Position numbers and translations under genes: made by a program
Virus record (IMG/VR): IMGVR_UViG_3300042878_001709
Coordinates: 62,001-126,000 of that record
Direction: 5' to 3' (one strand)
DNA from: an uncultured virus (IMG/VR IMGVR_UViG_3300042878_001709)
Taxonomy: Duplodnaviria > Heunggongvirae > Uroviricota > Caudoviricetes
Length of the DNA stretch: 64,000 nt
Shown: in pieces, positions 1 through 64,000 of the stretch
Layout of the letters: every line of letters begins with the position of its first letter
Numbering within the stretch: position 1 is the stretch's first letter
The notes under the pieces: model-generated
Database searches by the model: none
What the model was told of the DNA's origin: nothing
What the model saw: only the letters and a program-made list of their open reading frames with translations

Positions 1-1
1 T

Positions 2-688
2 TTCTTAAATATAAACGATAAAATTAGTGATGGTGTAGTTCATCCAGTTTTAGATGAGTTAAAATATAAGATGAGGAAACAAGGTTGGAATTTAGTGGCG
101 AAACCTTATATATGGTTTAAAAAAAACGCAATGCCGACTAATTGTAAATATAGATCAATTGATAGGTATGAATACGTATTCCATTTCTCCAATTCAAATA
201 AACCTAAATTTAGGGCAGATAATTGTAGGACTGAACATTCTGAGGTAACTAAAAAAAGATTTAAAAAACCTGTCACCACTATTAACTCTAGAGATGGTGT
301 TTACGACTCTCAGATGAAAGAACTCAATGTAAATGGGTCATTACCTCACAATGTTGTGATAGCGGCAGCAGAATCCAATTCAAGTATCCTACATCCCGCA
401 CCCTTTACTGTTGAGTTGGCAGAATGGTTTGTTAAAATAGGTAGTGATGAAAATGATACTATATTAGATCCCTTCGCAGGATCTTCTACAACAGGAATTG
501 CATCATTAAAAAATAATCGGAAATATATCGGTATAGATTTAGTAGATTTTAATATCATATTCGGTAAAAAAAGAATGGATCATTTTTTAGAGACAGGTGA
601 AACATATATATCTAAAAATTTATTAGAGGAAAAAGAAATAGATGTTAACTACTATAAAATAAAAGGTAGACATATTAACAACCCTTAA
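2..688 (+). CDS. DNA N4-C/N6-A methyltransferase (beta class), 5'-truncated by window edge
   Basis: Frame is open from base 2 (FLNINDK...). Contains IWFK, HPAPF and the SAM-binding ILDPFAGSSTTG and YIGIDL motifs. The DPPY-type motif would lie upstream of the window. Confidence 0.9.
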   Translation, partial: FLNINDKISDGVVHPVLDELKYKMRKQGWNLVAKPYIWFKKNAMPTNCKYRSIDRYEYVFHFSNSNKPKFRADNCRTEHSEVTKKRFKKPVTTINSRDGVYDSQMKELNVNGSLPHNVVIAAAESNSSILHPAPFTVELAEWFVKIGSDENDTILDPFAGSSTTGIASLKNNRKYIGIDLVDFNIIFGKKRMDHFLETGETYISKNLLEEKEIDVNYYKIKGRHINNP

Positions 689-755
689 AAACTTTACATG
701 TTGTATTTTTTTTCTATATTTAATTGTTAAATAATGATTTTTTAAAATTTATGAG

Positions 756-980
756 ATGATAGCATCAGCACCCAAATTTAGTAAGATAATTTTACTACTT
801 AAAGACAGTGAAGGGAAACCTTCAAATAAAATAGAATATTTAGATTCTGCAATGATAATAACAGGTAATTATGTTATCATTACTGAAGAAGAAAGTTCTA
901 ATGTAAATGATCCAGCAATTATAGACGGAAAAATATATGAAATGAAAGACATATATTCATATAGATTATTTAAAAATTAA
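756..980 (+). CDS. hypothetical protein
   Basis: 74 aa ORF co-oriented and tightly packed with its neighbours. Confidence 0.6.
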   Translation: MIASAPKFSKIILLLKDSEGKPSNKIEYLDSAMIITGNYVIITEEESSNVNDPAIIDGKIYEMKDIYSYRLFKN

Positions 981-983
981 ATT

Positions 984-1280
984 ATGGTATTATTAAAACA
1001 CGAAGAAGACGATTTTATTGAATGTCTGTACGATTCCTCTAATGTTTTGGGGTCAAAATTCTTAAAAAAAGAAAAAAAATTGGCGGTTATTTTTAAATCA
1101 GGAACCCAGTATGTCTATAACAATGTAACAAATGAGGATTACAAACAATTTGAGTCTAGTGATAGTCAAGGTAAATTACTTAATACAGTAATTAAAAAAT
1201 ATACTTTTGAGAAATCTAAAAATATTATAGACGTTACACCAATGTTAGAACAAATAAATGTTATTAAAAATAATATATGA
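984..1280 (+). CDS. KTSC domain protein
   Basis: DSSNV...L.V.FKSG..Y.Y.NV....Y..F..S.S.GK pattern typical of KTSC. Confidence 0.85.
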   Translation: MVLLKHEEDDFIECLYDSSNVLGSKFLKKEKKLAVIFKSGTQYVYNNVTNEDYKQFESSDSQGKLLNTVIKKYTFEKSKNIIDVTPMLEQINVIKNNI

Positions 1281-1405
1281 ACGATAAAGTTAAAAAAAGA
1301 CACTTGATTCAAGTGGACCTAAGTGGTTGTAAAAACATGAAGGAATGTATGAAGGTAATTGATGTGGTTACGTCAGGCAAAGTTAAAATTACAGTCAATG
1401 AATAA
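1277..1405 (+). CDS. small hypothetical protein (42 aa, not in ORF track)
   Basis: ATGA overlap with the KTSC stop. Translates MNDKVKKRHLIQVDLSGCKNMKECMKVIDVVTSGKVKITVNE and its stop overlaps the thyA start. Confidence 0.55.
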   Translation: MNDKVKKRHLIQVDLSGCKNMKECMKVIDVVTSGKVKITVNE

Positions 1406-2561
1406 TTTAGATAAACAATACACAGACCTACTTCAAGATATCATAGATAACGGAGTAACCAAACAAGATAGAACAGGAACGGGTACACTATCTGTATTTG
1501 GTAGACAAATACGTCATAAGATGTCAGATGGATTTCCTTTACTGACAACAAAGAAAATGACATTCAAACTTATATCAACAGAGCTGATGTGGTTTCTACG
1601 TGGTGATACAAACATTAAGTTCCTTGTTGATAACGACTGTCATATTTGGGATGGTGATGCGTACCTTAATTGGAGAAATAAAGGTAGAGATTTTTGGGAA
1701 GAACAAGTGGATGGAATGTTTACAAATGAATTAGGTGAAGAAGAGGTAGATAAAATATCAAAAGAGTGGTTCATCAACAAAATCAAAACAGATGATGAGT
1801 TTGCAAAGAAGTGGGGTGATTTAGGTCCAATTTATGGTAAACAATGGAGAGCGTTTGGTGGTTATAATAAAGTTCCATCTGGATGGGATCATGGTTCAAT
1901 AACGTCTTTTAAAGATGTGTCAAAATGTGATCAACTTGAAAACCTAATCAATGATATTAAAACAAATCCAGATTCACGAAGATTAATGGTTACCGCATGG
2001 AACCCATGTGAAATAGATCAAATGGTTCTTCCCCCTTGTCATTACGGATTTCAAGTTTATACAAGAGAGTTGAGTAGAGAGGAAAGAGTTGATTTGTATA
2101 TTGAAAAATATGGGGATGGTGGTATGGATTATGAAAAATATAAAGATACAATACCAAACAGAGCAATCTCTTTAATGTGGAATCAACGAAGTGTTGATAC
2201 ATTTTTAGGATTACCATTTAACATTGCATCTTACGGATTGTTATTAGAAATCATTGCTAAATTAGTTAACATGATTCCAGATGAATTAATTGGTAACTTA
2301 GGTGATACACATTTATATTTGAATCATATTGAACAAGCAAAGGAACAGATTGGTAGGGAATTGAGTTTGGAAGAAAGAAAAAAATTGTGGCAATCTACAA
2401 GTGGATTTATACCAACCCGAACAAGAGAACCATTCCCACTACCAATATTAGACATTCATCCGGGAATACTCGATTATGATATGGAAAAGTATCCAATTGG
2501 ACTCTTTGAAATTAAAGACTATCAATCTCATCCGACAATTAAAGCACCATTAAGTAATTAA
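1398..2561 (+). CDS. thyA: thymidylate synthase with insertions
   Basis: DRTGTGT, FPLLTTKK, ELMWFL, LGPIYG.QWR, SRR, catalytic LPPCH, QRSVD..LGLPFNIASY, GDTHLY, IKAPL. Start placed at ATG 1398 (MNNLDKQY) rather than TTG 1359. Confidence 0.97.
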   Translation: MNNLDKQYTDLLQDIIDNGVTKQDRTGTGTLSVFGRQIRHKMSDGFPLLTTKKMTFKLISTELMWFLRGDTNIKFLVDNDCHIWDGDAYLNWRNKGRDFWEEQVDGMFTNELGEEEVDKISKEWFINKIKTDDEFAKKWGDLGPIYGKQWRAFGGYNKVPSGWDHGSITSFKDVSKCDQLENLINDIKTNPDSRRLMVTAWNPCEIDQMVLPPCHYGFQVYTRELSREERVDLYIEKYGDGGMDYEKYKDTIPNRAISLMWNQRSVDTFLGLPFNIASYGLLLEIIAKLVNMIPDELIGNLGDTHLYLNHIEQAKEQIGRELSLEERKKLWQSTSGFIPTRTREPFPLPILDIHPGILDYDMEKYPIGLFEIKDYQSHPTIKAPLSN

Positions 2562-2563
2562 TT

Positions 2564-2815
2564 ATGATATACCAATTAAAAACATTTGATGATAAAATTC
2601 TTGTAGAATTAAGAATTGTTGATCACGGAACAGAGTTCTTTACATCAAACGAACTATCGGTTCTTAAAGAAAAAATTAGTGTTGCGAATAGTGATCATGG
2701 TTCACAGTTTGAGAAAGATTTAATGTCATTAGAAGGGGTTAATATATCTTTGATTGAGGATAGGGTTAAAAAAATAAGTGAGGAATGGGCTTTAAAATAT
2801 GAAATATTTTATTAA
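2564..2815 (+). CDS. hypothetical protein
   Basis: 83 aa ORF directly after thyA. Confidence 0.6.
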   Translation: MIYQLKTFDDKILVELRIVDHGTEFFTSNELSVLKEKISVANSDHGSQFEKDLMSLEGVNISLIEDRVKKISEEWALKYEIFY

Positions 2816-3011
2816 ATATATGTTATTATGGGTTAGTCAGAACCTATCAATACCTTTTTGGATGGTAGGTCATGTTCATTTAAGTGTTAACATATATGAA
2901 GACGTATATGAAATATTGGCATCCATAAGTATGAACGTAATAGTAGGTATTGGGTTTTGGTTAAGTTGGGTAGATTATAAAAAAGAAATAAAAAATAAAA
3001 AATATGAATAA
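2799..3011 (+). CDS. small membrane protein
   Basis: Two hydrophobic segments and a basic C-terminus. Confidence 0.6.
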   Translation: MKYFIKYMLLWVSQNLSIPFWMVGHVHLSVNIYEDVYEILASISMNVIVGIGFWLSWVDYKKEIKNKKYE

Positions 3012-3213
3012 TAGTTATCAAATAAAAAAAATTATGGTATTAAACAGTAAGAAATTACATGTTTTATTATTAAATTCACTAAATGAGGTTTTTGAAACTG
3101 ACTGTATAGATGAGGCAACAAAACTTTGTGAAATATTAAATACCAACACAGACAGTGGGTGGAGGTACGAAATAATTACAATAAATAATATAGAGAAACG
3201 GGCGTTTCATTAA
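3004..3213 (+). CDS. hypothetical protein
   Basis: 69 aa ORF overlapping the previous stop. Confidence 0.6.
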   Translation: MNNSYQIKKIMVLNSKKLHVLLLNSLNEVFETDCIDEATKLCEILNTNTDSGWRYEIITINNIEKRAFH

Positions 3214-3635
3214 TAACAAAAAATAAAAAATAAAAAATAAAAATTATGGAAACAATTTCATTCGCTTTAGGTGTTGCGTCTGTATTAATTGTGCTATTAA
3301 GTACAGTTACTATATGGAATATGCTTAAGGTTAAAAAATTAACTAAAGAAAAAGAAAATCTACATATTTTAATCAATAATGTAGAACAAAACTTAAATAA
3401 TAAAATAGATGACGTTCAACGTCATATTCATGAAACTTTTAGAGAAGTTCATAATCTAACAGATAGGATATCAACAGATATATATCGATCAATAGAAATA
3501 TCTTCCGATGATAGTAAAAAATATACTGACTCACGCATAGATAAACTGATAGACGCTTACTTTTCCCATTATAAGGAAATAGGGAGTAAATCAAAACAAA
3601 TAATTAAAGGATAAAATAAGATTACGCCCGTTTCT
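3194..3635. repeat. 12 bp long-range inverted repeat enclosing gene 3246..3614
   Basis: AGAAACGGGCGT (3194-3205) is the exact reverse complement of ACGCCCGTTTCT (3624-3635); GC-rich in very AT-rich surroundings. Confidence 0.8.
3246..3614 (+). CDS. single-pass membrane protein with coiled coil
   Basis: N-terminal TM segment ISFALGVASVLIVLLSTVTIW, then a basic stretch and a heptad-like helix. Confidence 0.75.
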   Translation: METISFALGVASVLIVLLSTVTIWNMLKVKKLTKEKENLHILINNVEQNLNNKIDDVQRHIHETFREVHNLTDRISTDIYRSIEISSDDSKKYTDSRIDKLIDAYFSHYKEIGSKSKQIIKG

Positions 3636-3665
3636 TATTTTTTAGATATTTATCCATATAGAAAT

Positions 3666-3673
3666 ATATTTAT
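3666..3673 (+). promoter_or_regulatory. putative late promoter ATATTTAT (second copy at 3646-3653)
   Basis: Recurrent motif just upstream of ATG 3687. Confidence 0.65.
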
Positions 3674-3686
3674 TATAAAAAAGTTT

Positions 3687-4484
3687 ATGGATATTAAAAA
3701 AATTACAGAACAAGAAGTTAGTGACTTAATAAAGAAAGAGAACATTGATTTATCTTCTTTTGAAGTTAGAAGTACTTTAAACCCTAAAATTTTTGATACT
3801 GATCAACATATGCATCTAGAAATAAGAAGAAGATTACTTATGATTGCGGATGATTTTTTCGAAACACTTAAAATAGGTTGGGTTGATATTCAAGATATTA
3901 TATTAACAGGTAGTTTGGCAAATTATAATTGGTCAAAATTTTCTGATGTAGACTTACATATTTTAGTAGATTTTGTCGATGTTGACGAAAATGAAGAATT
4001 AGTTAAGGAATACTTCAACTCAAAAAAAAATCTATGGAATGAAACACATGATATCACTATCAAAACGTATGATGTAGAATTATATATGCAGGATACAGAA
4101 GAACCACATGTATCTAGTGGTGTTTATTCTGTTTTATGGGATGGATGGATAGTTAAACCTGATTCCTCTAAAAAAGAAATAGATTCTAAAAAAGTAGAAC
4201 AAAAAGTTAATAGTATTATTGATACAATAGAAGAAATTTATCTAATGTATAAATCAGGTGAATACGATAAAACTATTAGAATGGTTAAAAATCTTAAAGA
4301 TAAAATCAAAAAAATGAGACAGACTGGTTTAGATAGGGAAGGTGAGTACTCATTTGAGAATATAGCGTTTAAAGTTTTAAGGAGAACTATGTACTTAGAT
4401 AAATTAAGTGAGATAGAAACCAAGTCATATGATAAGTCTTTAACTTTAGATGAGTCTTTCATAAATAATAAATTTAAATTATAA
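3687..4484 (+). CDS. nucleotidyltransferase (Pol-beta superfamily)
   Basis: ILTGSLANYNWSKFSDVDLHIL fits hG[GS]x9-13DhDh; third acidic residue in YDVELY. Confidence 0.8.
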   Translation: MDIKKITEQEVSDLIKKENIDLSSFEVRSTLNPKIFDTDQHMHLEIRRRLLMIADDFFETLKIGWVDIQDIILTGSLANYNWSKFSDVDLHILVDFVDVDENEELVKEYFNSKKNLWNETHDITIKTYDVELYMQDTEEPHVSSGVYSVLWDGWIVKPDSSKKEIDSKKVEQKVNSIIDTIEEIYLMYKSGEYDKTIRMVKNLKDKIKKMRQTGLDREGEYSFENIAFKVLRRTMYLDKLSEIETKSYDKSLTLDESFINNKFKL

Positions 4485-4503
4485 TTTTTTTACTAAAAAC
4501 GTA

Positions 4504-4511
4504 ATATTTAT
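4504..4511 (+). promoter_or_regulatory. putative late promoter ATATTTAT
   Basis: 14 nt before ATG 4526. Confidence 0.65.
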
Positions 4512-4525
4512 TTATAAATAATAAT

Positions 4526-4849
4526 ATGGGAACAACTTATTTAACTGGAACATATTCCGTAATTCATACGAATACTACCGCAGACTTTGATGATTATGTT
4601 TATAGTGAAGTATATTTTGGTAAAACAGGTGCTTATACTATAAATGGTGCATCCGTAGCTGGTCAAATTGGTACTACTTTAGATAATATCATACAACCAC
4701 CGCCAGCAACTACTTTATCTAGTGGATTTCTACTATTAGGAAACCCTAAACCATTAGGGGTATTCCCGACTGGATTAATAACCGCAACTGGTGGTACAGA
4801 ACAATATCAATTTGTAAACATAAAAACAGGTTTACCAACTAACGGATAA
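4526..4849 (+). CDS. hypothetical Thr/Gly-rich protein, possibly virion
   Basis: Beta-strand-like T/G-rich composition, late motif upstream. Confidence 0.6.
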   Translation: MGTTYLTGTYSVIHTNTTADFDDYVYSEVYFGKTGAYTINGASVAGQIGTTLDNIIQPPPATTLSSGFLLLGNPKPLGVFPTGLITATGGTEQYQFVNIKTGLPTNG

Positions 4850-4868
4850 AATAAATAAAAAAAATAAA

Positions 4869-6698
4869 ATGGGAAAATACGTAAATCCAAAAACATTAAA
4901 AGGTCAAGACAAACTAAATAGAATGTTAGACCTTATGGGTAAAATGACTACTTTAAATGAAAGTAAATCATTTTCTGAATTAGAATTAATAAAAAGAGGC
5001 CCAAATGGGATAGTATATGGTATAATTAGAGAAAATCATGATTACTTCATTAAAACATCTAATAAACAATCAGGTAAATTTTTAGCTGAGAATTTTAGTT
5101 ATATTGGCGGACTTCAAAATAAATACGATGAGAGATATCACTCATACTCTGAGGCATTAAAACAACTTAACCTTAAATTTGATATGTTAAATGAATCTTA
5201 TGGTATTAAGAGAAATACTAACATATTTGAGTCAGATGGTAACGCAATTGCAGGTGGTACTGGATTTGGTTTCGTATTAGAAGAAGAAAATGAAGAAATC
5301 ATTTCTGATGAGGAAAAAAAAGTTATTAAGGTAGACTCACCTAAAAGTGAATCACCTGAGGCACCTGTTGAGGATGATGTTGAGGATGAAGGTCCTGAAG
5401 TTGATATGGGTGGAGATATTGCCGATATGGATTTTGGTGATGAGGATGAGGAATCTGAAGATGAAGAATCTGAAGGTGGTGATGATATCACAAAAAAAAT
5501 ACAGAAATTAACTGGTAAGATAGGTCAAATGTTAAGAGATAAAGAGGAAGTTGATCCTGAATTGGAGAAATACGTTATTAACTCAATTATTTCTGCATTA
5601 CATTTAGATGAAATGGATGAGAATGATAAAGAAGACATCATTTCAAAAATAGAAGGAGAAGAAGAATCTGAAGAGGGGGAAGAAGGAGAAGAACCTGCTG
5701 AAACAGAAGTAAGTCCAGAAACAGAAGAACCTGCTGAAACGGAGGCAAGTCCAGAAGGAGAAGAATTATCAGAAGAAGTGTCTAAATCTAAAAAACCTTT
5801 AGAGATTACACCTGATATGATTGCAATGTTATTGAAAAATGGTGAATGTAATTGTTCAGGACATAAATTAGTTTACAAACCAAAAGAAACTAAGAATGAA
5901 AGTAGAGTTTTCTCTAAAAAAAGAATTATGGAATCTTTTCTAACGGACGCAACTAAAAAGTCACTTAAAAAAGTTTTAAGAGAAAATAGACAAATTTGTG
6001 AAAATTGTATGGGTGCGGGTTGTGATAATTGTTCAGATGATAATTATGATAGAACTAACTATATGGTAGATGAAGAAAGATTTACTGATGGTAGAAAAAA
6101 GATAGATAGAGCAAAACCTTACGGTAAGATAACTTCTGCGGATTTTGAAGCATTAAGAAGTGGTAAAAAAACTGAGGGAAGAAGAGATAGAAGAAGAGGT
6201 ATAATGGGTGAAGACGATATGACTATGATGGACGCAGTTCAGACAGGACAAGGATATTTACCAACAGGTGATTTAGATAGAGATTTTGATAGAATCCCTA
6301 ATCGTTTAGATATGGATAATAATTCAGATGGTAATTTAGATTTCACCTCAAATTCTGACAGATTTAATAGAGGAAGAACTAATGACGATTTTATCGAATT
6401 AGATATCGATTTCTTAAGAAGTAGTTCACCAGTTAAAGAACCAGGAATTGACAGACCGATAACTATACCTAAAGAAAAGAAACCTTGGGAAACTATTAAA
6501 AGACCACAAGTCGATCCTAGACCTAAGGCATCGGGTAATGCACCAGTTAAAGAACCAGAAATTGAGGAACCAATCACTAAACCAGGTGAAGGTGACAAAT
6601 GGAAAACTATTAAAAGACCGTTACAAGATCCTAGACCTAAGGCGATGGGAGACGAAATGGCAAAACCTTCATTTAGAAGAAGAGGAATGTTTAGATAA
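4869..6698 (+). CDS. acidic prohead core / internal head-like protein
   Basis: Long D/E tracts, multiple LNE/LEE/LSE sites, a Cys cluster and C-terminal Pro-rich repeats; lies in the late block upstream of the terminase. Confidence 0.55.
   Translation: MGKYVNPKTLKGQDKLNRMLDLMGKMTTLNESKSFSELELIKRGPNGIVYGIIRENHDYFIKTSNKQSGKFLAENFSYIGGLQNKYDERYHSYSEALKQLNLKFDMLNESYGIKRNTNIFESDGNAIAGGTGFGFVLEEENEEIISDEEKKVIKVDSPKSESPEAPVEDDVEDEGPEVDMGGDIADMDFGDEDEESEDEESEGGDDITKKIQKLTGKIGQMLRDKEEVDPELEKYVINSIISALHLDEMDENDKEDIISKIEGEEESEEGEEGEEPAETEVSPETEEPAETEASPEGEELSEEVSKSKKPLEITPDMIAMLLKNGECNCSGHKLVYKPKETKNESRVFSKKRIMESFLTDATKKSLKKVLRENRQICENCMGAGCDNCSDDNYDRTNYMVDEERFTDGRKKIDRAKPYGKITSADFEALRSGKKTEGRRDRRRGIMGEDDMTMMDAVQTGQGYLPTGDLDRDFDRIPNRLDMDNNSDGNLDFTSNSDRFNRGRTNDDFIELDIDFLRSSSPVKEPGIDRPITIPKEKKPWETIKRPQVDPRPKASGNAPVKEPEIEEPITKPGEGDKWKTIKRPLQDPRPKAMGDEMAKPSFRRRGMFR
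6422..6645 (+). repeat. two Pro/Lys-rich peptide repeats (PVKEP...PIT.P...W.TIKRP..DPRPKA)
   Basis: caccagttaaagaaccag and aaactattaaaagacc...gatcctagacctaaggc each occur twice. Confidence 0.85.
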
Positions 6699-7096
6699 TG
6701 TATTTAGTATATATTAATAAAATTGGACAAAACTGGAAGGGGAACTACATTTATGAGTTCCTCTTTTCTGATATTTTAACCGATATTGATGGTGATGGTT
6801 GGGATTCATATCCTTCATCAGGAAATCCTGAACCACCAGAAAATAAATTTATTAAAAAATCTGGATCATTAACTACTACTTTAAAATTAGATTTAGTACA
6901 GGAATCAGATTCTTTCGCTATGTGGGACGCAGTTGACGGCATTATCGCATTGGGTTGGGAGAATATGGAAAATTATGATGAGTATCCTGAAAAAAGATTA
7001 TTCTTTACTTTTGGTGAAGAATTTAATTCTGTTGAGGATAAACTTTACGAAAAAGATTTAGTTATTAGATATGATAAAGAAATAATTAATACATAA
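6698..7096 (+). CDS. hypothetical protein
   Basis: 132 aa, TAATG coupling to the upstream gene. Confidence 0.7.
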   Translation: MYLVYINKIGQNWKGNYIYEFLFSDILTDIDGDGWDSYPSSGNPEPPENKFIKKSGSLTTTLKLDLVQESDSFAMWDAVDGIIALGWENMENYDEYPEKRLFFTFGEEFNSVEDKLYEKDLVIRYDKEIINT

Positions 7097-7107
7097 AAGA
7101 AATAGAT

Positions 7108-7401
7108 ATGGGAAATAAAATTAAAATTTATGAATCAGAAATTAAAAGAGCGGTAAGACGTAAACTAATGGAAAGATTTGTTGATGAGGCAGAACAAATG
7201 ACTGTTTATGATCAAGACGAATTTAATAGTTCTTTTGATAAATTAGAAAAGGGTTCTTACGGTGTTAAAGATAAAGTTGGTAAAATACGTTCTGTAACTG
7301 TTAATGAAGAAGATGCCGATGACGATATAGAACCCAAAAATAGTAAAAGAGGTGGGTTCCGTAAATTAACCAGAGGTAAAAGATTTAAAAAAGATATTTA
7401 A
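7108..7401 (+). CDS. putative internal head protein
   Basis: N-terminus KIKIYESEIKRAVRRKLME resembles the shared propeptide. Confidence 0.55.
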   Translation: MGNKIKIYESEIKRAVRRKLMERFVDEAEQMTVYDQDEFNSSFDKLEKGSYGVKDKVGKIRSVTVNEEDADDDIEPKNSKRGGFRKLTRGKRFKKDI

Positions 7402-8075
7402 TGAAAAAAATAGATATTATTAACGAAGTTTATACTGAAAAACAAAGAAGATGGGCATGTGATCAAATAGATGCACCTAAATCTGAAAGAGAAATATCTA
7501 AAAAGGATGCTACTGAAATGTGTAAAGACGTTAAACAATCTAAAAAGAAGAATGAAATTGTAAAACCTAAAATGAAAAAAAAGGACTTAGTAGAATACAT
7601 TAACACTAAAATTTCTTTAAAAGAAAATGGTGAAGTTTTTATTGTAACTGAAATACCATCAGTAGATAAAAGAGAAATATTTAGATTCTTCGAACAGTTA
7701 AGACAGAGTGGTGTTATTAATATGTTTGGTTCGTCTCCAATACTGAATTGGACAAAGGATGACTTACATAGATGGTTATATGGTATGGGTAAAGATCCTG
7801 AATCTATGGAATCTGAAATAGAAGAGTTAGAGGATGATAACGAAGAGGGTGAAAATGATTCTGACATAGAATTACTACAAAGTCAATTAGAACCTATTAA
7901 GTATTTATTAGAAAACAAAAATAATATAAGAGATATTTTAATTAGGGGTGCAATGACAAGATTAGAAAACAGAGGTGAGGAAGATCCTGATTTATCAAAA
8001 GTTCAGAGAGTTTTCGAATCTTTGGCTAAAGAATGTTTTAAAATGTGGACAACGGCATTATACGGAAATAGATAA
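7401..8075 (+). CDS. putative internal head protein
   Basis: MKKIDIINE N-terminus; contains an LRQSGVINMFG motif seen in small phage proteins. Confidence 0.55.
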   Translation: MKKIDIINEVYTEKQRRWACDQIDAPKSEREISKKDATEMCKDVKQSKKKNEIVKPKMKKKDLVEYINTKISLKENGEVFIVTEIPSVDKREIFRFFEQLRQSGVINMFGSSPILNWTKDDLHRWLYGMGKDPESMESEIEELEDDNEEGENDSDIELLQSQLEPIKYLLENKNNIRDILIRGAMTRLENRGEEDPDLSKVQRVFESLAKECFKMWTTALYGNR

Positions 8076-8086
8076 AAATAAATATT

Positions 8087-9508
8087 ATGAGAAGAAAAAA
8101 TATAATTAACGAAGTAACTAAAAGAGTTCTTTCTGAAAAAGTTAGAATTAAAAGAATAAGTGAGGCAGTTGAATACGATCCCGAACATCCAGAAAGAATG
8201 CACCCAGGATTAGAAGGTAAACTTAGAAGTGGTGAACACCTTTTCGGTAAGAGTAAATCATTACCTGTGGGTTCAGATATGCAAAATTATTCTGAGAAAT
8301 TGGCTGGACAAAGATTTAAAGAAATCATTAACAAAGTTAAAAGATATCATGGTGTTAGAAATATAACACCTAATATGATGCAAATGATGTTTCAGATAAT
8401 GGGTGAAATTAGTCAGATTGAGACTAGACATAAAGAAGCATTAGAAAGATTGGCGGTAGATATTGTTTCAGAAGAATTTGATTTACCTGAACAAATGTTA
8501 GAAGCAACTTTAACTCCTCCAGGATCACCATTAAGTAATGAACCTGATGAAGATGAAGAAGAAGATGATGATGACTCACCTCAATTTGAGGTACCTAAAC
8601 AACCTAAAAGTGCGGAGAGAATGGAAGAGTTAGAAATAGAGGTAGATAAAAGAAGGGTTATTAATTCATTGATGCAGGGAGCAGCTAAAAAAGGACACTA
8701 TATATTTCATATGGTGGCAGACGAATTAGATGCAATTGATCCAAGATTGATGGGGTTATATGGTAAATTAATGTCATTAGCAGATTTCCAATATTGGGTA
8801 ATTCCTGATACTATGATGACAGGTCAAGTTGGTGGTGTAGAAAAGATAGAATGGAGAAAGGCTGAGAAACCAGAAAATAAAGATGAAGAAGAAGACATGG
8901 AAGACATCAATTTAGAAGAAGGTGATGATATGCCAGTGGTAGTCGCTAAGGCATGGATATTCCCTCTATTAGTACATGAATTAATTAAGGGGGCGTTGGA
9001 ATTGGCAGCCATAAATTGGGCAGATGATCATTTAGATTTTGAGGAACAAAAAGAAGTTATTGCAAAGGCAGATACAGATGAAGGTGAAATATGGGGAATG
9101 AGATTAGGTCCAGGTATGTGGGAAAAATTCTTAGACTGTATTGGTACAGAAAATTATGACATAAAACAATGGTTATTCAGAGAGTTAACTAAATTACCCG
9201 CAAAACAATTTCACGAATTTATGAAAGAAATTTTAAGTGGAAGTCAAAAGTGTAAAGAGGTTGTTGATACATTAAAAGAATTACATAAAGAAGATAGTGG
9301 TGATAGTTTAGGTGATATGTTTAGTGATACGGGTTATGATAGTATGGGTGACATTTTAGATAATTTAGGTGAAGAACCTGAAACTGAAGAAGAACCTTCT
9401 GAGGTTGACTATTCCAAAATGAGTAAAAGAGATATCGAAGAATTAATTAATGACGCATTAGATTCAGGTGATTTTGACCTTGTGGAAAAATTACATAAAT
9501 ATATGTAA
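8087..9508 (+). CDS. hypothetical acidic protein, putative head-associated
   Basis: 473 aa; N-terminal IINE/VLSE/ISE sites; acidic linkers. Confidence 0.6.
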   Translation: MRRKNIINEVTKRVLSEKVRIKRISEAVEYDPEHPERMHPGLEGKLRSGEHLFGKSKSLPVGSDMQNYSEKLAGQRFKEIINKVKRYHGVRNITPNMMQMMFQIMGEISQIETRHKEALERLAVDIVSEEFDLPEQMLEATLTPPGSPLSNEPDEDEEEDDDDSPQFEVPKQPKSAERMEELEIEVDKRRVINSLMQGAAKKGHYIFHMVADELDAIDPRLMGLYGKLMSLADFQYWVIPDTMMTGQVGGVEKIEWRKAEKPENKDEEEDMEDINLEEGDDMPVVVAKAWIFPLLVHELIKGALELAAINWADDHLDFEEQKEVIAKADTDEGEIWGMRLGPGMWEKFLDCIGTENYDIKQWLFRELTKLPAKQFHEFMKEILSGSQKCKEVVDTLKELHKEDSGDSLGDMFSDTGYDSMGDILDNLGEEPETEEEPSEVDYSKMSKRDIEELINDALDSGDFDLVEKLHKYM

Positions 9509-9530
9509 GAAATATATAAAAACAAAATTG

Positions 9531-9556
9531 ATCCCACCTATGTGGGATTTTTTTTT
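9531..9556 (+). terminator. intrinsic terminator
   Basis: ATCCCAC-CTAT-GTGGGAT followed by a T run. Confidence 0.85.
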
Positions 9557-9564
9557 ATCCGTTA

Positions 9565-9572
9565 ATATTTAT
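9565..9572 (+). promoter_or_regulatory. putative late promoter ATATTTAT
   Basis: Between the terminator and ATG 9579. Confidence 0.65.
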
Positions 9573-9578
9573 TAATAT

Positions 9579-10616
9579 ATGAAAAATATTATAAGAAAAA
9601 TACTAAAAGAAAGTGTGGAACAACCCAAAAGACTTTTTAAGTACGTAGAACATTCTCTATCTACTTTTGATGATAACGTTGAGGAAGTTATTGAAGATTT
9701 AGTAGAAAATTTAAATTTAACTAAATTAGAATCTTATACAATATTATTTGAATATTTTATACATATTGGAGTGGACCCATTAAAGATGACAGACTTTGAT
9801 GATGTTAGTTATTATTTCGATGGTGATGAATCAGTGAGTATTTTGTCAAATAGTGGTTGGTTAGATAAATATCTGAAGGATAAAACATCATTTCCTAGAG
9901 ATTTTAGGGACATAACTGAAGTTGGTGATGGTGAAAGGTTTTTATTGAAATTAGACGATTGGGAGGAGTTTAGTTGTTTATTTGATGTAAGTGGCGTTGC
10001 GCAAAGAGTATTACAACAAGATCACTCAGATTTGTATGGTTGGTTTGATGTGGATTTTGAAAATGACATCATAGATAATTTAGACGATAAATCAAAAAAC
10101 CGTTTACAAGAATACGTAAAAGAAAAGGGTCTTATTGGAGAACCTATCTCCGATAATCAATATAACATATCATTTGAGGGTGATGATGCAGTATTAACTG
10201 AGGAAATGGTTAATGATATAGATACATTATTGGAATTAATCGGAGAGGATGATTTGTTTTTTGAGTTAAGAATTGAGTTAGAAAACGTATACAGATGGGC
10301 ATATGAAAGTGCTGGTGAATCAGAAATTTTTAATAAATTAGGTTCAGAAATAGAAGGTTTTTTTGGAAATAAACCTTACTGGGAAGATAATAAACTTTAT
10401 TTAGATGTGACTACAGTATTTTATGATATGTTAGTTAGATTTTTAAAATGTGAAGGTAAAATGCCTGGTAATGAGCATAATTATTTCTTAACTGTTGTTT
10501 GTGAAACTTTAACTTGTGAAGGTGATGAATTAAAGAGTCCAGACATGGATTATTTTTATCCTGATAGTAGATTAGTTGCTTCAGATTTTAATGAAAATGT
10601 TAGAGATAATATTTGA
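9579..10616 (+). CDS. putative internal head protein (acidic)
   Basis: MKNIIRKILKES N-terminus. Confidence 0.6.
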   Translation: MKNIIRKILKESVEQPKRLFKYVEHSLSTFDDNVEEVIEDLVENLNLTKLESYTILFEYFIHIGVDPLKMTDFDDVSYYFDGDESVSILSNSGWLDKYLKDKTSFPRDFRDITEVGDGERFLLKLDDWEEFSCLFDVSGVAQRVLQQDHSDLYGWFDVDFENDIIDNLDDKSKNRLQEYVKEKGLIGEPISDNQYNISFEGDDAVLTEEMVNDIDTLLELIGEDDLFFELRIELENVYRWAYESAGESEIFNKLGSEIEGFFGNKPYWEDNKLYLDVTTVFYDMLVRFLKCEGKMPGNEHNYFLTVVCETLTCEGDELKSPDMDYFYPDSRLVASDFNENVRDNI

Positions 10617-10619
10617 TGT

Positions 10620-11471
10620 ATGAAAATAATTATAACCGAAAATCAATATAGAAAACTATTATCTGAGAATAATGAAGATGGAATCGATGAATTCAAACAA
10701 TTTGTAAAAAGGGGGAGGTTTGTTCATCCAGATCAATTCTTTGATTATTACTTTAGTGTATTCGATTATAATGATAGTGATTCACTATCTGCGATAGAAA
10801 ATGATGATGAATTATATGATATTTTTTTAGGAAAAATATTATCTGGGTATTTTATTAATTCATATTATAAGGATAAAAATAATATAATAAGTATTTTTGA
10901 CTATGTTGTTGACAGACACTCTATTTTATTATTTAAAAATAGGAAGGATGTTATAAATAATTTTTATAAATTATTAAATTTAAAATTGAAACTACCCTAC
11001 TGGTATAAAAATAATTTACTATATGAATTTATTGACGTTTCAGTTAATGATGTGGCAAAATTAATGTTTAATGAGTACCCACCAAAAGAGGCGATAAGAC
11101 AATTATCAATCATAACTGATAAATTAGGTAAAAGATATAAAGAAAGGTTATTTCATGTCATTAAAAAATATGCGGAAGAAAATAATTTATTGTTGATACT
11201 AAAAGAGAAAGGATTCACTTTTAATAGGAGAGAAAATTCTATGGTTAGAGATGTAATTAATTACTTAAAAGATCCATCAGAAAAAATAAAAACAAAAACA
11301 GGTTTTTTAAGATATATTGGTTCACCTTTAGGTGGTGGACAACATGCTACGTTTTGGAGTGCATTAAATAAGTCAGGTATTATAGAAAAAATAGGTTCAG
11401 GTAAAATCACCACCTATACTATTGGACCAAATTATGAAGAATGGGAAAAAGGTAATTTAGTTACTTTTTAA
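10620..11471 (+). CDS. putative internal head protein
   Basis: MKIIITENQYRKLLSE N-terminus; possible winged-helix-like C-terminus. Confidence 0.6.
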   Translation: MKIIITENQYRKLLSENNEDGIDEFKQFVKRGRFVHPDQFFDYYFSVFDYNDSDSLSAIENDDELYDIFLGKILSGYFINSYYKDKNNIISIFDYVVDRHSILLFKNRKDVINNFYKLLNLKLKLPYWYKNNLLYEFIDVSVNDVAKLMFNEYPPKEAIRQLSIITDKLGKRYKERLFHVIKKYAEENNLLLILKEKGFTFNRRENSMVRDVINYLKDPSEKIKTKTGFLRYIGSPLGGGQHATFWSALNKSGIIEKIGSGKITTYTIGPNYEEWEKGNLVTF

Positions 11472-11480
11472 GGGATAACC

Positions 11481-11488
11481 ATATTTAT
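11481..11488 (+). promoter_or_regulatory. putative late promoter ATATTTAT
   Basis: 13 nt before the terminase ATG. Confidence 0.7.
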
Positions 11489-11501
11489 ATAATAAAATGT
11501 T

Positions 11502-13289
11502 ATGGAAAGAGCGGAACAATTAAAAGTATATGCTCGTAGTTTAGGTGATCCAATTTACGCAATAGAAACTTTTTTAAAGACGTTTGATTTAACCCAAAGT
11601 GGTAATGTACCATTTAAATTATTTTATAAACAAAAAGAAATAATTAGATCATATGAAAAGTATAACCGTAATTTAGTAACCAAACCTCGACAGGCAGGAG
11701 TGTCAACTACTACTGCGGCATATATTGCAGTTAAATCTGGATTTGGTGATCCTGATAACCCACACAAAGTTTTAATATTAGCCAATAAACAAGCATTGGC
11801 ACAAGAATTTCTTAAAAAAATTAAAGAATTTTTAGATCAGATACCTTATTGGGTTTGGGGGTTAGAAGAAGGGCAAGATTATTTAGAGATTAATTCAAAA
11901 GGACATTTAAAACTAAAGTCTAATGGTTGTGAAATCAGGGCAGTTGCGACATCTAAGGATGCGTTAAGGGGTTTTACACCAACCTTTTTAGTTATGGATG
12001 AGGCAGCATTTATTGATAATGGTTCAGAGGTTTTTGGTGCTGCGTTAGCATCTTTAGGTACAGGTGGTAAAATATCATTAATTTCCACACCAAACGGTAT
12101 GGATCCATTATATTATAAAACTTATGATGGGGCAAAGAAAAAAGACAATAATTTTAATATTGTTGAGATGAAATGGTATCAAGACGTAAGATATAATAGA
12201 GGTTTATATTGGAGAAGGGGTGAAGACGAAAGAATAGAATGTAATACATTAGATAGGACTAGATTAAGATGGGAATATTTAGAAAATATTTATGAAACAG
12301 ATGAGTCAACCATAGAATACTATGAAGTTATGGTAAAAGATGGGTGGAAACCTTTATCCCCTTGGTATGATGAGATGTCGGCAGATATGGGAGATGCCAA
12401 AAAAATTGCACAAGAACTTGACGTTTCATTTATTGGATCAGGGGGTAATGTCGTAGAAGATGAATTTATTACTTTTCATGAGGAAAATAATGTTAGAGAT
12501 CCAGAGTTTGTTGCAGAACTAGAAAAGGTTATGTGGATATGGAAAAAACCTGAAGTCGGACATAAATATATTATGGGTGTGGACGTTAGTAGGGGAGATG
12601 GTAAAGATAGTTCTACAATAGTAATACTAGACTTCAACAATTTAGAACAAGTTGCTGAGTTTCAATATAAACTACCACCTGATTTATTGGCAGAAATAGT
12701 TTATAAATATGGTAATATGTATAACGCTTATACTATTATAGATATTACTGGTGGTATGGGGGTTGCAACAGTTTTAAAACTAATAGAAATGGATTATAAA
12801 TTTTTACATTATGATGATCCAAAAAGTAGAAAATTAACTGAAAAATATTCTAAGATAAAGTTTAAAGAAGGTGAAAAAATACCTGGATTTAATGTTGGTA
12901 ATAGTAGATTACAGATGGTATCGGAATTGGAAGAACATGTAAGGGAAAATAAAACCATTATAAGATCACAAAGAATGATTTCCGAACTAAGGACATTTGT
13001 TTATAGAAATGGTAGACCAGATCATATGGATAGTTATCACGATGATATTATTATGGCATTCGCTATGTGTATTTTTGTAGTTCAGACTTCATTTAAAAAA
13101 TTAGAACAAGTTGAAAAACAAACTAAGGCGATGTTAGAGAGTTGGGTTGCAGTATCTAATAAACCCACTAATACTTTGACGAATGATAGTTACGTTAACC
13201 CATTTTATACCAATACACCTACATATCACCCAAAACAAAATAATGAATCTAATGACAGTGGTGAATTTAATTGGTTATTTGGGTTGTGA
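11502..13289 (+). CDS. terL: terminase large subunit (T4 gp17-like)
   Basis: KPRQAGVST Walker A-like, LVMDEAAF Walker B, ISTPNG coupling motif, AQELDVSF, nuclease GVDVSRG.G.D.S and HDDIIMA. Confidence 0.95.
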   Translation: MERAEQLKVYARSLGDPIYAIETFLKTFDLTQSGNVPFKLFYKQKEIIRSYEKYNRNLVTKPRQAGVSTTTAAYIAVKSGFGDPDNPHKVLILANKQALAQEFLKKIKEFLDQIPYWVWGLEEGQDYLEINSKGHLKLKSNGCEIRAVATSKDALRGFTPTFLVMDEAAFIDNGSEVFGAALASLGTGGKISLISTPNGMDPLYYKTYDGAKKKDNNFNIVEMKWYQDVRYNRGLYWRRGEDERIECNTLDRTRLRWEYLENIYETDESTIEYYEVMVKDGWKPLSPWYDEMSADMGDAKKIAQELDVSFIGSGGNVVEDEFITFHEENNVRDPEFVAELEKVMWIWKKPEVGHKYIMGVDVSRGDGKDSSTIVILDFNNLEQVAEFQYKLPPDLLAEIVYKYGNMYNAYTIIDITGGMGVATVLKLIEMDYKFLHYDDPKSRKLTEKYSKIKFKEGEKIPGFNVGNSRLQMVSELEEHVRENKTIIRSQRMISELRTFVYRNGRPDHMDSYHDDIIMAFAMCIFVVQTSFKKLEQVEKQTKAMLESWVAVSNKPTNTLTNDSYVNPFYTNTPTYHPKQNNESNDSGEFNWLFGL

Positions 13290-13308
13290 TAACATTTAAT
13301 TTTTTAAG

Positions 13309-13316
13309 ATATTTAT
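13309..13316 (+). promoter_or_regulatory. putative late promoter ATATTTAT
   Basis: Upstream of the portal ATG. Confidence 0.65.
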
Positions 13317-13343
13317 TATAATAGTAATAAAGATAACAGTATA

Positions 13344-15242
13344 ATGGCAAAAAAAACAATATTCCAGCAATTAAGTAATTTATTTGGTCCAGAAGTAAAA
13401 AGAGAACAAAATAAATCAAGATATTCTATAAACGATAAAGAATTATTGAGAACAAAATCAAAGGAGGAATACGACTTTGAGAAGTTAAAAAAACAACAAG
13501 ATTCCTACCTTTCTAATATGTGGCAGAAGGTTGATAATGAGATTTATCAACACTCAGTCTATTATGAAACTACAAGATTGGCATCCTATGCGGATTTTGA
13601 GGGTATGGAATTTTTTCCAGAGATTTCTGCAGCTTTAGATATTATGATGGAAGAATCAACTACATTAAATTCAGAAAATAAAATGGTAACTATTTTTTCT
13701 GAAAGTAAAAGAGTAAGAAGAATATTAGAAGATTTATTTTTCAATAGATTAGATATTCATACTTCTTTACCTATGTGGACTAGAAATACTTGTAAATATG
13801 GGGATAATTTTCTATTTCTTAATATAGATAGTGAAGAAGGTATTATGGGTGTTAAACAATTACCAAATATTGAGATTGCAAGAAAAGAAAATGAAGGTTT
13901 TGGTGAAAACTCTATGAATATGGATACGGATAAATTTAATCCCGTTAAATTTGTTTGGGGTCAGAGAGATATAGAATTCAATGCGTGGCAAGTTGCACAT
14001 TTTAGGTTATTAGGTGATGATAGAAGATTACCTTATGGTACTTCTATGTTAGAAAAGGCAAGACGTATTTGGAAACAATTATTATTATCTGAAGACGCTA
14101 TGTTAATTTATAGAGTAACTAGGGCACCAGAGAGAAGAATATTTAAAATATATGTGGGTAACATCGATGAGCAGGATGTACCAGCTTACGTTAATAAAAT
14201 TGCAAATAATTTTAAGAGGAGTGCAGTAATTGATCAAAAGACAGGACAAATAGATACAAGATACAATCAGATGGCACAGGATCAGGATTATTTTATACCT
14301 GTTAGAGATGTAAACGCACCTAGTCCTATAGAAACATTAGCAGGAGCTACTAATTTATCTGAAATAGCGGATATTCAATACTTACAGAAAAAATTATTTA
14401 CTGCACTAAGAGTACCTAAACCATTTTTAGGTTTTGAGGAGGTTAATGGAGATGGAAAAAACTTAGCCCTACAAGATATTAGATTTGCTAGAACAATAAA
14501 TAGGATACAACAATCAATGTTACAGGAGTTAAATAAAATTGCTATCATACATTTATATATTTTAGGGTTGGAGGATGAGTTAGAAAACTTTACTTTGACG
14601 TTGAATAACCCTTCAACACAAGCAGAAATGCTTAAAGTGGAACAGACTCAATTAAGAGTGACACTATATAAAGATGCCGTATCAGATGCGGGTAATGGGT
14701 TTGGTGCAATGTCTATGACTAGAGCTAAAAAAGATATATTAGGTATGTCTGAGGAAGAAATAAGAAATGACTTAGAACAACAGAGATTAGAAAAAGCTGC
14801 GGCTGCTGAAATGGAACAAACTGCAGAAGTTATAAAGAAAACAGGTATATTCGATAGAGTAGATAGATTATATGGTGATTTTGATGCATTAGTTGCGGGT
14901 GCAGGTGGTGGAGAAGCAGGTGGAGATGCGGCTGCTGCTGGTGGTGATGCTGGTGGGGCGGCACCTGAAATGGATGCTGGAGCAGCACCTGAAGCGGATG
15001 CTGGAGCGGCAGCACCTACAGAAGAGTCTATAAAGAAAAAAGAAAATTTATTATTAGAAATAAACGAAAAAAAATATAAAGAAAAAATAAAAAAATATCA
15101 AGGGATGTACCTTAGAAAATTGACTGAAAGCTTAGATAAAAATGAAAATATCTACAATTTAGATAAGTTTGAGGATGGTGCAGACATACTTAATTCTAAG
15201 ATAAGTGAAATAACAAAACAAATAGATAGTATGATTGACTAA
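13344..15242 (+). CDS. portal protein (T4 gp20-like)
   Basis: PEISAALDI, LLSEDAMLIYRVTRAPERRIFKIYVGN, QDYFIPVR, IETLAG, DIQYLQKKLFTALRVPK, DIRFARTINRIQ. Confidence 0.95.
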   Translation: MAKKTIFQQLSNLFGPEVKREQNKSRYSINDKELLRTKSKEEYDFEKLKKQQDSYLSNMWQKVDNEIYQHSVYYETTRLASYADFEGMEFFPEISAALDIMMEESTTLNSENKMVTIFSESKRVRRILEDLFFNRLDIHTSLPMWTRNTCKYGDNFLFLNIDSEEGIMGVKQLPNIEIARKENEGFGENSMNMDTDKFNPVKFVWGQRDIEFNAWQVAHFRLLGDDRRLPYGTSMLEKARRIWKQLLLSEDAMLIYRVTRAPERRIFKIYVGNIDEQDVPAYVNKIANNFKRSAVIDQKTGQIDTRYNQMAQDQDYFIPVRDVNAPSPIETLAGATNLSEIADIQYLQKKLFTALRVPKPFLGFEEVNGDGKNLALQDIRFARTINRIQQSMLQELNKIAIIHLYILGLEDELENFTLTLNNPSTQAEMLKVEQTQLRVTLYKDAVSDAGNGFGAMSMTRAKKDILGMSEEEIRNDLEQQRLEKAAAAEMEQTAEVIKKTGIFDRVDRLYGDFDALVAGAGGGEAGGDAAAAGGDAGGAAPEMDAGAAPEADAGAAAPTEESIKKKENLLLEINEKKYKEKIKKYQGMYLRKLTESLDKNENIYNLDKFEDGADILNSKISEITKQIDSMID

Positions 15243-15259
15243 TTTTTTATATTTAATCA

Positions 15260-15267
15260 ATATTTAT
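15260..15267 (+). promoter_or_regulatory. putative late promoter ATATTTAT
   Basis: 14 nt before ATG 15282. Confidence 0.65.
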
Positions 15268-15281
15268 TAATAAAAATACTT

Positions 15282-16052
15282 ATGGAAAATTTTGGTAATA
15301 TAAAAGATACGTTTAAAAAAATTATCTTAGAATCAATAATAAAAAAAGATGAAAAAGGTAAAAAATTATTTTCTACTTTTATTAAAGCACTAAAAGAAAA
15401 TAAATCTCTTAAAGATCAATTTCTAATTTTTAAAAATTTAGAGAGTAGAAAATTTGATGATAGGGATGTGGCAAAAGAATATATAAAAGAAAATATTAAT
15501 TTACTTAAAGGTATTAATAAGAAAGAACTTACTGAGGGTAATGTAATATTATCTAATCTTTTAAAAGGGAAAAAAATAACCAAAGAAAATAATAGTTTTT
15601 ATTCTGATATATCATATTTAAGTACGATAAAAAAGAATCCTTCCAACATAGAAATTTTTAATGAGTCTCTTAATAGATTAGTTGATCGTATGGTAACTAA
15701 ATCAGAAGTTACGGAACACACAGATACAATAGATATATCTCCAAGTATATTAACTAAAATAATGGTTAATAAATTTAATGAAAAATATAGTGAAATTACT
15801 GAATCGGAGAAAAAAATTATTAAAAGTATTTTAAACGGTGAAAATGAAGATAAAGTAAATACTGTAAATAATTTAAAGAGAGAATGTATTGATTCAATAG
15901 ATAAAAAATTAAATGAGAATATAGATTTAGATTTAAAAGATAAATTATTGAAAGTAAAAGATAAGTTATTAACTACTGAATATAAAAAAGACGATTACCA
16001 TAATGATGTAATCAAATTATATAACCTAAAAGAAACAATCGATAACGAATAA
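15282..16052 (+). CDS. hypothetical helical protein in head module
   Basis: 256 aa between portal and protease; FNEKYSEITESEKKII motif. Confidence 0.65.
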   Translation: MENFGNIKDTFKKIILESIIKKDEKGKKLFSTFIKALKENKSLKDQFLIFKNLESRKFDDRDVAKEYIKENINLLKGINKKELTEGNVILSNLLKGKKITKENNSFYSDISYLSTIKKNPSNIEIFNESLNRLVDRMVTKSEVTEHTDTIDISPSILTKIMVNKFNEKYSEITESEKKIIKSILNGENEDKVNTVNNLKRECIDSIDKKLNENIDLDLKDKLLKVKDKLLTTEYKKDDYHNDVIKLYNLKETIDNE

Positions 16053-16057
16053 ATATT

Positions 16058-16081
16058 AAACCCTCATATGAGGGTTTTTTT
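16058..16081 (+). terminator. intrinsic terminator
   Basis: AAACCCTCA-TA-TGAGGGTTT plus T run. Confidence 0.8.
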
Positions 16082-16088
16082 ATTGTAA

Positions 16089-16118
16089 TTTGACATCACC
16101 CATATTTTTCCGTATACT
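16089..16118 (+). promoter_or_regulatory. host-type promoter TTGACA-N17-TATACT
   Basis: TTGACA at 16090-16095 and TATACT at 16113-16118, directly after a terminator. Confidence 0.6.
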
Positions 16119-16158
16119 TTATTAAATTATAAATAACAAGATATGATAAGGAAAATTA

Positions 16159-16596
16159 ATGAAATTAGGAAAAGAATTAAAATTAGATTTATTAGACAAC
16201 TATAAAACTAAAATAGGGACAGTAAATAATAAAGAATCAAAAAGTTTGTATTTAAACTTTACTGCGTGGGGAGAGATAATTGAAAATGAAAAAGAACAAA
16301 ATTATACTACTTTTTTAAGTAATATAAGAAAGAAAATAAAACAAAATTTAAATAACAATCTCAATATAAATTTATTTCATAATGATAAATATATTGTAGA
16401 TTTGGACATGAGGACTTCAGGATTTGATATCAATAAAAGAAGTTTTATGTCATGTGAAATAACACTATTCCAAAAAAAGGGTTTACCCATAAACCAACCA
16501 TTACTTATTGAGGCAACAAAAAACATTATATATAATGTAATAGATAATTGTCTAGAGAATAACTCCATTTTTAAATTCCATAAAACCAAAAAATAA
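16159..16596 (+). CDS. hypothetical protein
   Basis: 145 aa ORF with its own host-type promoter. Confidence 0.7.
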   Translation: MKLGKELKLDLLDNYKTKIGTVNNKESKSLYLNFTAWGEIIENEKEQNYTTFLSNIRKKIKQNLNNNLNINLFHNDKYIVDLDMRTSGFDINKRSFMSCEITLFQKKGLPINQPLLIEATKNIIYNVIDNCLENNSIFKFHKTKK

Positions 16597-16614
16597 TTTT
16601 TTTAGTATAGTGAT

Positions 16615-16622
16615 ATATTTAT
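16615..16622 (+). promoter_or_regulatory. putative late promoter ATATTTAT
   Basis: Upstream of the prohead protease. Confidence 0.65.
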
Positions 16623-16642
16623 AATAAAACTATATCACTATT

Positions 16643-17332
16643 ATGGAGATTTTAAAAAAAAATGAAGTAAAAAAGAAAGGTATTCTTGTCGAATATGACG
16701 CAGGTTACATTTCACCTAAAGATAATAGAAATTTCGTTAACGAAGTAAATAAACTAACTCAAGGGCAACCCATTATAGAGGAGCCCTTAGTTGTTTATGC
16801 CGTATTACAAAAATATGGAGTAGAAAACAAAAATGAAAGAGTATATCCCGAAGCCATACTAAGAAGAGAGGCAGAAAACTATCTAAAACTAATTAAAGAA
16901 AAAAGAGCATTAGGTGAGGCGGATCATCCTGAATCATCTATTGTTGCCGTAAGTAGAATTTCACATAATGTAATCGATTTATGGTGGGAAGGTAATGTAC
17001 TGATGGGTAAGTTAGAAATTATAATGTCACCAGGATTTGTTAATCAAGGTATCATATCTTGTGAGGGTGACAGAGTAGCCAACTATATAAGAAAAGGATT
17101 AAAGATTGGTGTGTCATCTAGAGGTGTTGGATCATTAGAAAAAGAAAATGGTAGAAACGTAGTTCAAGATGATTATGAATTAATCTGTTGGGATGTGGTT
17201 ACGTCACCATCAACTCCAGGGTCTTGGATTTATAGTGAAGAACCATCTAAAGAACAACAAATGTCGGAATCAAAAAATAAAAAAAATGTGGACAATCTTA
17301 AAGATAGTTTAACAAATTTCTTACTTGATTAA
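16643..17332 (+). CDS. prohead protease (T4 gp21-like)
   Basis: NKNERVYP, ALGEADHP (catalytic His), IGVSSRGVGS (catalytic Ser), WDVVTSPSTPG. Confidence 0.95.
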   Translation: MEILKKNEVKKKGILVEYDAGYISPKDNRNFVNEVNKLTQGQPIIEEPLVVYAVLQKYGVENKNERVYPEAILRREAENYLKLIKEKRALGEADHPESSIVAVSRISHNVIDLWWEGNVLMGKLEIIMSPGFVNQGIISCEGDRVANYIRKGLKIGVSSRGVGSLEKENGRNVVQDDYELICWDVVTSPSTPGSWIYSEEPSKEQQMSESKNKKNVDNLKDSLTNFLLD

Positions 17333-17361
17333 AAAAAAAATAAACTTTTTCGAAAAATAGT

Positions 17362-17369
17362 ATATTTAT
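17362..17369 (+). promoter_or_regulatory. putative late promoter ATATTTAT
   Basis: Upstream of the scaffold and capsid genes. Confidence 0.65.
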
Positions 17370-17428
17370 AATAGAATGCAAAATTGCGTTTACAATAATT
17401 TAAATAATAAAATTTTAAAAAAAACAAA

Positions 17429-18736
17429 ATGGCTGAAAAAAAGAAAAATATCATCGAAGAGGCTTTGCTAGAAGCTAAGTCTATTGAGGATGCCTTAAAA
17501 GCCAACACGAAAGAAATGCTTTCGGCACACTTGTCGAGAGAAATTGAGAGTATCGTTGAGTCATCTTTAAAAGAACAAGATGAAGAAGAAGTGGACGATA
17601 TTGATTTAGAAGGATCCAAAGATGATGAAGTTGAGTTAGATCTTGACAATGAAGAAGGTGTCGAAGAACCCGAAACAGAATTAGAATTAGACTCTGAAGA
17701 AGAAGACTCTGAAGAACCTGTTGATTTAGATTTAGATGTTGATCTAGATTTAGACGCTGGTGAAGAAGATGATGATGAACCAGAACTTAATTTCGATATG
17801 ATGGATATGGGTGATGACGAAGAGGAAGTGTTAGACTTAACAGGTGCTTCTGACGAAGAAGTTATTCATGTGTTTAAAAACAAATTGGGTGACGATGATG
17901 AAGTAGAAGTAGTTAAGGATGCAGGTGGAATTCATTTAAAAGATAATGAAACTGGTGTAGAGTATTACATTAAGGAATCTATGGAAGATAGATTTGGTTT
18001 GAAAGAAAAGGAATATTGTTCTGAATGTGGATCAGGTTCTATGTATGAAGATGAAAAAGGTGGTGATGAAACTATCTATGAAATTCACTTAGAAGAAGAT
18101 TCCCCAATGTATGACATGTTAGTAGGTGGTGAAGGTGAAGATTTTTATCCAGATGAAAACTATGATGCAATGGGTGAAGGAGCATATATTGACGAAGAGG
18201 AAATTTCAGAAGATAAGTTGCAAAGACATAATAGAACAAGTGGTAAACAAAGATACAACGGTGCTAGATTTGCGGCTAGAGAATCTAAAACTGTTCGTAA
18301 ACCTTTAGTCAATAGAAAACCAATTGTTAACACAGTTTCCGAATCCAAAATAATGAAAGAATACGAAGAGCTAAAAAGTAAAAACGAAGAATATAAAAAA
18401 GCTCTTAATATTTTTAAAGACAAACTTAATGAGGTTGCGTTATTTAATACCAATTTGGCTTATGTTAACAGATTGTTCACTGAACATTCTACAACTAAAA
18501 AAGAAAAAATGGATATATTAAAAAGATTTGATAATGCGGAAACGATTAAAGAATCTAAAAATATCTATAGAACTATAAAGTCTGAAATGGATAATAAAAA
18601 ACCAATGAATGAGTCTGTTGAAAATAAAGTTAACAAAACAGTAAAATCTTACACTGCTACTAATTTAAATGAGTCAACTGCTTATGTTGATCCACAGATT
18701 ACGGCAATTAAAGATTTAATGAGAAGAATCTCATAA
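17429..18736 (+). CDS. prohead scaffolding protein (T4 gp22 position)
   Basis: Highly acidic with a coiled coil (LNEVALFNTNLAY), many [IL]xE sites, located between protease and capsid genes. Confidence 0.8.
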   Translation: MAEKKKNIIEEALLEAKSIEDALKANTKEMLSAHLSREIESIVESSLKEQDEEEVDDIDLEGSKDDEVELDLDNEEGVEEPETELELDSEEEDSEEPVDLDLDVDLDLDAGEEDDDEPELNFDMMDMGDDEEEVLDLTGASDEEVIHVFKNKLGDDDEVEVVKDAGGIHLKDNETGVEYYIKESMEDRFGLKEKEYCSECGSGSMYEDEKGGDETIYEIHLEEDSPMYDMLVGGEGEDFYPDENYDAMGEGAYIDEEEISEDKLQRHNRTSGKQRYNGARFAARESKTVRKPLVNRKPIVNTVSESKIMKEYEELKSKNEEYKKALNIFKDKLNEVALFNTNLAYVNRLFTEHSTTKKEKMDILKRFDNAETIKESKNIYRTIKSEMDNKKPMNESVENKVNKTVKSYTATNLNESTAYVDPQITAIKDLMRRIS

Positions 18737-18768
18737 AAAATAACAAATAAAATAAATAAAATAAAAAA

Positions 18769-20517
18769 ATGGGACATTTATTAAATTCAGGTGAAGTCGG
18801 TAATATCGGACTAGAACACCTAAAACAAATTAGATCTAAAACCATTTCTAAATGGAATTCATTAGGATTCTTAGAAGGTTTAAAAGGTCACATCAAAGAG
18901 AACATCGCACAGTTATATGAAAACCAAGCGTCTGCTCTATTGAACGAATCAACATCGTCTGATTCTTCTGGATCTTTCGAAACAGTAGTTTTCCCTATTG
19001 TAAGAAGAGTATTCTCTAAATTATTAGCTAACGATATCGTATCAGTACAAGCGATGAACATGCCAATCGGAAAATTATTCTTCTTTGTACCAAAAACATC
19101 TAACGGAGCATTTGACTTAAATGGTAATTCTACTAATGGTTCTTTACCTCAGTGTGTAGTTTCTGGATGTGGAGTTACAGTAACAGAGTTTAGAACGAAA
19201 AATCTTTATGATTTATTCTACAATGACGGATTGTTTGACGCATCTAAAGGTACTAGAACAGTTTTTAATGGTGGATTAAATCCAGTTGTTTTAAACGCTA
19301 GTGGTGAGAAAGTTGAAACACCTTTTGAAGATCAACCATTGGCAGCTGACGGTTCAGTTAGAACAGTTAAAGCTTGTATTACTGGTTTCTCTCCTACAAA
19401 TGCAGGTAGATTGACAGGACCAGACGGAAACGAAATGGATACTGAGTCTTTCTTAGCTTCTTTAACAGTAACTAGTGATGACGCTATCTTAGATGCTGAT
19501 GGAAATACTATTATCGCAGCTGGTGGTGTTGTACCATTCAGATTAGTATCTCAAAAATATGGTAGAGGTATTGTTGATTATACTAATATTTGTCAACCTG
19601 ACGGATGTTTGTTAATCGAATTAGATTTAACTCACCCAGCTTGTATCAATTGTTTATCTTCAAACTTCGATGGTTATGTAGGTGCAACTTCAGCTACAAC
19701 GGCAGAACAGTGGGGAAATTTATCTGTATCTTGGGCACAATATGCAACATTAGAATTCGCTACAGAAATGGGTGAAGTATCTTTTGAATTGGATGAAGTA
19801 GTTGTATCGGTTACAGAAAGAAAACTAAGAGCTACTTGGTCACCTGAATTAGCACAAGACGTTAGTGCATTCCATAACATCGATGCTGAAGCTGAACTTA
19901 CGGCTTTATTGTCTGAGCAGGTAGCTGCTGAGATTGATAGAGAGATCTTAAGAGATTTAAGAAAAGGAGCAGCATGGCAATTGAGATGGGATTACAACGG
20001 TTGGAAGAGAGCTAACAACGGTGGTGGTTTCAACGCATACACTCAAAAAGAGTGGAATCAGACATTGATTACAAAAGTAAATCAAGTATCTGCTCAAATT
20101 CATAAGTCTACTTTGAGAGGTGGAGCTAACTTTATCGTTGTATCTTCTGAGGTATCAGCAATTTTTGACGATTTAGAATACTTCCACGTATCAAACGCTT
20201 CTCCAGAGCAAGACCAATACAATATGGGTATTGAGAAAATCGGTTCATTAGGTGGTAGATATACTGTATTTAGAGACCCTTATGCACCAGCTAACTCAAT
20301 CATTATTGGACACAAAGGTAAATCATTGTTAGATACAGGATACATTTACGCACCGTATGTACCTCTACAATTGACACCTACATTACAAAATCCGTTTAAC
20401 TTTGCACCGACTAAAGGTATCATGACGAGATACGCTAAGAAGATGGTGAACAACAGATTCTACGGAACTGTAACTGTTGATGGAGTTCAAACTTTTGATA
20501 TTAACGAATTAAGATAA
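18769..20517 (+). CDS. major capsid protein (T4 gp23-like)
   Basis: LYENQ, PIVRRVF..LLANDIVSVQAM..P.G, RKLRATWSPELAQD, DAEAELT..LSEQVAAEIDREI, GYIYAPYVPL, KGIMTRY. Confidence 0.97.
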   Translation: MGHLLNSGEVGNIGLEHLKQIRSKTISKWNSLGFLEGLKGHIKENIAQLYENQASALLNESTSSDSSGSFETVVFPIVRRVFSKLLANDIVSVQAMNMPIGKLFFFVPKTSNGAFDLNGNSTNGSLPQCVVSGCGVTVTEFRTKNLYDLFYNDGLFDASKGTRTVFNGGLNPVVLNASGEKVETPFEDQPLAADGSVRTVKACITGFSPTNAGRLTGPDGNEMDTESFLASLTVTSDDAILDADGNTIIAAGGVVPFRLVSQKYGRGIVDYTNICQPDGCLLIELDLTHPACINCLSSNFDGYVGATSATTAEQWGNLSVSWAQYATLEFATEMGEVSFELDEVVVSVTERKLRATWSPELAQDVSAFHNIDAEAELTALLSEQVAAEIDREILRDLRKGAAWQLRWDYNGWKRANNGGGFNAYTQKEWNQTLITKVNQVSAQIHKSTLRGGANFIVVSSEVSAIFDDLEYFHVSNASPEQDQYNMGIEKIGSLGGRYTVFRDPYAPANSIIIGHKGKSLLDTGYIYAPYVPLQLTPTLQNPFNFAPTKGIMTRYAKKMVNNRFYGTVTVDGVQTFDINELR

Positions 20518-20540
20518 TCTTAATTTAAAATAAAGTTATT

Positions 20541-20568
20541 AAAGGGTAGATTTTTTCTACCCTTTTTT
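20541..20568 (+). terminator. intrinsic terminator after capsid gene
   Basis: AAAGGGTAGA-TTTTT-TCTACCCTTT plus T run. Confidence 0.85.
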
Positions 20569-20578
20569 ATTTTTTAAA

Positions 20579-20586
20579 ATATTTAT
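20579..20586 (+). promoter_or_regulatory. putative late promoter ATATTTAT
   Basis: After the terminator, before ATG 20603. Confidence 0.6.
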
Positions 20587-20602
20587 TAGTATATTTGTAA
20601 TT

Positions 20603-21433
20603 ATGAGAATAAAAAAGAAATACGTAATTTTAGAATCTAGGTTAATTGATGTGTCATCTGAATTCAGTCCACAAGAAAAAAGAATTTTAGAGATGTTATA
20701 TAAAAAATACGGAGATAGTATTAACAACTTTAACCAGTGGGAAGTTGCTGCAGAGTTGATAGAAGATTTTAATTTAGATTATGAAAGTGCTTATTCGTTA
20801 ACCAAAACATTTTCATGGTCAGCTAGAGAATTATTTTCACCATATAAATCAATACGTAAAAAAGAACCAATTTATAGGTTATTTATTGACAATATATCTT
20901 CTTTAATATCTGAATTTTCTAAATTAAATGAAGATAATTACGAAGTTAATTTACATTTCGATGGAGATGTGGGGGCAGAACCCATTGAAGATAGGGTGGT
21001 TAGTCTTAGTAGTGGATTTAGAGGGTTTTATATGTATATTTCCCTACCAAATTATCATATAGATTCCCCATATAGAAGACATTATATTAATATGGACGGA
21101 ATTAGTAGTAGAACACTATCAGTATCAATAGATTTATACCCAATTGATTTAGATGGTAATAAGATAGAACGATTACATTGGGAATATAATGAGGATGAAA
21201 ATGTTAATAAAAATGAATTTTCCGTTATTAGTACATATTCTAACGTATTGGGTGAGATTAATGATAGAGATAAAATAGATTTAATGACATTTAATGTCCC
21301 ATATCCTACACCTATGACAAAGGAAAGTATATTTAATACATTTGATTTAATTATAAAAGATGTTTTGGATAAACTGTCCGAAACTAATTTTAAATTACCT
21401 GAAGGGATTGAACCTATCAATATTACTGATTAA
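20603..21433 (+). CDS. hypothetical protein, putative head cargo
   Basis: MRIKKKYVILES N-terminus. Confidence 0.6.
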   Translation: MRIKKKYVILESRLIDVSSEFSPQEKRILEMLYKKYGDSINNFNQWEVAAELIEDFNLDYESAYSLTKTFSWSARELFSPYKSIRKKEPIYRLFIDNISSLISEFSKLNEDNYEVNLHFDGDVGAEPIEDRVVSLSSGFRGFYMYISLPNYHIDSPYRRHYINMDGISSRTLSVSIDLYPIDLDGNKIERLHWEYNEDENVNKNEFSVISTYSNVLGEINDRDKIDLMTFNVPYPTPMTKESIFNTFDLIIKDVLDKLSETNFKLPEGIEPINITD

Positions 21434-22836
21434 TGTGAATAATCTACTTGATTGATAATGTTAAATTTGAGACTATTAGTATAGGTTTTTACCAATTGAT
21501 TAGATTTTAATTTAATATCGATAAAATATTCATTAGGTATCATCCAAGAAGTATCTAAAATAAAATAATTCCTTAAATAGGCTCTATTAACATCTAACCA
21601 ATCTATTACATTAACTTCTGCATTACCTTCTTTAACCCACAATCTATATTGTAAACCATCGATTACACTACTTTCATTAACTGTATATGGTAATCTAGCA
21701 TTGACAAATACTTTTCTTTTATCCCCTCTTTTTATTTTTTCATCCCTCATAATACCACTTAAATTAACCATATATTCTATAGGTAGAGATTCATTATCCC
21801 CAAAGTTATAATATTCAGTATCGTCTTTTACCTCAAATTCTAATGTAACATCTGGACGTATATTACCATCTATTACTATATCCGACCAAACATCAGTAAA
21901 TAACCCACATTGGGTGTTTGATATAGGTACGAATAATTCAATATAATAAACCCCTTTATCTGATTGTACTACATCACTACTAGTATACGCAGATATAATA
22001 TTACCGTTACTATCATTAACGGTTACAGTAGGTTTAGTATCTAAATTTGTAGGTTCACTACCTAAATTAGTGTAAAAATATAATCTATTTAATTTACCCC
22101 TATAGAAATTTTTTCTATCATCTCTAATAGTATTATCACATATAGTTTCTAAAAATGGTTCATAGTAAGTCTGTGTGTGTTTAGTAAAAAACCCAACATA
22201 TTGTGATGGGACGATGATTTTAGTTTCTAACGTTCTATCAAAAGATAACCCATACCCAAAATTAACAATATTACCCAAAATTAAATTATTTACCTCACTA
22301 GTGATATCCATCTCAATATTCTCATTACCGATATCGAAATGTTGTGTAGTTACTGTAATTGCGGAAGGAGAACCCGAATATATACCCTGTTCTGACCAAG
22401 TATTTGTTGTGGTTCTATTAAACCAATTACTAGCGGATTGCACAAAAGTTATATCTCCAACATAATCTAAATATCTTATTTGTTGGTAATCATAACCATA
22501 ACCTGAGTCCCAAAATTCGTCTATTTTAAAAAGGATTAAATCAAAAGAAGATGTTCTTTGTTTTCCGTCTAATAATTTTTGAGCCAACAAATCTTTATCT
22601 AAAAATGATGAATTTGTCATTCTTAGTGTATGTTTTACATCGGATAAATCACCTAATTCACCATTATTATATTTTTCTTGTAACCCTACTATATCAAAAT
22701 AAAGAATATGTCTAGTATAGTCAGGTTGAGTTTCTTTACCACCATAATATAGTTCTGCAATTGGGTTTCTTCCCGTATTGGTTAGTTTGTCAAAAATAAT
22801 CGTATTATTTTTATCTATATAAGTTCTGTATACCAT
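21430..22836 (-). CDS. putative virion/baseplate structural protein
   Basis: 468 aa, beta-rich, late motif upstream, adjacent to the spike gene. Confidence 0.55.
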   Translation of the reverse strand: MVYRTYIDKNNTIIFDKLTNTGRNPIAELYYGGKETQPDYTRHILYFDIVGLQEKYNNGELGDLSDVKHTLRMTNSSFLDKDLLAQKLLDGKQRTSSFDLILFKIDEFWDSGYGYDYQQIRYLDYVGDITFVQSASNWFNRTTTNTWSEQGIYSGSPSAITVTTQHFDIGNENIEMDITSEVNNLILGNIVNFGYGLSFDRTLETKIIVPSQYVGFFTKHTQTYYEPFLETICDNTIRDDRKNFYRGKLNRLYFYTNLGSEPTNLDTKPTVTVNDSNGNIISAYTSSDVVQSDKGVYYIELFVPISNTQCGLFTDVWSDIVIDGNIRPDVTLEFEVKDDTEYYNFGDNESLPIEYMVNLSGIMRDEKIKRGDKRKVFVNARLPYTVNESSVIDGLQYRLWVKEGNAEVNVIDWLDVNRAYLRNYFILDTSWMIPNEYFIDIKLKSNQLVKTYTNSLKFNIINQVDYSH

Positions 22837-22848
22837 TTCTTTTTATAA

Positions 22849-22856
22849 ATAAATAT
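22849..22856 (-). promoter_or_regulatory. putative late promoter ATATTTAT (minus strand)
   Basis: ATAAATAT on the + strand, 12 nt upstream of the minus-strand ATG at 22836. Confidence 0.65.
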
Positions 22857-22857
22857 C

Positions 22858-24162
22858 TTAATTAGTATTAATATTCTTATTTAATAATTTATTTAAATCA
22901 AAACTTAATACGTTTGTTGTAACAGTACTTGGGTCAGCAGTTAATCCATGATAAGGGTGTACGTGTAACTCTACATACTTTTTAACTAATTGTAAAAATT
23001 CAACAAGAATATCCCCATAAACTACTGGATGAGCCTCATTATTTATCTTTTGTTGTTCGTCATCAGTTATCAACTGTTTAGGATCAGTTAAATTAAATGT
23101 GTGTTCACCATCATGACTAATAAAATTAATTTTATTTGCTACAATGTTAACAACACTAGTTTTATCACTTTTATTAGTTTCTAATTTAACTTCTTTTATT
23201 TTCTTTCTAACCTCAATAGGTTTACTTGTAAATGTTGCGATACCATTATCCCCTTTATATATTGCAATTATATCATTCGATTTTGATTTTATTCTCCATC
23301 GTTCACCTTTATTTACGTCTATAAATGACTTAGCCGCCTCCAATGCGGAATCCCTAGAGGAACTACCTAAAAAGGAATTACTATTGGAGAAACTAGTAAT
23401 CTCCGCACCACTTTTTGCATCATTTATGACTACACTTATTTCAGTTCTATTAATATCATCCTTTCTATAAGTGTCTGCAGGTAAATCACCAGATAAAATA
23501 TTTCCATTATTTGTAATTGTATTTAAAATTACACTAATAATTTTATCAGGTTGTTGTTCTACAAAGGTAACTATTTCTTTATCTACTAAATTTCTTTTTA
23601 ATTTTTCACCACCAAACTTTAACTGTACATACCCTAAAGTTTTGTTATTAAATTTATTAAGTTCACCCTCAATATTCTTCCCAACTCTTAACCAAATTTG
23701 TCTATCTTTTTGTAAGATATCAGTATTATATCTACCTTGTAAAATAATATCCTCATCTTCCCCATAGGCACCAATTTCTAAATTTGGGTCCTTTAATTTG
23801 GTATATCCATCGGGTAATATCGAAAGTGCTGAATTATATGTTTCTTCAGGTAACCTATTTGGTTGAGTTATTAGTGGTCCAATCCAAAATCTTTTGTTTT
23901 TAAATGAGGCAGTTGGTGATGAGTCATTATATTCATATTGAAATACAAAAACACATTCTCCTGCTTTAGGTAATGTTATTAAATATTTTGGTAATAATGG
24001 TACACAATCTATTAAATTTTTATCACTTTCTGTGTCATCTACACCCGTAATTCTAACTTTTATTCTTCCTGATTTAGTTGTGTCTACTACAGAAATAACT
24101 TCACCAACACGTATAATTGGTATTACGTTAGTATTAGTACTGTCCGTATAATAATTATTCAT
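22858..24162 (-). CDS. baseplate central spike (gp5/gpV-like)
   Basis: N-terminal OB fold GEVISVVD...GRIKVRI...LPKAGECVFV...FWIG; C-terminal HVHPYHG metal-binding HxH tip. Confidence 0.8.
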   Translation of the reverse strand: MNNYYTDSTNTNVIPIIRVGEVISVVDTTKSGRIKVRITGVDDTESDKNLIDCVPLLPKYLITLPKAGECVFVFQYEYNDSSPTASFKNKRFWIGPLITQPNRLPEETYNSALSILPDGYTKLKDPNLEIGAYGEDEDIILQGRYNTDILQKDRQIWLRVGKNIEGELNKFNNKTLGYVQLKFGGEKLKRNLVDKEIVTFVEQQPDKIISVILNTITNNGNILSGDLPADTYRKDDINRTEISVVINDAKSGAEITSFSNSNSFLGSSSRDSALEAAKSFIDVNKGERWRIKSKSNDIIAIYKGDNGIATFTSKPIEVRKKIKEVKLETNKSDKTSVVNIVANKINFISHDGEHTFNLTDPKQLITDDEQQKINNEAHPVVYGDILVEFLQLVKKYVELHVHPYHGLTADPSTVTTNVLSFDLNKLLNKNINTN

Positions 24163-24353
24163 TAATCTTCTCCTTTATATCTTTTTACTAAAACTTTATT
24201 CCCATAGTAATATTCCTTTTCTACAGATTCTAACTTTTCAGAAAGTTTTATTATCCTATCTTTTAATGCAGTTTGTTCATGTAATAATTCTTCTAATTTC
24301 ATCTTAATAGAAGAATTACCCATATTTTCCCAATCGATTACACTATTTTCCAT
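24162..24353 (-). CDS. small coiled-coil protein
   Basis: Likely start MENSVIDW at 24353 (ORF track opens at 24368). Confidence 0.6.
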   Translation of the reverse strand: MENSVIDWENMGNSSIKMKLEELLHEQTALKDRIIKLSEKLESVEKEYYYGNKVLVKRYKGED

Positions 24354-24357
24354 AATT

Positions 24358-24807
24358 TTATCTTGCAATACCTTCTACTTTAACTGATTGTGTTGTTGCA
24401 CCTTGTACAACAATTGGTCCGCCAGCATTCCCACCTGTTGCGGTTATTGGAACACCTAGTGGGAATGCTGCCTCTATTTTCATTTTTGTTTGTATAGCAT
24501 TAACAATTTCTTCTACTCGTATTACTTCCATCTTTAATTCGAGATTCTCCGCACCGCTAGGTAATGGTCCGATACCAATACCGATCTCCTTTTTTCTTTC
24601 TATAATTCTAGAGGCGATTTCAATAGAACTCATTCCCTCTCTAAATTTAACACCTATTAGAATTTCTTCTTTAGATATAGGTGGTAATTTCTTAGGTGTT
24701 TTAAATGCCTTTTTAAGGAGTAATGCGATAGTTACTAATGCACCCGCAATGCCAATATTTTTGTAAATATCACCTTTATTACTATTACATCCGTCACTTG
24801 CTGCCAT
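24358..24807 (-). CDS. hypothetical baseplate-region protein
   Basis: 149 aa; Gly-rich beta C-terminus ITATGGNAGGPIVVQG. Confidence 0.6.
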   Translation of the reverse strand: MAASDGCNSNKGDIYKNIGIAGALVTIALLLKKAFKTPKKLPPISKEEILIGVKFREGMSSIEIASRIIERKKEIGIGIGPLPSGAENLELKMEVIRVEEIVNAIQTKMKIEAAFPLGVPITATGGNAGGPIVVQGATTQSVKVEGIAR

Positions 24808-24809
24808 AA

Positions 24810-26516
24810 TTAATCACAAAATCTATTTTTCTTATTGAATAGACTCACATTACTCAATGAATCTAAATTAACTTTATCCGTAAAACCTCTAGCTTTATCT
24901 ACAACATTTTCAGCTTTACCTAATAAACCTTCTATCGCATTTAAAGTATCATTAACAAAAGGAGGTAATAAACTTCTTTTTGTTTTTAAGAAATTTTCAT
25001 TTATTTCTTTTATTTTTTTTCTAATCGCACATAATACAATTTGTTTTAGTGCTTTTAATATCATAGGTAAAAGAAATTCATAAATTATCTTTTTTAATAA
25101 ATTCCCAATTATCACCGCAATAATACATTCAAACTCCTTAAGTAATTCCTTTATTTTCACTTTTTTAACGGGTTCAGAATTAACCAAATAATAGAACGTA
25201 TTTAACATTAATAGATTTTTTGGTGACAATACAATTTTAGTTAATGCAACTTGTAATGCACTTATAAAATTGGCTAAAAATTCACCATTCGCACTATTTT
25301 TATCTAAATTTTTTACACCTTCTGAAGATTCAGAAATTAAATTATTAAGAGATTTTGTATATACTTGAATTTTTTCTTGAAGAGTGGAAGTTGCTTTAAT
25401 GTTATCATCTATCTCTTTTAAAGTTTCAAACGAAATACTACTAATTTGTTTTGCACAACATTTTTTAAATTGTTTAACACCTAATTTTTTTTCATTTACA
25501 GTTTGTTTTATATTAACAATTTGTGCAGTTGTAAAAGTATAAAAACTTTCATCAAACTCAACATCTGGATTATCAATACCTTTATCAATATAATCCTCTA
25601 TTGCCTTTTCAGTCTCAACTACTTTGTTTAAACATTCATCAGGTAAATTAACTTTATTAGTTAAACTACCATAAATTAAATCTATTACATTTGGTATGAC
25701 TTTATCGGGGTTGAATAATGGATTTTGACTATTAAAATAATCAACTAAAAAAGTTATAAGTGTTTTACTTTGATATGTTTGATTGATAATTCTAATATTA
25801 AAAACTCTAGGTCTAGATTCTATATTTTGGGATTCACTAGAACCATTATTTTCAACAAATGAGGTAGGACTATCTTCAATATATCTAACTTCCATAATCT
25901 CTTTACCAGATGTGGGATCTTTCCATATTAAAGGGTTACCATTTTCTTGTATCACTTCCCATAGGAACACATTTATATCATCTATTGCAGTACCATCATA
26001 AAATAGTTTACCTACTGTAGAATTAGGGTCAACCGAAAATAAACAAGTTAAATCTAATTTATTTAACTCAATATTTATACCTAACCCAGGTGATCCACTA
26101 TTTGGTATAGGGGTTCCAGTTGCATCAAATGTTATAGTTGATGGGTCAGTCACAAATAACCAATTTGGTATCTGAGGATTAATCTTACAAGCGTAACAAC
26201 ATTTTATAGTATCTATCATTGTAATGGATAAATCCTCAGAAAGTGGTTGTAATTGTTCAACTAGCCAATTTATCAACTGCATCCTCATCTCATCAATATT
26301 AATACCTGAAACAGTTGCTAAAATATCATTTAATAAGTCAACAACTCTCTGACTAAAATTTAAATCGGGTACATCTGGAATTGCAGTAGGTATAGATAAA
26401 TTAGGTAAATTATTACATATAGTCTGATTCAGTGATATTAACTCTAGAATATTTCTCTTAACATCTCCAATAGCATCTTTAGGTTCACAAACAACATTCT
26501 TAAATTTTTCGTTCAT
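24810..26516 (-). CDS. hypothetical baseplate-region protein
   Basis: 568 aa in the same operon as the spike gene. Confidence 0.6.
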   Translation of the reverse strand: MNEKFKNVVCEPKDAIGDVKRNILELISLNQTICNNLPNLSIPTAIPDVPDLNFSQRVVDLLNDILATVSGINIDEMRMQLINWLVEQLQPLSEDLSITMIDTIKCCYACKINPQIPNWLFVTDPSTITFDATGTPIPNSGSPGLGINIELNKLDLTCLFSVDPNSTVGKLFYDGTAIDDINVFLWEVIQENGNPLIWKDPTSGKEIMEVRYIEDSPTSFVENNGSSESQNIESRPRVFNIRIINQTYQSKTLITFLVDYFNSQNPLFNPDKVIPNVIDLIYGSLTNKVNLPDECLNKVVETEKAIEDYIDKGIDNPDVEFDESFYTFTTAQIVNIKQTVNEKKLGVKQFKKCCAKQISSISFETLKEIDDNIKATSTLQEKIQVYTKSLNNLISESSEGVKNLDKNSANGEFLANFISALQVALTKIVLSPKNLLMLNTFYYLVNSEPVKKVKIKELLKEFECIIAVIIGNLLKKIIYEFLLPMILKALKQIVLCAIRKKIKEINENFLKTKRSLLPPFVNDTLNAIEGLLGKAENVVDKARGFTDKVNLDSLSNVSLFNKKNRFCD

Positions 26517-26517
26517 T

Positions 26518-26901
26518 TTAATCTATATCGTATTTAGTATTTTTATTACCAGCCTTTTCTTTAAATAATTCTCTTAGAATATTTTTATCTTCTTCTGTAA
26601 TACCATTACCTACATTATTGCCATCATCTTCATTACTTTTATTACCAAGTATCTGAGATTGTAATTTTGCTAAAGCTATTTTTTTATCAATAGTGGTTTC
26701 TAAAATTTTAAGAGTTTCATTATTAACTTTACCAATTTGGTATTCGTCATTAACGTCTTCTATATTAACTCTAACTTTTCTTTCATTTATTTCTCTTCTA
26801 GCACTATTCATTATATTACTACAATCATTATAAATTTCTTGCATTAATTCCTGTAAACTATTTTTATCTAAATTGATTTTAGTTTTTTTAGGTCTACTCA
26901 T
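26518..26901 (-). CDS. hypothetical helical protein, possibly terminase small subunit-like
   Basis: 127 aa with two long helices and a late motif upstream; function is a guess from size and character. Confidence 0.35.
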   Translation of the reverse strand: MSRPKKTKINLDKNSLQELMQEIYNDCSNIMNSARREINERKVRVNIEDVNDEYQIGKVNNETLKILETTIDKKIALAKLQSQILGNKSNEDDGNNVGNGITEEDKNILRELFKEKAGNKNTKYDID

Positions 26902-26916
26902 GTCTATTGTTTAACT

Positions 26917-26924
26917 ATAAATAT
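26917..26924 (-). promoter_or_regulatory. putative late promoter ATATTTAT (minus strand)
   Basis: Heads the baseplate operon. Confidence 0.65.
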
Positions 26925-26938
26925 CTAATAATAAATTT

Positions 26939-27673
26939 TTACAAAGAATCGTCTTCTAATTTATCGTTTTTCAATAAACCATAAATCTTCTTAAATCTTC
27001 TCATACCTACTCTTATATCTTTAGTAGATAGATCAGATATTTCTCTTATATAAGATAAAATTAAATTTTTGTTATATTTGTTACCACTTTCAATTTGTTC
27101 AAATATAGTTTCCCAGTTATCTAAAATAGTAGTCAATGCTAAACCAACTTTAAGTTCTATTTCAGATAATTTATTATATTTCATTTCACCTTTAATACTT
27201 GCAGAAATTTCATCTATAAAAGTATCTAATTGTATTTTGTCATCATCTATGGTATAAGTAAATTCTTCCATAGTTTCTACAGTCCGATATACATCTTCAT
27301 AGGATACATCAGATTTTAACTTCTTATCGTCTTTTATAAGTTGACCTAAAAGATAATGTTTACATATCGTACCAAAATAGGAATAAGCTTTTTTATTCTT
27401 ATCTGGTTTAAAATTGTGCATTTTAGTTATTAAAAAAGAAAGAGTGTCTGAATGAACATCTTCATACTCATACTCTTTCCTATATAATTTATATCGTCTT
27501 ATGATGGATTCTACCATCTTATTTATTGGGGCTTTTAGATATTCATTATAAATTTTATTTCTTTCTTCATATGACTCACATGTTAAAAATTTAACTACTG
27601 CTTCTTCCTGTTCAGGACCAAAATATAAATTGTTTGTTCTCTTTCTACCTCTTTTCTTAGGTTCCTCTAACAT
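26939..27673 (-). CDS. phage sigma factor for late transcription (T4 gp55-like)
   Basis: Sigma region 2-like segment YEDVHSDTLSFLITKMHNFKPDKNKKAYSYFGTICKHY, compare gp55-family NFDP.K..N.FAYFT.I. Confidence 0.7.
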   Translation of the reverse strand: MLEEPKKRGRKRTNNLYFGPEQEEAVVKFLTCESYEERNKIYNEYLKAPINKMVESIIRRYKLYRKEYEYEDVHSDTLSFLITKMHNFKPDKNKKAYSYFGTICKHYLLGQLIKDDKKLKSDVSYEDVYRTVETMEEFTYTIDDDKIQLDTFIDEISASIKGEMKYNKLSEIELKVGLALTTILDNWETIFEQIESGNKYNKNLILSYIREISDLSTKDIRVGMRRFKKIYGLLKNDKLEDDSL

Positions 27674-27680
27674 AAAAAAT

Positions 27681-28457
27681 TTATACTTCGTATGTTATTT
27701 CTCTATCTTGTGTATAAAAATATTCTTTTTTAGCCTTGTTAACCCAAAATTTACTTTCCAATACATCTATAGATGATTTATATTCCACAAAAAGTGAACC
27801 TTCTCTATTGTTTGTATGTTTATAACCTAATTTAGGGATTACCATAACTGGGACAGAAAAATATGTCATTCTTAATAAAAATTCATATGTGAACGTTAAT
27901 TTCATATTTGATTTTAATCCACCATTATCTTCATATATACTTTTTTTAACAATCATACCGTCAAAATTAAAGTTTTGAACTCTTTGAAGTGCATTATTAT
28001 CTAAGTAACCACTTACTTCAGAAAAATCTTTTGCCCATACACTCTCATTAGTGAATGAAATAAATCTACCATTTTCATCTGTTTCATATATTATAGGTAA
28101 AAATACCCCTACCTCTGGATAATGTTCAGAATATTCTTTACCATTTTTAATCCATATTGGGGAAATTTCATCATCATATTCTACAAAAGTAAAATATTCT
28201 GATTTACTTTCTTTTACACCATAATTCATTTGTGATTGGAATCCGTAATCCCCACTTTCATTTTCTACAATTCTAACGATATCTTTAATTTGTTCAAAAT
28301 CATAACTATTAAGATATTCTTTTAATTCTGTATCATCTGATGTGACAAATAAAACTTCATCAGGTTTTTCTTTTTGATTTTTAATACTTGTAATACAAGA
28401 ATCTAAATATGTTTTTTCTAATTTATGTACTGGTACTATTAATGAAATACTATTCAT
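27681..28457 (-). CDS. glycosyltransferase family 2 (GT-A)
   Basis: ISLIVPVH...YLDSCITSIKNQ...PDEVLFV; NYGVKESKSEYFTFVEYDD. Confidence 0.85.
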   Translation of the reverse strand: MNSISLIVPVHKLEKTYLDSCITSIKNQKEKPDEVLFVTSDDTELKEYLNSYDFEQIKDIVRIVENESGDYGFQSQMNYGVKESKSEYFTFVEYDDEISPIWIKNGKEYSEHYPEVGVFLPIIYETDENGRFISFTNESVWAKDFSEVSGYLDNNALQRVQNFNFDGMIVKKSIYEDNGGLKSNMKLTFTYEFLLRMTYFSVPVMVIPKLGYKHTNNREGSLFVEYKSSIDVLESKFWVNKAKKEYFYTQDREITYEV

Positions 28458-28487
28458 ATTTTTTTACTTTAATTTTATGTTATTATT

Positions 28488-29612
28488 TTACTTAACCTCT
28501 ACGTTTTCTTCTTTATTAGAAATTTGTTGATAACTAAATTCTAACTCAACAATTCTTCTCTTAAAAATTTTATCATAAACTTCACCCAAAATTTTATCTG
28601 AGTCCTCTGTAGAATATTTATCTGACCATTCAACCATACCATTCATAATATTTTGTGGTAAAGCATCCTCCAAATAAAGACCTACCATAGTGGCAATGAT
28701 ATCGGGTATAGAATTTAGATTTGCCGTCCATATACCATTATCATTTAAATTAAGATTACCCGCTTCATCGATAGTTCCCATCCACTCAGGAACCATTCTA
28801 GGTATTTTACCGATAACAGGTGTGTTAGTTTTTATTGATTCCAATGGGAATGTACCAAAACTTGATAACTCATCTATCCACACACTTAAAAAAGATTTAG
28901 ATAACTCATTGGCAAAAGTTTTTCTAGGTAGTCCTGACATATCTCTAAAGGTAAGAAATCTATAGTGTGGATATTTTTGATAAAATATTTTTACTATTTT
29001 CAGTAATTCTCTTTTATCTCTCGCAACCATTGCAACGGTAGGTACTTTAGGTTTACCATCATTCTCAAAATAAGAAGGGATACCTAATGGAATAATATCA
29101 GTTGTCATTCCTCTAAATAATGAATTTACATACTTACTTAAATTTTCGTTAGTTGTAATTACATCTTTAATACCAAACTGTTCCCAACCCTCACCGATCT
29201 CTAACATTTCAAAAATATATTCATATGATTGTAAAAATACGATTCTCTTACATGGGAAGTTGACTGTTTGTTTCATAATACTAGCAAACGCTTCAGGTAT
29301 AACAACGAAATCAGAAGTCCCAACTTGTAATTTTTGGGATTCTATAGATATGTGTGGTAAGTTAGCGTATTCTTCACCTAACCAGTCCGCAATACCAATA
29401 CCATTTTCATCTTCCCTAAGTTTATAGTCATCCTTATCATGTAAGATTTGTGCGTTGTAACCTAAATCTCTTAATTTTTTTACGTGTTCGTAAATTGTTG
29501 CAACTCCCGCAGTTGGGTTACCTTTTGTGTCGATAGTGAAAAAATAAATACCAAAATCTTTATTATTTATTTTTTCGATCGATTCTTTAATTTTTTCTAA
29601 TTGTTCACTCAT
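28488..29612 (-). CDS. glycosyltransferase, GT-B (GT4-like)
   Basis: GVATIYEHVKKL...GY; DFVVIPE; SFGTFPLESIKTNTPVI. Confidence 0.75.
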   Translation of the reverse strand: MSEQLEKIKESIEKINNKDFGIYFFTIDTKGNPTAGVATIYEHVKKLRDLGYNAQILHDKDDYKLREDENGIGIADWLGEEYANLPHISIESQKLQVGTSDFVVIPEAFASIMKQTVNFPCKRIVFLQSYEYIFEMLEIGEGWEQFGIKDVITTNENLSKYVNSLFRGMTTDIIPLGIPSYFENDGKPKVPTVAMVARDKRELLKIVKIFYQKYPHYRFLTFRDMSGLPRKTFANELSKSFLSVWIDELSSFGTFPLESIKTNTPVIGKIPRMVPEWMGTIDEAGNLNLNDNGIWTANLNSIPDIIATMVGLYLEDALPQNIMNGMVEWSDKYSTEDSDKILGEVYDKIFKRRIVELEFSYQQISNKEENVEVK

Positions 29613-29634
29613 AATAGTTTATTTTTTTTTATTA

Positions 29635-29973
29635 TTATAATTCTTTTATAATACCCTTCATTAGTAAAGTATTATACGCCATTTTAAATGGTATATTTGT
29701 TTTATTAAGTGCAACTGAACCCATTTTATCATCGATTTCTTCCATATATCCTAGTATAGTTGCAATCATCTCTCTATACAATTCATATTTAGTGATGTCT
29801 ATCTGGATTGCACTATCATCCATAATATCATCATCACCATTATCGATGGATTCTTTTTGTATTGTAACATTGTCCATTACTTTATTTTCTATTTTAACAA
29901 CATCTGAAAGTTTGTCAATATCGAAATAAAGTTCTTTTCCACCAATCTCTAAAAGTAAATTATCGTTTTCCAT
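29635..29973 (-). CDS. hypothetical protein
   Basis: 112 aa ORF in operon. Confidence 0.65.
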   Translation of the reverse strand: MENDNLLLEIGGKELYFDIDKLSDVVKIENKVMDNVTIQKESIDNGDDDIMDDSAIQIDITKYELYREMIATILGYMEEIDDKMGSVALNKTNIPFKMAYNTLLMKGIIKEL

Positions 29974-30017
29974 AAGTTTTTATTATTATTTTATTATAAA
30001 ATTTAGATAAGTAAATG

Positions 30018-30629
30018 TTAAACATCTTCAAATTCGATTGTTTTAGTATTTAATATTTTTTCTAATAATTTTTTATCGTCTAAAATTTCTTTTAGATCCA
30101 AAATAGTATAGTCTGATTCACTATCTTTATTATAGTGATTAATAACTTTTATAGTTATTTTACTATTTGGTTTATTGTCTAAAATTTCAGGATCTGCAGT
30201 TATTATTACATCCACATAATCCCAAACTTTATCATAGTCTTTAATAAAAATAATTTTATTAATTTTTGCAGATAATTTAGATAAGAAAAATAAAGTTGCA
30301 GGTTTACTATTATTTAATTCCCTACTAACTACAATAGGTGTATGACCCATATCTTCTATTAGGTTATGTAACTGATTTAAATGTTCTACAGAATTTAATT
30401 TAGTTTCACCTGCATGTCCAAATATCTCTAATGATGAATCGACATATAGAAATTTATTTAACTCCTCAGTACCACCTGTAAAATTAAAATGATCTATTAG
30501 GTTGGATGTGGTTATTTCTCTTTTGATTGGTTCCTCATCTAACTCAGAAGGATAATATTTATCATAGACAGATTCGAACTTAGTCATAAAATCTCTTACT
30601 ACCCCATTAATTGTTATCCCTACTTTCAT
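30018..30629 (-). CDS. 5'(3')-deoxyribonucleotidase-like HAD protein with degenerate catalytic motif
   Basis: MKVGITINGVVRDF aligns with hhhDhDGVhxDF; C-terminal DVIITADP and HYNK motifs. Confidence 0.6.
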   Translation of the reverse strand: MKVGITINGVVRDFMTKFESVYDKYYPSELDEEPIKREITTSNLIDHFNFTGGTEELNKFLYVDSSLEIFGHAGETKLNSVEHLNQLHNLIEDMGHTPIVVSRELNNSKPATLFFLSKLSAKINKIIFIKDYDKVWDYVDVIITADPEILDNKPNSKITIKVINHYNKDSESDYTILDLKEILDDKKLLEKILNTKTIEFEDV

Positions 30630-30774
30630 ATTTTTCTACTTTATAAATTTTTAATAACTCTTTAACGGTTATTTTTTTTAATGACGAAAAAAATTCTAAC
30701 GCCACTTCTAAATTTTCTTGTGTGGTATTATTTATCACTTCGCCTTTTTTTGTTTTCAATAGATACTTACCCAT
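30607..30774 (-). CDS. small hypothetical protein (55 aa, not in ORF track)
   Basis: TAATG coupling with the SET gene; MGKYLLKTKKGEVINNTTQENLEVALEFFSSLKKITVKELLKIYKVEKYESRDNN fills the gap. Confidence 0.65.
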   Translation of the reverse strand: MGKYLLKTKKGEVINNTTQENLEVALEFFSSLKKITVKELLKIYKVEKYESRDNN

Positions 30775-31154
30775 TATTGTACAGTTTTTACTACTTTTTC
30801 ATATCCCTCACCATAATTAGTAAAAATCTCTTCACCTGATTTAATATTTTTTATGGTAAAAAATGTAAATAAATTATTTTCTTCGTTAGTCATCCAGTTA
30901 GCATTATTATTTTTAGAGTGATTATAGATTGAACCAAAACCCCAAACTACAACAGATTTTGATGCGAAAGAAGTTTTTGGCCAAGCAAACACATATTCTT
31001 GTAATTTTTTATCTATAGAAATGAAAGGTTGTTCTAAAATAGTAAAATGACAATTTTCTATGATTTCACCTTCATTAATATCTTCTTTAGCGAAAACACC
31101 TCTACCGTGTGTTAACGAATCCCTAACTTCAATTTTATTACTTATAAATACCAT
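30774..31154 (-). CDS. SET-domain protein lysine methyltransferase
   Basis: IEVRDS..HGRGVFAKEDI.EGEII, IYNHS..NNA, IKSGEEIFTNYG. Confidence 0.92.
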   Translation of the reverse strand: MVFISNKIEVRDSLTHGRGVFAKEDINEGEIIENCHFTILEQPFISIDKKLQEYVFAWPKTSFASKSVVVWGFGSIYNHSKNNNANWMTNEENNLFTFFTIKNIKSGEEIFTNYGEGYEKVVKTVQ

Positions 31155-31155
31155 A

Positions 31156-31911
31156 TTAAGGTTCTAACGTTTCAAAAATCTCTTCGATTAATTTTATTAT
31201 AGGATTTCTAATAACATCCTCTGGATTTCTTAATTCAACACAACCGAAACCTTTAACGTCTTTAAATTTTTCTAATACTACACCTAAAGAACTATCTTTT
31301 TTATTTCTTAAATCTTTTTGTTTAACGTCACCCATAATAACCATTTTAGAATTATCTCCGATTCTAGTCATAAGTGTGCGTATATTATCTAATGTAATAT
31401 TTTGTGCCTCATCAATTAATATTACTGAGTTATCAATACTCCTACCTCTTGCAAACGCAATCGGTACTATTTCTATTACACCTAACTCAATTAATTTATC
31501 CATTCTACTTTTACCAATTAATTTTCTAATATTATCAGTAAAAGATTCCATTATCGGTGCCATTTTTTCTTTTAAATCTCCAGGTAAGTGACCAATCTCC
31601 TCATTTTTTAAAGGAGTTATTGATTTTATCAATACAATTCTTTTATACTTTTCCTCGATAGTAACCATTTTTAATGCTTCTGCACAAGATAAAAAAGTCT
31701 TTCCTGATCCAGGTAAACCACTACAAATAGTTATTTCATTATTTTTTATAGAATCTACTAATTTTTTTTGATTTTCTGTCTTACATTTTACATTGATGGT
31801 TATAGTTTTAAAAACTTTTTCCTCCTCAATATTGTTTCTATTAAGAAACACTTCCATTTCTAGGATTTCTTCCTCTGAAAGTTGTTTATTTTTTCTTCTA
31901 TTTCTACTCAT
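31156..31911 (-). CDS. phoH: PhoH family ATPase
   Basis: GLPGSGKT, EEIGHLPGDLKEK, PIAFARGRSI, IDEAQN, LMTRIG..SKMVIMGD..Q.D. Confidence 0.95.
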   Translation of the reverse strand: MSRNRRKNKQLSEEEILEMEVFLNRNNIEEEKVFKTITINVKCKTENQKKLVDSIKNNEITICSGLPGSGKTFLSCAEALKMVTIEEKYKRIVLIKSITPLKNEEIGHLPGDLKEKMAPIMESFTDNIRKLIGKSRMDKLIELGVIEIVPIAFARGRSIDNSVILIDEAQNITLDNIRTLMTRIGDNSKMVIMGDVKQKDLRNKKDSSLGVVLEKFKDVKGFGCVELRNPEDVIRNPIIKLIEEIFETLEP

Positions 31912-31947
31912 ATATTAAGTTTAAAAATATTATTATAAAAGTGAATA

Positions 31948-32721
31948 CTAAATTTTATTACCTATAATATTTAACCATTCAAGTTTATCGTCAAGTGATT
32001 CAAAACACATCTCAGCCAATTCTTTATTTACTTTACCAATTCCTAATTTCTCATTTTCAATATGTGATTTAATATCGTCTAATGTTGTCCAAGAAAGTGA
32101 ATTAGGGTAGTCAGGTCTAATATTGTTTATACTTTTTAAACCACATAACCCCATTTCAATAATTGACGTTCCACCTCCAGCAAATTTAGACATCGATAAC
32201 CCGACAAAACATTGTGAATAAAAATCATATTGTACTTTATCTATCCACTCATTCATAGGTACTTTATAGTCGGCTACGAGTAAGTCATCATTAATACCCA
32301 AATTACTTATTAAATCCATACCGTAATATTCTTTTCTGTGGGACGGGACATATGAATAAATTTTTGATCCGAGTTTTAACGGATTTAATTTAAAACCATT
32401 TCTCCATATTGGTATTACCTCACAGTTTATCCCTTTTTGATTTAATTGGTTTTTTACATTTGGTATACATGTGATGTTTCTAATATTAACATTTTCCGAT
32501 ATGTATTTTAATCCATCACCGTTTATGAAATTAGAATCTACACCACCCCAAAATATAACGACATTTGACTTTATACTTTTTATAACGTTTACATCATTAT
32601 TGTTGTACACACCGAAAATAACTGTCGGTTTAGTTAAATCAGTTAATTCATCTAAATTAAATTTTTTTACAAAATTAAAAGATGATAGACTGTTAGAAGA
32701 GTATCCTTGTTTAATTCTCAT
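31948..32721 (-). CDS. glycosyltransferase-like protein (reduced GT-B)
   Basis: FWGGVDS, YSQCFVGL...GGGTSIIEMGLCG resemble GT-B donor-site motifs. Confidence 0.5.
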   Translation of the reverse strand: MRIKQGYSSNSLSSFNFVKKFNLDELTDLTKPTVIFGVYNNNDVNVIKSIKSNVVIFWGGVDSNFINGDGLKYISENVNIRNITCIPNVKNQLNQKGINCEVIPIWRNGFKLNPLKLGSKIYSYVPSHRKEYYGMDLISNLGINDDLLVADYKVPMNEWIDKVQYDFYSQCFVGLSMSKFAGGGTSIIEMGLCGLKSINNIRPDYPNSLSWTTLDDIKSHIENEKLGIGKVNKELAEMCFESLDDKLEWLNIIGNKI

Positions 32722-33535
32722 ATCCCATATTTTTTTTTAGTTTATCTATAAATTTAACTATCCTATCATTATATACGTCATTAAACCAACCCAACATGTG
32801 TTCTCTATTTGGTTTACCCCATAACTCATATATTTTTAATTTATCCATACTATACGATAAATCTCTAAATCTATAGTGATTTATCATCAATTCATCCGAA
32901 ACAAATTGTTTAGTTTCGAAAGGTTGTTTAAAATTATTTTTATCTTTGTTTGAGTCTACTTTAATGTAGTTTGGATTTAAATTTGAGTAATGTACTGATG
33001 GGATATTCTTAATTGCTTTTGGTTTAAAAATTGGTTTTACATGTAAATTAAATACTTCATTGTCTCTACTAGATTTTCTTATTTTATCTATTAATAATTC
33101 GTTTTCTTTTAATTCAACACCGTTATTACCGAATAAAACCCAGTTTACTGATATCTCACCAACATTTTCAGGAAATGTTTTTAAGACATCTTTTATATTA
33201 TCTTCTTTAATAGGGTATATAAATTCATCTGTGGATACATGAATAACCCAATCATCGTTGGATTTTTTAACAATATTATTCATTTCATTTAACCAACTAC
33301 TAACAAGTAATAACTCATTTGTCATTCCATTTGGGTTTTTGGTTATGTCGATAGACATATTTGTTAAAATAACTTTACCACTTTCGATATAAGGTTTTAA
33401 AACTGACAGATAATCATCGGTTGAGTTATTATTAACTAAATAAAACTTATCTACCCCAATAAGTGAATGGAATTCAATCCATTCTTTTAAGTATTTTGAT
33501 TCATTCCAAAATACAGATACTATAGAAACTTCCAT
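32711..33535 (-). CDS. glycosyltransferase family 92 / GT2-like
   Basis: NESKYLKEWIEFH..IGVDKFYL.NN.STD, WVIHVSTDEFI, VKPIF, INHY. Confidence 0.85.
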   Translation of the reverse strand: MEVSIVSVFWNESKYLKEWIEFHSLIGVDKFYLVNNNSTDDYLSVLKPYIESGKVILTNMSIDITKNPNGMTNELLLVSSWLNEMNNIVKKSNDDWVIHVSTDEFIYPIKEDNIKDVLKTFPENVGEISVNWVLFGNNGVELKENELLIDKIRKSSRDNEVFNLHVKPIFKPKAIKNIPSVHYSNLNPNYIKVDSNKDKNNFKQPFETKQFVSDELMINHYRFRDLSYSMDKLKIYELWGKPNREHMLGWFNDVYNDRIVKFIDKLKKNMGYEN

Positions 33536-33540
33536 ATATT

Positions 33541-34134
33541 TTATTTTATTTTATTTGTAGGTATACCTCCATAAACACCAGGTATATTTATTGACTTAAC
33601 TACACCAGAACCAAGACCTATTGTAACATCATCACATATTTCTATTTTTTCTCTAATTGATGAATTAGTGCCAATATATACACAGTCACCTATTTTACAA
33701 TTACCAGAAATTTTAGCACCTGGTGCCGTAGTAAAAAAATCCCCAATAGTGGTATCATGTCCAATAGTTGTTGCCAAATTTAAGTGTGCGTGTTTACCTA
33801 TTTTAACATTAGTTGTTATAATAGTATTTGGACATATTATTGATCCCTCACCAATAAAGATATTATTATCTAATATTTGAACACTCTTATGTTTTACTAT
33901 AAAAAATTTAGTATTTTTTGGTAACTTATCTAAGATTGATTTTCTAACTTTAGGATCCCCTATCGCAATAACAACTTCATATTCTTTAACATTCAAAGTA
34001 GATAGAGGTTGAGATGTCTGATCAACATATTGATCATCAACAAAAAATTCAATTTCTTCGTTTGGGTTATTATCAAGTAATATACATTTTACTTCCTTAG
34101 CGAAACCACCAGATCCTATTATTGCTTTTTTCAT
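33541..34134 (-). CDS. sugar N/O-acetyltransferase (PglD/NeuD-like hexapeptide repeat)
   Basis: IIGSGGFAKE, IAIGDP..R, left-handed beta-helix repeats, TIGHD, GGIP. Confidence 0.9.
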   Translation of the reverse strand: MKKAIIGSGGFAKEVKCILLDNNPNEEIEFFVDDQYVDQTSQPLSTLNVKEYEVVIAIGDPKVRKSILDKLPKNTKFFIVKHKSVQILDNNIFIGEGSIICPNTIITTNVKIGKHAHLNLATTIGHDTTIGDFFTTAPGAKISGNCKIGDCVYIGTNSSIREKIEICDDVTIGLGSGVVKSINIPGVYGGIPTNKIK

Positions 34135-34775
34135 TTTTTATATATTTCAAATTTTGATAAATCTGGATAAGGTAATGTTAAATCATCATTGTGTTTAGGT
34201 GATCCATCAATATTATAAAATTGATTCATTAATAATACTCCTCTAGCAGCTAATTCAGGCATCATGTAAAAATTCCAACCCAACATATCAAAATTATCGT
34301 CATGATATGAACATTCACGTCTACCACTGTATCTTGCTCGCCTAAACCATAAATATGCATCATAATCATCTGTTAAAATTGCACCCCCTTTTGATAATTT
34401 GAAGTGTTTGTATGGTCCAGTAAAGGATATACACATATGAGTACCAGGTTTATACATGTCATATGTAAAACTTAGGGCTGAGTCCCAAACGTTACTACCA
34501 ATTAAATTATACGAACCAGTTAATGATTTTTCTGTAACACCATAAAAATCAACTTTTAATCCCGCATGAATAATTTCACACGGTACAGATGGGTATGTTC
34601 TAGATGGTATAGTTATTGTGTCACCAGTTATCGATTTTTTAACATATTTTTCATAATATAATGATAAAAATAATGCATTGCTTTGATTATCTACCGCAAC
34701 CACATAAGGTGAACACGTATAATCTGATAAACACTTTTCAAAATCGTTTGTTATTTTATAAATTCCATTTGCCAT
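34131..34775 (-). CDS. DegT/DnrJ/EryC1/StrS sugar aminotransferase (short form)
   Basis: FEK.LSDY..SPYVVAV.N.SNALFLSL, IP..TYPSV, WDSA, ISFTGPYKH (PLP Lys), GGAILTDD, GWNFYM. Confidence 0.85.
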   Translation of the reverse strand: MANGIYKITNDFEKCLSDYTCSPYVVAVDNQSNALFLSLYYEKYVKKSITGDTITIPSRTYPSVPCEIIHAGLKVDFYGVTEKSLTGSYNLIGSNVWDSALSFTYDMYKPGTHMCISFTGPYKHFKLSKGGAILTDDYDAYLWFRRARYSGRRECSYHDDNFDMLGWNFYMMPELAARGVLLMNQFYNIDGSPKHNDDLTLPYPDLSKFEIYKK

Positions 34776-34785
34776 ATACTTTTTT

Positions 34786-35439
34786 TTATAAATCTTCTTT
34801 TAATCCAAAACCCTGTGATGGTACAAAAATAAAATTTTCAGGTACCCATACTTTATTTGGTATATTATCATGTAATTTTTTGATTACTCTAAAATCTCCA
34901 CATTTCCAACCATCCCATATTGATAAATTTCGATATTTACTATTAAAAGTAAAACATGATCCACCAATACCACCTATGGTTGGGTATTCACCATTTGACA
35001 TATTCACTGGTAACACTACACCATTCGAATATATCATTCTCCAATATATTAAAAAATCTTCATTACATTCATTAATAATATTAACTATTTTTTCTACTGT
35101 ATCTAATGAAGTAAATCTATCGTCATCATCTAAATAAATTACCCATCCTTCTTTAACTAAATTAATCATTTTATTAAAATATAGATTATGTGGTGAATAA
35201 ACTCCAGTGTGTGGGTTTGGGGATTTATCATTTTTAATAATCTCCTCTCTATCTATAAAAATAAAATTTTCTATACCATTTTCTTTAATATAGTTTATAG
35301 AATCTTTATCATCAGTACAGACAATATGGTTAATATTTTTGTATGTCTGATTTTTTATATTTTCAACATTAATTTTAAACCCTTTAGGTCTATTAGATGT
35401 TCTAGTTAATATATTAATTAAGGGTGTTTCCATTTCCAA
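34786..35439 (-). CDS. glycosyltransferase family 2
   Basis: LINILTRT..RP...NIKNQTYKNINHIVCTDD; WVIYLDDDD; GDF. Confidence 0.85.
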   Translation of the reverse strand: MEMETPLINILTRTSNRPKGFKINVENIKNQTYKNINHIVCTDDKDSINYIKENGIENFIFIDREEIIKNDKSPNPHTGVYSPHNLYFNKMINLVKEGWVIYLDDDDRFTSLDTVEKIVNIINECNEDFLIYWRMIYSNGVVLPVNMSNGEYPTIGGIGGSCFTFNSKYRNLSIWDGWKCGDFRVIKKLHDNIPNKVWVPENFIFVPSQGFGLKEDL

Positions 35440-36988
35440 TTAAAGTTTCAAATTCTTTTCTTTTTATATTAGTGAAGTAGTCAAATGTTTTTCTATTATT
35501 AATAATAAAAGGTATTATTCTATTTGTGTAATCTTCTGACTCTCTTTTTAATTTTTCCTCACTTTTATTTCTAGTTATACTTTCATAGTGATAACATACA
35601 GATTCACCAACAAATATATTTACTTTATTTCTACTAATACATTCAATATTTAATTCCACATCCTCAAAACATTCCGTATAACTTTCATTAAATCCTCCAA
35701 TGTCGTTGAATAGGTTCTTATTAATCATTAAAAAGGCACCTGTATTACCGAATACACCTTTTTTAGTATCTGTATGGTAATTATAGAATGAACGTAATCC
35801 ATAATGTGATAAATGTATATTTACTAGATGTTTTTGGTTATTAACTCTACCATTTTGTGATATATACATTATAATTCCTGAGTGTTGGATGGTGTTGTTG
35901 CCGTAATGTAATCTGGCACCAATAGTACCCACAGTATTTTTATTTTTATTATAGGTATCAATCATTTTAGTGATTGCATTATTTACTAACTTAATATCAT
36001 TATTACAAAATAATAAAACTTCAGTATCTTTTTCTATATGATTATTAACTACATCATTATTTATCGATGCGAAATTATAATAATCGTACTCAATTAATTT
36101 TATCTGATCACCCATTTTAGAAATAAATTCTTTAATAATATTAATTTCTTCTTCAGTGGATCCTGTATCTGCAATATAAATTTTATACATAGTATACCCA
36201 TCATTATCATATATAGAGTCAATACATTGTTTTAAAAAATCAACATTACCTTTAGTAGGTATAATTATCGATAATTTTGGGGTTTCTTTTAAATTAATTT
36301 CTTTATGTTCTACTCTTATTTCAGGTTCAATATTATGGGGTAAATTATCTTTATATTTCTCAACAAACTGTAAACGATTACTTTCCCATTGAGAGTTAGT
36401 CGCACCTATAGACATATGTGTAACTTTAACATCAAAGACTACCCCCACTTTTGCACCTAATAGATGATTATTATATGTAAAATCTATGTCGTAGAAGTGA
36501 AAACCTTTTAAATTCTCATCAAAATCTGTTTTTATTCTTTGTTTATGACATGCGAAAAATAAACCATCAGTAGTTACCACTTCTAAAATATCGTCACCGA
36601 AATTAGATGAATATTTAGATTCCCAAGTTCTACCATTATTAGAGTGTTTTACAATACCCACCATTTTGGTACTATCTTCCCACCATTTACCTGATAAAGG
36701 CATATCAGTAGTTCCTGCAATACCTAAGATAGAAAAGTCACTACGATTAAAGTGATTAATTATTTTTTTACCCCAACCATCCTTATTAAAGAGAATATCA
36801 TCGTGACAGAAAATTACAATGTCATATTTAGAATCTTTTAAACCTCTATTATATATTTCAGTTAACGAATATTCTCCATTATTAACATATTGTAAAATTT
36901 CTATATTTTTAGATAACCCCGATGAATGTTTTAAATGGTTATTATGTTTTTGGTTATCGGTTCTTGTTGAAAATACTACACTAATCAT
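35414..36988 (-). CDS. two-domain GT2 glycosyltransferase
   Basis: Domain 1: YNRGL..SKYDIVIFCHDD, FHFYDID. Domain 2: LSIIIPTK, DTGS, LFCNND, TGAFLMI, GGFNE...FEDVE. Confidence 0.9.
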   Translation of the reverse strand: MISVVFSTRTDNQKHNNHLKHSSGLSKNIEILQYVNNGEYSLTEIYNRGLKDSKYDIVIFCHDDILFNKDGWGKKIINHFNRSDFSILGIAGTTDMPLSGKWWEDSTKMVGIVKHSNNGRTWESKYSSNFGDDILEVVTTDGLFFACHKQRIKTDFDENLKGFHFYDIDFTYNNHLLGAKVGVVFDVKVTHMSIGATNSQWESNRLQFVEKYKDNLPHNIEPEIRVEHKEINLKETPKLSIIIPTKGNVDFLKQCIDSIYDNDGYTMYKIYIADTGSTEEEINIIKEFISKMGDQIKLIEYDYYNFASINNDVVNNHIEKDTEVLLFCNNDIKLVNNAITKMIDTYNKNKNTVGTIGARLHYGNNTIQHSGIIMYISQNGRVNNQKHLVNIHLSHYGLRSFYNYHTDTKKGVFGNTGAFLMINKNLFNDIGGFNESYTECFEDVELNIECISRNKVNIFVGESVCYHYESITRNKSEEKLKRESEDYTNRIIPFIINNRKTFDYFTNIKRKEFETLIGNGNTLN

Positions 36989-36994
36989 ATACTA

Positions 36995-37573
36995 TTAATA
37001 TTTACCACTTGATCCAAATCCACCTTCACCTCTTTCAGTTTCAGATAAATTATTTACTTTGGAAAGATCACTAATTCCTTGCCCTATTACATTGACGATA
37101 ACTCCTTGTGCAATTCTTTCCCCTGGTTGTATTGTATACACTTCATTACTCAAATTAACTGCGATAATACCTACATCACCTCTGTAACCCTCGTCCACTG
37201 TACCAGGAGTGTTTAAAACAGAAATACCATATTTAAGTGCCATACCACTTCTAGGTCTAACTTGTAATTCAGTGTTTTGAGATAATTCAAAACGTAATCC
37301 AGTAGGTATTAACTTTCTTTCCAAAGGTTTCAAAGTAATCGGTTCTGAAATAAATGCCCTTAAATCAAATCCACTATCACCAATCTTTGCATATTCAGGA
37401 TCAGGATTATTAGAATTATTTGTAAATTTTGTTCTTATTTTAAAATCATTGATATCTAAATCAAATAAATTTTTGTTATCTAATGTCTCTATTTGGGACA
37501 TCAACGCATTTAATTCGTCTAACTCTCTAAGGTCTTTCGCAAAAGAAGAGTCAAAATCATCATTATCTATCAT
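36995..37573 (-). CDS. dut: dUTPase (trimeric)
   Basis: SGFDL, RPRSG, NTPGTVDEGYRG, GERIAQ, RGEGGFGSSG. Confidence 0.97.
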   Translation of the reverse strand: MIDNDDFDSSFAKDLRELDELNALMSQIETLDNKNLFDLDINDFKIRTKFTNNSNNPDPEYAKIGDSGFDLRAFISEPITLKPLERKLIPTGLRFELSQNTELQVRPRSGMALKYGISVLNTPGTVDEGYRGDVGIIAVNLSNEVYTIQPGERIAQGVIVNVIGQGISDLSKVNNLSETERGEGGFGSSGKY

Positions 37574-38136
37574 TTATTTATTTTTTTACATTCTATTATT
37601 GATAATTCATTTGCCTGTCTTAGTAGAGTAGATAATGTTGATCCATACCATTTAGATTGTTTATCTTCTTCTGATTTATCGTAATTAATAATCGATTGGT
37701 ATTCCTCCTCCGATAACTCAACTCCATTGGATAAGGCGTAGTATGCAGATCTTTCACCTATTTTCATAGAGATTAAATCCTCATTAAAATCATACATTTT
37801 ACCTAAATTATTTCTATGCCATTCAGATTCACAAAATTTATATAGAAATGTCTTACCTATTTGGTGTAAGAAACATACCTTAATGATAGATTTTTTATCT
37901 ACCCTTATATTTTCAGGTAAACTATCATTTAAATAAATCGCATATTTGGTAACTTTTAAAATGTGATCGATTAAACCTCCTGGAAATGCATTGTACATAC
38001 TTTCCATATTAGATGCAGGTGCGGTGAATAAATCTTCACCTAAAAAATTCACTAAAGATTCACTAAATATATCATTAGTTTTTGAAGTCTTATCAAACTT
38101 CTCTCTGTTTTTAATAATTTTTTCTTTTAATTCCAT
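37570..38136 (-). CDS. HD-domain-like protein (YhaM-like, degenerate)
   Basis: TAPAS....NAFPGGLIDH and LHQIGK where the family has HDIGK. Confidence 0.65.
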   Translation of the reverse strand: MELKEKIIKNREKFDKTSKTNDIFSESLVNFLGEDLFTAPASNMESMYNAFPGGLIDHILKVTKYAIYLNDSLPENIRVDKKSIIKVCFLHQIGKTFLYKFCESEWHRNNLGKMYDFNEDLISMKIGERSAYYALSNGVELSEEEYQSIINYDKSEEDKQSKWYGSTLSTLLRQANELSIIECKKINK

Positions 38137-38164
38137 ATTAATGTTTTATATAAGGATAAAGATT

Positions 38165-39421
38165 TTAATTGACTAAATCAACATCGACATATTTTTTTTC
38201 TGAAACTAATTTTTTATAAAGTTCACTTCTTTGTCCACAAACTGTTTTCATATCGTATCTACCATTAACAGTATTATATAGATTTTCACCCATACTAGTA
38301 ATTAATTCAGGATTTTCTATTAATCTTTTTAAATGTGAATACCATAATTTATGGTTTTTTGATGTAGGGACTAAAAACCCGTTACCGTTTTGGTTTATAG
38401 TACCACCTTTTTCATATGAATCAATGACATCTATTTGATAAGGTCCAAAATCTTGTGCGATTACCGCTTTTTTATGGAATCCAGACTCAATTATTTTTAA
38501 TTGTGATTTAACTTTATTGAAGTTACTCTCTTTTAATGGTGCCAATGATATATCAAATAGGTTATAATTTGAGGCATAAGAAGTAATAGGTTTTGTCCAT
38601 ACTCTCCTATATGGTTCATTCATAACATTTTCGTATTCTTTATTTTCAAAAGAAAGTAAAAAATCTCTATACTCTTCACTAACAATTTTATAATCATCAG
38701 TAAATATTTTTTCATATAAGTACCAAACAGATTCCTTTGGTTTTATCGGTCTTTGTGTTTGTTGTCCAGTCTTTTGATCAATTAAAGTCATAGTACCTCT
38801 TAAATCGAACCCACATAAGACAAATTGTACTTTATCGATTAAACCATCATGTCTCAATTTAGTCATTAAACCTTTTAATATTTCCAAATCCTTTAAATGA
38901 GATGAACCACCTAACCAACCTATTCTTATCCTTTCACTTTTTTCAGAGTTATTTTGATATTGTTTTTCTAAAGGATCGATAGCATTTGGTATTACATATA
39001 CATTTTTATTATGTTTACTTATCTCATCTGCAAATATTTTTGTTGTGGTAGTGACATTTTTAGATACCTTTATATTGTTAAGGATTTTCTTATCTAACTC
39101 ATTAGACTTAATAATTTCCCAAGCTGGATGATCGGATCCTGGTGACCAATGATCGTCTATATCCATAATTGTTGCAATACCTAATCTATCACATCTATCT
39201 AATAATCCTTTTAAATCATTATAGTCACCTAAAGTTCTATGGTAATGTATTAAGTCATACTGTTTTAAAAAATTATCATTTAATAATTCAGGTTCATAGT
39301 CGATATCAACATGAAAGTCATTCGGAAAATATTCTTCTAATTTAATGTGGGGTATTGTGGATCTATAATAACTCACGCCAGTACGATCGCTTGGGACTAC
39401 TAATACTTTAATTTTACTCAT
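38165..39421 (-). CDS. glycosyltransferase, GT-B (GT4-like)
   Basis: GVSYYR, DIDDHW, VIPNAID, IGWLGGSSH..DL, FDISLAPL...FN..KSQLKIIE. Confidence 0.88.
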   Translation of the reverse strand: MSKIKVLVVPSDRTGVSYYRSTIPHIKLEEYFPNDFHVDIDYEPELLNDNFLKQYDLIHYHRTLGDYNDLKGLLDRCDRLGIATIMDIDDHWSPGSDHPAWEIIKSNELDKKILNNIKVSKNVTTTTKIFADEISKHNKNVYVIPNAIDPLEKQYQNNSEKSERIRIGWLGGSSHLKDLEILKGLMTKLRHDGLIDKVQFVLCGFDLRGTMTLIDQKTGQQTQRPIKPKESVWYLYEKIFTDDYKIVSEEYRDFLLSFENKEYENVMNEPYRRVWTKPITSYASNYNLFDISLAPLKESNFNKVKSQLKIIESGFHKKAVIAQDFGPYQIDVIDSYEKGGTINQNGNGFLVPTSKNHKLWYSHLKRLIENPELITSMGENLYNTVNGRYDMKTVCGQRSELYKKLVSEKKYVDVDLVN

Positions 39422-39491
39422 AATTAATTTTTTATATAATGATAATCATAAATAATTTATTTTTAAATAATAAAAAAAAATTAATTAAAAA

Positions 39492-39523
39492 TTTGGCAGT
39501 TTAAAATGTTTTATATACATTTG
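39492..39523 (+). promoter_or_regulatory. Bacteroidota-type housekeeping promoter (-33/-7)
   Basis: TTTG (39492-39495)-N20-TACATTTG (39516-39523). Confidence 0.75.
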
Positions 39524-39543
39524 TTAATATAAAATCAAACACT

Positions 39544-39762
39544 ATGAAAAATTTAATTTTTAAAACAGTATTCTTTGTAAGTATTTTTTCACTTACGTCT
39601 TGTGCCGCTGAAAAATCGATTGAGTTGACGGATGGCACATATATAACTGAACGCCAATACGATAGAATCCTAAAACGTGCATACAAAGAGACTATTAGAG
39701 AAATGTCTAAAGAAGATAAAAAAATTATTAAATCCACTCGTTTTAGTGTGGAATCTGAATAA
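39544..39762 (+). CDS. small lipoprotein
   Basis: Signal peptide MKNLIFKTVFFVSIFSLTSC with lipobox LTS-C. Confidence 0.8.
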   Translation: MKNLIFKTVFFVSIFSLTSCAAEKSIELTDGTYITERQYDRILKRAYKETIREMSKEDKKIIKSTRFSVESE

Positions 39763-41820
39763 TTATTTAGATAAAACTAATTTACCACTTTTTTCTTTAA
39801 TCAATCCTAAAGATATCAATTTTTGCGCAACTGATGAATATGGTTGATTTCCATATAACATAACACGTAAAGTATTGTTTTTAAAAATACCCTTTTCGTA
39901 TTTTCTGATAACACTTAAACTAAGAAATGTATTTTGTATTTCTTTAAATCCACCAACTACAACACTTCCCGTTAATTTTTCATTTTTAAATGTATTATAT
40001 TTACTAACATACGAATCGATTTTTGTTGAATTAGGAAATGTTGTAGATCCAAAAGTTTCATCTGTAGTGGTGATGAAGAATGATATTGCATTTGTCGAAT
40101 CACTTAAATCAGAAACAGTAGTGGTTGTGATTAAATTGATTAGGTTTTGAGTTTTTATTGTGGTTTGTTCTGTGCCATATATATTATTAACAAAATCTGT
40201 AAATAATTTAGGTGTGAAATTTATACCATTAGGTTTTTCATTTGGAACTAATTTAAATGGTGTAGATGCATTACCGACAATTTTTGGGTTAGAATAAACT
40301 CCTAATGGAGAATATAATCTTTTAAAATTAAATTGTTTTGGTATATCATCTTTTTTAACTGTTATTATGTCACCCAATTCTACTCCCATAGTAGAACTAT
40401 CACAATTATCTAACATATAATTCCTCATACTATTAGTTATACTTTTACCTAAATTAGTATTAACCGTACTTTCTGAACCTAATTTATATGACGAACCCGA
40501 TTCAGCTCCACCACAAAATTGATCATTTACATAATTAATTTTTATACCTGACCACAAACACCATCCACCGTAAATTTTTGCTTCATTACAATTACCTTTA
40601 TAAATCTCAGGTTCGTAACCACCAAAATTATAACCGTATAATGGTAAGTATTTTTTGTAAATATTTTCTTGTAAATCTGTAGAAGCCGAAGTATCTTTAA
40701 AAACAGGTAATTTAGTTGCAATGTCGTAAACCACCCACCCTTTTTTGATACCTGCAGGTGGTTTCATTAAAGATTCATCTTTTTGTGCAGTTTTCTTTTC
40801 TTGACCCTTTTTAATTAAATTACCACACGCATCTAATTCCATCACATCTATTTTAGAATAATCATTAGTTTCACTGATTGAGGGTGTACATTGGTGATAT
40901 ACAACTATACCACCTTTACTTAATCTAATCTCAGGTGTACTTGAGTGACATCTTTTATCTTTGTTTTTACATACAAAAGATATCATAATGTTTCCTGGTT
41001 TATTACCTAATATCGATAACGCTTGTTGTGGTGAAACTACAAATTTAGAACTTCTACTTCCACCATCTTCGGCATTATTTAAGTTAGCTACCCCATCTAA
41101 TTTAGTCTCATTCAAATAAACATCAAATAATGCGTCGTCACATTGGTGTCCTCCTCTACATGGAAATGAAGGATTCGGTTCTTTTACATACATAACCTCA
41201 ATAACTAATCCCTCCAAACAAGCTGAAGGTGGTGTTAATTTAAAATTAACTTTAATGTATTGTTCTTTAGTATATTTATCATCGCCAGCTTTATCACCAC
41301 CTTTAGGATTCCAAGCAGTCGTACCTATAACAATTTTAGGTGCCTCAAATACAGGTATTGTTTCAATAGTCTTATCTTTTTGTAATTTTTTAAAGTAGTT
41401 AGTTAAGAAAGTTTGTATAGTCTTAGCCCTTCTTTCAGATAAAACTTTTTCTTCTAATTTGACTTTAGGATCTACTTCAGTATCGTAATTGGTTACTTGT
41501 GATTCTCCAGCTTCTATTTGAACTGTTAAAATTTTTGCTTGTCCACCTATTATACCACCACTATCTTTTATTTCTTTAGATTTTTGTTTTAACCAATCTA
41601 TTGCTTCTTTAAGTTCCCCCAAGATTTCTGTTTTTGGTAACGATGTATCTTTCCATCTACCTGATTTAAAATTGGCTTGTAAAGAAACTTCTTTTATTTC
41701 ATCAGTAGGGGCTTCATTTAATATCTCAAATTCATATAATGGATTGCTATAATCTCCATTATTGTAAACCATTAGATTCTTTATCCTATTTAATTCTTCT
41801 GTTAAATTGTTTTTTTTCAT
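39763..41820 (-). CDS. putative virion protein with OmpA-like segment (paralogue of 41827..43755)
   Basis: NLTEELNRIKNLMVYNNG N-terminus; IEAGES...LSERRAKTIQTFL; Cys-containing domain HQCDDALF...CHSS. Confidence 0.55.
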   Translation of the reverse strand: MKKNNLTEELNRIKNLMVYNNGDYSNPLYEFEILNEAPTDEIKEVSLQANFKSGRWKDTSLPKTEILGELKEAIDWLKQKSKEIKDSGGIIGGQAKILTVQIEAGESQVTNYDTEVDPKVKLEEKVLSERRAKTIQTFLTNYFKKLQKDKTIETIPVFEAPKIVIGTTAWNPKGGDKAGDDKYTKEQYIKVNFKLTPPSACLEGLVIEVMYVKEPNPSFPCRGGHQCDDALFDVYLNETKLDGVANLNNAEDGGSRSSKFVVSPQQALSILGNKPGNIMISFVCKNKDKRCHSSTPEIRLSKGGIVVYHQCTPSISETNDYSKIDVMELDACGNLIKKGQEKKTAQKDESLMKPPAGIKKGWVVYDIATKLPVFKDTSASTDLQENIYKKYLPLYGYNFGGYEPEIYKGNCNEAKIYGGWCLWSGIKINYVNDQFCGGAESGSSYKLGSESTVNTNLGKSITNSMRNYMLDNCDSSTMGVELGDIITVKKDDIPKQFNFKRLYSPLGVYSNPKIVGNASTPFKLVPNEKPNGINFTPKLFTDFVNNIYGTEQTTIKTQNLINLITTTTVSDLSDSTNAISFFITTTDETFGSTTFPNSTKIDSYVSKYNTFKNEKLTGSVVVGGFKEIQNTFLSLSVIRKYEKGIFKNNTLRVMLYGNQPYSSVAQKLISLGLIKEKSGKLVLSK

Positions 41821-41826
41821 ATTACA

Positions 41827-43755
41827 TTAATTTTCGTTATTAGATATGTCATTAGAATTTTGATCATCAGCAACTATATCTCTAGTCCTTTTAACTTTAT
41901 CACCCCAAAATAAATAAAATGTTTTTGAGTCATCGAATTTTAAATCACCATTGTTTATTGAGTCGGCAGTAAACATTTGATCCAATACTTTAAAAGTTTT
42001 TTCTAAATATAATCTTATATCATTAGTAAGTTCATTAGTTCTAATATATTTATCTTTAAATGCAAAAGAAACATCACCTAAAGAAAAATTAGATTTATTG
42101 GCGTTTACTTTGCCGATTCGGAAAGTAGAGTCTCTATAAAAATTTGAGTATCTTTCTATATACTTATTTAAATCACTACCACCATCATCAGAATTTTTAT
42201 TTAAATCATTTACAAATGCATCAAATACTTTAGGTTTTTGTTTCTCAATTCCTTTTGTTTTAGCTTTCCCATAGACTTTATTATAGATATTCTCTACGTA
42301 ATCAATTAAATCGTCACTAATAGTAGAAAAATCACCAACCTCTTGCAATAAAACTGCTTTTGTATCATCTTTAGCGTTTTCTAAAGCTTTAGGATTTTGT
42401 AATAATACTTTTTGAGACAATTCAAATCTAGTTTTTACATACTCATTTTTAGCAACCGTTGCATCAGGTTGTATTTTAGAAAGTGCTGATTGGGAAGTAT
42501 CTGTTACTACTGCATCACCACAAGCAGTTAAAACAGTTAAAAGGATTTGATCACCATTAACTTTTTTAGGTCCAAATACATTTTTATCTCTTTTAGGGTG
42601 TGTTATAACAACAGTTGCTTGATCAGTATGACATTTATCACCACTAGCACAAATAGCCCATATTTTCATAGTACCATCTTTAGCCTCTGATGTTATTTGT
42701 TTAGACATTTCAGGTGTTACTTTAAATACATCAGATCTAGTACCTTTAATATCACCTTCAGTACCATATTTTTTAGTACCTAACCATCCGTAACCAGGAT
42801 TAAGAGATTGTGGGGTTAATTTTTTCCCATTTCTAGTTGTCTGAGTTGAAGCATTATTACCATTATGTGTGTCCCCACCGAATGCGTTTTTTAATAATGT
42901 ATTATTAGCGAATATAAAATATTCTGCATTATTACATTGGTGACTTTTAGTTTGTAATGCAATTTGTAGTCCAGAAGCACATGATTCAGTAATAGGTAAT
43001 GGTACTATATCATTTTCAGTTTGTATATCTACTTTAGTTTCTGTACTACTACTTTTAGGTACTTCTTGTGGTACTTCTTCTATTTTATCTACAGACATTA
43101 CAACTCTTATAAATTGTTCATTTGTATATTTTTCAATTAAATCCTTAAATCTATTAGAATTGTTAAATTTTTCTGAACAACTATAACCTTCAGGATCTTT
43201 ATTTGCGTCAGGCCTATCTACAGGGCAAAAATCTTGTCCTACCCATTCAGTCGCACCAATAACAGGTTCATTTTTTTCAACTTTAACCTCTGAATTAATT
43301 ACACCTTGATTTTTCCATTCCGCTAAAACTTTTGTTATGTAACTTTCAATTACATTAAGTCTAGAGTTTGATAAATATTTAGGTTTAACTCTAAAACCTT
43401 TTGTACCACCTTTTGTTCTATCAACATTAGGTATTCGTGATTCACCCGCATATAGTTTAACATTAACAATATAACCTGTCGGATTTTTTTGTAAAAAGTT
43501 TTTTACTTTTTCTAACTCAACATTTAATTCTGGACCAATATCCCAATTCCAAGTCTTATTACGTCCATTATATGTACCCTTTAAATCATAAAATCCAGGA
43601 CCAAATTCTACCGACTTATCTATATATACTTTATCACTAGAGGTATCTTTAGGTTTTTCTTCATCTTCTAATAATGGATTCTTATATTGTCCATTATTAT
43701 AAACCATTAAGTTTTTCATTCTTCTTAGTTCTTCAGTTAAATTAGTTTTTGACAT
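41827..43755 (-). CDS. putative virion protein with OmpA-like segment (paralogue of 39763..41820)
   Basis: NLTEELRRMKNLMVYNNG; LYAGES...LSNSRL; HQCNNAEY...CHTD. Confidence 0.55.
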   Translation of the reverse strand: MSKTNLTEELRRMKNLMVYNNGQYKNPLLEDEEKPKDTSSDKVYIDKSVEFGPGFYDLKGTYNGRNKTWNWDIGPELNVELEKVKNFLQKNPTGYIVNVKLYAGESRIPNVDRTKGGTKGFRVKPKYLSNSRLNVIESYITKVLAEWKNQGVINSEVKVEKNEPVIGATEWVGQDFCPVDRPDANKDPEGYSCSEKFNNSNRFKDLIEKYTNEQFIRVVMSVDKIEEVPQEVPKSSSTETKVDIQTENDIVPLPITESCASGLQIALQTKSHQCNNAEYFIFANNTLLKNAFGGDTHNGNNASTQTTRNGKKLTPQSLNPGYGWLGTKKYGTEGDIKGTRSDVFKVTPEMSKQITSEAKDGTMKIWAICASGDKCHTDQATVVITHPKRDKNVFGPKKVNGDQILLTVLTACGDAVVTDTSQSALSKIQPDATVAKNEYVKTRFELSQKVLLQNPKALENAKDDTKAVLLQEVGDFSTISDDLIDYVENIYNKVYGKAKTKGIEKQKPKVFDAFVNDLNKNSDDGGSDLNKYIERYSNFYRDSTFRIGKVNANKSNFSLGDVSFAFKDKYIRTNELTNDIRLYLEKTFKVLDQMFTADSINNGDLKFDDSKTFYLFWGDKVKRTRDIVADDQNSNDISNNEN

Positions 43756-43772
43756 AAAAAATTAGTTTTTCT

Positions 43773-43780
43773 ATAAATAT
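43773..43780 (-). promoter_or_regulatory. putative late promoter ATATTTAT (minus strand)
   Basis: 17 nt upstream of ATG 43755. Confidence 0.65.
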
Positions 43781-43797
43781 AAAAAAATGATAAAAAA

Positions 43798-43828
43798 TTT
43801 GTATATTAAAATAATTATCGTATCTTTA
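43798..43828 (+). promoter_or_regulatory. Bacteroidota-type promoter (one mismatch)
   Basis: TTTG-N19-TATCTTTA upstream of ATG 43850. Confidence 0.55.
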
Positions 43829-43849
43829 CAATATCAAAATAAAATAACT

Positions 43850-44413
43850 ATGGAAAATTCAGTAATTACAACAAATGTTAAGGAATATGTAGGGACAAAT
43901 GTTTTTATTCTTTCTTTAAAAGGTGGTCTTATTAAATATGGTTCACTAACACCTAAACAATTAGACGCAGCATCAAAATTTTTCTCTAAGACAGTAGTGG
44001 TTAAAACAGAACCAAATTTTAAAGAAGTTAATGTTAATCTGAAAGTCACTAAATTTATTGCCAAAAGAATTGCCGTTGACAATGAATTAGAATTTAATCC
44101 GTTTTTAGTTACTATTACTAAAGTTCTTAACGAAACAACTAAAGCGTATCAAGTTACGGGTAGAATGAATACTTCAGATGTATCTTCTTGTAGATGTTGT
44201 GGTAAAGATTTGACTGATTGGAGATCACAAGCGACTGGTGTTGGTCCAGTATGTTCAAAAGCATTAAATATCCCATACGTAAAAAAACAAGAGGATGTTG
44301 AGGTATTTAAAAAAATGCTTAGATTAAAAATTGAATCTATCGGAGATTTAACTTTTTGGTTACCTAAGTCTCAGATTGATGAGGGACTTAATGAATTAGT
44401 TTCACAATTATAA
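43850..44413 (+). CDS. zinc-finger protein (DUF6011-like)
   Basis: CRCCGKDLTDWRSQATGVGPVC. Start moved to MENSV at 43850, downstream of the promoter. Confidence 0.7.
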   Translation: MENSVITTNVKEYVGTNVFILSLKGGLIKYGSLTPKQLDAASKFFSKTVVVKTEPNFKEVNVNLKVTKFIAKRIAVDNELEFNPFLVTITKVLNETTKAYQVTGRMNTSDVSSCRCCGKDLTDWRSQATGVGPVCSKALNIPYVKKQEDVEVFKKMLRLKIESIGDLTFWLPKSQIDEGLNELVSQL

Positions 44414-44419
44414 ATATAA

Positions 44420-44447
44420 AATAAAACCCTCTAATGAGGGTTTTATT
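44420..44447. terminator. bidirectional intrinsic terminator
   Basis: AATAAAACCCTC-TAAT-GAGGGTTTTATT between convergent genes. Confidence 0.85.
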
Positions 44448-45024
44448 ATTTTCTTTTAGATGGTAACGGTTTTAATTTACCTGAAAATATAGTTTGTCCT
44501 ACTTTGATTTGTATATCTTCAGTAACTAGTGATTTATCAAAATATTCTTCTACCACTGTTCTAACTACACTCTCTATTTCTTCTCTAACTATTTTTCTTA
44601 TTGTACTTTCGTTAATAGTACTTTTAACAGTTTCATTTACATTAGAAACTTTGTTAGTTTTTTTAGGTTGGTTATTAGTTCTTTGTTCATTCACCAATAA
44701 CTCAGGAACATCTTCTAACTCAAATGTATGGTATGGTGATTCTGGAATATCTATTGGATTATCTATCATCGCCCTTTTAATTGCTTCAGGCATTTTAGAT
44801 TTATTTATGTTTCTATATTTACCATTTACTGGGGCTACTGAGGAAGAAGAGGTTCTTTGGTTTTCCCTAATAAAATTTTCAGTTAAATTAGGTATTTCTT
44901 TTTCTTCACTACTATATTCATTACTTTGACTTCCATTAGAAGTTGATCCGTGGTTTTGCTCCGTAATTTGCATAACCGCTTTTGATCTACTTAAAATTTC
45001 TTTTAATCTTTCTGCATTACTCAT
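44446..45024 (-). CDS. hypothetical protein
   Basis: 192 aa; SKMPEAIKRAMIDNPI motif and internal INESTIRKIVREE. Confidence 0.7.
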   Translation of the reverse strand: MSNAERLKEILSRSKAVMQITEQNHGSTSNGSQSNEYSSEEKEIPNLTENFIRENQRTSSSSVAPVNGKYRNINKSKMPEAIKRAMIDNPIDIPESPYHTFELEDVPELLVNEQRTNNQPKKTNKVSNVNETVKSTINESTIRKIVREEIESVVRTVVEEYFDKSLVTEDIQIKVGQTIFSGKLKPLPSKRK

Positions 45025-45026
45025 TT

Positions 45027-45395
45027 TTAATCAAATTTTAAAATTTTATAAATCTGTATCATATCCTTGTCTCCACTAGGATTAAATAGTGGTCTAGGTT
45101 CTTCAAATGTACCACCTAACATTTCTAAATTATCCATTCTATCAACCCTAAACGTTTTCCATCCAGGTTGGATTGTTTTAGTATCTCCACCTATCTGATA
45201 AACTCGAACCATATCATTATTTCTTTTTGAGATTCCATAACAATATATTTCAATCCATCTTTTATTCTTACCACCTGGATCTTCACCATCGTCATAATAA
45301 ACAGAAGCTAAACGTTTTCCGTCCATTATTTTTTTAACAGTTTCTTTATTTGCTAATTCAAGTATAAGTCCTTCGGCTAAATAGTAAAGCTTCAT
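45027..45395 (-). CDS. stand-alone WYL-like domain protein
   Basis: VYYD....R.IE.Y.YG......VRVYQ......GWKTFRVDRM matches the WYL/SH3-like pattern. Confidence 0.7.
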   Translation of the reverse strand: MKLYYLAEGLILELANKETVKKIMDGKRLASVYYDDGEDPGGKNKRWIEIYCYGISKRNNDMVRVYQIGGDTKTIQPGWKTFRVDRMDNLEMLGGTFEEPRPLFNPSGDKDMIQIYKILKFD

Positions 45396-45403
45396 TTTAT
45401 ATA

Positions 45404-45748
45404 TTATTGATTATTATTAAATATATAGTTAGGATAGTAAGGTTTACTTGGACCGTAACCATTAGGTCCTGTAGGGTTACCATATTTTGATTCATTTCTA
45501 GCGATTAATTGTTTTCTACCACTACCTGGATAAGTAGGGTTACCATTGATGTCTATATCGTTTCCACCATTAATAGTATTTAATTGATCACTATTACCAC
45601 TAGTACCTCTACCTTTATTATCACCATCTGATAATGCGTTTGGGTGAGTAGGTCCGTACTTTTTACCATCACTATCTAAGTATACGTTTTTAATTACGTT
45701 ATCAACTCTAAATTGATCACCTAATTCCATTAATTTAGTCTTTCCCAT
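45404..45748 (-). CDS. hypothetical Gly/Asn-rich protein
   Basis: 114 aa; HPNALSDGD.KGRGT motif. Confidence 0.65.
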   Translation of the reverse strand: MGKTKLMELGDQFRVDNVIKNVYLDSDGKKYGPTHPNALSDGDNKGRGTSGNSDQLNTINGGNDIDINGNPTYPGSGRKQLIARNESKYGNPTGPNGYGPSKPYYPNYIFNNNQ

Positions 45749-45753
45749 AGTTT

Positions 45754-46302
45754 TTATATTTTAGATTCATATATTATTAATTTTTGTATTTTTAAAATTT
45801 CTTCATAAACAGGTTTTCCTCTCGATAATTGTCCACTTATATCTTTACTAAGTTTAGGTAATTTCATCTTCAATGTTTGACTATTAACTTTATTAGTATC
45901 TTTTTCGTGTTGTTTAATAAATTGATTTGACAAACCTGTTTCACTTTTTATTTTTTTAGGTGCTTTAATAGACTGTGTTTCTTTATTAAGAGTTGAGTCT
46001 ACCCAATTGTGCATTGTTTTACCGCCATTAAGTCTATATTCGATATCCTCATGTTTACCATCATAATTATCGAACCAGTTTTTTATCCTTTTCATTTGTT
46101 TGTATTCTATTTTTTTATTTTCTAGAATACCTTTAGCTCTTTTATATCCCTCAGTAGCTTTATTATTACTGATATCTTCTTTTTTTAAAGTTTCATAAGT
46201 TTTTACGGCATTGGTAACTGCATTAAGTACATAATTTGGGCAATTATAATATTTCCCATGTAACTTACTATTACCACCTTTATTTTCCTTCCTGCTCGCC
46301 AT
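45754..46302 (-). CDS. hypothetical basic protein, putative head-associated
   Basis: EGYKRA...MKRIKNWF...YRLNGG...WV core; C-terminal VYEEILKIQKLIIY tag-like helix. Confidence 0.6.
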   Translation of the reverse strand: MASRKENKGGNSKLHGKYYNCPNYVLNAVTNAVKTYETLKKEDISNNKATEGYKRAKGILENKKIEYKQMKRIKNWFDNYDGKHEDIEYRLNGGKTMHNWVDSTLNKETQSIKAPKKIKSETGLSNQFIKQHEKDTNKVNSQTLKMKLPKLSKDISGQLSRGKPVYEEILKIQKLIIYESKI

Positions 46303-47119
46303 ACTTTATTTTATCACCAATTATTTCTCTATGTTCTTCTTTCATACTATAAATATCTAAATTATCAATTAAGTGGTTCAATAATATTCCCAACTCATCA
46401 CCTTTTAGATTTTCTTTATGTATTAAATCCAATAGACTATTTATTTTTCTTATAACCATTGGTTTTTCATGTACATCTTTTAATTCGCTAATGTCTGCTA
46501 TTTTATCCATCCCTACTATAATATCAGACTCTTTCATTTTTTTAACAAAATCTCTAGTAGTATCTTTTTTGTTTCTAATTATCTCATCAACCAATGATTT
46601 CATAGAATCTTCATTTTCTGTAATATCAAAATCAAATTTAGTGTCATTAGGTAATTTATAATTTCTCCACTCATCTGATGGTAAATGATCATATACAGGA
46701 TCAGATTGTCTGAAATAATGTGAACTTATATCTTTATCCGCCATTTTTTTGGCTTCCCTATACTTTCTTTCTTTATCGTCTCTACTATATTTTTTAGATG
46801 GTACAACATCCAACTCATCATAGATTTCTTCAGTATCACTATCTAAAATATTTTCTTCTTCATTAACAATATATGCGTAATTGATACCATAATATGGTCC
46901 ACCATATATAAAGTATGCCTCAGGTCCTTGAGTAGAACTTCTAACATAATCATCAGTAGTTTTTTTAGCTTTTATAAAATTTCTATTTTGTTTGTAGCTA
47001 TTACTAGGATTAATTAATGCCCCATTGGTACCTATTAATTCATTTAACTCATTCTCCCTCAGAACATTTTTTTTACCTAAATACGTATTAATATCGGACT
47101 TTTTAAATGTTTTATTCAT
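46280..47119 (-). CDS. hypothetical protein, putative head-associated
   Basis: VLRE/ELNE near the N-terminus; late motif upstream. Confidence 0.6.
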   Translation of the reverse strand: MNKTFKKSDINTYLGKKNVLRENELNELIGTNGALINPSNSYKQNRNFIKAKKTTDDYVRSSTQGPEAYFIYGGPYYGINYAYIVNEEENILDSDTEEIYDELDVVPSKKYSRDDKERKYREAKKMADKDISSHYFRQSDPVYDHLPSDEWRNYKLPNDTKFDFDITENEDSMKSLVDEIIRNKKDTTRDFVKKMKESDIIVGMDKIADISELKDVHEKPMVIRKINSLLDLIHKENLKGDELGILLNHLIDNLDIYSMKEEHREIIGDKIKYGEQEGK

Positions 47120-47135
47120 AATAAATCTTTTTTAT

Positions 47136-47164
47136 ATAAATATAACACAATTCTAAATATTTAT
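47136..47164. promoter_or_regulatory. divergent pair of late promoters
   Basis: ATAAATAT at 47136-47143 (minus) and ATATTTAT at 47157-47164 (plus), each pointing at a flanking ATG. Confidence 0.7.
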
Positions 47165-47178
47165 TTAAAAATAAAGTT

Positions 47179-50100
47179 ATGCCTATAAATAAATTTACAA
47201 CATTATTAGATCTTTCAAGACAAGCTAAGATAATAACTGGTGAAACTGCAACTTTTGACGGTAAAATACTATCAGGGATACCATTTAGTGGGTATCCAAC
47301 AGGTGTTAATACCGCAACAACTGTTTCATTAGGGGTTGTTTCAACGGAAAACGCAGTGTTTAGCGGAAATACAGGAACTACCGTTTTCGATGTCTCAAAC
47401 CCATTATCACCTTATTACAATCCACTTTTTAGTGGGTATACCGCAACCACTTGGACTAATCCTTTATTTTCGGCTACGACTTCGGGGTTAACATTACCCA
47501 TTACAATACTGAGTGCGGACACACAAGTGGTTGGTCCGTTTTGGACATTAACACAAACAGGGTATACTGGTGACTATATAATAGGTACAGAATATACTGG
47601 TTATAGTGTAACATATAGTTTTATCAATGTATCTCAATTTAATCCCAATGTATTTAGTGGTGTCACAAGTGCTTCCCAAGAAAACTTTTCTGCGGGTACC
47701 TTAGATTATAAAGGACCGTTAGATTATTTATCATCTAAAGAAAATATATCAGTAGATGGTAGATTAATTACAAATAAAATTACTATAAGTAATGGTGCTA
47801 GTTCAGCGACAACTAATTATGTATTGACTCAAATAGATGATACGGGTAAAGGAGGTTGGAGCTCCGTATCTTCATTACTTTCAGGATCATGTTTACCGAT
47901 AGTTAATTTAGAAACAATAAATGATTGTTCTTCAGGTATCACATTCAATTCGGATGTTACTATAAATGGTGATGTAATTGTAAATGGTTCTGCCACTACA
48001 ATAAACACAGAAATTATTAGATCTAAGGATAATAATATAATTTTAAATTATAGTGGAACACATTTAACCGCAATCGGTGGTGGTTTTACACTGGAAGATG
48101 GTGTCAGTAATGGTGTCGATTCTAGAATATATTCGGACTCAAACGGTGTTTGGTTATTTGACCCATCATTAAGTGCGAATTCAGGAACAATAATTAATTT
48201 TTCTGCAGATACAATAGGTTCGTCAGGAGATTGTGTCAATGATTTATATGTATCGAACATACATTCATGCTCCCCATTAAATATAAACCCTTTAAACGAA
48301 GGGGATGTTTATTTTGGTTCCACAAGTGGAGTCACAATTGATGTCACCCATAGTAGGATAGGTATTGGGACTGATTCACCTAATTACCCATTACAAATTT
48401 TAGGGGGTAATAGTACATTTTATTATGATCCCACATCGTTGGGGGGTGATTCACGAATTAGTGGGAATACAAATCTACCTAGATATACTGTATCAATTGC
48501 ACCATATTTGACTAAACCATCTGCAGGAAGTCAATTCGGTATGAGATGTTGGGACGATGCAACTTCTCCCAATTATGGTAAAGTAGGGGATACATTTATG
48601 TATGCGGGTAATGCGTCAAATGGGTTAAACTTAATTAATTCACCTGGTACAGGTACCGAAGACTATATTAGATTATATGCGGGACAAACTGTAAATGGTA
48701 CGACTCCTGATATACATATACAAGGTAGTGGTGTAACAAGAGGGTACGTTGGTATTAGTACATCTAACCCACAATATTTATTAGATATTGTTAACACAAA
48801 TTCTAGACTTTTTTATGATCCAACATCCGTAGGGGGTAGATTTTCAATAAGTGGAAAAACAAATGTTCCTAGATTTGGTGTGGAGGTTCCACCATATTTA
48901 ACAAAACCACTGGCAAGTGCTAGTTTAGGTATAAGGGCTTGGGATGATTTATTATATCCAGACTATGGTAATCCGGGAGATGTTCATTTATATGCAGGTG
49001 TAAACGCTTACGGTTTAAATATTATAAGTGAATACGGTGCTACTAGTGCAGATTATATAAGATTTTATGCTGGTCAAGATGCGTCTTCAGGAAATACACC
49101 AGACATACATATACAAGGTAGTGGTGTAACAAGAGGATATGTTGGTATTGGTACTAAAACACCTACGGAAAGATTAACAGTTAGTGGTACATCGTTTTTT
49201 AAAACGTCTTCATTAACAACAGGTACATCACCATCTTTTTATTATTTAGACGGAGTTTCAACACCTACGGACACATCTACTATAAAATCTATATACAAAG
49301 AATTTAGACCAACAACCACATCATCATCTAATGTTGTTGGTGACGGTACACTATTATATCCAAACATAACATCACCAACAAATGGGGAATTTTATTCAAA
49401 GGCAAATCTAATATTATACACAGGTGATTTATCATTATTAAATAGTAATGAAGCTTTAACATCCGAAATTAATGTAGTACAAATTCAAACAAACACAGGA
49501 ACTTACAATGATATAGTTAAAAGTTCGTCATCTGTATTAAGGAATTTGACTGCAGGTGGTACTATAAATGAGTATGTTGGTTTTTGGATGAATGGTTTTG
49601 ATATAACTTTAACCCATAATGGATCAACAAATAATATATATGGGTTTTATATGGATGATCAATCCACTAGATCTGGAAATATCCCCCCACCGACAAATAG
49701 ATGGGGTATATATATAAAAGATGCGGGATATAACTATATTGCAGGTTATTTAGGTATTGGGACTACGACACCATCTGAAAAACTAGATGTTAGTGGTAAA
49801 ACAAAAACAACAACTTTACAAGTTACATCTGGAGCAACAAATGGTTATGTTTTAGTTTCAGACTCTATCGGTAACGCCACTTGGCAATCGGCATCGGGTG
49901 CCACATCAGGAGTAACATTTTGGACGGCATCAACAGGTGTAGACGCAATAGTGGTTAAAAATAGTGGATCAGTCGCTAGTGGTTTATTATCATTGGCTCA
50001 GGGTTATCAGACAACCGCAAGTGGTGATACATCACATGCGGAAGGTTATCAAACAATTGCAGGTGGAAACTTTGGTTCACACGCTGAAGGATTCCAAACA

Positions 50101-53100
50101 ACTGCTAGTGGTGATTTTTCACACGCAGAAGGGGCGGATACATTTGCAATTGGGATTATGTCACACTCTGAAGGGTACTTCACAAGTGCTATCGGTGATT
50201 ATTCACATGCTGAAGGTAATTTATCAACCGCAAGTGGGGCTACATCACATGCGGAAGGATTTCAAACAATCGCAAGTGGGGTTACATCACACGCTGAAGG
50301 GGATAATACAATTGCAGGTGGAATTGCTTCACACGCTGAAGGTATACTAACTATTGCATTAGGAAATTATTCACACGCAGAAGGATCTTCAACTACTTCA
50401 TCAGGAAGTTATTCACACTCAGAAGGAGCTAGTACTTTGGCATCAGGACAAGGTTCACACGCTGAAGGTGCTATTACAACTGCATCAGGAACTGCTTCAC
50501 ACGCTGAAGGAGATGGAACTTTGGCATCAGGAACTGCTTCACACGCTGAAGGTTATTATAATATTGCATCAGGAGATTTTTCACACGCTGAGGGTGGGGC
50601 ATATTTTGGTAAATTAGGATTACAATCATTTCCAACAAGTGCAACAACTTACTCTTCTCACGCTGAAGGTGTAGGTACATTGGCATCAGGACAAGGTTCA
50701 CACGCTGAGGGGTGGTTTGGTATTTCGTCAGGTGCGTGGTCACACTCTGAAGGTCAAGGTACAACATCACTAGGTCAGTATTCTCACTCAGAAGGTGGTG
50801 GGTCTTTAGCAGGAGGTGTTAGTTCACACGCAGAAGGAATAAATACAAACTCTAACGGTACTGGTTCACACGCAGAAGGTGTTGGGACGTTATCACTAGG
50901 TCAATATTCGCACGCAGAAGGTGATGGATCAATATCTTCAGGTAATAGTTCACACGCTGAAGGTGCTTTGACGTTATCTCTAGGTGATTATTCACACTCT
51001 GAAGGATCGGGAACAACTGCATCAGGACTATATTCACACGCTGAAGGTGTAGAAAATGTGGCATCTGGTACTGCTTCACACGCAGAAGGTGGGGCATATT
51101 TTGGTAAATTCGGATTACAGGCTTTACCAACAAGTGCAACAACTTACTCTTCACACGCTGAAGGGATAGAGACTTTGGCATCAGGACAAGGTTCACACGC
51201 TGAAGGTTATCAGACATCTGCAACTACTTTCTATTCACATTCTGAAGGGGTAAGTACTTTGGCATCAGGACAAAATTCACACGCTGAAGGTATAGGTACT
51301 TTGGCATCAGGACAAGGTTCACACGCTGAGGGGGGAGGTACTTTGGCATCAGGACCTCTTAGTCACGCTGAAGGTGATAATACTTTGGCATCAGGACAAA
51401 GTTCACACTCTGAAGGATCGGGAACAACTGCATCAGGACCTCGATCACACTCTGAAGGAGGTACAACTATTGCATCAGGAATTTACTCACACGCTGAAGG
51501 TAAATATACTATTGCATCTGGAGATTCTTCACACTCTGAAGGTTATCAGACAACCGCAAGTGGTGTTTATTCACACGCTGAAGGTTATACAAATATTGCG
51601 TCAGGAACTGCTTCACACGCAGAAGGTGGGGCATATTTTGGTAAATTAGGATTACAATCATTTCCAACAAGTGCAACAACTTACTCTTCACACGCAGAGG
51701 GTACAGGTACTTTGGCATCAGGAATAGGTTCACACGCAGAAGGGTTTTTATCTATCGCATCTGGTAATAGTAGCCATGCTGAAGGTTATAATACTCAGTC
51801 ATTAGCGGAAAATTCACACGCTGAAGGTATCAATACTTTGTCATCAGGAAATGGTTCACACGCTGAAGGTCAAAATACTTTGGCATCAGGAATAGGTTCA
51901 CACGCTGAAGGACTTTCAACATCTGCCACTACTACATACGCTCACGCTGAAGGAGGAAATACTTTAGCATCGGGGTTATATTCACACGCTGAAGGAGAGA
52001 GTACAATCGCAAATGGGGTTACATCACACGCTGAAGGACTTTCAACAACCGCAAGTGGGGATTACTCACACTCTGAAGGTTATTTTAATATTGCTTCAGG
52101 TATTGCTTCACACGCTGAGGGTGGGGCATATTTTGGTAAATCTGGATTAGTGGCAAAACCGACAAGTGCAACAACTTACTCTTCTCACGCAGAGGGTACA
52201 GGTACTTTGGCATCGGGAATTGCTTCACACTCTGAAGGTATCAATAATATATCATCGGGAGAAGGTTCACACGCTGAAGGTAACTATACTTTGGCATCAG
52301 GAATAGCTTCGCACGCTGAAGGACTTTCAACATCTGCCACTACTTCATACGCTCACGCTGAAGGTGATAATACTTTGGCATCAGGAAATGGTTCACACGC
52401 TGAAGGTGGTAATACTACTGCTTCAGGAAATGGTTCTCACGCTGAAGGATCAGGTAGTTCTTCATTAGGGATATATTCACACGCTGAAGGAGGTGGTACA
52501 ATTGCATACGATAACGGTTCACACTCTGAAGGTCTATCAACTAGAGCAATAGGGTTATATTCACACGCTGAAGGTAACGCAACAAGTGCAACGACTTCTG
52601 GTTCTCACTCTGAAGGCTGGGGCACTATTGCTTATGAAAGTTATCAACACGTATCTGGTAGATGGAATACTACAGGTAATACGAATCAATACTTCATTAT
52701 CGGTAGAGGTACCAATAACGCTTCTAGATCAAACGCATTTAGAGTTGATTCGTCTGGTAACGTTTATGGTGCAGGTGCTACATATAACTCTGGTGCGGAT
52801 TACGCTGAATACTTTGAATCTTTATCAGGAGATTCAATACCTTACGGTACAGTAGTCGAATTAGTAGATGATAAAATAAAAGTTTGTGTTGACGCAAATA
52901 ACGCTATGGGTGTTATTTCTTCTAACCCTACACTTATCGGAAACAATGAAGGTGGTACTGCTGATGAATGGGTAGGAAAATATGAAAAAGATGAATGGGG
53001 TAGATATATTATGGAAGACTATTCATATGATGCGATAGATTATATGACTGAAAGTGAAACAACCATTTACAAAACAATAACGGAACAAACACCAAAATTA

Positions 53101-53271
53101 AGTCAAGATTTTAATCCTAATATGACATATATTCCTAGATCTGAAAGACCTGAATGGAATGTTGTTGGGTTAGTCGGTCAAGTAAGGGTACTGAAAAATC
53201 AACAGATACCAAGTAGGTGGATAAAAATGAAAGATATAAATAATGATATCGCCCTATATTTAATTAGATGA
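47179..53271 (+). CDS. long tail fibre/adhesin with YadA-head-like SHAEG repeats and C-terminal peptidase G2-type autocleaving chaperone
   Basis: GIGT..P fibre motifs, 14 aa SHAEG repeats, C-terminal GADYAEYFE...GVIS...W.GKY.KDEWG...YIPRSERPEW.VVGLVGQ. Confidence 0.88.
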   Translation: MPINKFTTLLDLSRQAKIITGETATFDGKILSGIPFSGYPTGVNTATTVSLGVVSTENAVFSGNTGTTVFDVSNPLSPYYNPLFSGYTATTWTNPLFSATTSGLTLPITILSADTQVVGPFWTLTQTGYTGDYIIGTEYTGYSVTYSFINVSQFNPNVFSGVTSASQENFSAGTLDYKGPLDYLSSKENISVDGRLITNKITISNGASSATTNYVLTQIDDTGKGGWSSVSSLLSGSCLPIVNLETINDCSSGITFNSDVTINGDVIVNGSATTINTEIIRSKDNNIILNYSGTHLTAIGGGFTLEDGVSNGVDSRIYSDSNGVWLFDPSLSANSGTIINFSADTIGSSGDCVNDLYVSNIHSCSPLNINPLNEGDVYFGSTSGVTIDVTHSRIGIGTDSPNYPLQILGGNSTFYYDPTSLGGDSRISGNTNLPRYTVSIAPYLTKPSAGSQFGMRCWDDATSPNYGKVGDTFMYAGNASNGLNLINSPGTGTEDYIRLYAGQTVNGTTPDIHIQGSGVTRGYVGISTSNPQYLLDIVNTNSRLFYDPTSVGGRFSISGKTNVPRFGVEVPPYLTKPLASASLGIRAWDDLLYPDYGNPGDVHLYAGVNAYGLNIISEYGATSADYIRFYAGQDASSGNTPDIHIQGSGVTRGYVGIGTKTPTERLTVSGTSFFKTSSLTTGTSPSFYYLDGVSTPTDTSTIKSIYKEFRPTTTSSSNVVGDGTLLYPNITSPTNGEFYSKANLILYTGDLSLLNSNEALTSEINVVQIQTNTGTYNDIVKSSSSVLRNLTAGGTINEYVGFWMNGFDITLTHNGSTNNIYGFYMDDQSTRSGNIPPPTNRWGIYIKDAGYNYIAGYLGIGTTTPSEKLDVSGKTKTTTLQVTSGATNGYVLVSDSIGNATWQSASGATSGVTFWTASTGVDAIVVKNSGSVASGLLSLAQGYQTTASGDTSHAEGYQTIAGGNFGSHAEGFQTTASGDFSHAEGADTFAIGIMSHSEGYFTSAIGDYSHAEGNLSTASGATSHAEGFQTIASGVTSHAEGDNTIAGGIASHAEGILTIALGNYSHAEGSSTTSSGSYSHSEGASTLASGQGSHAEGAITTASGTASHAEGDGTLASGTASHAEGYYNIASGDFSHAEGGAYFGKLGLQSFPTSATTYSSHAEGVGTLASGQGSHAEGWFGISSGAWSHSEGQGTTSLGQYSHSEGGGSLAGGVSSHAEGINTNSNGTGSHAEGVGTLSLGQYSHAEGDGSISSGNSSHAEGALTLSLGDYSHSEGSGTTASGLYSHAEGVENVASGTASHAEGGAYFGKFGLQALPTSATTYSSHAEGIETLASGQGSHAEGYQTSATTFYSHSEGVSTLASGQNSHAEGIGTLASGQGSHAEGGGTLASGPLSHAEGDNTLASGQSSHSEGSGTTASGPRSHSEGGTTIASGIYSHAEGKYTIASGDSSHSEGYQTTASGVYSHAEGYTNIASGTASHAEGGAYFGKLGLQSFPTSATTYSSHAEGTGTLASGIGSHAEGFLSIASGNSSHAEGYNTQSLAENSHAEGINTLSSGNGSHAEGQNTLASGIGSHAEGLSTSATTTYAHAEGGNTLASGLYSHAEGESTIANGVTSHAEGLSTTASGDYSHSEGYFNIASGIASHAEGGAYFGKSGLVAKPTSATTYSSHAEGTGTLASGIASHSEGINNISSGEGSHAEGNYTLASGIASHAEGLSTSATTSYAHAEGDNTLASGNGSHAEGGNTTASGNGSHAEGSGSSSLGIYSHAEGGGTIAYDNGSHSEGLSTRAIGLYSHAEGNATSATTSGSHSEGWGTIAYESYQHVSGRWNTTGNTNQYFIIGRGTNNASRSNAFRVDSSGNVYGAGATYNSGADYAEYFESLSGDSIPYGTVVELVDDKIKVCVDANNAMGVISSNPTLIGNNEGGTADEWVGKYEKDEWGRYIMEDYSYDAIDYMTESETTIYKTITEQTPKLSQDFNPNMTYIPRSERPEWNVVGLVGQVRVLKNQQIPSRWIKMKDINNDIALYLIR
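48355..49170 (+). repeat. internal duplication of a module of about 125 aa in the fibre
   Basis: YDPTS.GG...PYLTKP...WDD..P.YG..GD...YAG...GLN...DYIR.YAGQ...TPDIHIQGSGVTRGYVGI occurs twice. Confidence 0.85.
50032..52617 (+). repeat. coding tandem array, 42 bp unit, about 59 copies of [SA]H[AS]EG
   Basis: tcacacgctgaagg recurs every 42 nt; four 25 aa variant units at 50593, 51088, 51625 and 52120. Confidence 0.95.
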
Positions 53272-55028
53272 GTAATATATACCAACATAATTTTGACAAT
53301 TGTTTAAAAATGAGATTAAGTAACAGTGACTACTGGGACTTATTTTTATGTTATGATTGTACAGACGAACAAGATAATGATCAAATATTAGAGGATTGTA
53401 TTTTAGTAGACATTGATATTGATAATGATGCGTGTTACTCAGGAAATACTCTTTATAGTTTAACTACTTGGACAGGTGCAACAATCAATGGTAGTGGAAT
53501 CACATTAAATGATATTGGTTTGACGGGTATTGATAATGGTTTTATAATATACGATTGTAATACACCAACCAGTGGGGCAACTTTTTTATCATCGTTTACA
53601 GGATCATCTTTAACATTAACATCAGCAGATACAAGGTTCTCTATGACTAGAGTTACTGGTTGTACATACGATTACCCAATAGATGTTCTTACGGACTTAG
53701 AGGTAGGTAGATATTCTCAATTATGTGGTGGGTTTTATCAAGGATTCTTTAAATTATCTGATATCACCTATTTCAATGAAATAAGTGATAATAAATTTAT
53801 TTGGCCGTTAGATTGGTTTAGATGTCCTACTATTTGTAGTGGAGACACCGTAACTGATTGTTGTGGTACGGGTGATACAACAGGACAAACTTGTACTGTC
53901 GATCCGAATAAGGCGTATCAATGTTATTTAGATACAAAACCAATTCCATACAATTATCAAATATTACCTGAAAGATTAGGTGGTTTAGATGTCGAATGTT
54001 TAGATGGGTGGACGGCAACGTTCTTATTAAATAAAAGTTCCGAATCTTGTGTAGGTAATACACTTAATAATACATACCCTAATAATAAAGGATTTTTCTT
54101 TTATATGGGTACTAGGGCAGAAAATAAGTTTTGGGATTTATTTAGTGGTGAAACTGGGTATACTACCTCATCAGGATATCCTTTACCCCCACCTGTGATT
54201 TCAGAAGAAGTGTTAAATAATAATCCTTTTTTAGTATATCAACCATCAAGTTGTTGTTGTTTTAGTGGTATAACTACAGAAATAACACAAGAAAAAGATA
54301 AAAATGCGGACATTATAGATAACGCATTAGGGTTTAGAATTAAGGATGATGGAAGTATAGGGTTTAGAACTATAATATTGACAGGAGTTTGTTCGGCAGT
54401 TACGGCAACGACAATAGTAGATTGTCATGAACAATGTGGATGTGGGTGTACAGGAACTACTACGGCAACTTCGGTAACCACAAAATATGTTACAGGAACT
54501 AGTATTTATGAATGTTATAGTTCTCCTGGTATTATATCAGAAGATGTGTGGACAAATGTTGCAATAAGGTTTAAACCTTATGAACAATATACCCAATGTG
54601 AATTAGTGAATAAACCTAGAAGAAAAGGTGTATTAACAGTTTATGTTAATGGATATTTAAAATGGACTTTAGAGGATTTTGATGAGTTTATTTTTAGGGA
54701 ATTAGATGAATATAGAGAAAAACAACAAGGTGTCCCATTTAATTACAGTTTAGGTGGGGGTACTCAAGGATTAATAGAATCTAATACAGTTAATGGTCCT
54801 GATATTAAGGACGAAAACTTAGTACTACAAGAAAATTTTGCTGGTACTTTTGAAGGTGGGATTAGTAAATTTAAATTGTATGGTTGTAGTTTAGATATTA
54901 CAACTATAAGAGAAGGATTTAGTAGTTATACACCACCGATACCACCAGATCAAATTCTTATTAATCCGATACTTACTCAGAATGGTGAATATATGAGTGT
55001 TGGTGGGGATTTTTACTTAATTTTTTAA
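53268..55028 (+). CDS. Cys-rich virion protein with LamG/concanavalin A-like C-terminal domain
   Basis: WTNVAIRF...GVLTVYVNGYL...SLGGG...FEGGISKFKLY; ATGA-coupled to the fibre gene. Confidence 0.65.
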   Translation: MSNIYQHNFDNCLKMRLSNSDYWDLFLCYDCTDEQDNDQILEDCILVDIDIDNDACYSGNTLYSLTTWTGATINGSGITLNDIGLTGIDNGFIIYDCNTPTSGATFLSSFTGSSLTLTSADTRFSMTRVTGCTYDYPIDVLTDLEVGRYSQLCGGFYQGFFKLSDITYFNEISDNKFIWPLDWFRCPTICSGDTVTDCCGTGDTTGQTCTVDPNKAYQCYLDTKPIPYNYQILPERLGGLDVECLDGWTATFLLNKSSESCVGNTLNNTYPNNKGFFFYMGTRAENKFWDLFSGETGYTTSSGYPLPPPVISEEVLNNNPFLVYQPSSCCCFSGITTEITQEKDKNADIIDNALGFRIKDDGSIGFRTIILTGVCSAVTATTIVDCHEQCGCGCTGTTTATSVTTKYVTGTSIYECYSSPGIISEDVWTNVAIRFKPYEQYTQCELVNKPRRKGVLTVYVNGYLKWTLEDFDEFIFRELDEYREKQQGVPFNYSLGGGTQGLIESNTVNGPDIKDENLVLQENFAGTFEGGISKFKLYGCSLDITTIREGFSSYTPPIPPDQILINPILTQNGEYMSVGGDFYLIF

Positions 55029-55122
55029 TCCACCACAACTAATTAACCCTATTTTAATAGAAGAGAATGAGTATTTAATCATTGGGGTGAATGAATATTT
55101 ACAATATAATGGAATATTATAA
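55020..55122 (+). other. candidate +1 frameshift site (ATT TTT TAA) and 31 aa extension
   Basis: The +1 frame reads NPPQLINPILIEENEYLIIGVNEYLQYNGIL*, repeating the preceding LINPILTQNGEYMSVGGDFYLIF. Confidence 0.6.
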
Positions 55123-55130
55123 AAATAACG

Positions 55131-55138
55131 ATATTTAT
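55131..55138 (+). promoter_or_regulatory. putative late promoter ATATTTAT
   Basis: Heads genes 55157 and 56588. Confidence 0.65.
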
Positions 55139-55156
55139 AAAATAAAATAGAATTTT

Positions 55157-56560
55157 ATGGCACTTACTGGAAAAACAATCGGTCAATTAACATATCTATC
55201 TGGAGTATCAAATGATACATTATTTCCTGTAGAATTAAATGGCGACACATACCATATTAATTATTCATCCATTACAAAAAATGAAGAGGTAACTTACTCA
55301 GAACTTGTAAATAAGATTACGGGTGAGACATTAACACCAAATAGATTCTATTTGATGACTGATTATCAAACGTGTTATGATCAACCAAACTTTGATGCTA
55401 ATGGTTCGGCAATAACAACGGGTAACTATAAAACAGGAACAACAGAACCAATATTATTGCTAGCAATTTCAACAACAGGATTCTCCCCTACAGTTTATTC
55501 AACACTATATCCACAAGATAAAATCTCTTATGATATTACTTGGAATGCAACTGAAGTTACAGATAATCCTGCTAAAGGTAGAATTACTGAAAGAATTGAC
55601 GAGTTTAATAACAGAACAGATTATGACCATAGACAAGTGGTATTTAAACGATACGAAACATCACTTTCAAGTGGTATTTATACAGTAATTAAAGATAATG
55701 GGAATCCTTACATTGATGATATTCCAACTTTTGGAACAGGTTGTTATTCTAATAAAATAGGGAACTTTTATACCACCTTAGATTTAAACAATACAGGTTT
55801 TATTTTATCAAATAATATATTTGATGATGATTGTTGGGACAATACAACAGGGGCAGATTTTTATAATAATACAATCGGTTCAATAGTTTATGAAAATAAA
55901 TTTGGGGATTCATGTCATGATAATGTGATAGAAGGAGATGCTTATAACAATGTGGTAAATAACAACTTTAGTTTAAACACAATAGGTGGTCAATTTTATA
56001 ATAATACCATATTCAATGGATTTAGATTAAATGTGATAGGGTCACAATTTGAAGGAAATGAAATTTTAAGTGGATTTAGAGAAAATCAAACATCTGCAGG
56101 ATTTGCTAAAAATAGAATTGGTTATGATTTTAGAAATGTAGGTATAACTATTGGAACAAACTTTTTAGATAATCAAATAGGGAACAATTTTACTGATAAT
56201 ATTGCTATTGGAGATGACTTCCAAAATAATGTGATAGGTAACAATTTTCAAGAAAATAACATTGGAAATGGATTTTTTTCAAATCAAATAGGAAACCAAT
56301 TTACTAATAATACTTGTTATGGTTCATTCCAATGGAATATTGTTAATACCGAAGTTAATAATGTTTGTTTAAGTACGGGTATGTTATTTGATATCACAAC
56401 AGTTAATGTATTTAGAAATAAAAATGGTGATGATAGATTATCGTATTACGATGAATTAGATGTTCTAACAATAGAAACATTAACTGAAGCTCCTTGTTTA
56501 GGCGGATTAAACGCATTAGACATACCAGAAAATGATTTGAATTTCGGATTAATATTATAA
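55157..56560 (+). CDS. tail fibre/spike-like protein with beta-helix repeats
   Basis: KTIGQL N-terminus, VTYSEL...Y.MTDYQT motif, repeated N.IG..F..N units. Confidence 0.7.
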   Translation: MALTGKTIGQLTYLSGVSNDTLFPVELNGDTYHINYSSITKNEEVTYSELVNKITGETLTPNRFYLMTDYQTCYDQPNFDANGSAITTGNYKTGTTEPILLLAISTTGFSPTVYSTLYPQDKISYDITWNATEVTDNPAKGRITERIDEFNNRTDYDHRQVVFKRYETSLSSGIYTVIKDNGNPYIDDIPTFGTGCYSNKIGNFYTTLDLNNTGFILSNNIFDDDCWDNTTGADFYNNTIGSIVYENKFGDSCHDNVIEGDAYNNVVNNNFSLNTIGGQFYNNTIFNGFRLNVIGSQFEGNEILSGFRENQTSAGFAKNRIGYDFRNVGITIGTNFLDNQIGNNFTDNIAIGDDFQNNVIGNNFQENNIGNGFFSNQIGNQFTNNTCYGSFQWNIVNTEVNNVCLSTGMLFDITTVNVFRNKNGDDRLSYYDELDVLTIETLTEAPCLGGLNALDIPENDLNFGLIL

Positions 56561-56587
56561 ATAAATAAAAAATAAAAAAACAAAAAA

Positions 56588-57658
56588 ATGATACAAGGAA
56601 TTAGAATAACAAGCACAAATTTATCAGGACTAACGGCAAACATTACTTTTTTACCAACAACTGGTGGAACCTTTAATTTAGGGTCTGAAGTAATACCATT
56701 TAACAATATTTCGGATTATCCTTACGGAACATACGAATTAGACGTTCCATTATATGATAGAACATATGAAATAGTTGTACCAGCACCATTAACAGGTCAG
56801 AGTGCATATACTGAAACAGTAAGAACTGTTACCGTTGACGGAGGAGTACAACCATTCTCAGGAGCGGTATTATCTGAAGTATGGGGAACATATACAACAA
56901 AGTATATCACAAATGAAGGAATACCATCAACTGATATTATTTTAGCTGAAGGTATTTGTTCTGACGATGTTGACGCATCATACTTACCAAACAATATTGG
57001 TCAATGGCCCAATAGTATTAACTCATTTTTAGGTCCATTTATGTCAGGAGGTTTGGCTGGGTTCCCATTTGTTGGGACAGTTGGATACGGTGCATTCTCA
57101 AGTCACGTTACAAACACTGGAACTTTATTTGTCACAAGTATGCCACACATCGGTGTTACTGAAGATGGTCGTTCAGGTAGAATGTTGAGAAGGGGTAAAG
57201 ATGATAGTCTTACAGATAATACCTGTGGTGCGGTTTGGGGGGCAATTAATCAAGTTGTCAATGTATTAACCAATGCCCCAAATATAGAAAATCCACCATT
57301 TGACAATGGTAACTATTCTTTTTGGAAATTAACTGATATTTTATGGCCGCACAAATATGCATTAACAGATTTTACTGGTACTTCTGAAGAAATATATAAT
57401 AATCAAATGATTTTGGCGACACAAATAATTAGAGACGCCGCATACGATTATATCATTACAAATTTACCGTCACAAACAGAATCGTTTACTGAAAATCCAG
57501 TTTACTTTTTAAGTGGTATATTTATTAATTCAGATGTTAATGTGGGTACAACACAATTTGAATCGTATGTTGTAGTCGATAAAGTTATGAAATATGTATT
57601 TGATGATCAGTGGTATGATATAACATCAGATTATAAGTTAGGGTTACCAATTGATTAA
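56588..57658 (+). CDS. LCIB/LCIC-family (theta-type) carbonic anhydrase domain with N-terminal beta module
   Basis: C124-S-D126, GGLAGFPFVG..G..AF..H173, PH187IG....G..G...R.G, C213GA, SGIFIN, in LCIB-family order. Confidence 0.82.
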   Translation: MIQGIRITSTNLSGLTANITFLPTTGGTFNLGSEVIPFNNISDYPYGTYELDVPLYDRTYEIVVPAPLTGQSAYTETVRTVTVDGGVQPFSGAVLSEVWGTYTTKYITNEGIPSTDIILAEGICSDDVDASYLPNNIGQWPNSINSFLGPFMSGGLAGFPFVGTVGYGAFSSHVTNTGTLFVTSMPHIGVTEDGRSGRMLRRGKDDSLTDNTCGAVWGAINQVVNVLTNAPNIENPPFDNGNYSFWKLTDILWPHKYALTDFTGTSEEIYNNQMILATQIIRDAAYDYIITNLPSQTESFTENPVYFLSGIFINSDVNVGTTQFESYVVVDKVMKYVFDDQWYDITSDYKLGLPID

Positions 57659-57670
57659 ATAAATAAAAAA

Positions 57671-57727
57671 ATGGTAACAAAATACATAGTAGATAACTTA
57701 AAAAAACAAATAATAGATATTTATTAA
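57671..57727 (+). pseudogene. 18-codon remnant duplicating the start of the next gene
   Basis: MVTKYIVDNLKKQII versus MAKTKYIVNNLLGQKI at 57740. Confidence 0.55.
57717..57724 (+). promoter_or_regulatory. putative late promoter ATATTTAT
   Basis: 15 nt before ATG 57740. Confidence 0.6.
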
Positions 57728-57739
57728 TAAAATAAAATT

Positions 57740-58297
57740 ATGGCAAAAACAAAATATATTGTAAATAATTTATTAGGTCAGAAAATTGGAGGAGAATCAT
57801 TAATTCCAATGTATAGTCAATCAATAATTTATACAGGAAATCAAATAAATTGTTTAAATGTTAATAGTGGTATGACCCTAACTGAAGTTGTTGAATCAAT
57901 TGGTAACACATTTTGTTCGACACCTCCTATTTATACGTGTGGAGACTTTGTATTAATAACTAATCCAATTGGGGAGTGCCAAAACCCGTTACAATATCTA
58001 TTTAATCAGTCAATTTTATCTTGGTGTGAAGAACATCCACCAGTAGTTCCTTGTACAAGTAATGTAAATTCTTTAGATTACTTATTCGATCAAGTAATTG
58101 AAAATTGGAATAACGAACATCCTCCTGTGGTACCTTGTACAAGTAATGTTAATTCTTTAGATTACTTATTTGATCAAATAATTGAAAATTGGAATAACGA
58201 ACATCCGCCATTAGTTCCTTGCACAAGTAATGTAAATTCTTTAGATTACTTATTCGATCAAGTAATTGAAAGTTGGGAAAACCAACAATTAGTTTAA
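57740..58297 (+). CDS. Cys-containing repeat protein, putative virion
   Basis: Three 28 aa tandem repeats at the C-terminus. Confidence 0.7.
   Translation: MAKTKYIVNNLLGQKIGGESLIPMYSQSIIYTGNQINCLNVNSGMTLTEVVESIGNTFCSTPPIYTCGDFVLITNPIGECQNPLQYLFNQSILSWCEEHPPVVPCTSNVNSLDYLFDQVIENWNNEHPPVVPCTSNVNSLDYLFDQIIENWNNEHPPLVPCTSNVNSLDYLFDQVIESWENQQLV
58031..58282 (+). repeat. 3 x 84 bp coding tandem repeat
   Basis: Units start at 58031, 58115 and 58199: EHPPVVPCTSNVNSLDYLFDQVIENWNN. Confidence 0.95.
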
Positions 58298-58322
58298 AAT
58301 AAAATAAAATAAAAAATGAAAA

Positions 58323-58946
58323 ATGAAAGAACAAATTATGAACACAATAAATGAAATTTTAGACAGAACTCTTGATAAGGGAATATTACAGAGTAATAAT
58401 GAGTTGGACATTTGTTGTCCAGACTGCGTTCAAAATATGAACGATAATAATGTTAGTATATATACAATTTCATCTGTTGAGACATTTTTAAAATTTTCCG
58501 AAGCGATTGGTTTTAACAGAGGGATTACCCCAACTTGTTGTCCACAGATAACTGCATCAGTAGAAACCAGTTTAAAATTTAATGAGGCTTTTGGGGATTC
58601 ACCAACAAATCCTGTACCGTCATGTCCAACAAACTTTAATGAATGTATGAACACTCTTAAAAACTCTTTGACAAGTGAAGGTGTTGACCGAATATTGGAT
58701 AAAGGAGTTGTTGAGTATGGGTCGTTAAGTGGATTTTCACAAATATGTAGAATTGATGAATTTATTGATTTATCGATAAGTTTAGACCCTCAATCAGGAA
58801 CTAAAGAAGAAATAATTGATAGAATTATTGATAAAGGTATTGTTGTTAGTTGTTATGATGACGAAATTGTTATTTCTTCCGTTGAGACTTGGTTAAAATA
58901 TGCAGAGGCAAATGGTTTAACTTATACAATGGCAATACCTGCATAA
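58323..58946 (+). CDS. Cys-containing internally repeated protein
   Basis: DR..DKG x3, SVET.LK..EA x3, CCP x2. Confidence 0.7.
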   Translation: MKEQIMNTINEILDRTLDKGILQSNNELDICCPDCVQNMNDNNVSIYTISSVETFLKFSEAIGFNRGITPTCCPQITASVETSLKFNEAFGDSPTNPVPSCPTNFNECMNTLKNSLTSEGVDRILDKGVVEYGSLSGFSQICRIDEFIDLSISLDPQSGTKEEIIDRIIDKGIVVSCYDDEIVISSVETWLKYAEANGLTYTMAIPA

Positions 58947-59051
58947 AACACACATCCATAATTATAACGAATCTTCCTACCTTAAAATAGATTTACACGA
59001 ATCAGATTAAGTCAAAGAATCGCAAAATATTTTCAAAAAATAAATTAACTA

Positions 59052-59059
59052 ATATTTAT
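59052..59059 (+). promoter_or_regulatory. putative late promoter ATATTTAT
   Basis: 5 nt before ATG 59065. Confidence 0.6.
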
Positions 59060-59064
59060 ATTAT

Positions 59065-59433
59065 ATGGAATTTTTTATCAACAAAAATAGTACATTACCA
59101 AAACTAAAAATGGAATTAGTTAATGATGGTAGAAATGATTTTCGTAAATTTTATGAAAAAATACAAAATGCTACCATAACATTTACTATGTACAATGTAG
59201 AATCAAAAGTTAAAAAGATTTCATGTTCACCATCATACATAGAAATGTCGGTTGCCAATGATTGCGAAAATAGTGAAACTCCAACATATTTTATAACATA
59301 TAAGTTTACAGAACAACAAACAAATAAGTCTGGAAGATATAATGGGTACTTTACAATTAATTTTCTAGATGGTACAGGTACATTAATCGCACCTATTAGA
59401 GACGAATTATTTATAAATGTTTTAGATAATTGA
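59065..59433 (+). CDS. BppU N-terminal-like Ig-fold baseplate protein
   Basis: F.I.KN.TLP.L.MEL...ATITFTM...Y.F....T...G.Y.G.F.I.F..G..L..P....L.I.V pattern. Confidence 0.6.
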   Translation: MEFFINKNSTLPKLKMELVNDGRNDFRKFYEKIQNATITFTMYNVESKVKKISCSPSYIEMSVANDCENSETPTYFITYKFTEQQTNKSGRYNGYFTINFLDGTGTLIAPIRDELFINVLDN

Positions 59434-59460
59434 TATATTAAAAATAATTTAGTATATTTG
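59429..59460 (+). promoter_or_regulatory. Bacteroidota-type promoter for DNA polymerase
   Basis: ATTG-N20-TATATTTG (59453-59460). Confidence 0.6.
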
Positions 59461-59488
59461 TATTTAAAAAGTTTTTAATAAATAAATT

Positions 59489-62314
59489 ATGCTTGCTTCA
59501 GTAGATGACATTAAAGAATATTTAGAGGGTTACGATGAACAAAAATATATAGTAGGTGTTGAATCGTCTTACTATGAAAACAAAGTTTATCTTATCATAC
59601 ACGATCCAGAAAATGGTAAACGTATAGAAAAACATAAGTTCACTCCTTTCTTATGGATGAAGAGTATTGACTTAAGTAAGCTATATGGTGGAGATAGAAG
59701 GGAAATTAGAAACAAAATCAAAGAATATAAAATTAAGTTTATACCATTATCAATAAAAGATGAAAATGATGATACAGTATCACGTTTAGAAAATGGTTAT
59801 AAATTTTTAGTTAGATCAAGAGGTACTTATGGGGATTTATTAAATTTTTTCAAAAAGGGAAAGATGGATATATTCTCAGAAGAAAATAGAAGTAATTTTT
59901 TAGCTATCAGTCCTACTGAACAATTTTTAATACAATCAGGTAAAAGACTTTTTAAGGGGATGGATGAATATGATGATGTGCATAGATTTTCATTTGACTT
60001 AGAAACAACTGGATTAGACCCTAAAACTTGTAGGATCTTTCAGGTTGGTATGAAGGATAATAGAGATTTCCAACATGTACTTTCTATAAATGGAGATACA
60101 GAAGAAGAAATAAACGATAGAGAAGCAGAAGCAATAACAACATTTTTTAAAGTTATTAACCATCTTAAACCAGCAATTATATCTGGATATAATTCAGAGA
60201 ACTTTGACTGGTATTTTATAGTTGAGAGATGTAGGATATTAGGTATTGATATTACAAAAATTGCCAAGACATTAGGAAGTATCCCATTTTATAGAAAAAC
60301 TCAAACACTTAAAATGGGTCCTGAAATGGAACATTATGAACAGACACATATGTGGGGGTATAATATTATGGATGTATATCACGCAGTTAGAAGGGCACAA
60401 GCGATTAATTCTTCTATTAAAGAGGCAGGATTAAAATATATTACAAAATACTCCAATGTGGCAAAATCAAATCGAGTTTATATACAAGGTGATAAGTTAG
60501 GTAAGATATATGGAGATACTGAAAATGATTATTGGTTAGACGATAGTAATGGTGAATGGGGTAAAGTTATAGATGATATATTACCAGAAAATACTATTAA
60601 AGTTAAAGGTTGTGATATTGTAGAGAGATATCTTATAGATGACTTATGGGAAACAGAAAAGGTAGATAATATTTTCAATCAAGCAACTTTTCTTTTATCT
60701 AAAGTTTTACCAACATCATTTATGAGATCATCCACAATGGGTACTGCGGCAACATGGAAATTACTTATGTTAGGGTGGTATTATAGAAGTGGTATTGCAA
60801 TCCCACATACTATGCCATCTAAAGGGTTTATAGGTGGTTTATCTAGATTATTAGAAGTAGGTTTTAGTCAAAATGTAGTTAAATTTGACTTTGCTTCCCT
60901 ATACCCATCTATTCAGTTGACACATAATGTATTTACTGATTGTGATGTTATGGGTGCAATGAGAGGGTTATTACAATATAACTATGACTATAGAAATCTT
61001 TATAAAGAATTAAAGAAGAAATATGAGGTTGAGGGTGATTCAGAAAAATCTTCATATTATGATAAAAAACAATTACCGCTTAAAATTCTTAATAATGGAA
61101 TGTTCGGTTCTATTTCTGCGCCAAACGTTTATCCTTGGGGTGATTCAGATATGGGTGAAAAAATTACATGTACAGGTAGACAATATCTGAGACATATGAT
61201 TAGATTTTTCGCATCAAAAGGATTTAAACCATTAGTGGGTGATACAGATGGATTCAACTTCTCTGTACCAAACGATGTAGATAGATATGTTTATACGTCA
61301 AATGGTAATCATCATTTCAATAAATTAGGTAAAACATATAAAGGAATGTCTGCAGTAGTTTCTGAATATAATGATAAATATATGAAAGGTGTGATGGGAT
61401 TAGATGTAGATGAAATATGTTCCGCAACTATTAACTTAGCAAGAAAAAATTACGCAGATTTAATAGATGGTAAAGTTAAATTAGTGGGTAACTCTATTAA
61501 GTCTAAAAAAATGCCAGTTTATATTTCTGAATTTATCGATAAAGGTATCAGACTTCTTTTAGATGGTAACGGATTAGAATTTGTGACAGAATATTATGAA
61601 ACAATAGAAATGATTTATAATCAAGAAATACCACTTTCTAAAATTGCCAATAAATCTAGAGTAAGGATATCTTTAGATGAGTACAAAAAGAAAATGAAAA
61701 CCACAAATAAATCTGGTGGGTCGATGGCTAGACAAGCTCATATGGAATTAATTATTAATGAAAATTTAAATGTTAATTTAGGCGACACAATTTATTATGT
61801 AAATACAGGTAGTAAAAAATCACATGGAGATGTTCAGACAAAGGCACATAGTAAATTTACTAAAAAAGAAACTGAACTTTATTATATTAATAATGGTAAG
61901 ATGCCTGAACCCTCAAAAGTGGATATTGTTGTAAATTGTAGATATATACCAAATAATCTTTTAGAAAATGATCCAAATGCGACAGGTGAATACAATGTAG
62001 AAAGATATTTAGATGCGTTCAATAAAAGAGTAAAACCATTATTAGTATGTTTCGATCCCTCTGTTAGGGAAGATATAATGATAACATCACCATTAGAAAG
62101 AAAGTATTTTACTGCACAAGAATTAACTTTAACATCAGGTAAACCATTTAACGAAAGTGATCAAGATAAATTAATAGATTTATTAACTATAACTGATGAA
62201 GAATTAGAATTCTGGAACCGTATAGGTATATCTCCTACATATATGTTCGAGGACTATGGAATTGCAGATGAATTCTCATATGACGTAAAGACCCAAAGGT
62301 CGATAAGTCAATGA
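59489..62314 (+). CDS. DNA polymerase family B
   Basis: Exo I FDLETTG, Exo II GYNSENFDW, region II DFASLYPS, region III KILNNGMFG, region I GDTDG, KNY. Confidence 0.96.
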   Translation: MLASVDDIKEYLEGYDEQKYIVGVESSYYENKVYLIIHDPENGKRIEKHKFTPFLWMKSIDLSKLYGGDRREIRNKIKEYKIKFIPLSIKDENDDTVSRLENGYKFLVRSRGTYGDLLNFFKKGKMDIFSEENRSNFLAISPTEQFLIQSGKRLFKGMDEYDDVHRFSFDLETTGLDPKTCRIFQVGMKDNRDFQHVLSINGDTEEEINDREAEAITTFFKVINHLKPAIISGYNSENFDWYFIVERCRILGIDITKIAKTLGSIPFYRKTQTLKMGPEMEHYEQTHMWGYNIMDVYHAVRRAQAINSSIKEAGLKYITKYSNVAKSNRVYIQGDKLGKIYGDTENDYWLDDSNGEWGKVIDDILPENTIKVKGCDIVERYLIDDLWETEKVDNIFNQATFLLSKVLPTSFMRSSTMGTAATWKLLMLGWYYRSGIAIPHTMPSKGFIGGLSRLLEVGFSQNVVKFDFASLYPSIQLTHNVFTDCDVMGAMRGLLQYNYDYRNLYKELKKKYEVEGDSEKSSYYDKKQLPLKILNNGMFGSISAPNVYPWGDSDMGEKITCTGRQYLRHMIRFFASKGFKPLVGDTDGFNFSVPNDVDRYVYTSNGNHHFNKLGKTYKGMSAVVSEYNDKYMKGVMGLDVDEICSATINLARKNYADLIDGKVKLVGNSIKSKKMPVYISEFIDKGIRLLLDGNGLEFVTEYYETIEMIYNQEIPLSKIANKSRVRISLDEYKKKMKTTNKSGGSMARQAHMELIINENLNVNLGDTIYYVNTGSKKSHGDVQTKAHSKFTKKETELYYINNGKMPEPSKVDIVVNCRYIPNNLLENDPNATGEYNVERYLDAFNKRVKPLLVCFDPSVREDIMITSPLERKYFTAQELTLTSGKPFNESDQDKLIDLLTITDEELEFWNRIGISPTYMFEDYGIADEFSYDVKTQRSISQ

Positions 62315-63418
62315 TTTGTTTAAATTTTCTGCCTCTAAAGCTTTATTCTCCAATTGTTTTACGTTAGATAATCTTTCTAATCTTAAATCCAATTGTTCTA
62401 ATAACTTTAATTGTTCTTCTTTACCTTCATTAAGTAAACTATCAAAATCCATAGTTAACTCAGCGTCTGGTACTTTTAATGCTCCACTAAATTTACCTCT
62501 TACTCTACCTAAAGATTCTTTAAATAATGCAGTTAAATATCTTCTAACCCAAATCTTTGTAGGTTCATTTAAATCAGAGTATCTTAATTTAGATAATGGT
62601 ACATCATTAGGTAATTTTATAATGTCAGAGTTTTCTGCTAAACATTTATCTCTATCATCTCCCGATTCATAGTAGTGGTACCAAACTTTTGTACCCGATA
62701 TCCCTAATTGCCCACCTTGTAAACCTGCAGATGCAAAAGATATTCTACTACCAGGTATCGGCATAAGATGTAATAATCTAGTACCATTAGGTCCTGCAGT
62801 AACTTTATAAGATAACTCACTTCTTAATAATTTAGATTTTAAACTAAAATCAGCTGCCCTAAGTAATACATCAAAAGCGGGTGCTACATAAAATCCACCA
62901 TTACCTAATCCACCACCTTGTCCCCAACCAGCGTAAGGTACTTGACCAAAACCACCACCAAAACCATAATCACCAAATCCCGCAAATGAATATAGAGCGT
63001 GATTAGTAGAGTTTGGGGTTAACCATAATATTTCATTTATTTCTCTTCCTGCAGGTATCTGATAAACTTGTTGGTTCCTTATGATAGTCACATAATCTTT
63101 CTTTAGTTCCCAAGGACCTCTTTGTTGTAACCCTACTTGTTTAGAATACGCATAAGAAAAATTACTTTCAAAATCCAATGATCTTGTTGTCAATGCGAAT
63201 GCAATATCAATTTTATCTGCTTGTTTCCCTAATACTGAAGACCATTGGTTTTCTATCAACCAATCTTGTACTCTTTGAGCATAATCCTCAATTGCGGTTT
63301 CTAAAAGGGAATTCATCTGATCCCAATCTAACTCAATTTTTCGAATTGGTGCACCTAATCTATGTTTTATTTGAGTAAATAATTCATTTTTTAAGTCATC
63401 ATTTAAATAATTTGGCAT
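62276..63418 (-). CDS. neck/head-completion protein (T4 gp13-like)
   Basis: RLGAPIRKIEL...Q...LE.AI; WVRRY..ALFKESLGRVRGKF...VP..ELTMD...LL.EG.EE. Confidence 0.8.
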   Translation of the reverse strand: MPNYLNDDLKNELFTQIKHRLGAPIRKIELDWDQMNSLLETAIEDYAQRVQDWLIENQWSSVLGKQADKIDIAFALTTRSLDFESNFSYAYSKQVGLQQRGPWELKKDYVTIIRNQQVYQIPAGREINEILWLTPNSTNHALYSFAGFGDYGFGGGFGQVPYAGWGQGGGLGNGGFYVAPAFDVLLRAADFSLKSKLLRSELSYKVTAGPNGTRLLHLMPIPGSRISFASAGLQGGQLGISGTKVWYHYYESGDDRDKCLAENSDIIKLPNDVPLSKLRYSDLNEPTKIWVRRYLTALFKESLGRVRGKFSGALKVPDAELTMDFDSLLNEGKEEQLKLLEQLDLRLERLSNVKQLENKALEAENLNKSLTYRPLGLYVI

Positions 63419-63425
63419 AACTGAT

Positions 63426-63443
63426 ATATTTATTAATAAATAT
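63426..63443. promoter_or_regulatory. 18 bp perfect palindrome made of two late-promoter motifs
   Basis: ATATTTATTAATAAATAT between the divergent neck and ferritin-like genes. Confidence 0.75.
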
Positions 63444-63473
63444 CTAATAATTGATAAATGTAAAGTAAAAAAT

Positions 63474-63845
63474 ATGAAAGAGGAACTAGTAATAAAATTT
63501 GTCGGAATGCAACAACAGTTTAGAGTATTACATTGGCAAACTAAATCATATGCAAAACATAATGCCTATGGTAGTATTTATGATTCATTAGACGATTTAA
63601 TCGATGGATTTATCGAAACGTATATGGGTAAATATGGTAGAGTATCTTTTGAAAGTGGTGAGGGTAACATTATATTAAAAAATACTGATACATTAGATTT
63701 AAATTCATTTATAAAAGAAAATATTTCTTGGTTAAAGAGTTTGAGTGAAAAACTTAATTCCGAAAACGATAGTGACCTTTTAAATATGAGAGATGAAGTT
63801 ATGGCTGAATTAAATAAATTAAGATACTTGTTGTCGTTAAAATAA
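63474..63845 (+). CDS. ferritin/Dps-like four-helix protein (DUF5856-like)
   Basis: LHWQTKSYAKHNA....YD.L.DLID.FIE.Y.GKYGR; DLLNMRDE....NK..YLL. Confidence 0.8.
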   Translation: MKEELVIKFVGMQQQFRVLHWQTKSYAKHNAYGSIYDSLDDLIDGFIETYMGKYGRVSFESGEGNIILKNTDTLDLNSFIKENISWLKSLSEKLNSENDSDLLNMRDEVMAELNKLRYLLSLK

Positions 63846-64000
63846 TGAAATTTGGTGATATCATAAAGGAATCTTATACAAATGAATTAGGTGATCCCCT
63901 TAATGGTAGAGATAATGCTTGTATGTCATCACTACATAAGGCACAACAATTACTGATAGACGCTTTAAGGTTAATTGAAAACGCTTATCAGGAATGCGAT
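63845..64000 (+). CDS. hypothetical protein, 3'-truncated by window edge
   Basis: TAATG coupling; MKFGDIIKES... stays open to the end of the window. Confidence 0.6.
   Translation, partial: MKFGDIIKESYTNELGDPLNGRDNACMSSLHKAQQLLIDALRLIENAYQECD

Follow-up and report, generated by a model that had tools for sequence, protein, structure and literature searches.

The closest described systems to the gene analyzed here are the LCIB/theta-type carbonic anhydrases (CA), represented by the structures of PtLCIB4 (5b5y, 6kfs, and 9vzj), Chlamydomonas LCIB (5k5w), and Chlamydomonas LCIC (5b5x), together with their stand-alone bacterial homologues. Among viruses, a CA fold is carried by protein D8 of vaccinia virus, where it is of the alpha type and non-catalytic. 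D8 exposes this fold on the virion surface, binds chondroitin sulfate with it, and uses it in attachment, according to the accessible part of PMC8619513. The accessible part of a second source describes viral CAs as all beta-class and treats them as auxiliary genes (10.64898/2026.01.21.700432). These enzymes resemble the present case in that a CA gene lies in a virus genome; they are close to bacterial copies, some are joined to sulphate-transporter domains, and the portions available of the two reports on them mention neither the LCIB type nor virion display (10.64898/2026.01.21.700432; PMC13037468). An earlier note on this DNA knew of no described phage virion CA, and our literature search likewise found neither a phage LCIB nor a phage virion CA; supplementary annotation tables may list PF18599 for phages of this kind. 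The available parts of PMC7215798, PMC6776030, PMC12619734, and 10.64898/2026.05.24.727406 contained no phage LCIB, and the accessible supplements of PMC10914622 gave no match.

We analyzed a stretch of 64,000 nucleotides from an uncultured virus (hereafter the window; positions 62,001 to 126,000 of IMG/VR record IMGVR_UViG_3300042878_001709). The genome fragment is 126.6 kb long, about 39% complete, and derives from a T4-like large phage whose terminase, portal, protease, and major head genes lie in the window. Matching DNA was found in 18 DNA runs that contained half or more of its words, all of them lake water metagenomes. The features discussed below are collected in Table 1.

Table 1. Positions of the features discussed, numbered from the first nucleotide of the window
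Feature	Position	Strand	Basis or remark
468-aa conserved gene; homologues elsewhere bear an in-frame CA insertion	21430..22836	-	late-type motif upstream
4.1-kb block, absent from the near-identical phage G001 (L179)	54925..59049	+	fibre-like gene, CA gene, two orphan genes
'ILINPIL' peptide, by which the block extends the C-terminus of the 586-aa gene (53268-55028)	54954..55025	+	possible docking site for the fibre N-terminus
ATATTTAT motif, presumed late promoter shared by the fibre-like and CA genes	55131..55138	+	
Fibre-like gene, 467 aa, N-N-x-I-G repeats, tag carrier	55157..56560	+	
'DIP' tag, 16 residues at the C-terminus of the fibre-like protein; predicted to dock the CA protein	56510..56557	+	
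P0001 gene, module plus LCIB/theta CA, 356 aa	56588..57658	+	ORF call, Pfam, PDB matches, dN/dS
Module at the N-terminus (residues 1-68), predicted to form an Ig/FnIII-like beta-sandwich and likely to act as a virion adaptor	56588..56791	+	
PF18599 match, residues 103-330, with C124, D126, H173, H187, R201, and C213	56894..57577	+	

The earlier note had read the gene at 56588-57658 as an LCIB/theta-type CA, and profile searches confirmed this assignment. The Pfam family PF18599 (LCIB_C_CA) matched its product, P0001, with 106.8 bits (E 1.3e-30) against a curated cut-off of 25 bits. All PDB chains matched by sequence belong to the LCIB family, the best being 6kfs (E 2e-14) and 5b5y (E 1e-11), and a profile built from the phage and bacterial copies matched 6kfs at E 2.5e-52. 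The Cys-x-Asp, GGLAG, His, Pro-His, Arg, and Cys-Gly motifs occur in the same order as in the described members. An AlphaFold model of the whole protein, computed with 73 close homologues as input, reached a pLDDT of 53.5, with the ligand loops below 50, and is therefore unusable for zinc-ligand geometry; a Foldseek search with this low-confidence model nevertheless returned LCIB family members as its top 8 matches (E 6e-6). P0001 had no match among 50,697 GenBank phages or in PHROGs. The best 120 of 206 homologues were 75 to 94% identical to it, nearly all full length, and located on contigs of up to 320 kb. Judged from these sequence data, the gene encodes a real and intact-looking member of the LCIB family in a new setting.

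We next compared the residues of the putative active site across the family. After removal of identical and cut sequences, C124, D126, H173, H187, R201, and C213 were invariant in 49/49 phage and 73/73 bacterial domains; the invariance of H173 is partly by construction, because this residue belongs to the motif used for scanning. C124, H187, and C213, which could be aligned to the PDB chains, correspond to what we take to be the Cys-His-Cys zinc ligands of the family. S125 aligned with S47, the residue changed in the PtLCIB4 S47R structure, and by the same numbering offset H173 is PtLCIB4 H88. The second-shell residues (the Asp after the first Cys, the H88-equivalent His, and the conserved Arg) are all present as D126, H173, and R201. 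The positions given earlier for C124, S125, D126, H173, P186-H187, and C213-G-A were reproduced. The 'R.G' motif reported with them is present as well, but the family-invariant arginine is R201, whereas R202 varies. The ratio dN/dS was about 0.2 in both the module and the core (0.19 in the core; 23 distinct alleles). Some LCIB proteins with the full motif are inactive, according to the part of PMC5876011 that was available. The zinc-hydroxide site predicted for P0001 would be likely to hydrate CO2 in the test tube.

A motif scan detected 64 viral loci with CA homologues and 91 bacterial loci, the latter mostly from Bacteroidota and Balneolota among the 80 listed. An alignment-driven scan of GTDB for the same homologues had returned nothing before the motif scan succeeded, and no loci were found for the divergent P0256. 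Because the bacterial scan is biased toward its own motif, we name no donor. A tree of 48 CA domains, thinned from 122 and computed with the algal sequences left out, placed all 20 phage rows on one side of a long branch with a support of 100/100. Within this sampling, the phage domains form a separate, phage-only branch. Among the matches listed, the phage domain was 25 to 34% identical to the bacterial copies, and it contains phage-specific conserved residues and insertions. The bacterial proteins share the invariant residues but are about 230 aa long and lack several of the phage insertions; they have a Glu at the position of phage D127.

The two groups also differ in architecture. The 74 whole bacterial copies measured 209 to 303 aa and contained the N-terminal module in no case. 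Of the 59 viral copies with a whole 5' end (5 cut copies were excluded), 48 carried the module, and the remainder comprised 6 of a 308-aa form, 2 of a 374-aa form, 2 of a 776-aa form, and 1 of a 399-aa form; none was a stand-alone CA. In the 776-aa form (L024), a homologue of the 468-aa gene is interrupted at residue ~107 by an in-frame CA domain. The 468-aa gene had a homologue in 5/5 large records searched, and in the ESM Atlas it matched just unnamed viral clusters, with a CBM96 lead on 14% of the members of one cluster. The 308-aa and 374-aa forms are flanked by a neck gene on one side and by tail sheath and tube genes on the other, and the first 72 residues of the 374-aa form are common to a non-CA gene at the same site in other phages (E 2e-29). 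By sequence comparison, the alternative carriers in related phages are structural-looking. The phage copies differ from described LCIB proteins in being phage-encoded, always carrier-fused, paired with a tag (see below), and, in the tree without algae, on a branch of their own.

These architectures bear on whether P0001 is a cytoplasmic auxiliary enzyme that supplies bicarbonate or CO2 to host carboxylases late in infection, with module and tag acting as an intracellular tether. Viral beta-class CAs are read as auxiliary genes in the accessible parts of the reports cited above (10.64898/2026.01.21.700432; PMC13037468), P0001 has no evident signal peptide or membrane segment, and the CA gene often lies just ahead of a DNA polymerase gene. 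It is also accessory: PF18599 was absent from 22/22 related records, 2 of them complete, in a search whose positive control worked. (A search of five related records with alignment A3, run without a positive control, was also empty.) Yet a cytoplasmic enzyme would hardly account for the lack of stand-alone forms among the viral copies, the five different fusions to structural-looking carriers, or the late-type motif described below, and the long branch separating the phage domains from all sampled bacterial copies is unlike that of a recently captured host enzyme. We consider an intracellular role rather unlikely.

The extra N-terminal beta module of about 65 aa proposed earlier corresponds to residues 1-68, which were modeled as a six-strand beta-sandwich with a pLDDT of 82. 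When its fold was searched, only generic Ig/FnIII matches were obtained (Z up to 6.3). C-terminal domains of type IX secretion ranked 2 and 4, but they tied with unrelated sandwiches and were rejected as relatives. The fold had no hit at E<=0.001 in a viral library, and the ESM Atlas gave no usable match. In a search with the module alone, as suggested earlier, a profile of residues 1-68 detected 383 protein clusters (50% identity) at E<=0.001, with the module N-terminal in all but two of the best 150. A Pro/Thr stalk follows it in 70/149 new proteins. Pfam matched 9/126 scanned module proteins, one of the nine being the CA itself; the cargo was LamG (twice), DUF285 (twice), a DUF5122 propeller, Fib_succ_major, PKD, and one arabinofuranosidase-B-like domain. 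An LLxED-type tag was found on 4/149 module proteins only and was dropped. Six module genes occur in one 91%-complete record, and four of these lie in the interval from terminase to portal. The module is common to stalked adhesin-like proteins, without a PHROG, isolate, or distinctive fold match, and the relatives found include no proven virion protein. As read from these sequences, the layout of module, stalk, and cargo is the anatomy of surface decorations.

The lectin-type domains carried by the same module also raise a different possibility, that P0001 is a non-catalytic adhesin displayed on the virion in the manner of D8, its zinc being structural or an anion anchor. The D8 precedent, as described in the accessible part of PMC8619513, and the phage-specific residues and insertions of the CA domain would fit such a function. 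However, D8 belongs to an unrelated CA class, is membrane-anchored, and binds through a basic crevice, whereas P0001 is acidic (15 K+R versus 38 D+E) and its zinc site is complete. Retention of D126, H173, and R201 along with the ligands in all 49 phage domains likewise argues against a purely binding role. We regard this D8-like explanation as distinctly unlikely.

The late motif reported upstream of the fibre-like gene proved real. ATATTTAT occurs within 60 nt upstream of 48/150 genes of this genome, an 18-fold enrichment, and precedes the terminase, portal, protease, neck, and fibre-like genes among others; it is absent upstream of thymidylate synthase, DNA polymerase, and PhoH. The CA gene has no ATATTTAT of its own here and begins 28 nt after the fibre-like gene. 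From the gene classes behind the motif, we infer late expression of the fibre-CA pair. In related loci, TATTTAT lies directly upstream of the CA gene in 24/38 distinct upstream regions, and fibre-like homologues directly precede it in many loci. The earlier placement of the CA gene behind a fibre-like gene held; that this neighbor encodes a tail fibre is presumed, as it has no Pfam or PHROG match. Metatranscriptome contigs of relatives covered parts of the CA gene in 4/4 examined (6 listed), and two bridged the fibre end and the CA start; lacking a silent-stretch control, these counts are not evidence of expression. Only 5/150 genes of this genome are preceded by a Shine-Dalgarno-like word, a scarcity that presumably fits a Bacteroidota host.

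The gene upstream of the module-CA gene usually ends in a tag with the pattern L-D-I-P-x-(N/D)-D-L-x-(F/Y)-x-L-I. With a profile derived from the same loci that were counted, and with some contigs counted twice, we detected the tag in 63/69 module loci; the six misses were loci that start at the CA gene. It was present in 0/18 CA loci without a detected module (7 of the 18 cut) and in 0/80 neck loci of relatives without a CA gene. A plain-pattern search gave 20/23, 43/64, and 0/80. At least four unrelated carriers bear the tag (the fibre-like gene, homologues of 59065-59433 and of 53268-55028, and a small protein); the copies per carrier range from one to at least five and are often in tandem. 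In L206, a fibre homologue without CA stops exactly where the tag would start. The tag is kept despite an intervening gene before the CA gene in L004, L005, and L015. A 223-aa gene, which looks pirin-like to us, separates the tagged fibre gene from the CA gene in these three loci and in L028, L031, and L051.

The tag sequence tracks the module rather than the carrier (r 0.81, and 0.77 for pairs with different carriers), a correlation that linkage alone could also produce; adjoining the CA gene, the tag could simply hitchhike with it. We had also considered the tag as a general ligand of the module, which was ruled out by five non-CA module genes in G023 that have no tag beside them. Because of this absence, the tag appears specific to the CA protein.

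Comparison with relatives suggested how the locus was acquired. The near-identical phage L179, whose neck protein is 100% identical to that of this phage, lacks the whole block; the flanks are 85% and 96% identical and are joined there by 5 nt. Neither a CA nor a module gene was present in the 80 neck-gene loci; among the 25 closest of these, 11 cover the slot in full. At the same time, the CA gene and the adjoining end of the fibre gene were 81 to 88% identical in DNA to eight loci among the matches listed, which come from a set of phages with neck proteins no more than 57% identical and polymerases no more than 50% identical. We therefore consider lateral gain likelier than loss, since CA DNA of such identity is shared between phages with distant neck and polymerase proteins while the slot is empty in close relatives. 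On this comparison, the cassette was likely gained from a distant phage.

The block also alters its upstream neighbor, since the ILINPIL peptide is absent from the L179 homologue of the 586-aa gene. All 11 loci with an ILINPIL pattern (11/11) also had a fibre starting LTGKTI, and either feature was found in 0/80 neck loci. Directly behind the stop codon that ends the 586-aa gene lies a second ILINPIL copy (55027-55122, +), which a run of six T (55021-55026) precedes and whose frame is shifted by one base. A sequencing error, a degenerate repeat, or a slippage switch that sets how many docking sites are made may account for this copy.

Several other observations were made in and around the block. 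The slot between the 586-aa and 122-aa genes (window 53268-59433; L179-L203) is hypervariable, being empty in some close relatives and holding genes of 369 to 2141 aa in others. Downstream of the CA gene, an 18-codon ORF (57671-57727, +; MVTKYIVDN...) duplicates the N-terminus of the gene after it (57740-58297) and that of ~404-aa genes located behind the CA gene in relatives; this ORF is probably a relic of gene replacement. The two Cys-rich orphan genes (57740-58297 and 58323-58946, +) had no homologue in the loci fetched, and the first contains three near-perfect 27-residue repeats. A cluster of glycosyltransferase-, aminotransferase-, and PhoH-like genes occupies 27681-39421 (-), and comparable sugar-modifying genes border the CA slot of relatives, which suggests that Pro/Thr stalks or the particle may be glycosylated. 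In G000, dozens of genes upstream of the window, as well as 9579-11471 and others, share an acidic-ended leader (MKIIITE.Q, MK.II..ILKE), many of them behind a late-type motif; this leader is possibly a capsid-targeting signal for internal proteins.

Taken with the comparisons above, the CA is likely displayed on the virion. The reading of P0001 as an enzyme fused to a virion anchor gained comparative support from the shared module, the four other carriers, the late-type motif, and the paired tag; display and activity are predictions. A displayed P0001 could be a true CO2 hydratase that alters pH or carbonate around the particle, as the earlier note had envisaged for local pH or bicarbonate, with conceivable uses in sensing respiring cells, in algal boundary layers, or in resisting calcite coating. 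The intact CA site and the lake-water origin would suit this activity. Nevertheless, a catalyst has an effect only away from equilibrium, and order-of-magnitude estimates with assumed textbook parameters suggested a physically weak effect: one respiring cell would add only 0.01 to 1.4 uM CO2 at its surface, and in buffered water 6 to 60 sites would shift the pH next to the particle by no more than about 0.003. As a whole, this explanation seems to us very unlikely. The second idea of the earlier note, that the fold has been repurposed for a contact function, merits no less weight than pH or bicarbonate, and because the estimated local pH effect is negligible, we prefer a contact-range role on the host surface.

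According to our model, to which we give an even chance, P0001 is an LCIB-type zinc enzyme made late, hung outside the particle, and acting at contact range on the host surface. The protein would be produced late in infection, would fold into a zinc dimer like PtLCIB4, and would be captured, via its module or its enzyme domain, by the DIP tag that terminates the fibre-like protein; the fibre would in turn dock on the 586-aa protein through the ILINPIL peptide of the latter. The substrate would be a small carbonyl or anionic group of the host envelope (an ester, a carbamate, or a carbonate-like group) met on contact, and this would group P0001 with the lectin-type cargo of the same module. The host-surface step, which we consider likely, rests on exclusion and on the company that the module keeps. 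In a broader form of the model, which we put forward as a tentative possibility, short peptide tags on structural proteins of giant lake phages would act as plugs and sockets that capture interchangeable cargo, including an active LCIB enzyme on five carriers, spread between distant lineages and used at adsorption.

If this plug-and-socket arrangement is true, P0001 would be the first phage virion CA, and the tag and its partner a new tag-binder pair of natural origin. The 16-residue tag, for which a binding partner is predicted, is testable without culturing the phage. The phage proteins add a new branch to the LCIB family, whose activity is debated, and offer a testable case of a small-molecule-chemistry enzyme on a phage surface. 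Annotation pipelines would class such a gene as a carbon-cycle auxiliary gene, while its anatomy points to a part of the particle as more likely, a reading that alters how such genes are to be interpreted in lake viromes.
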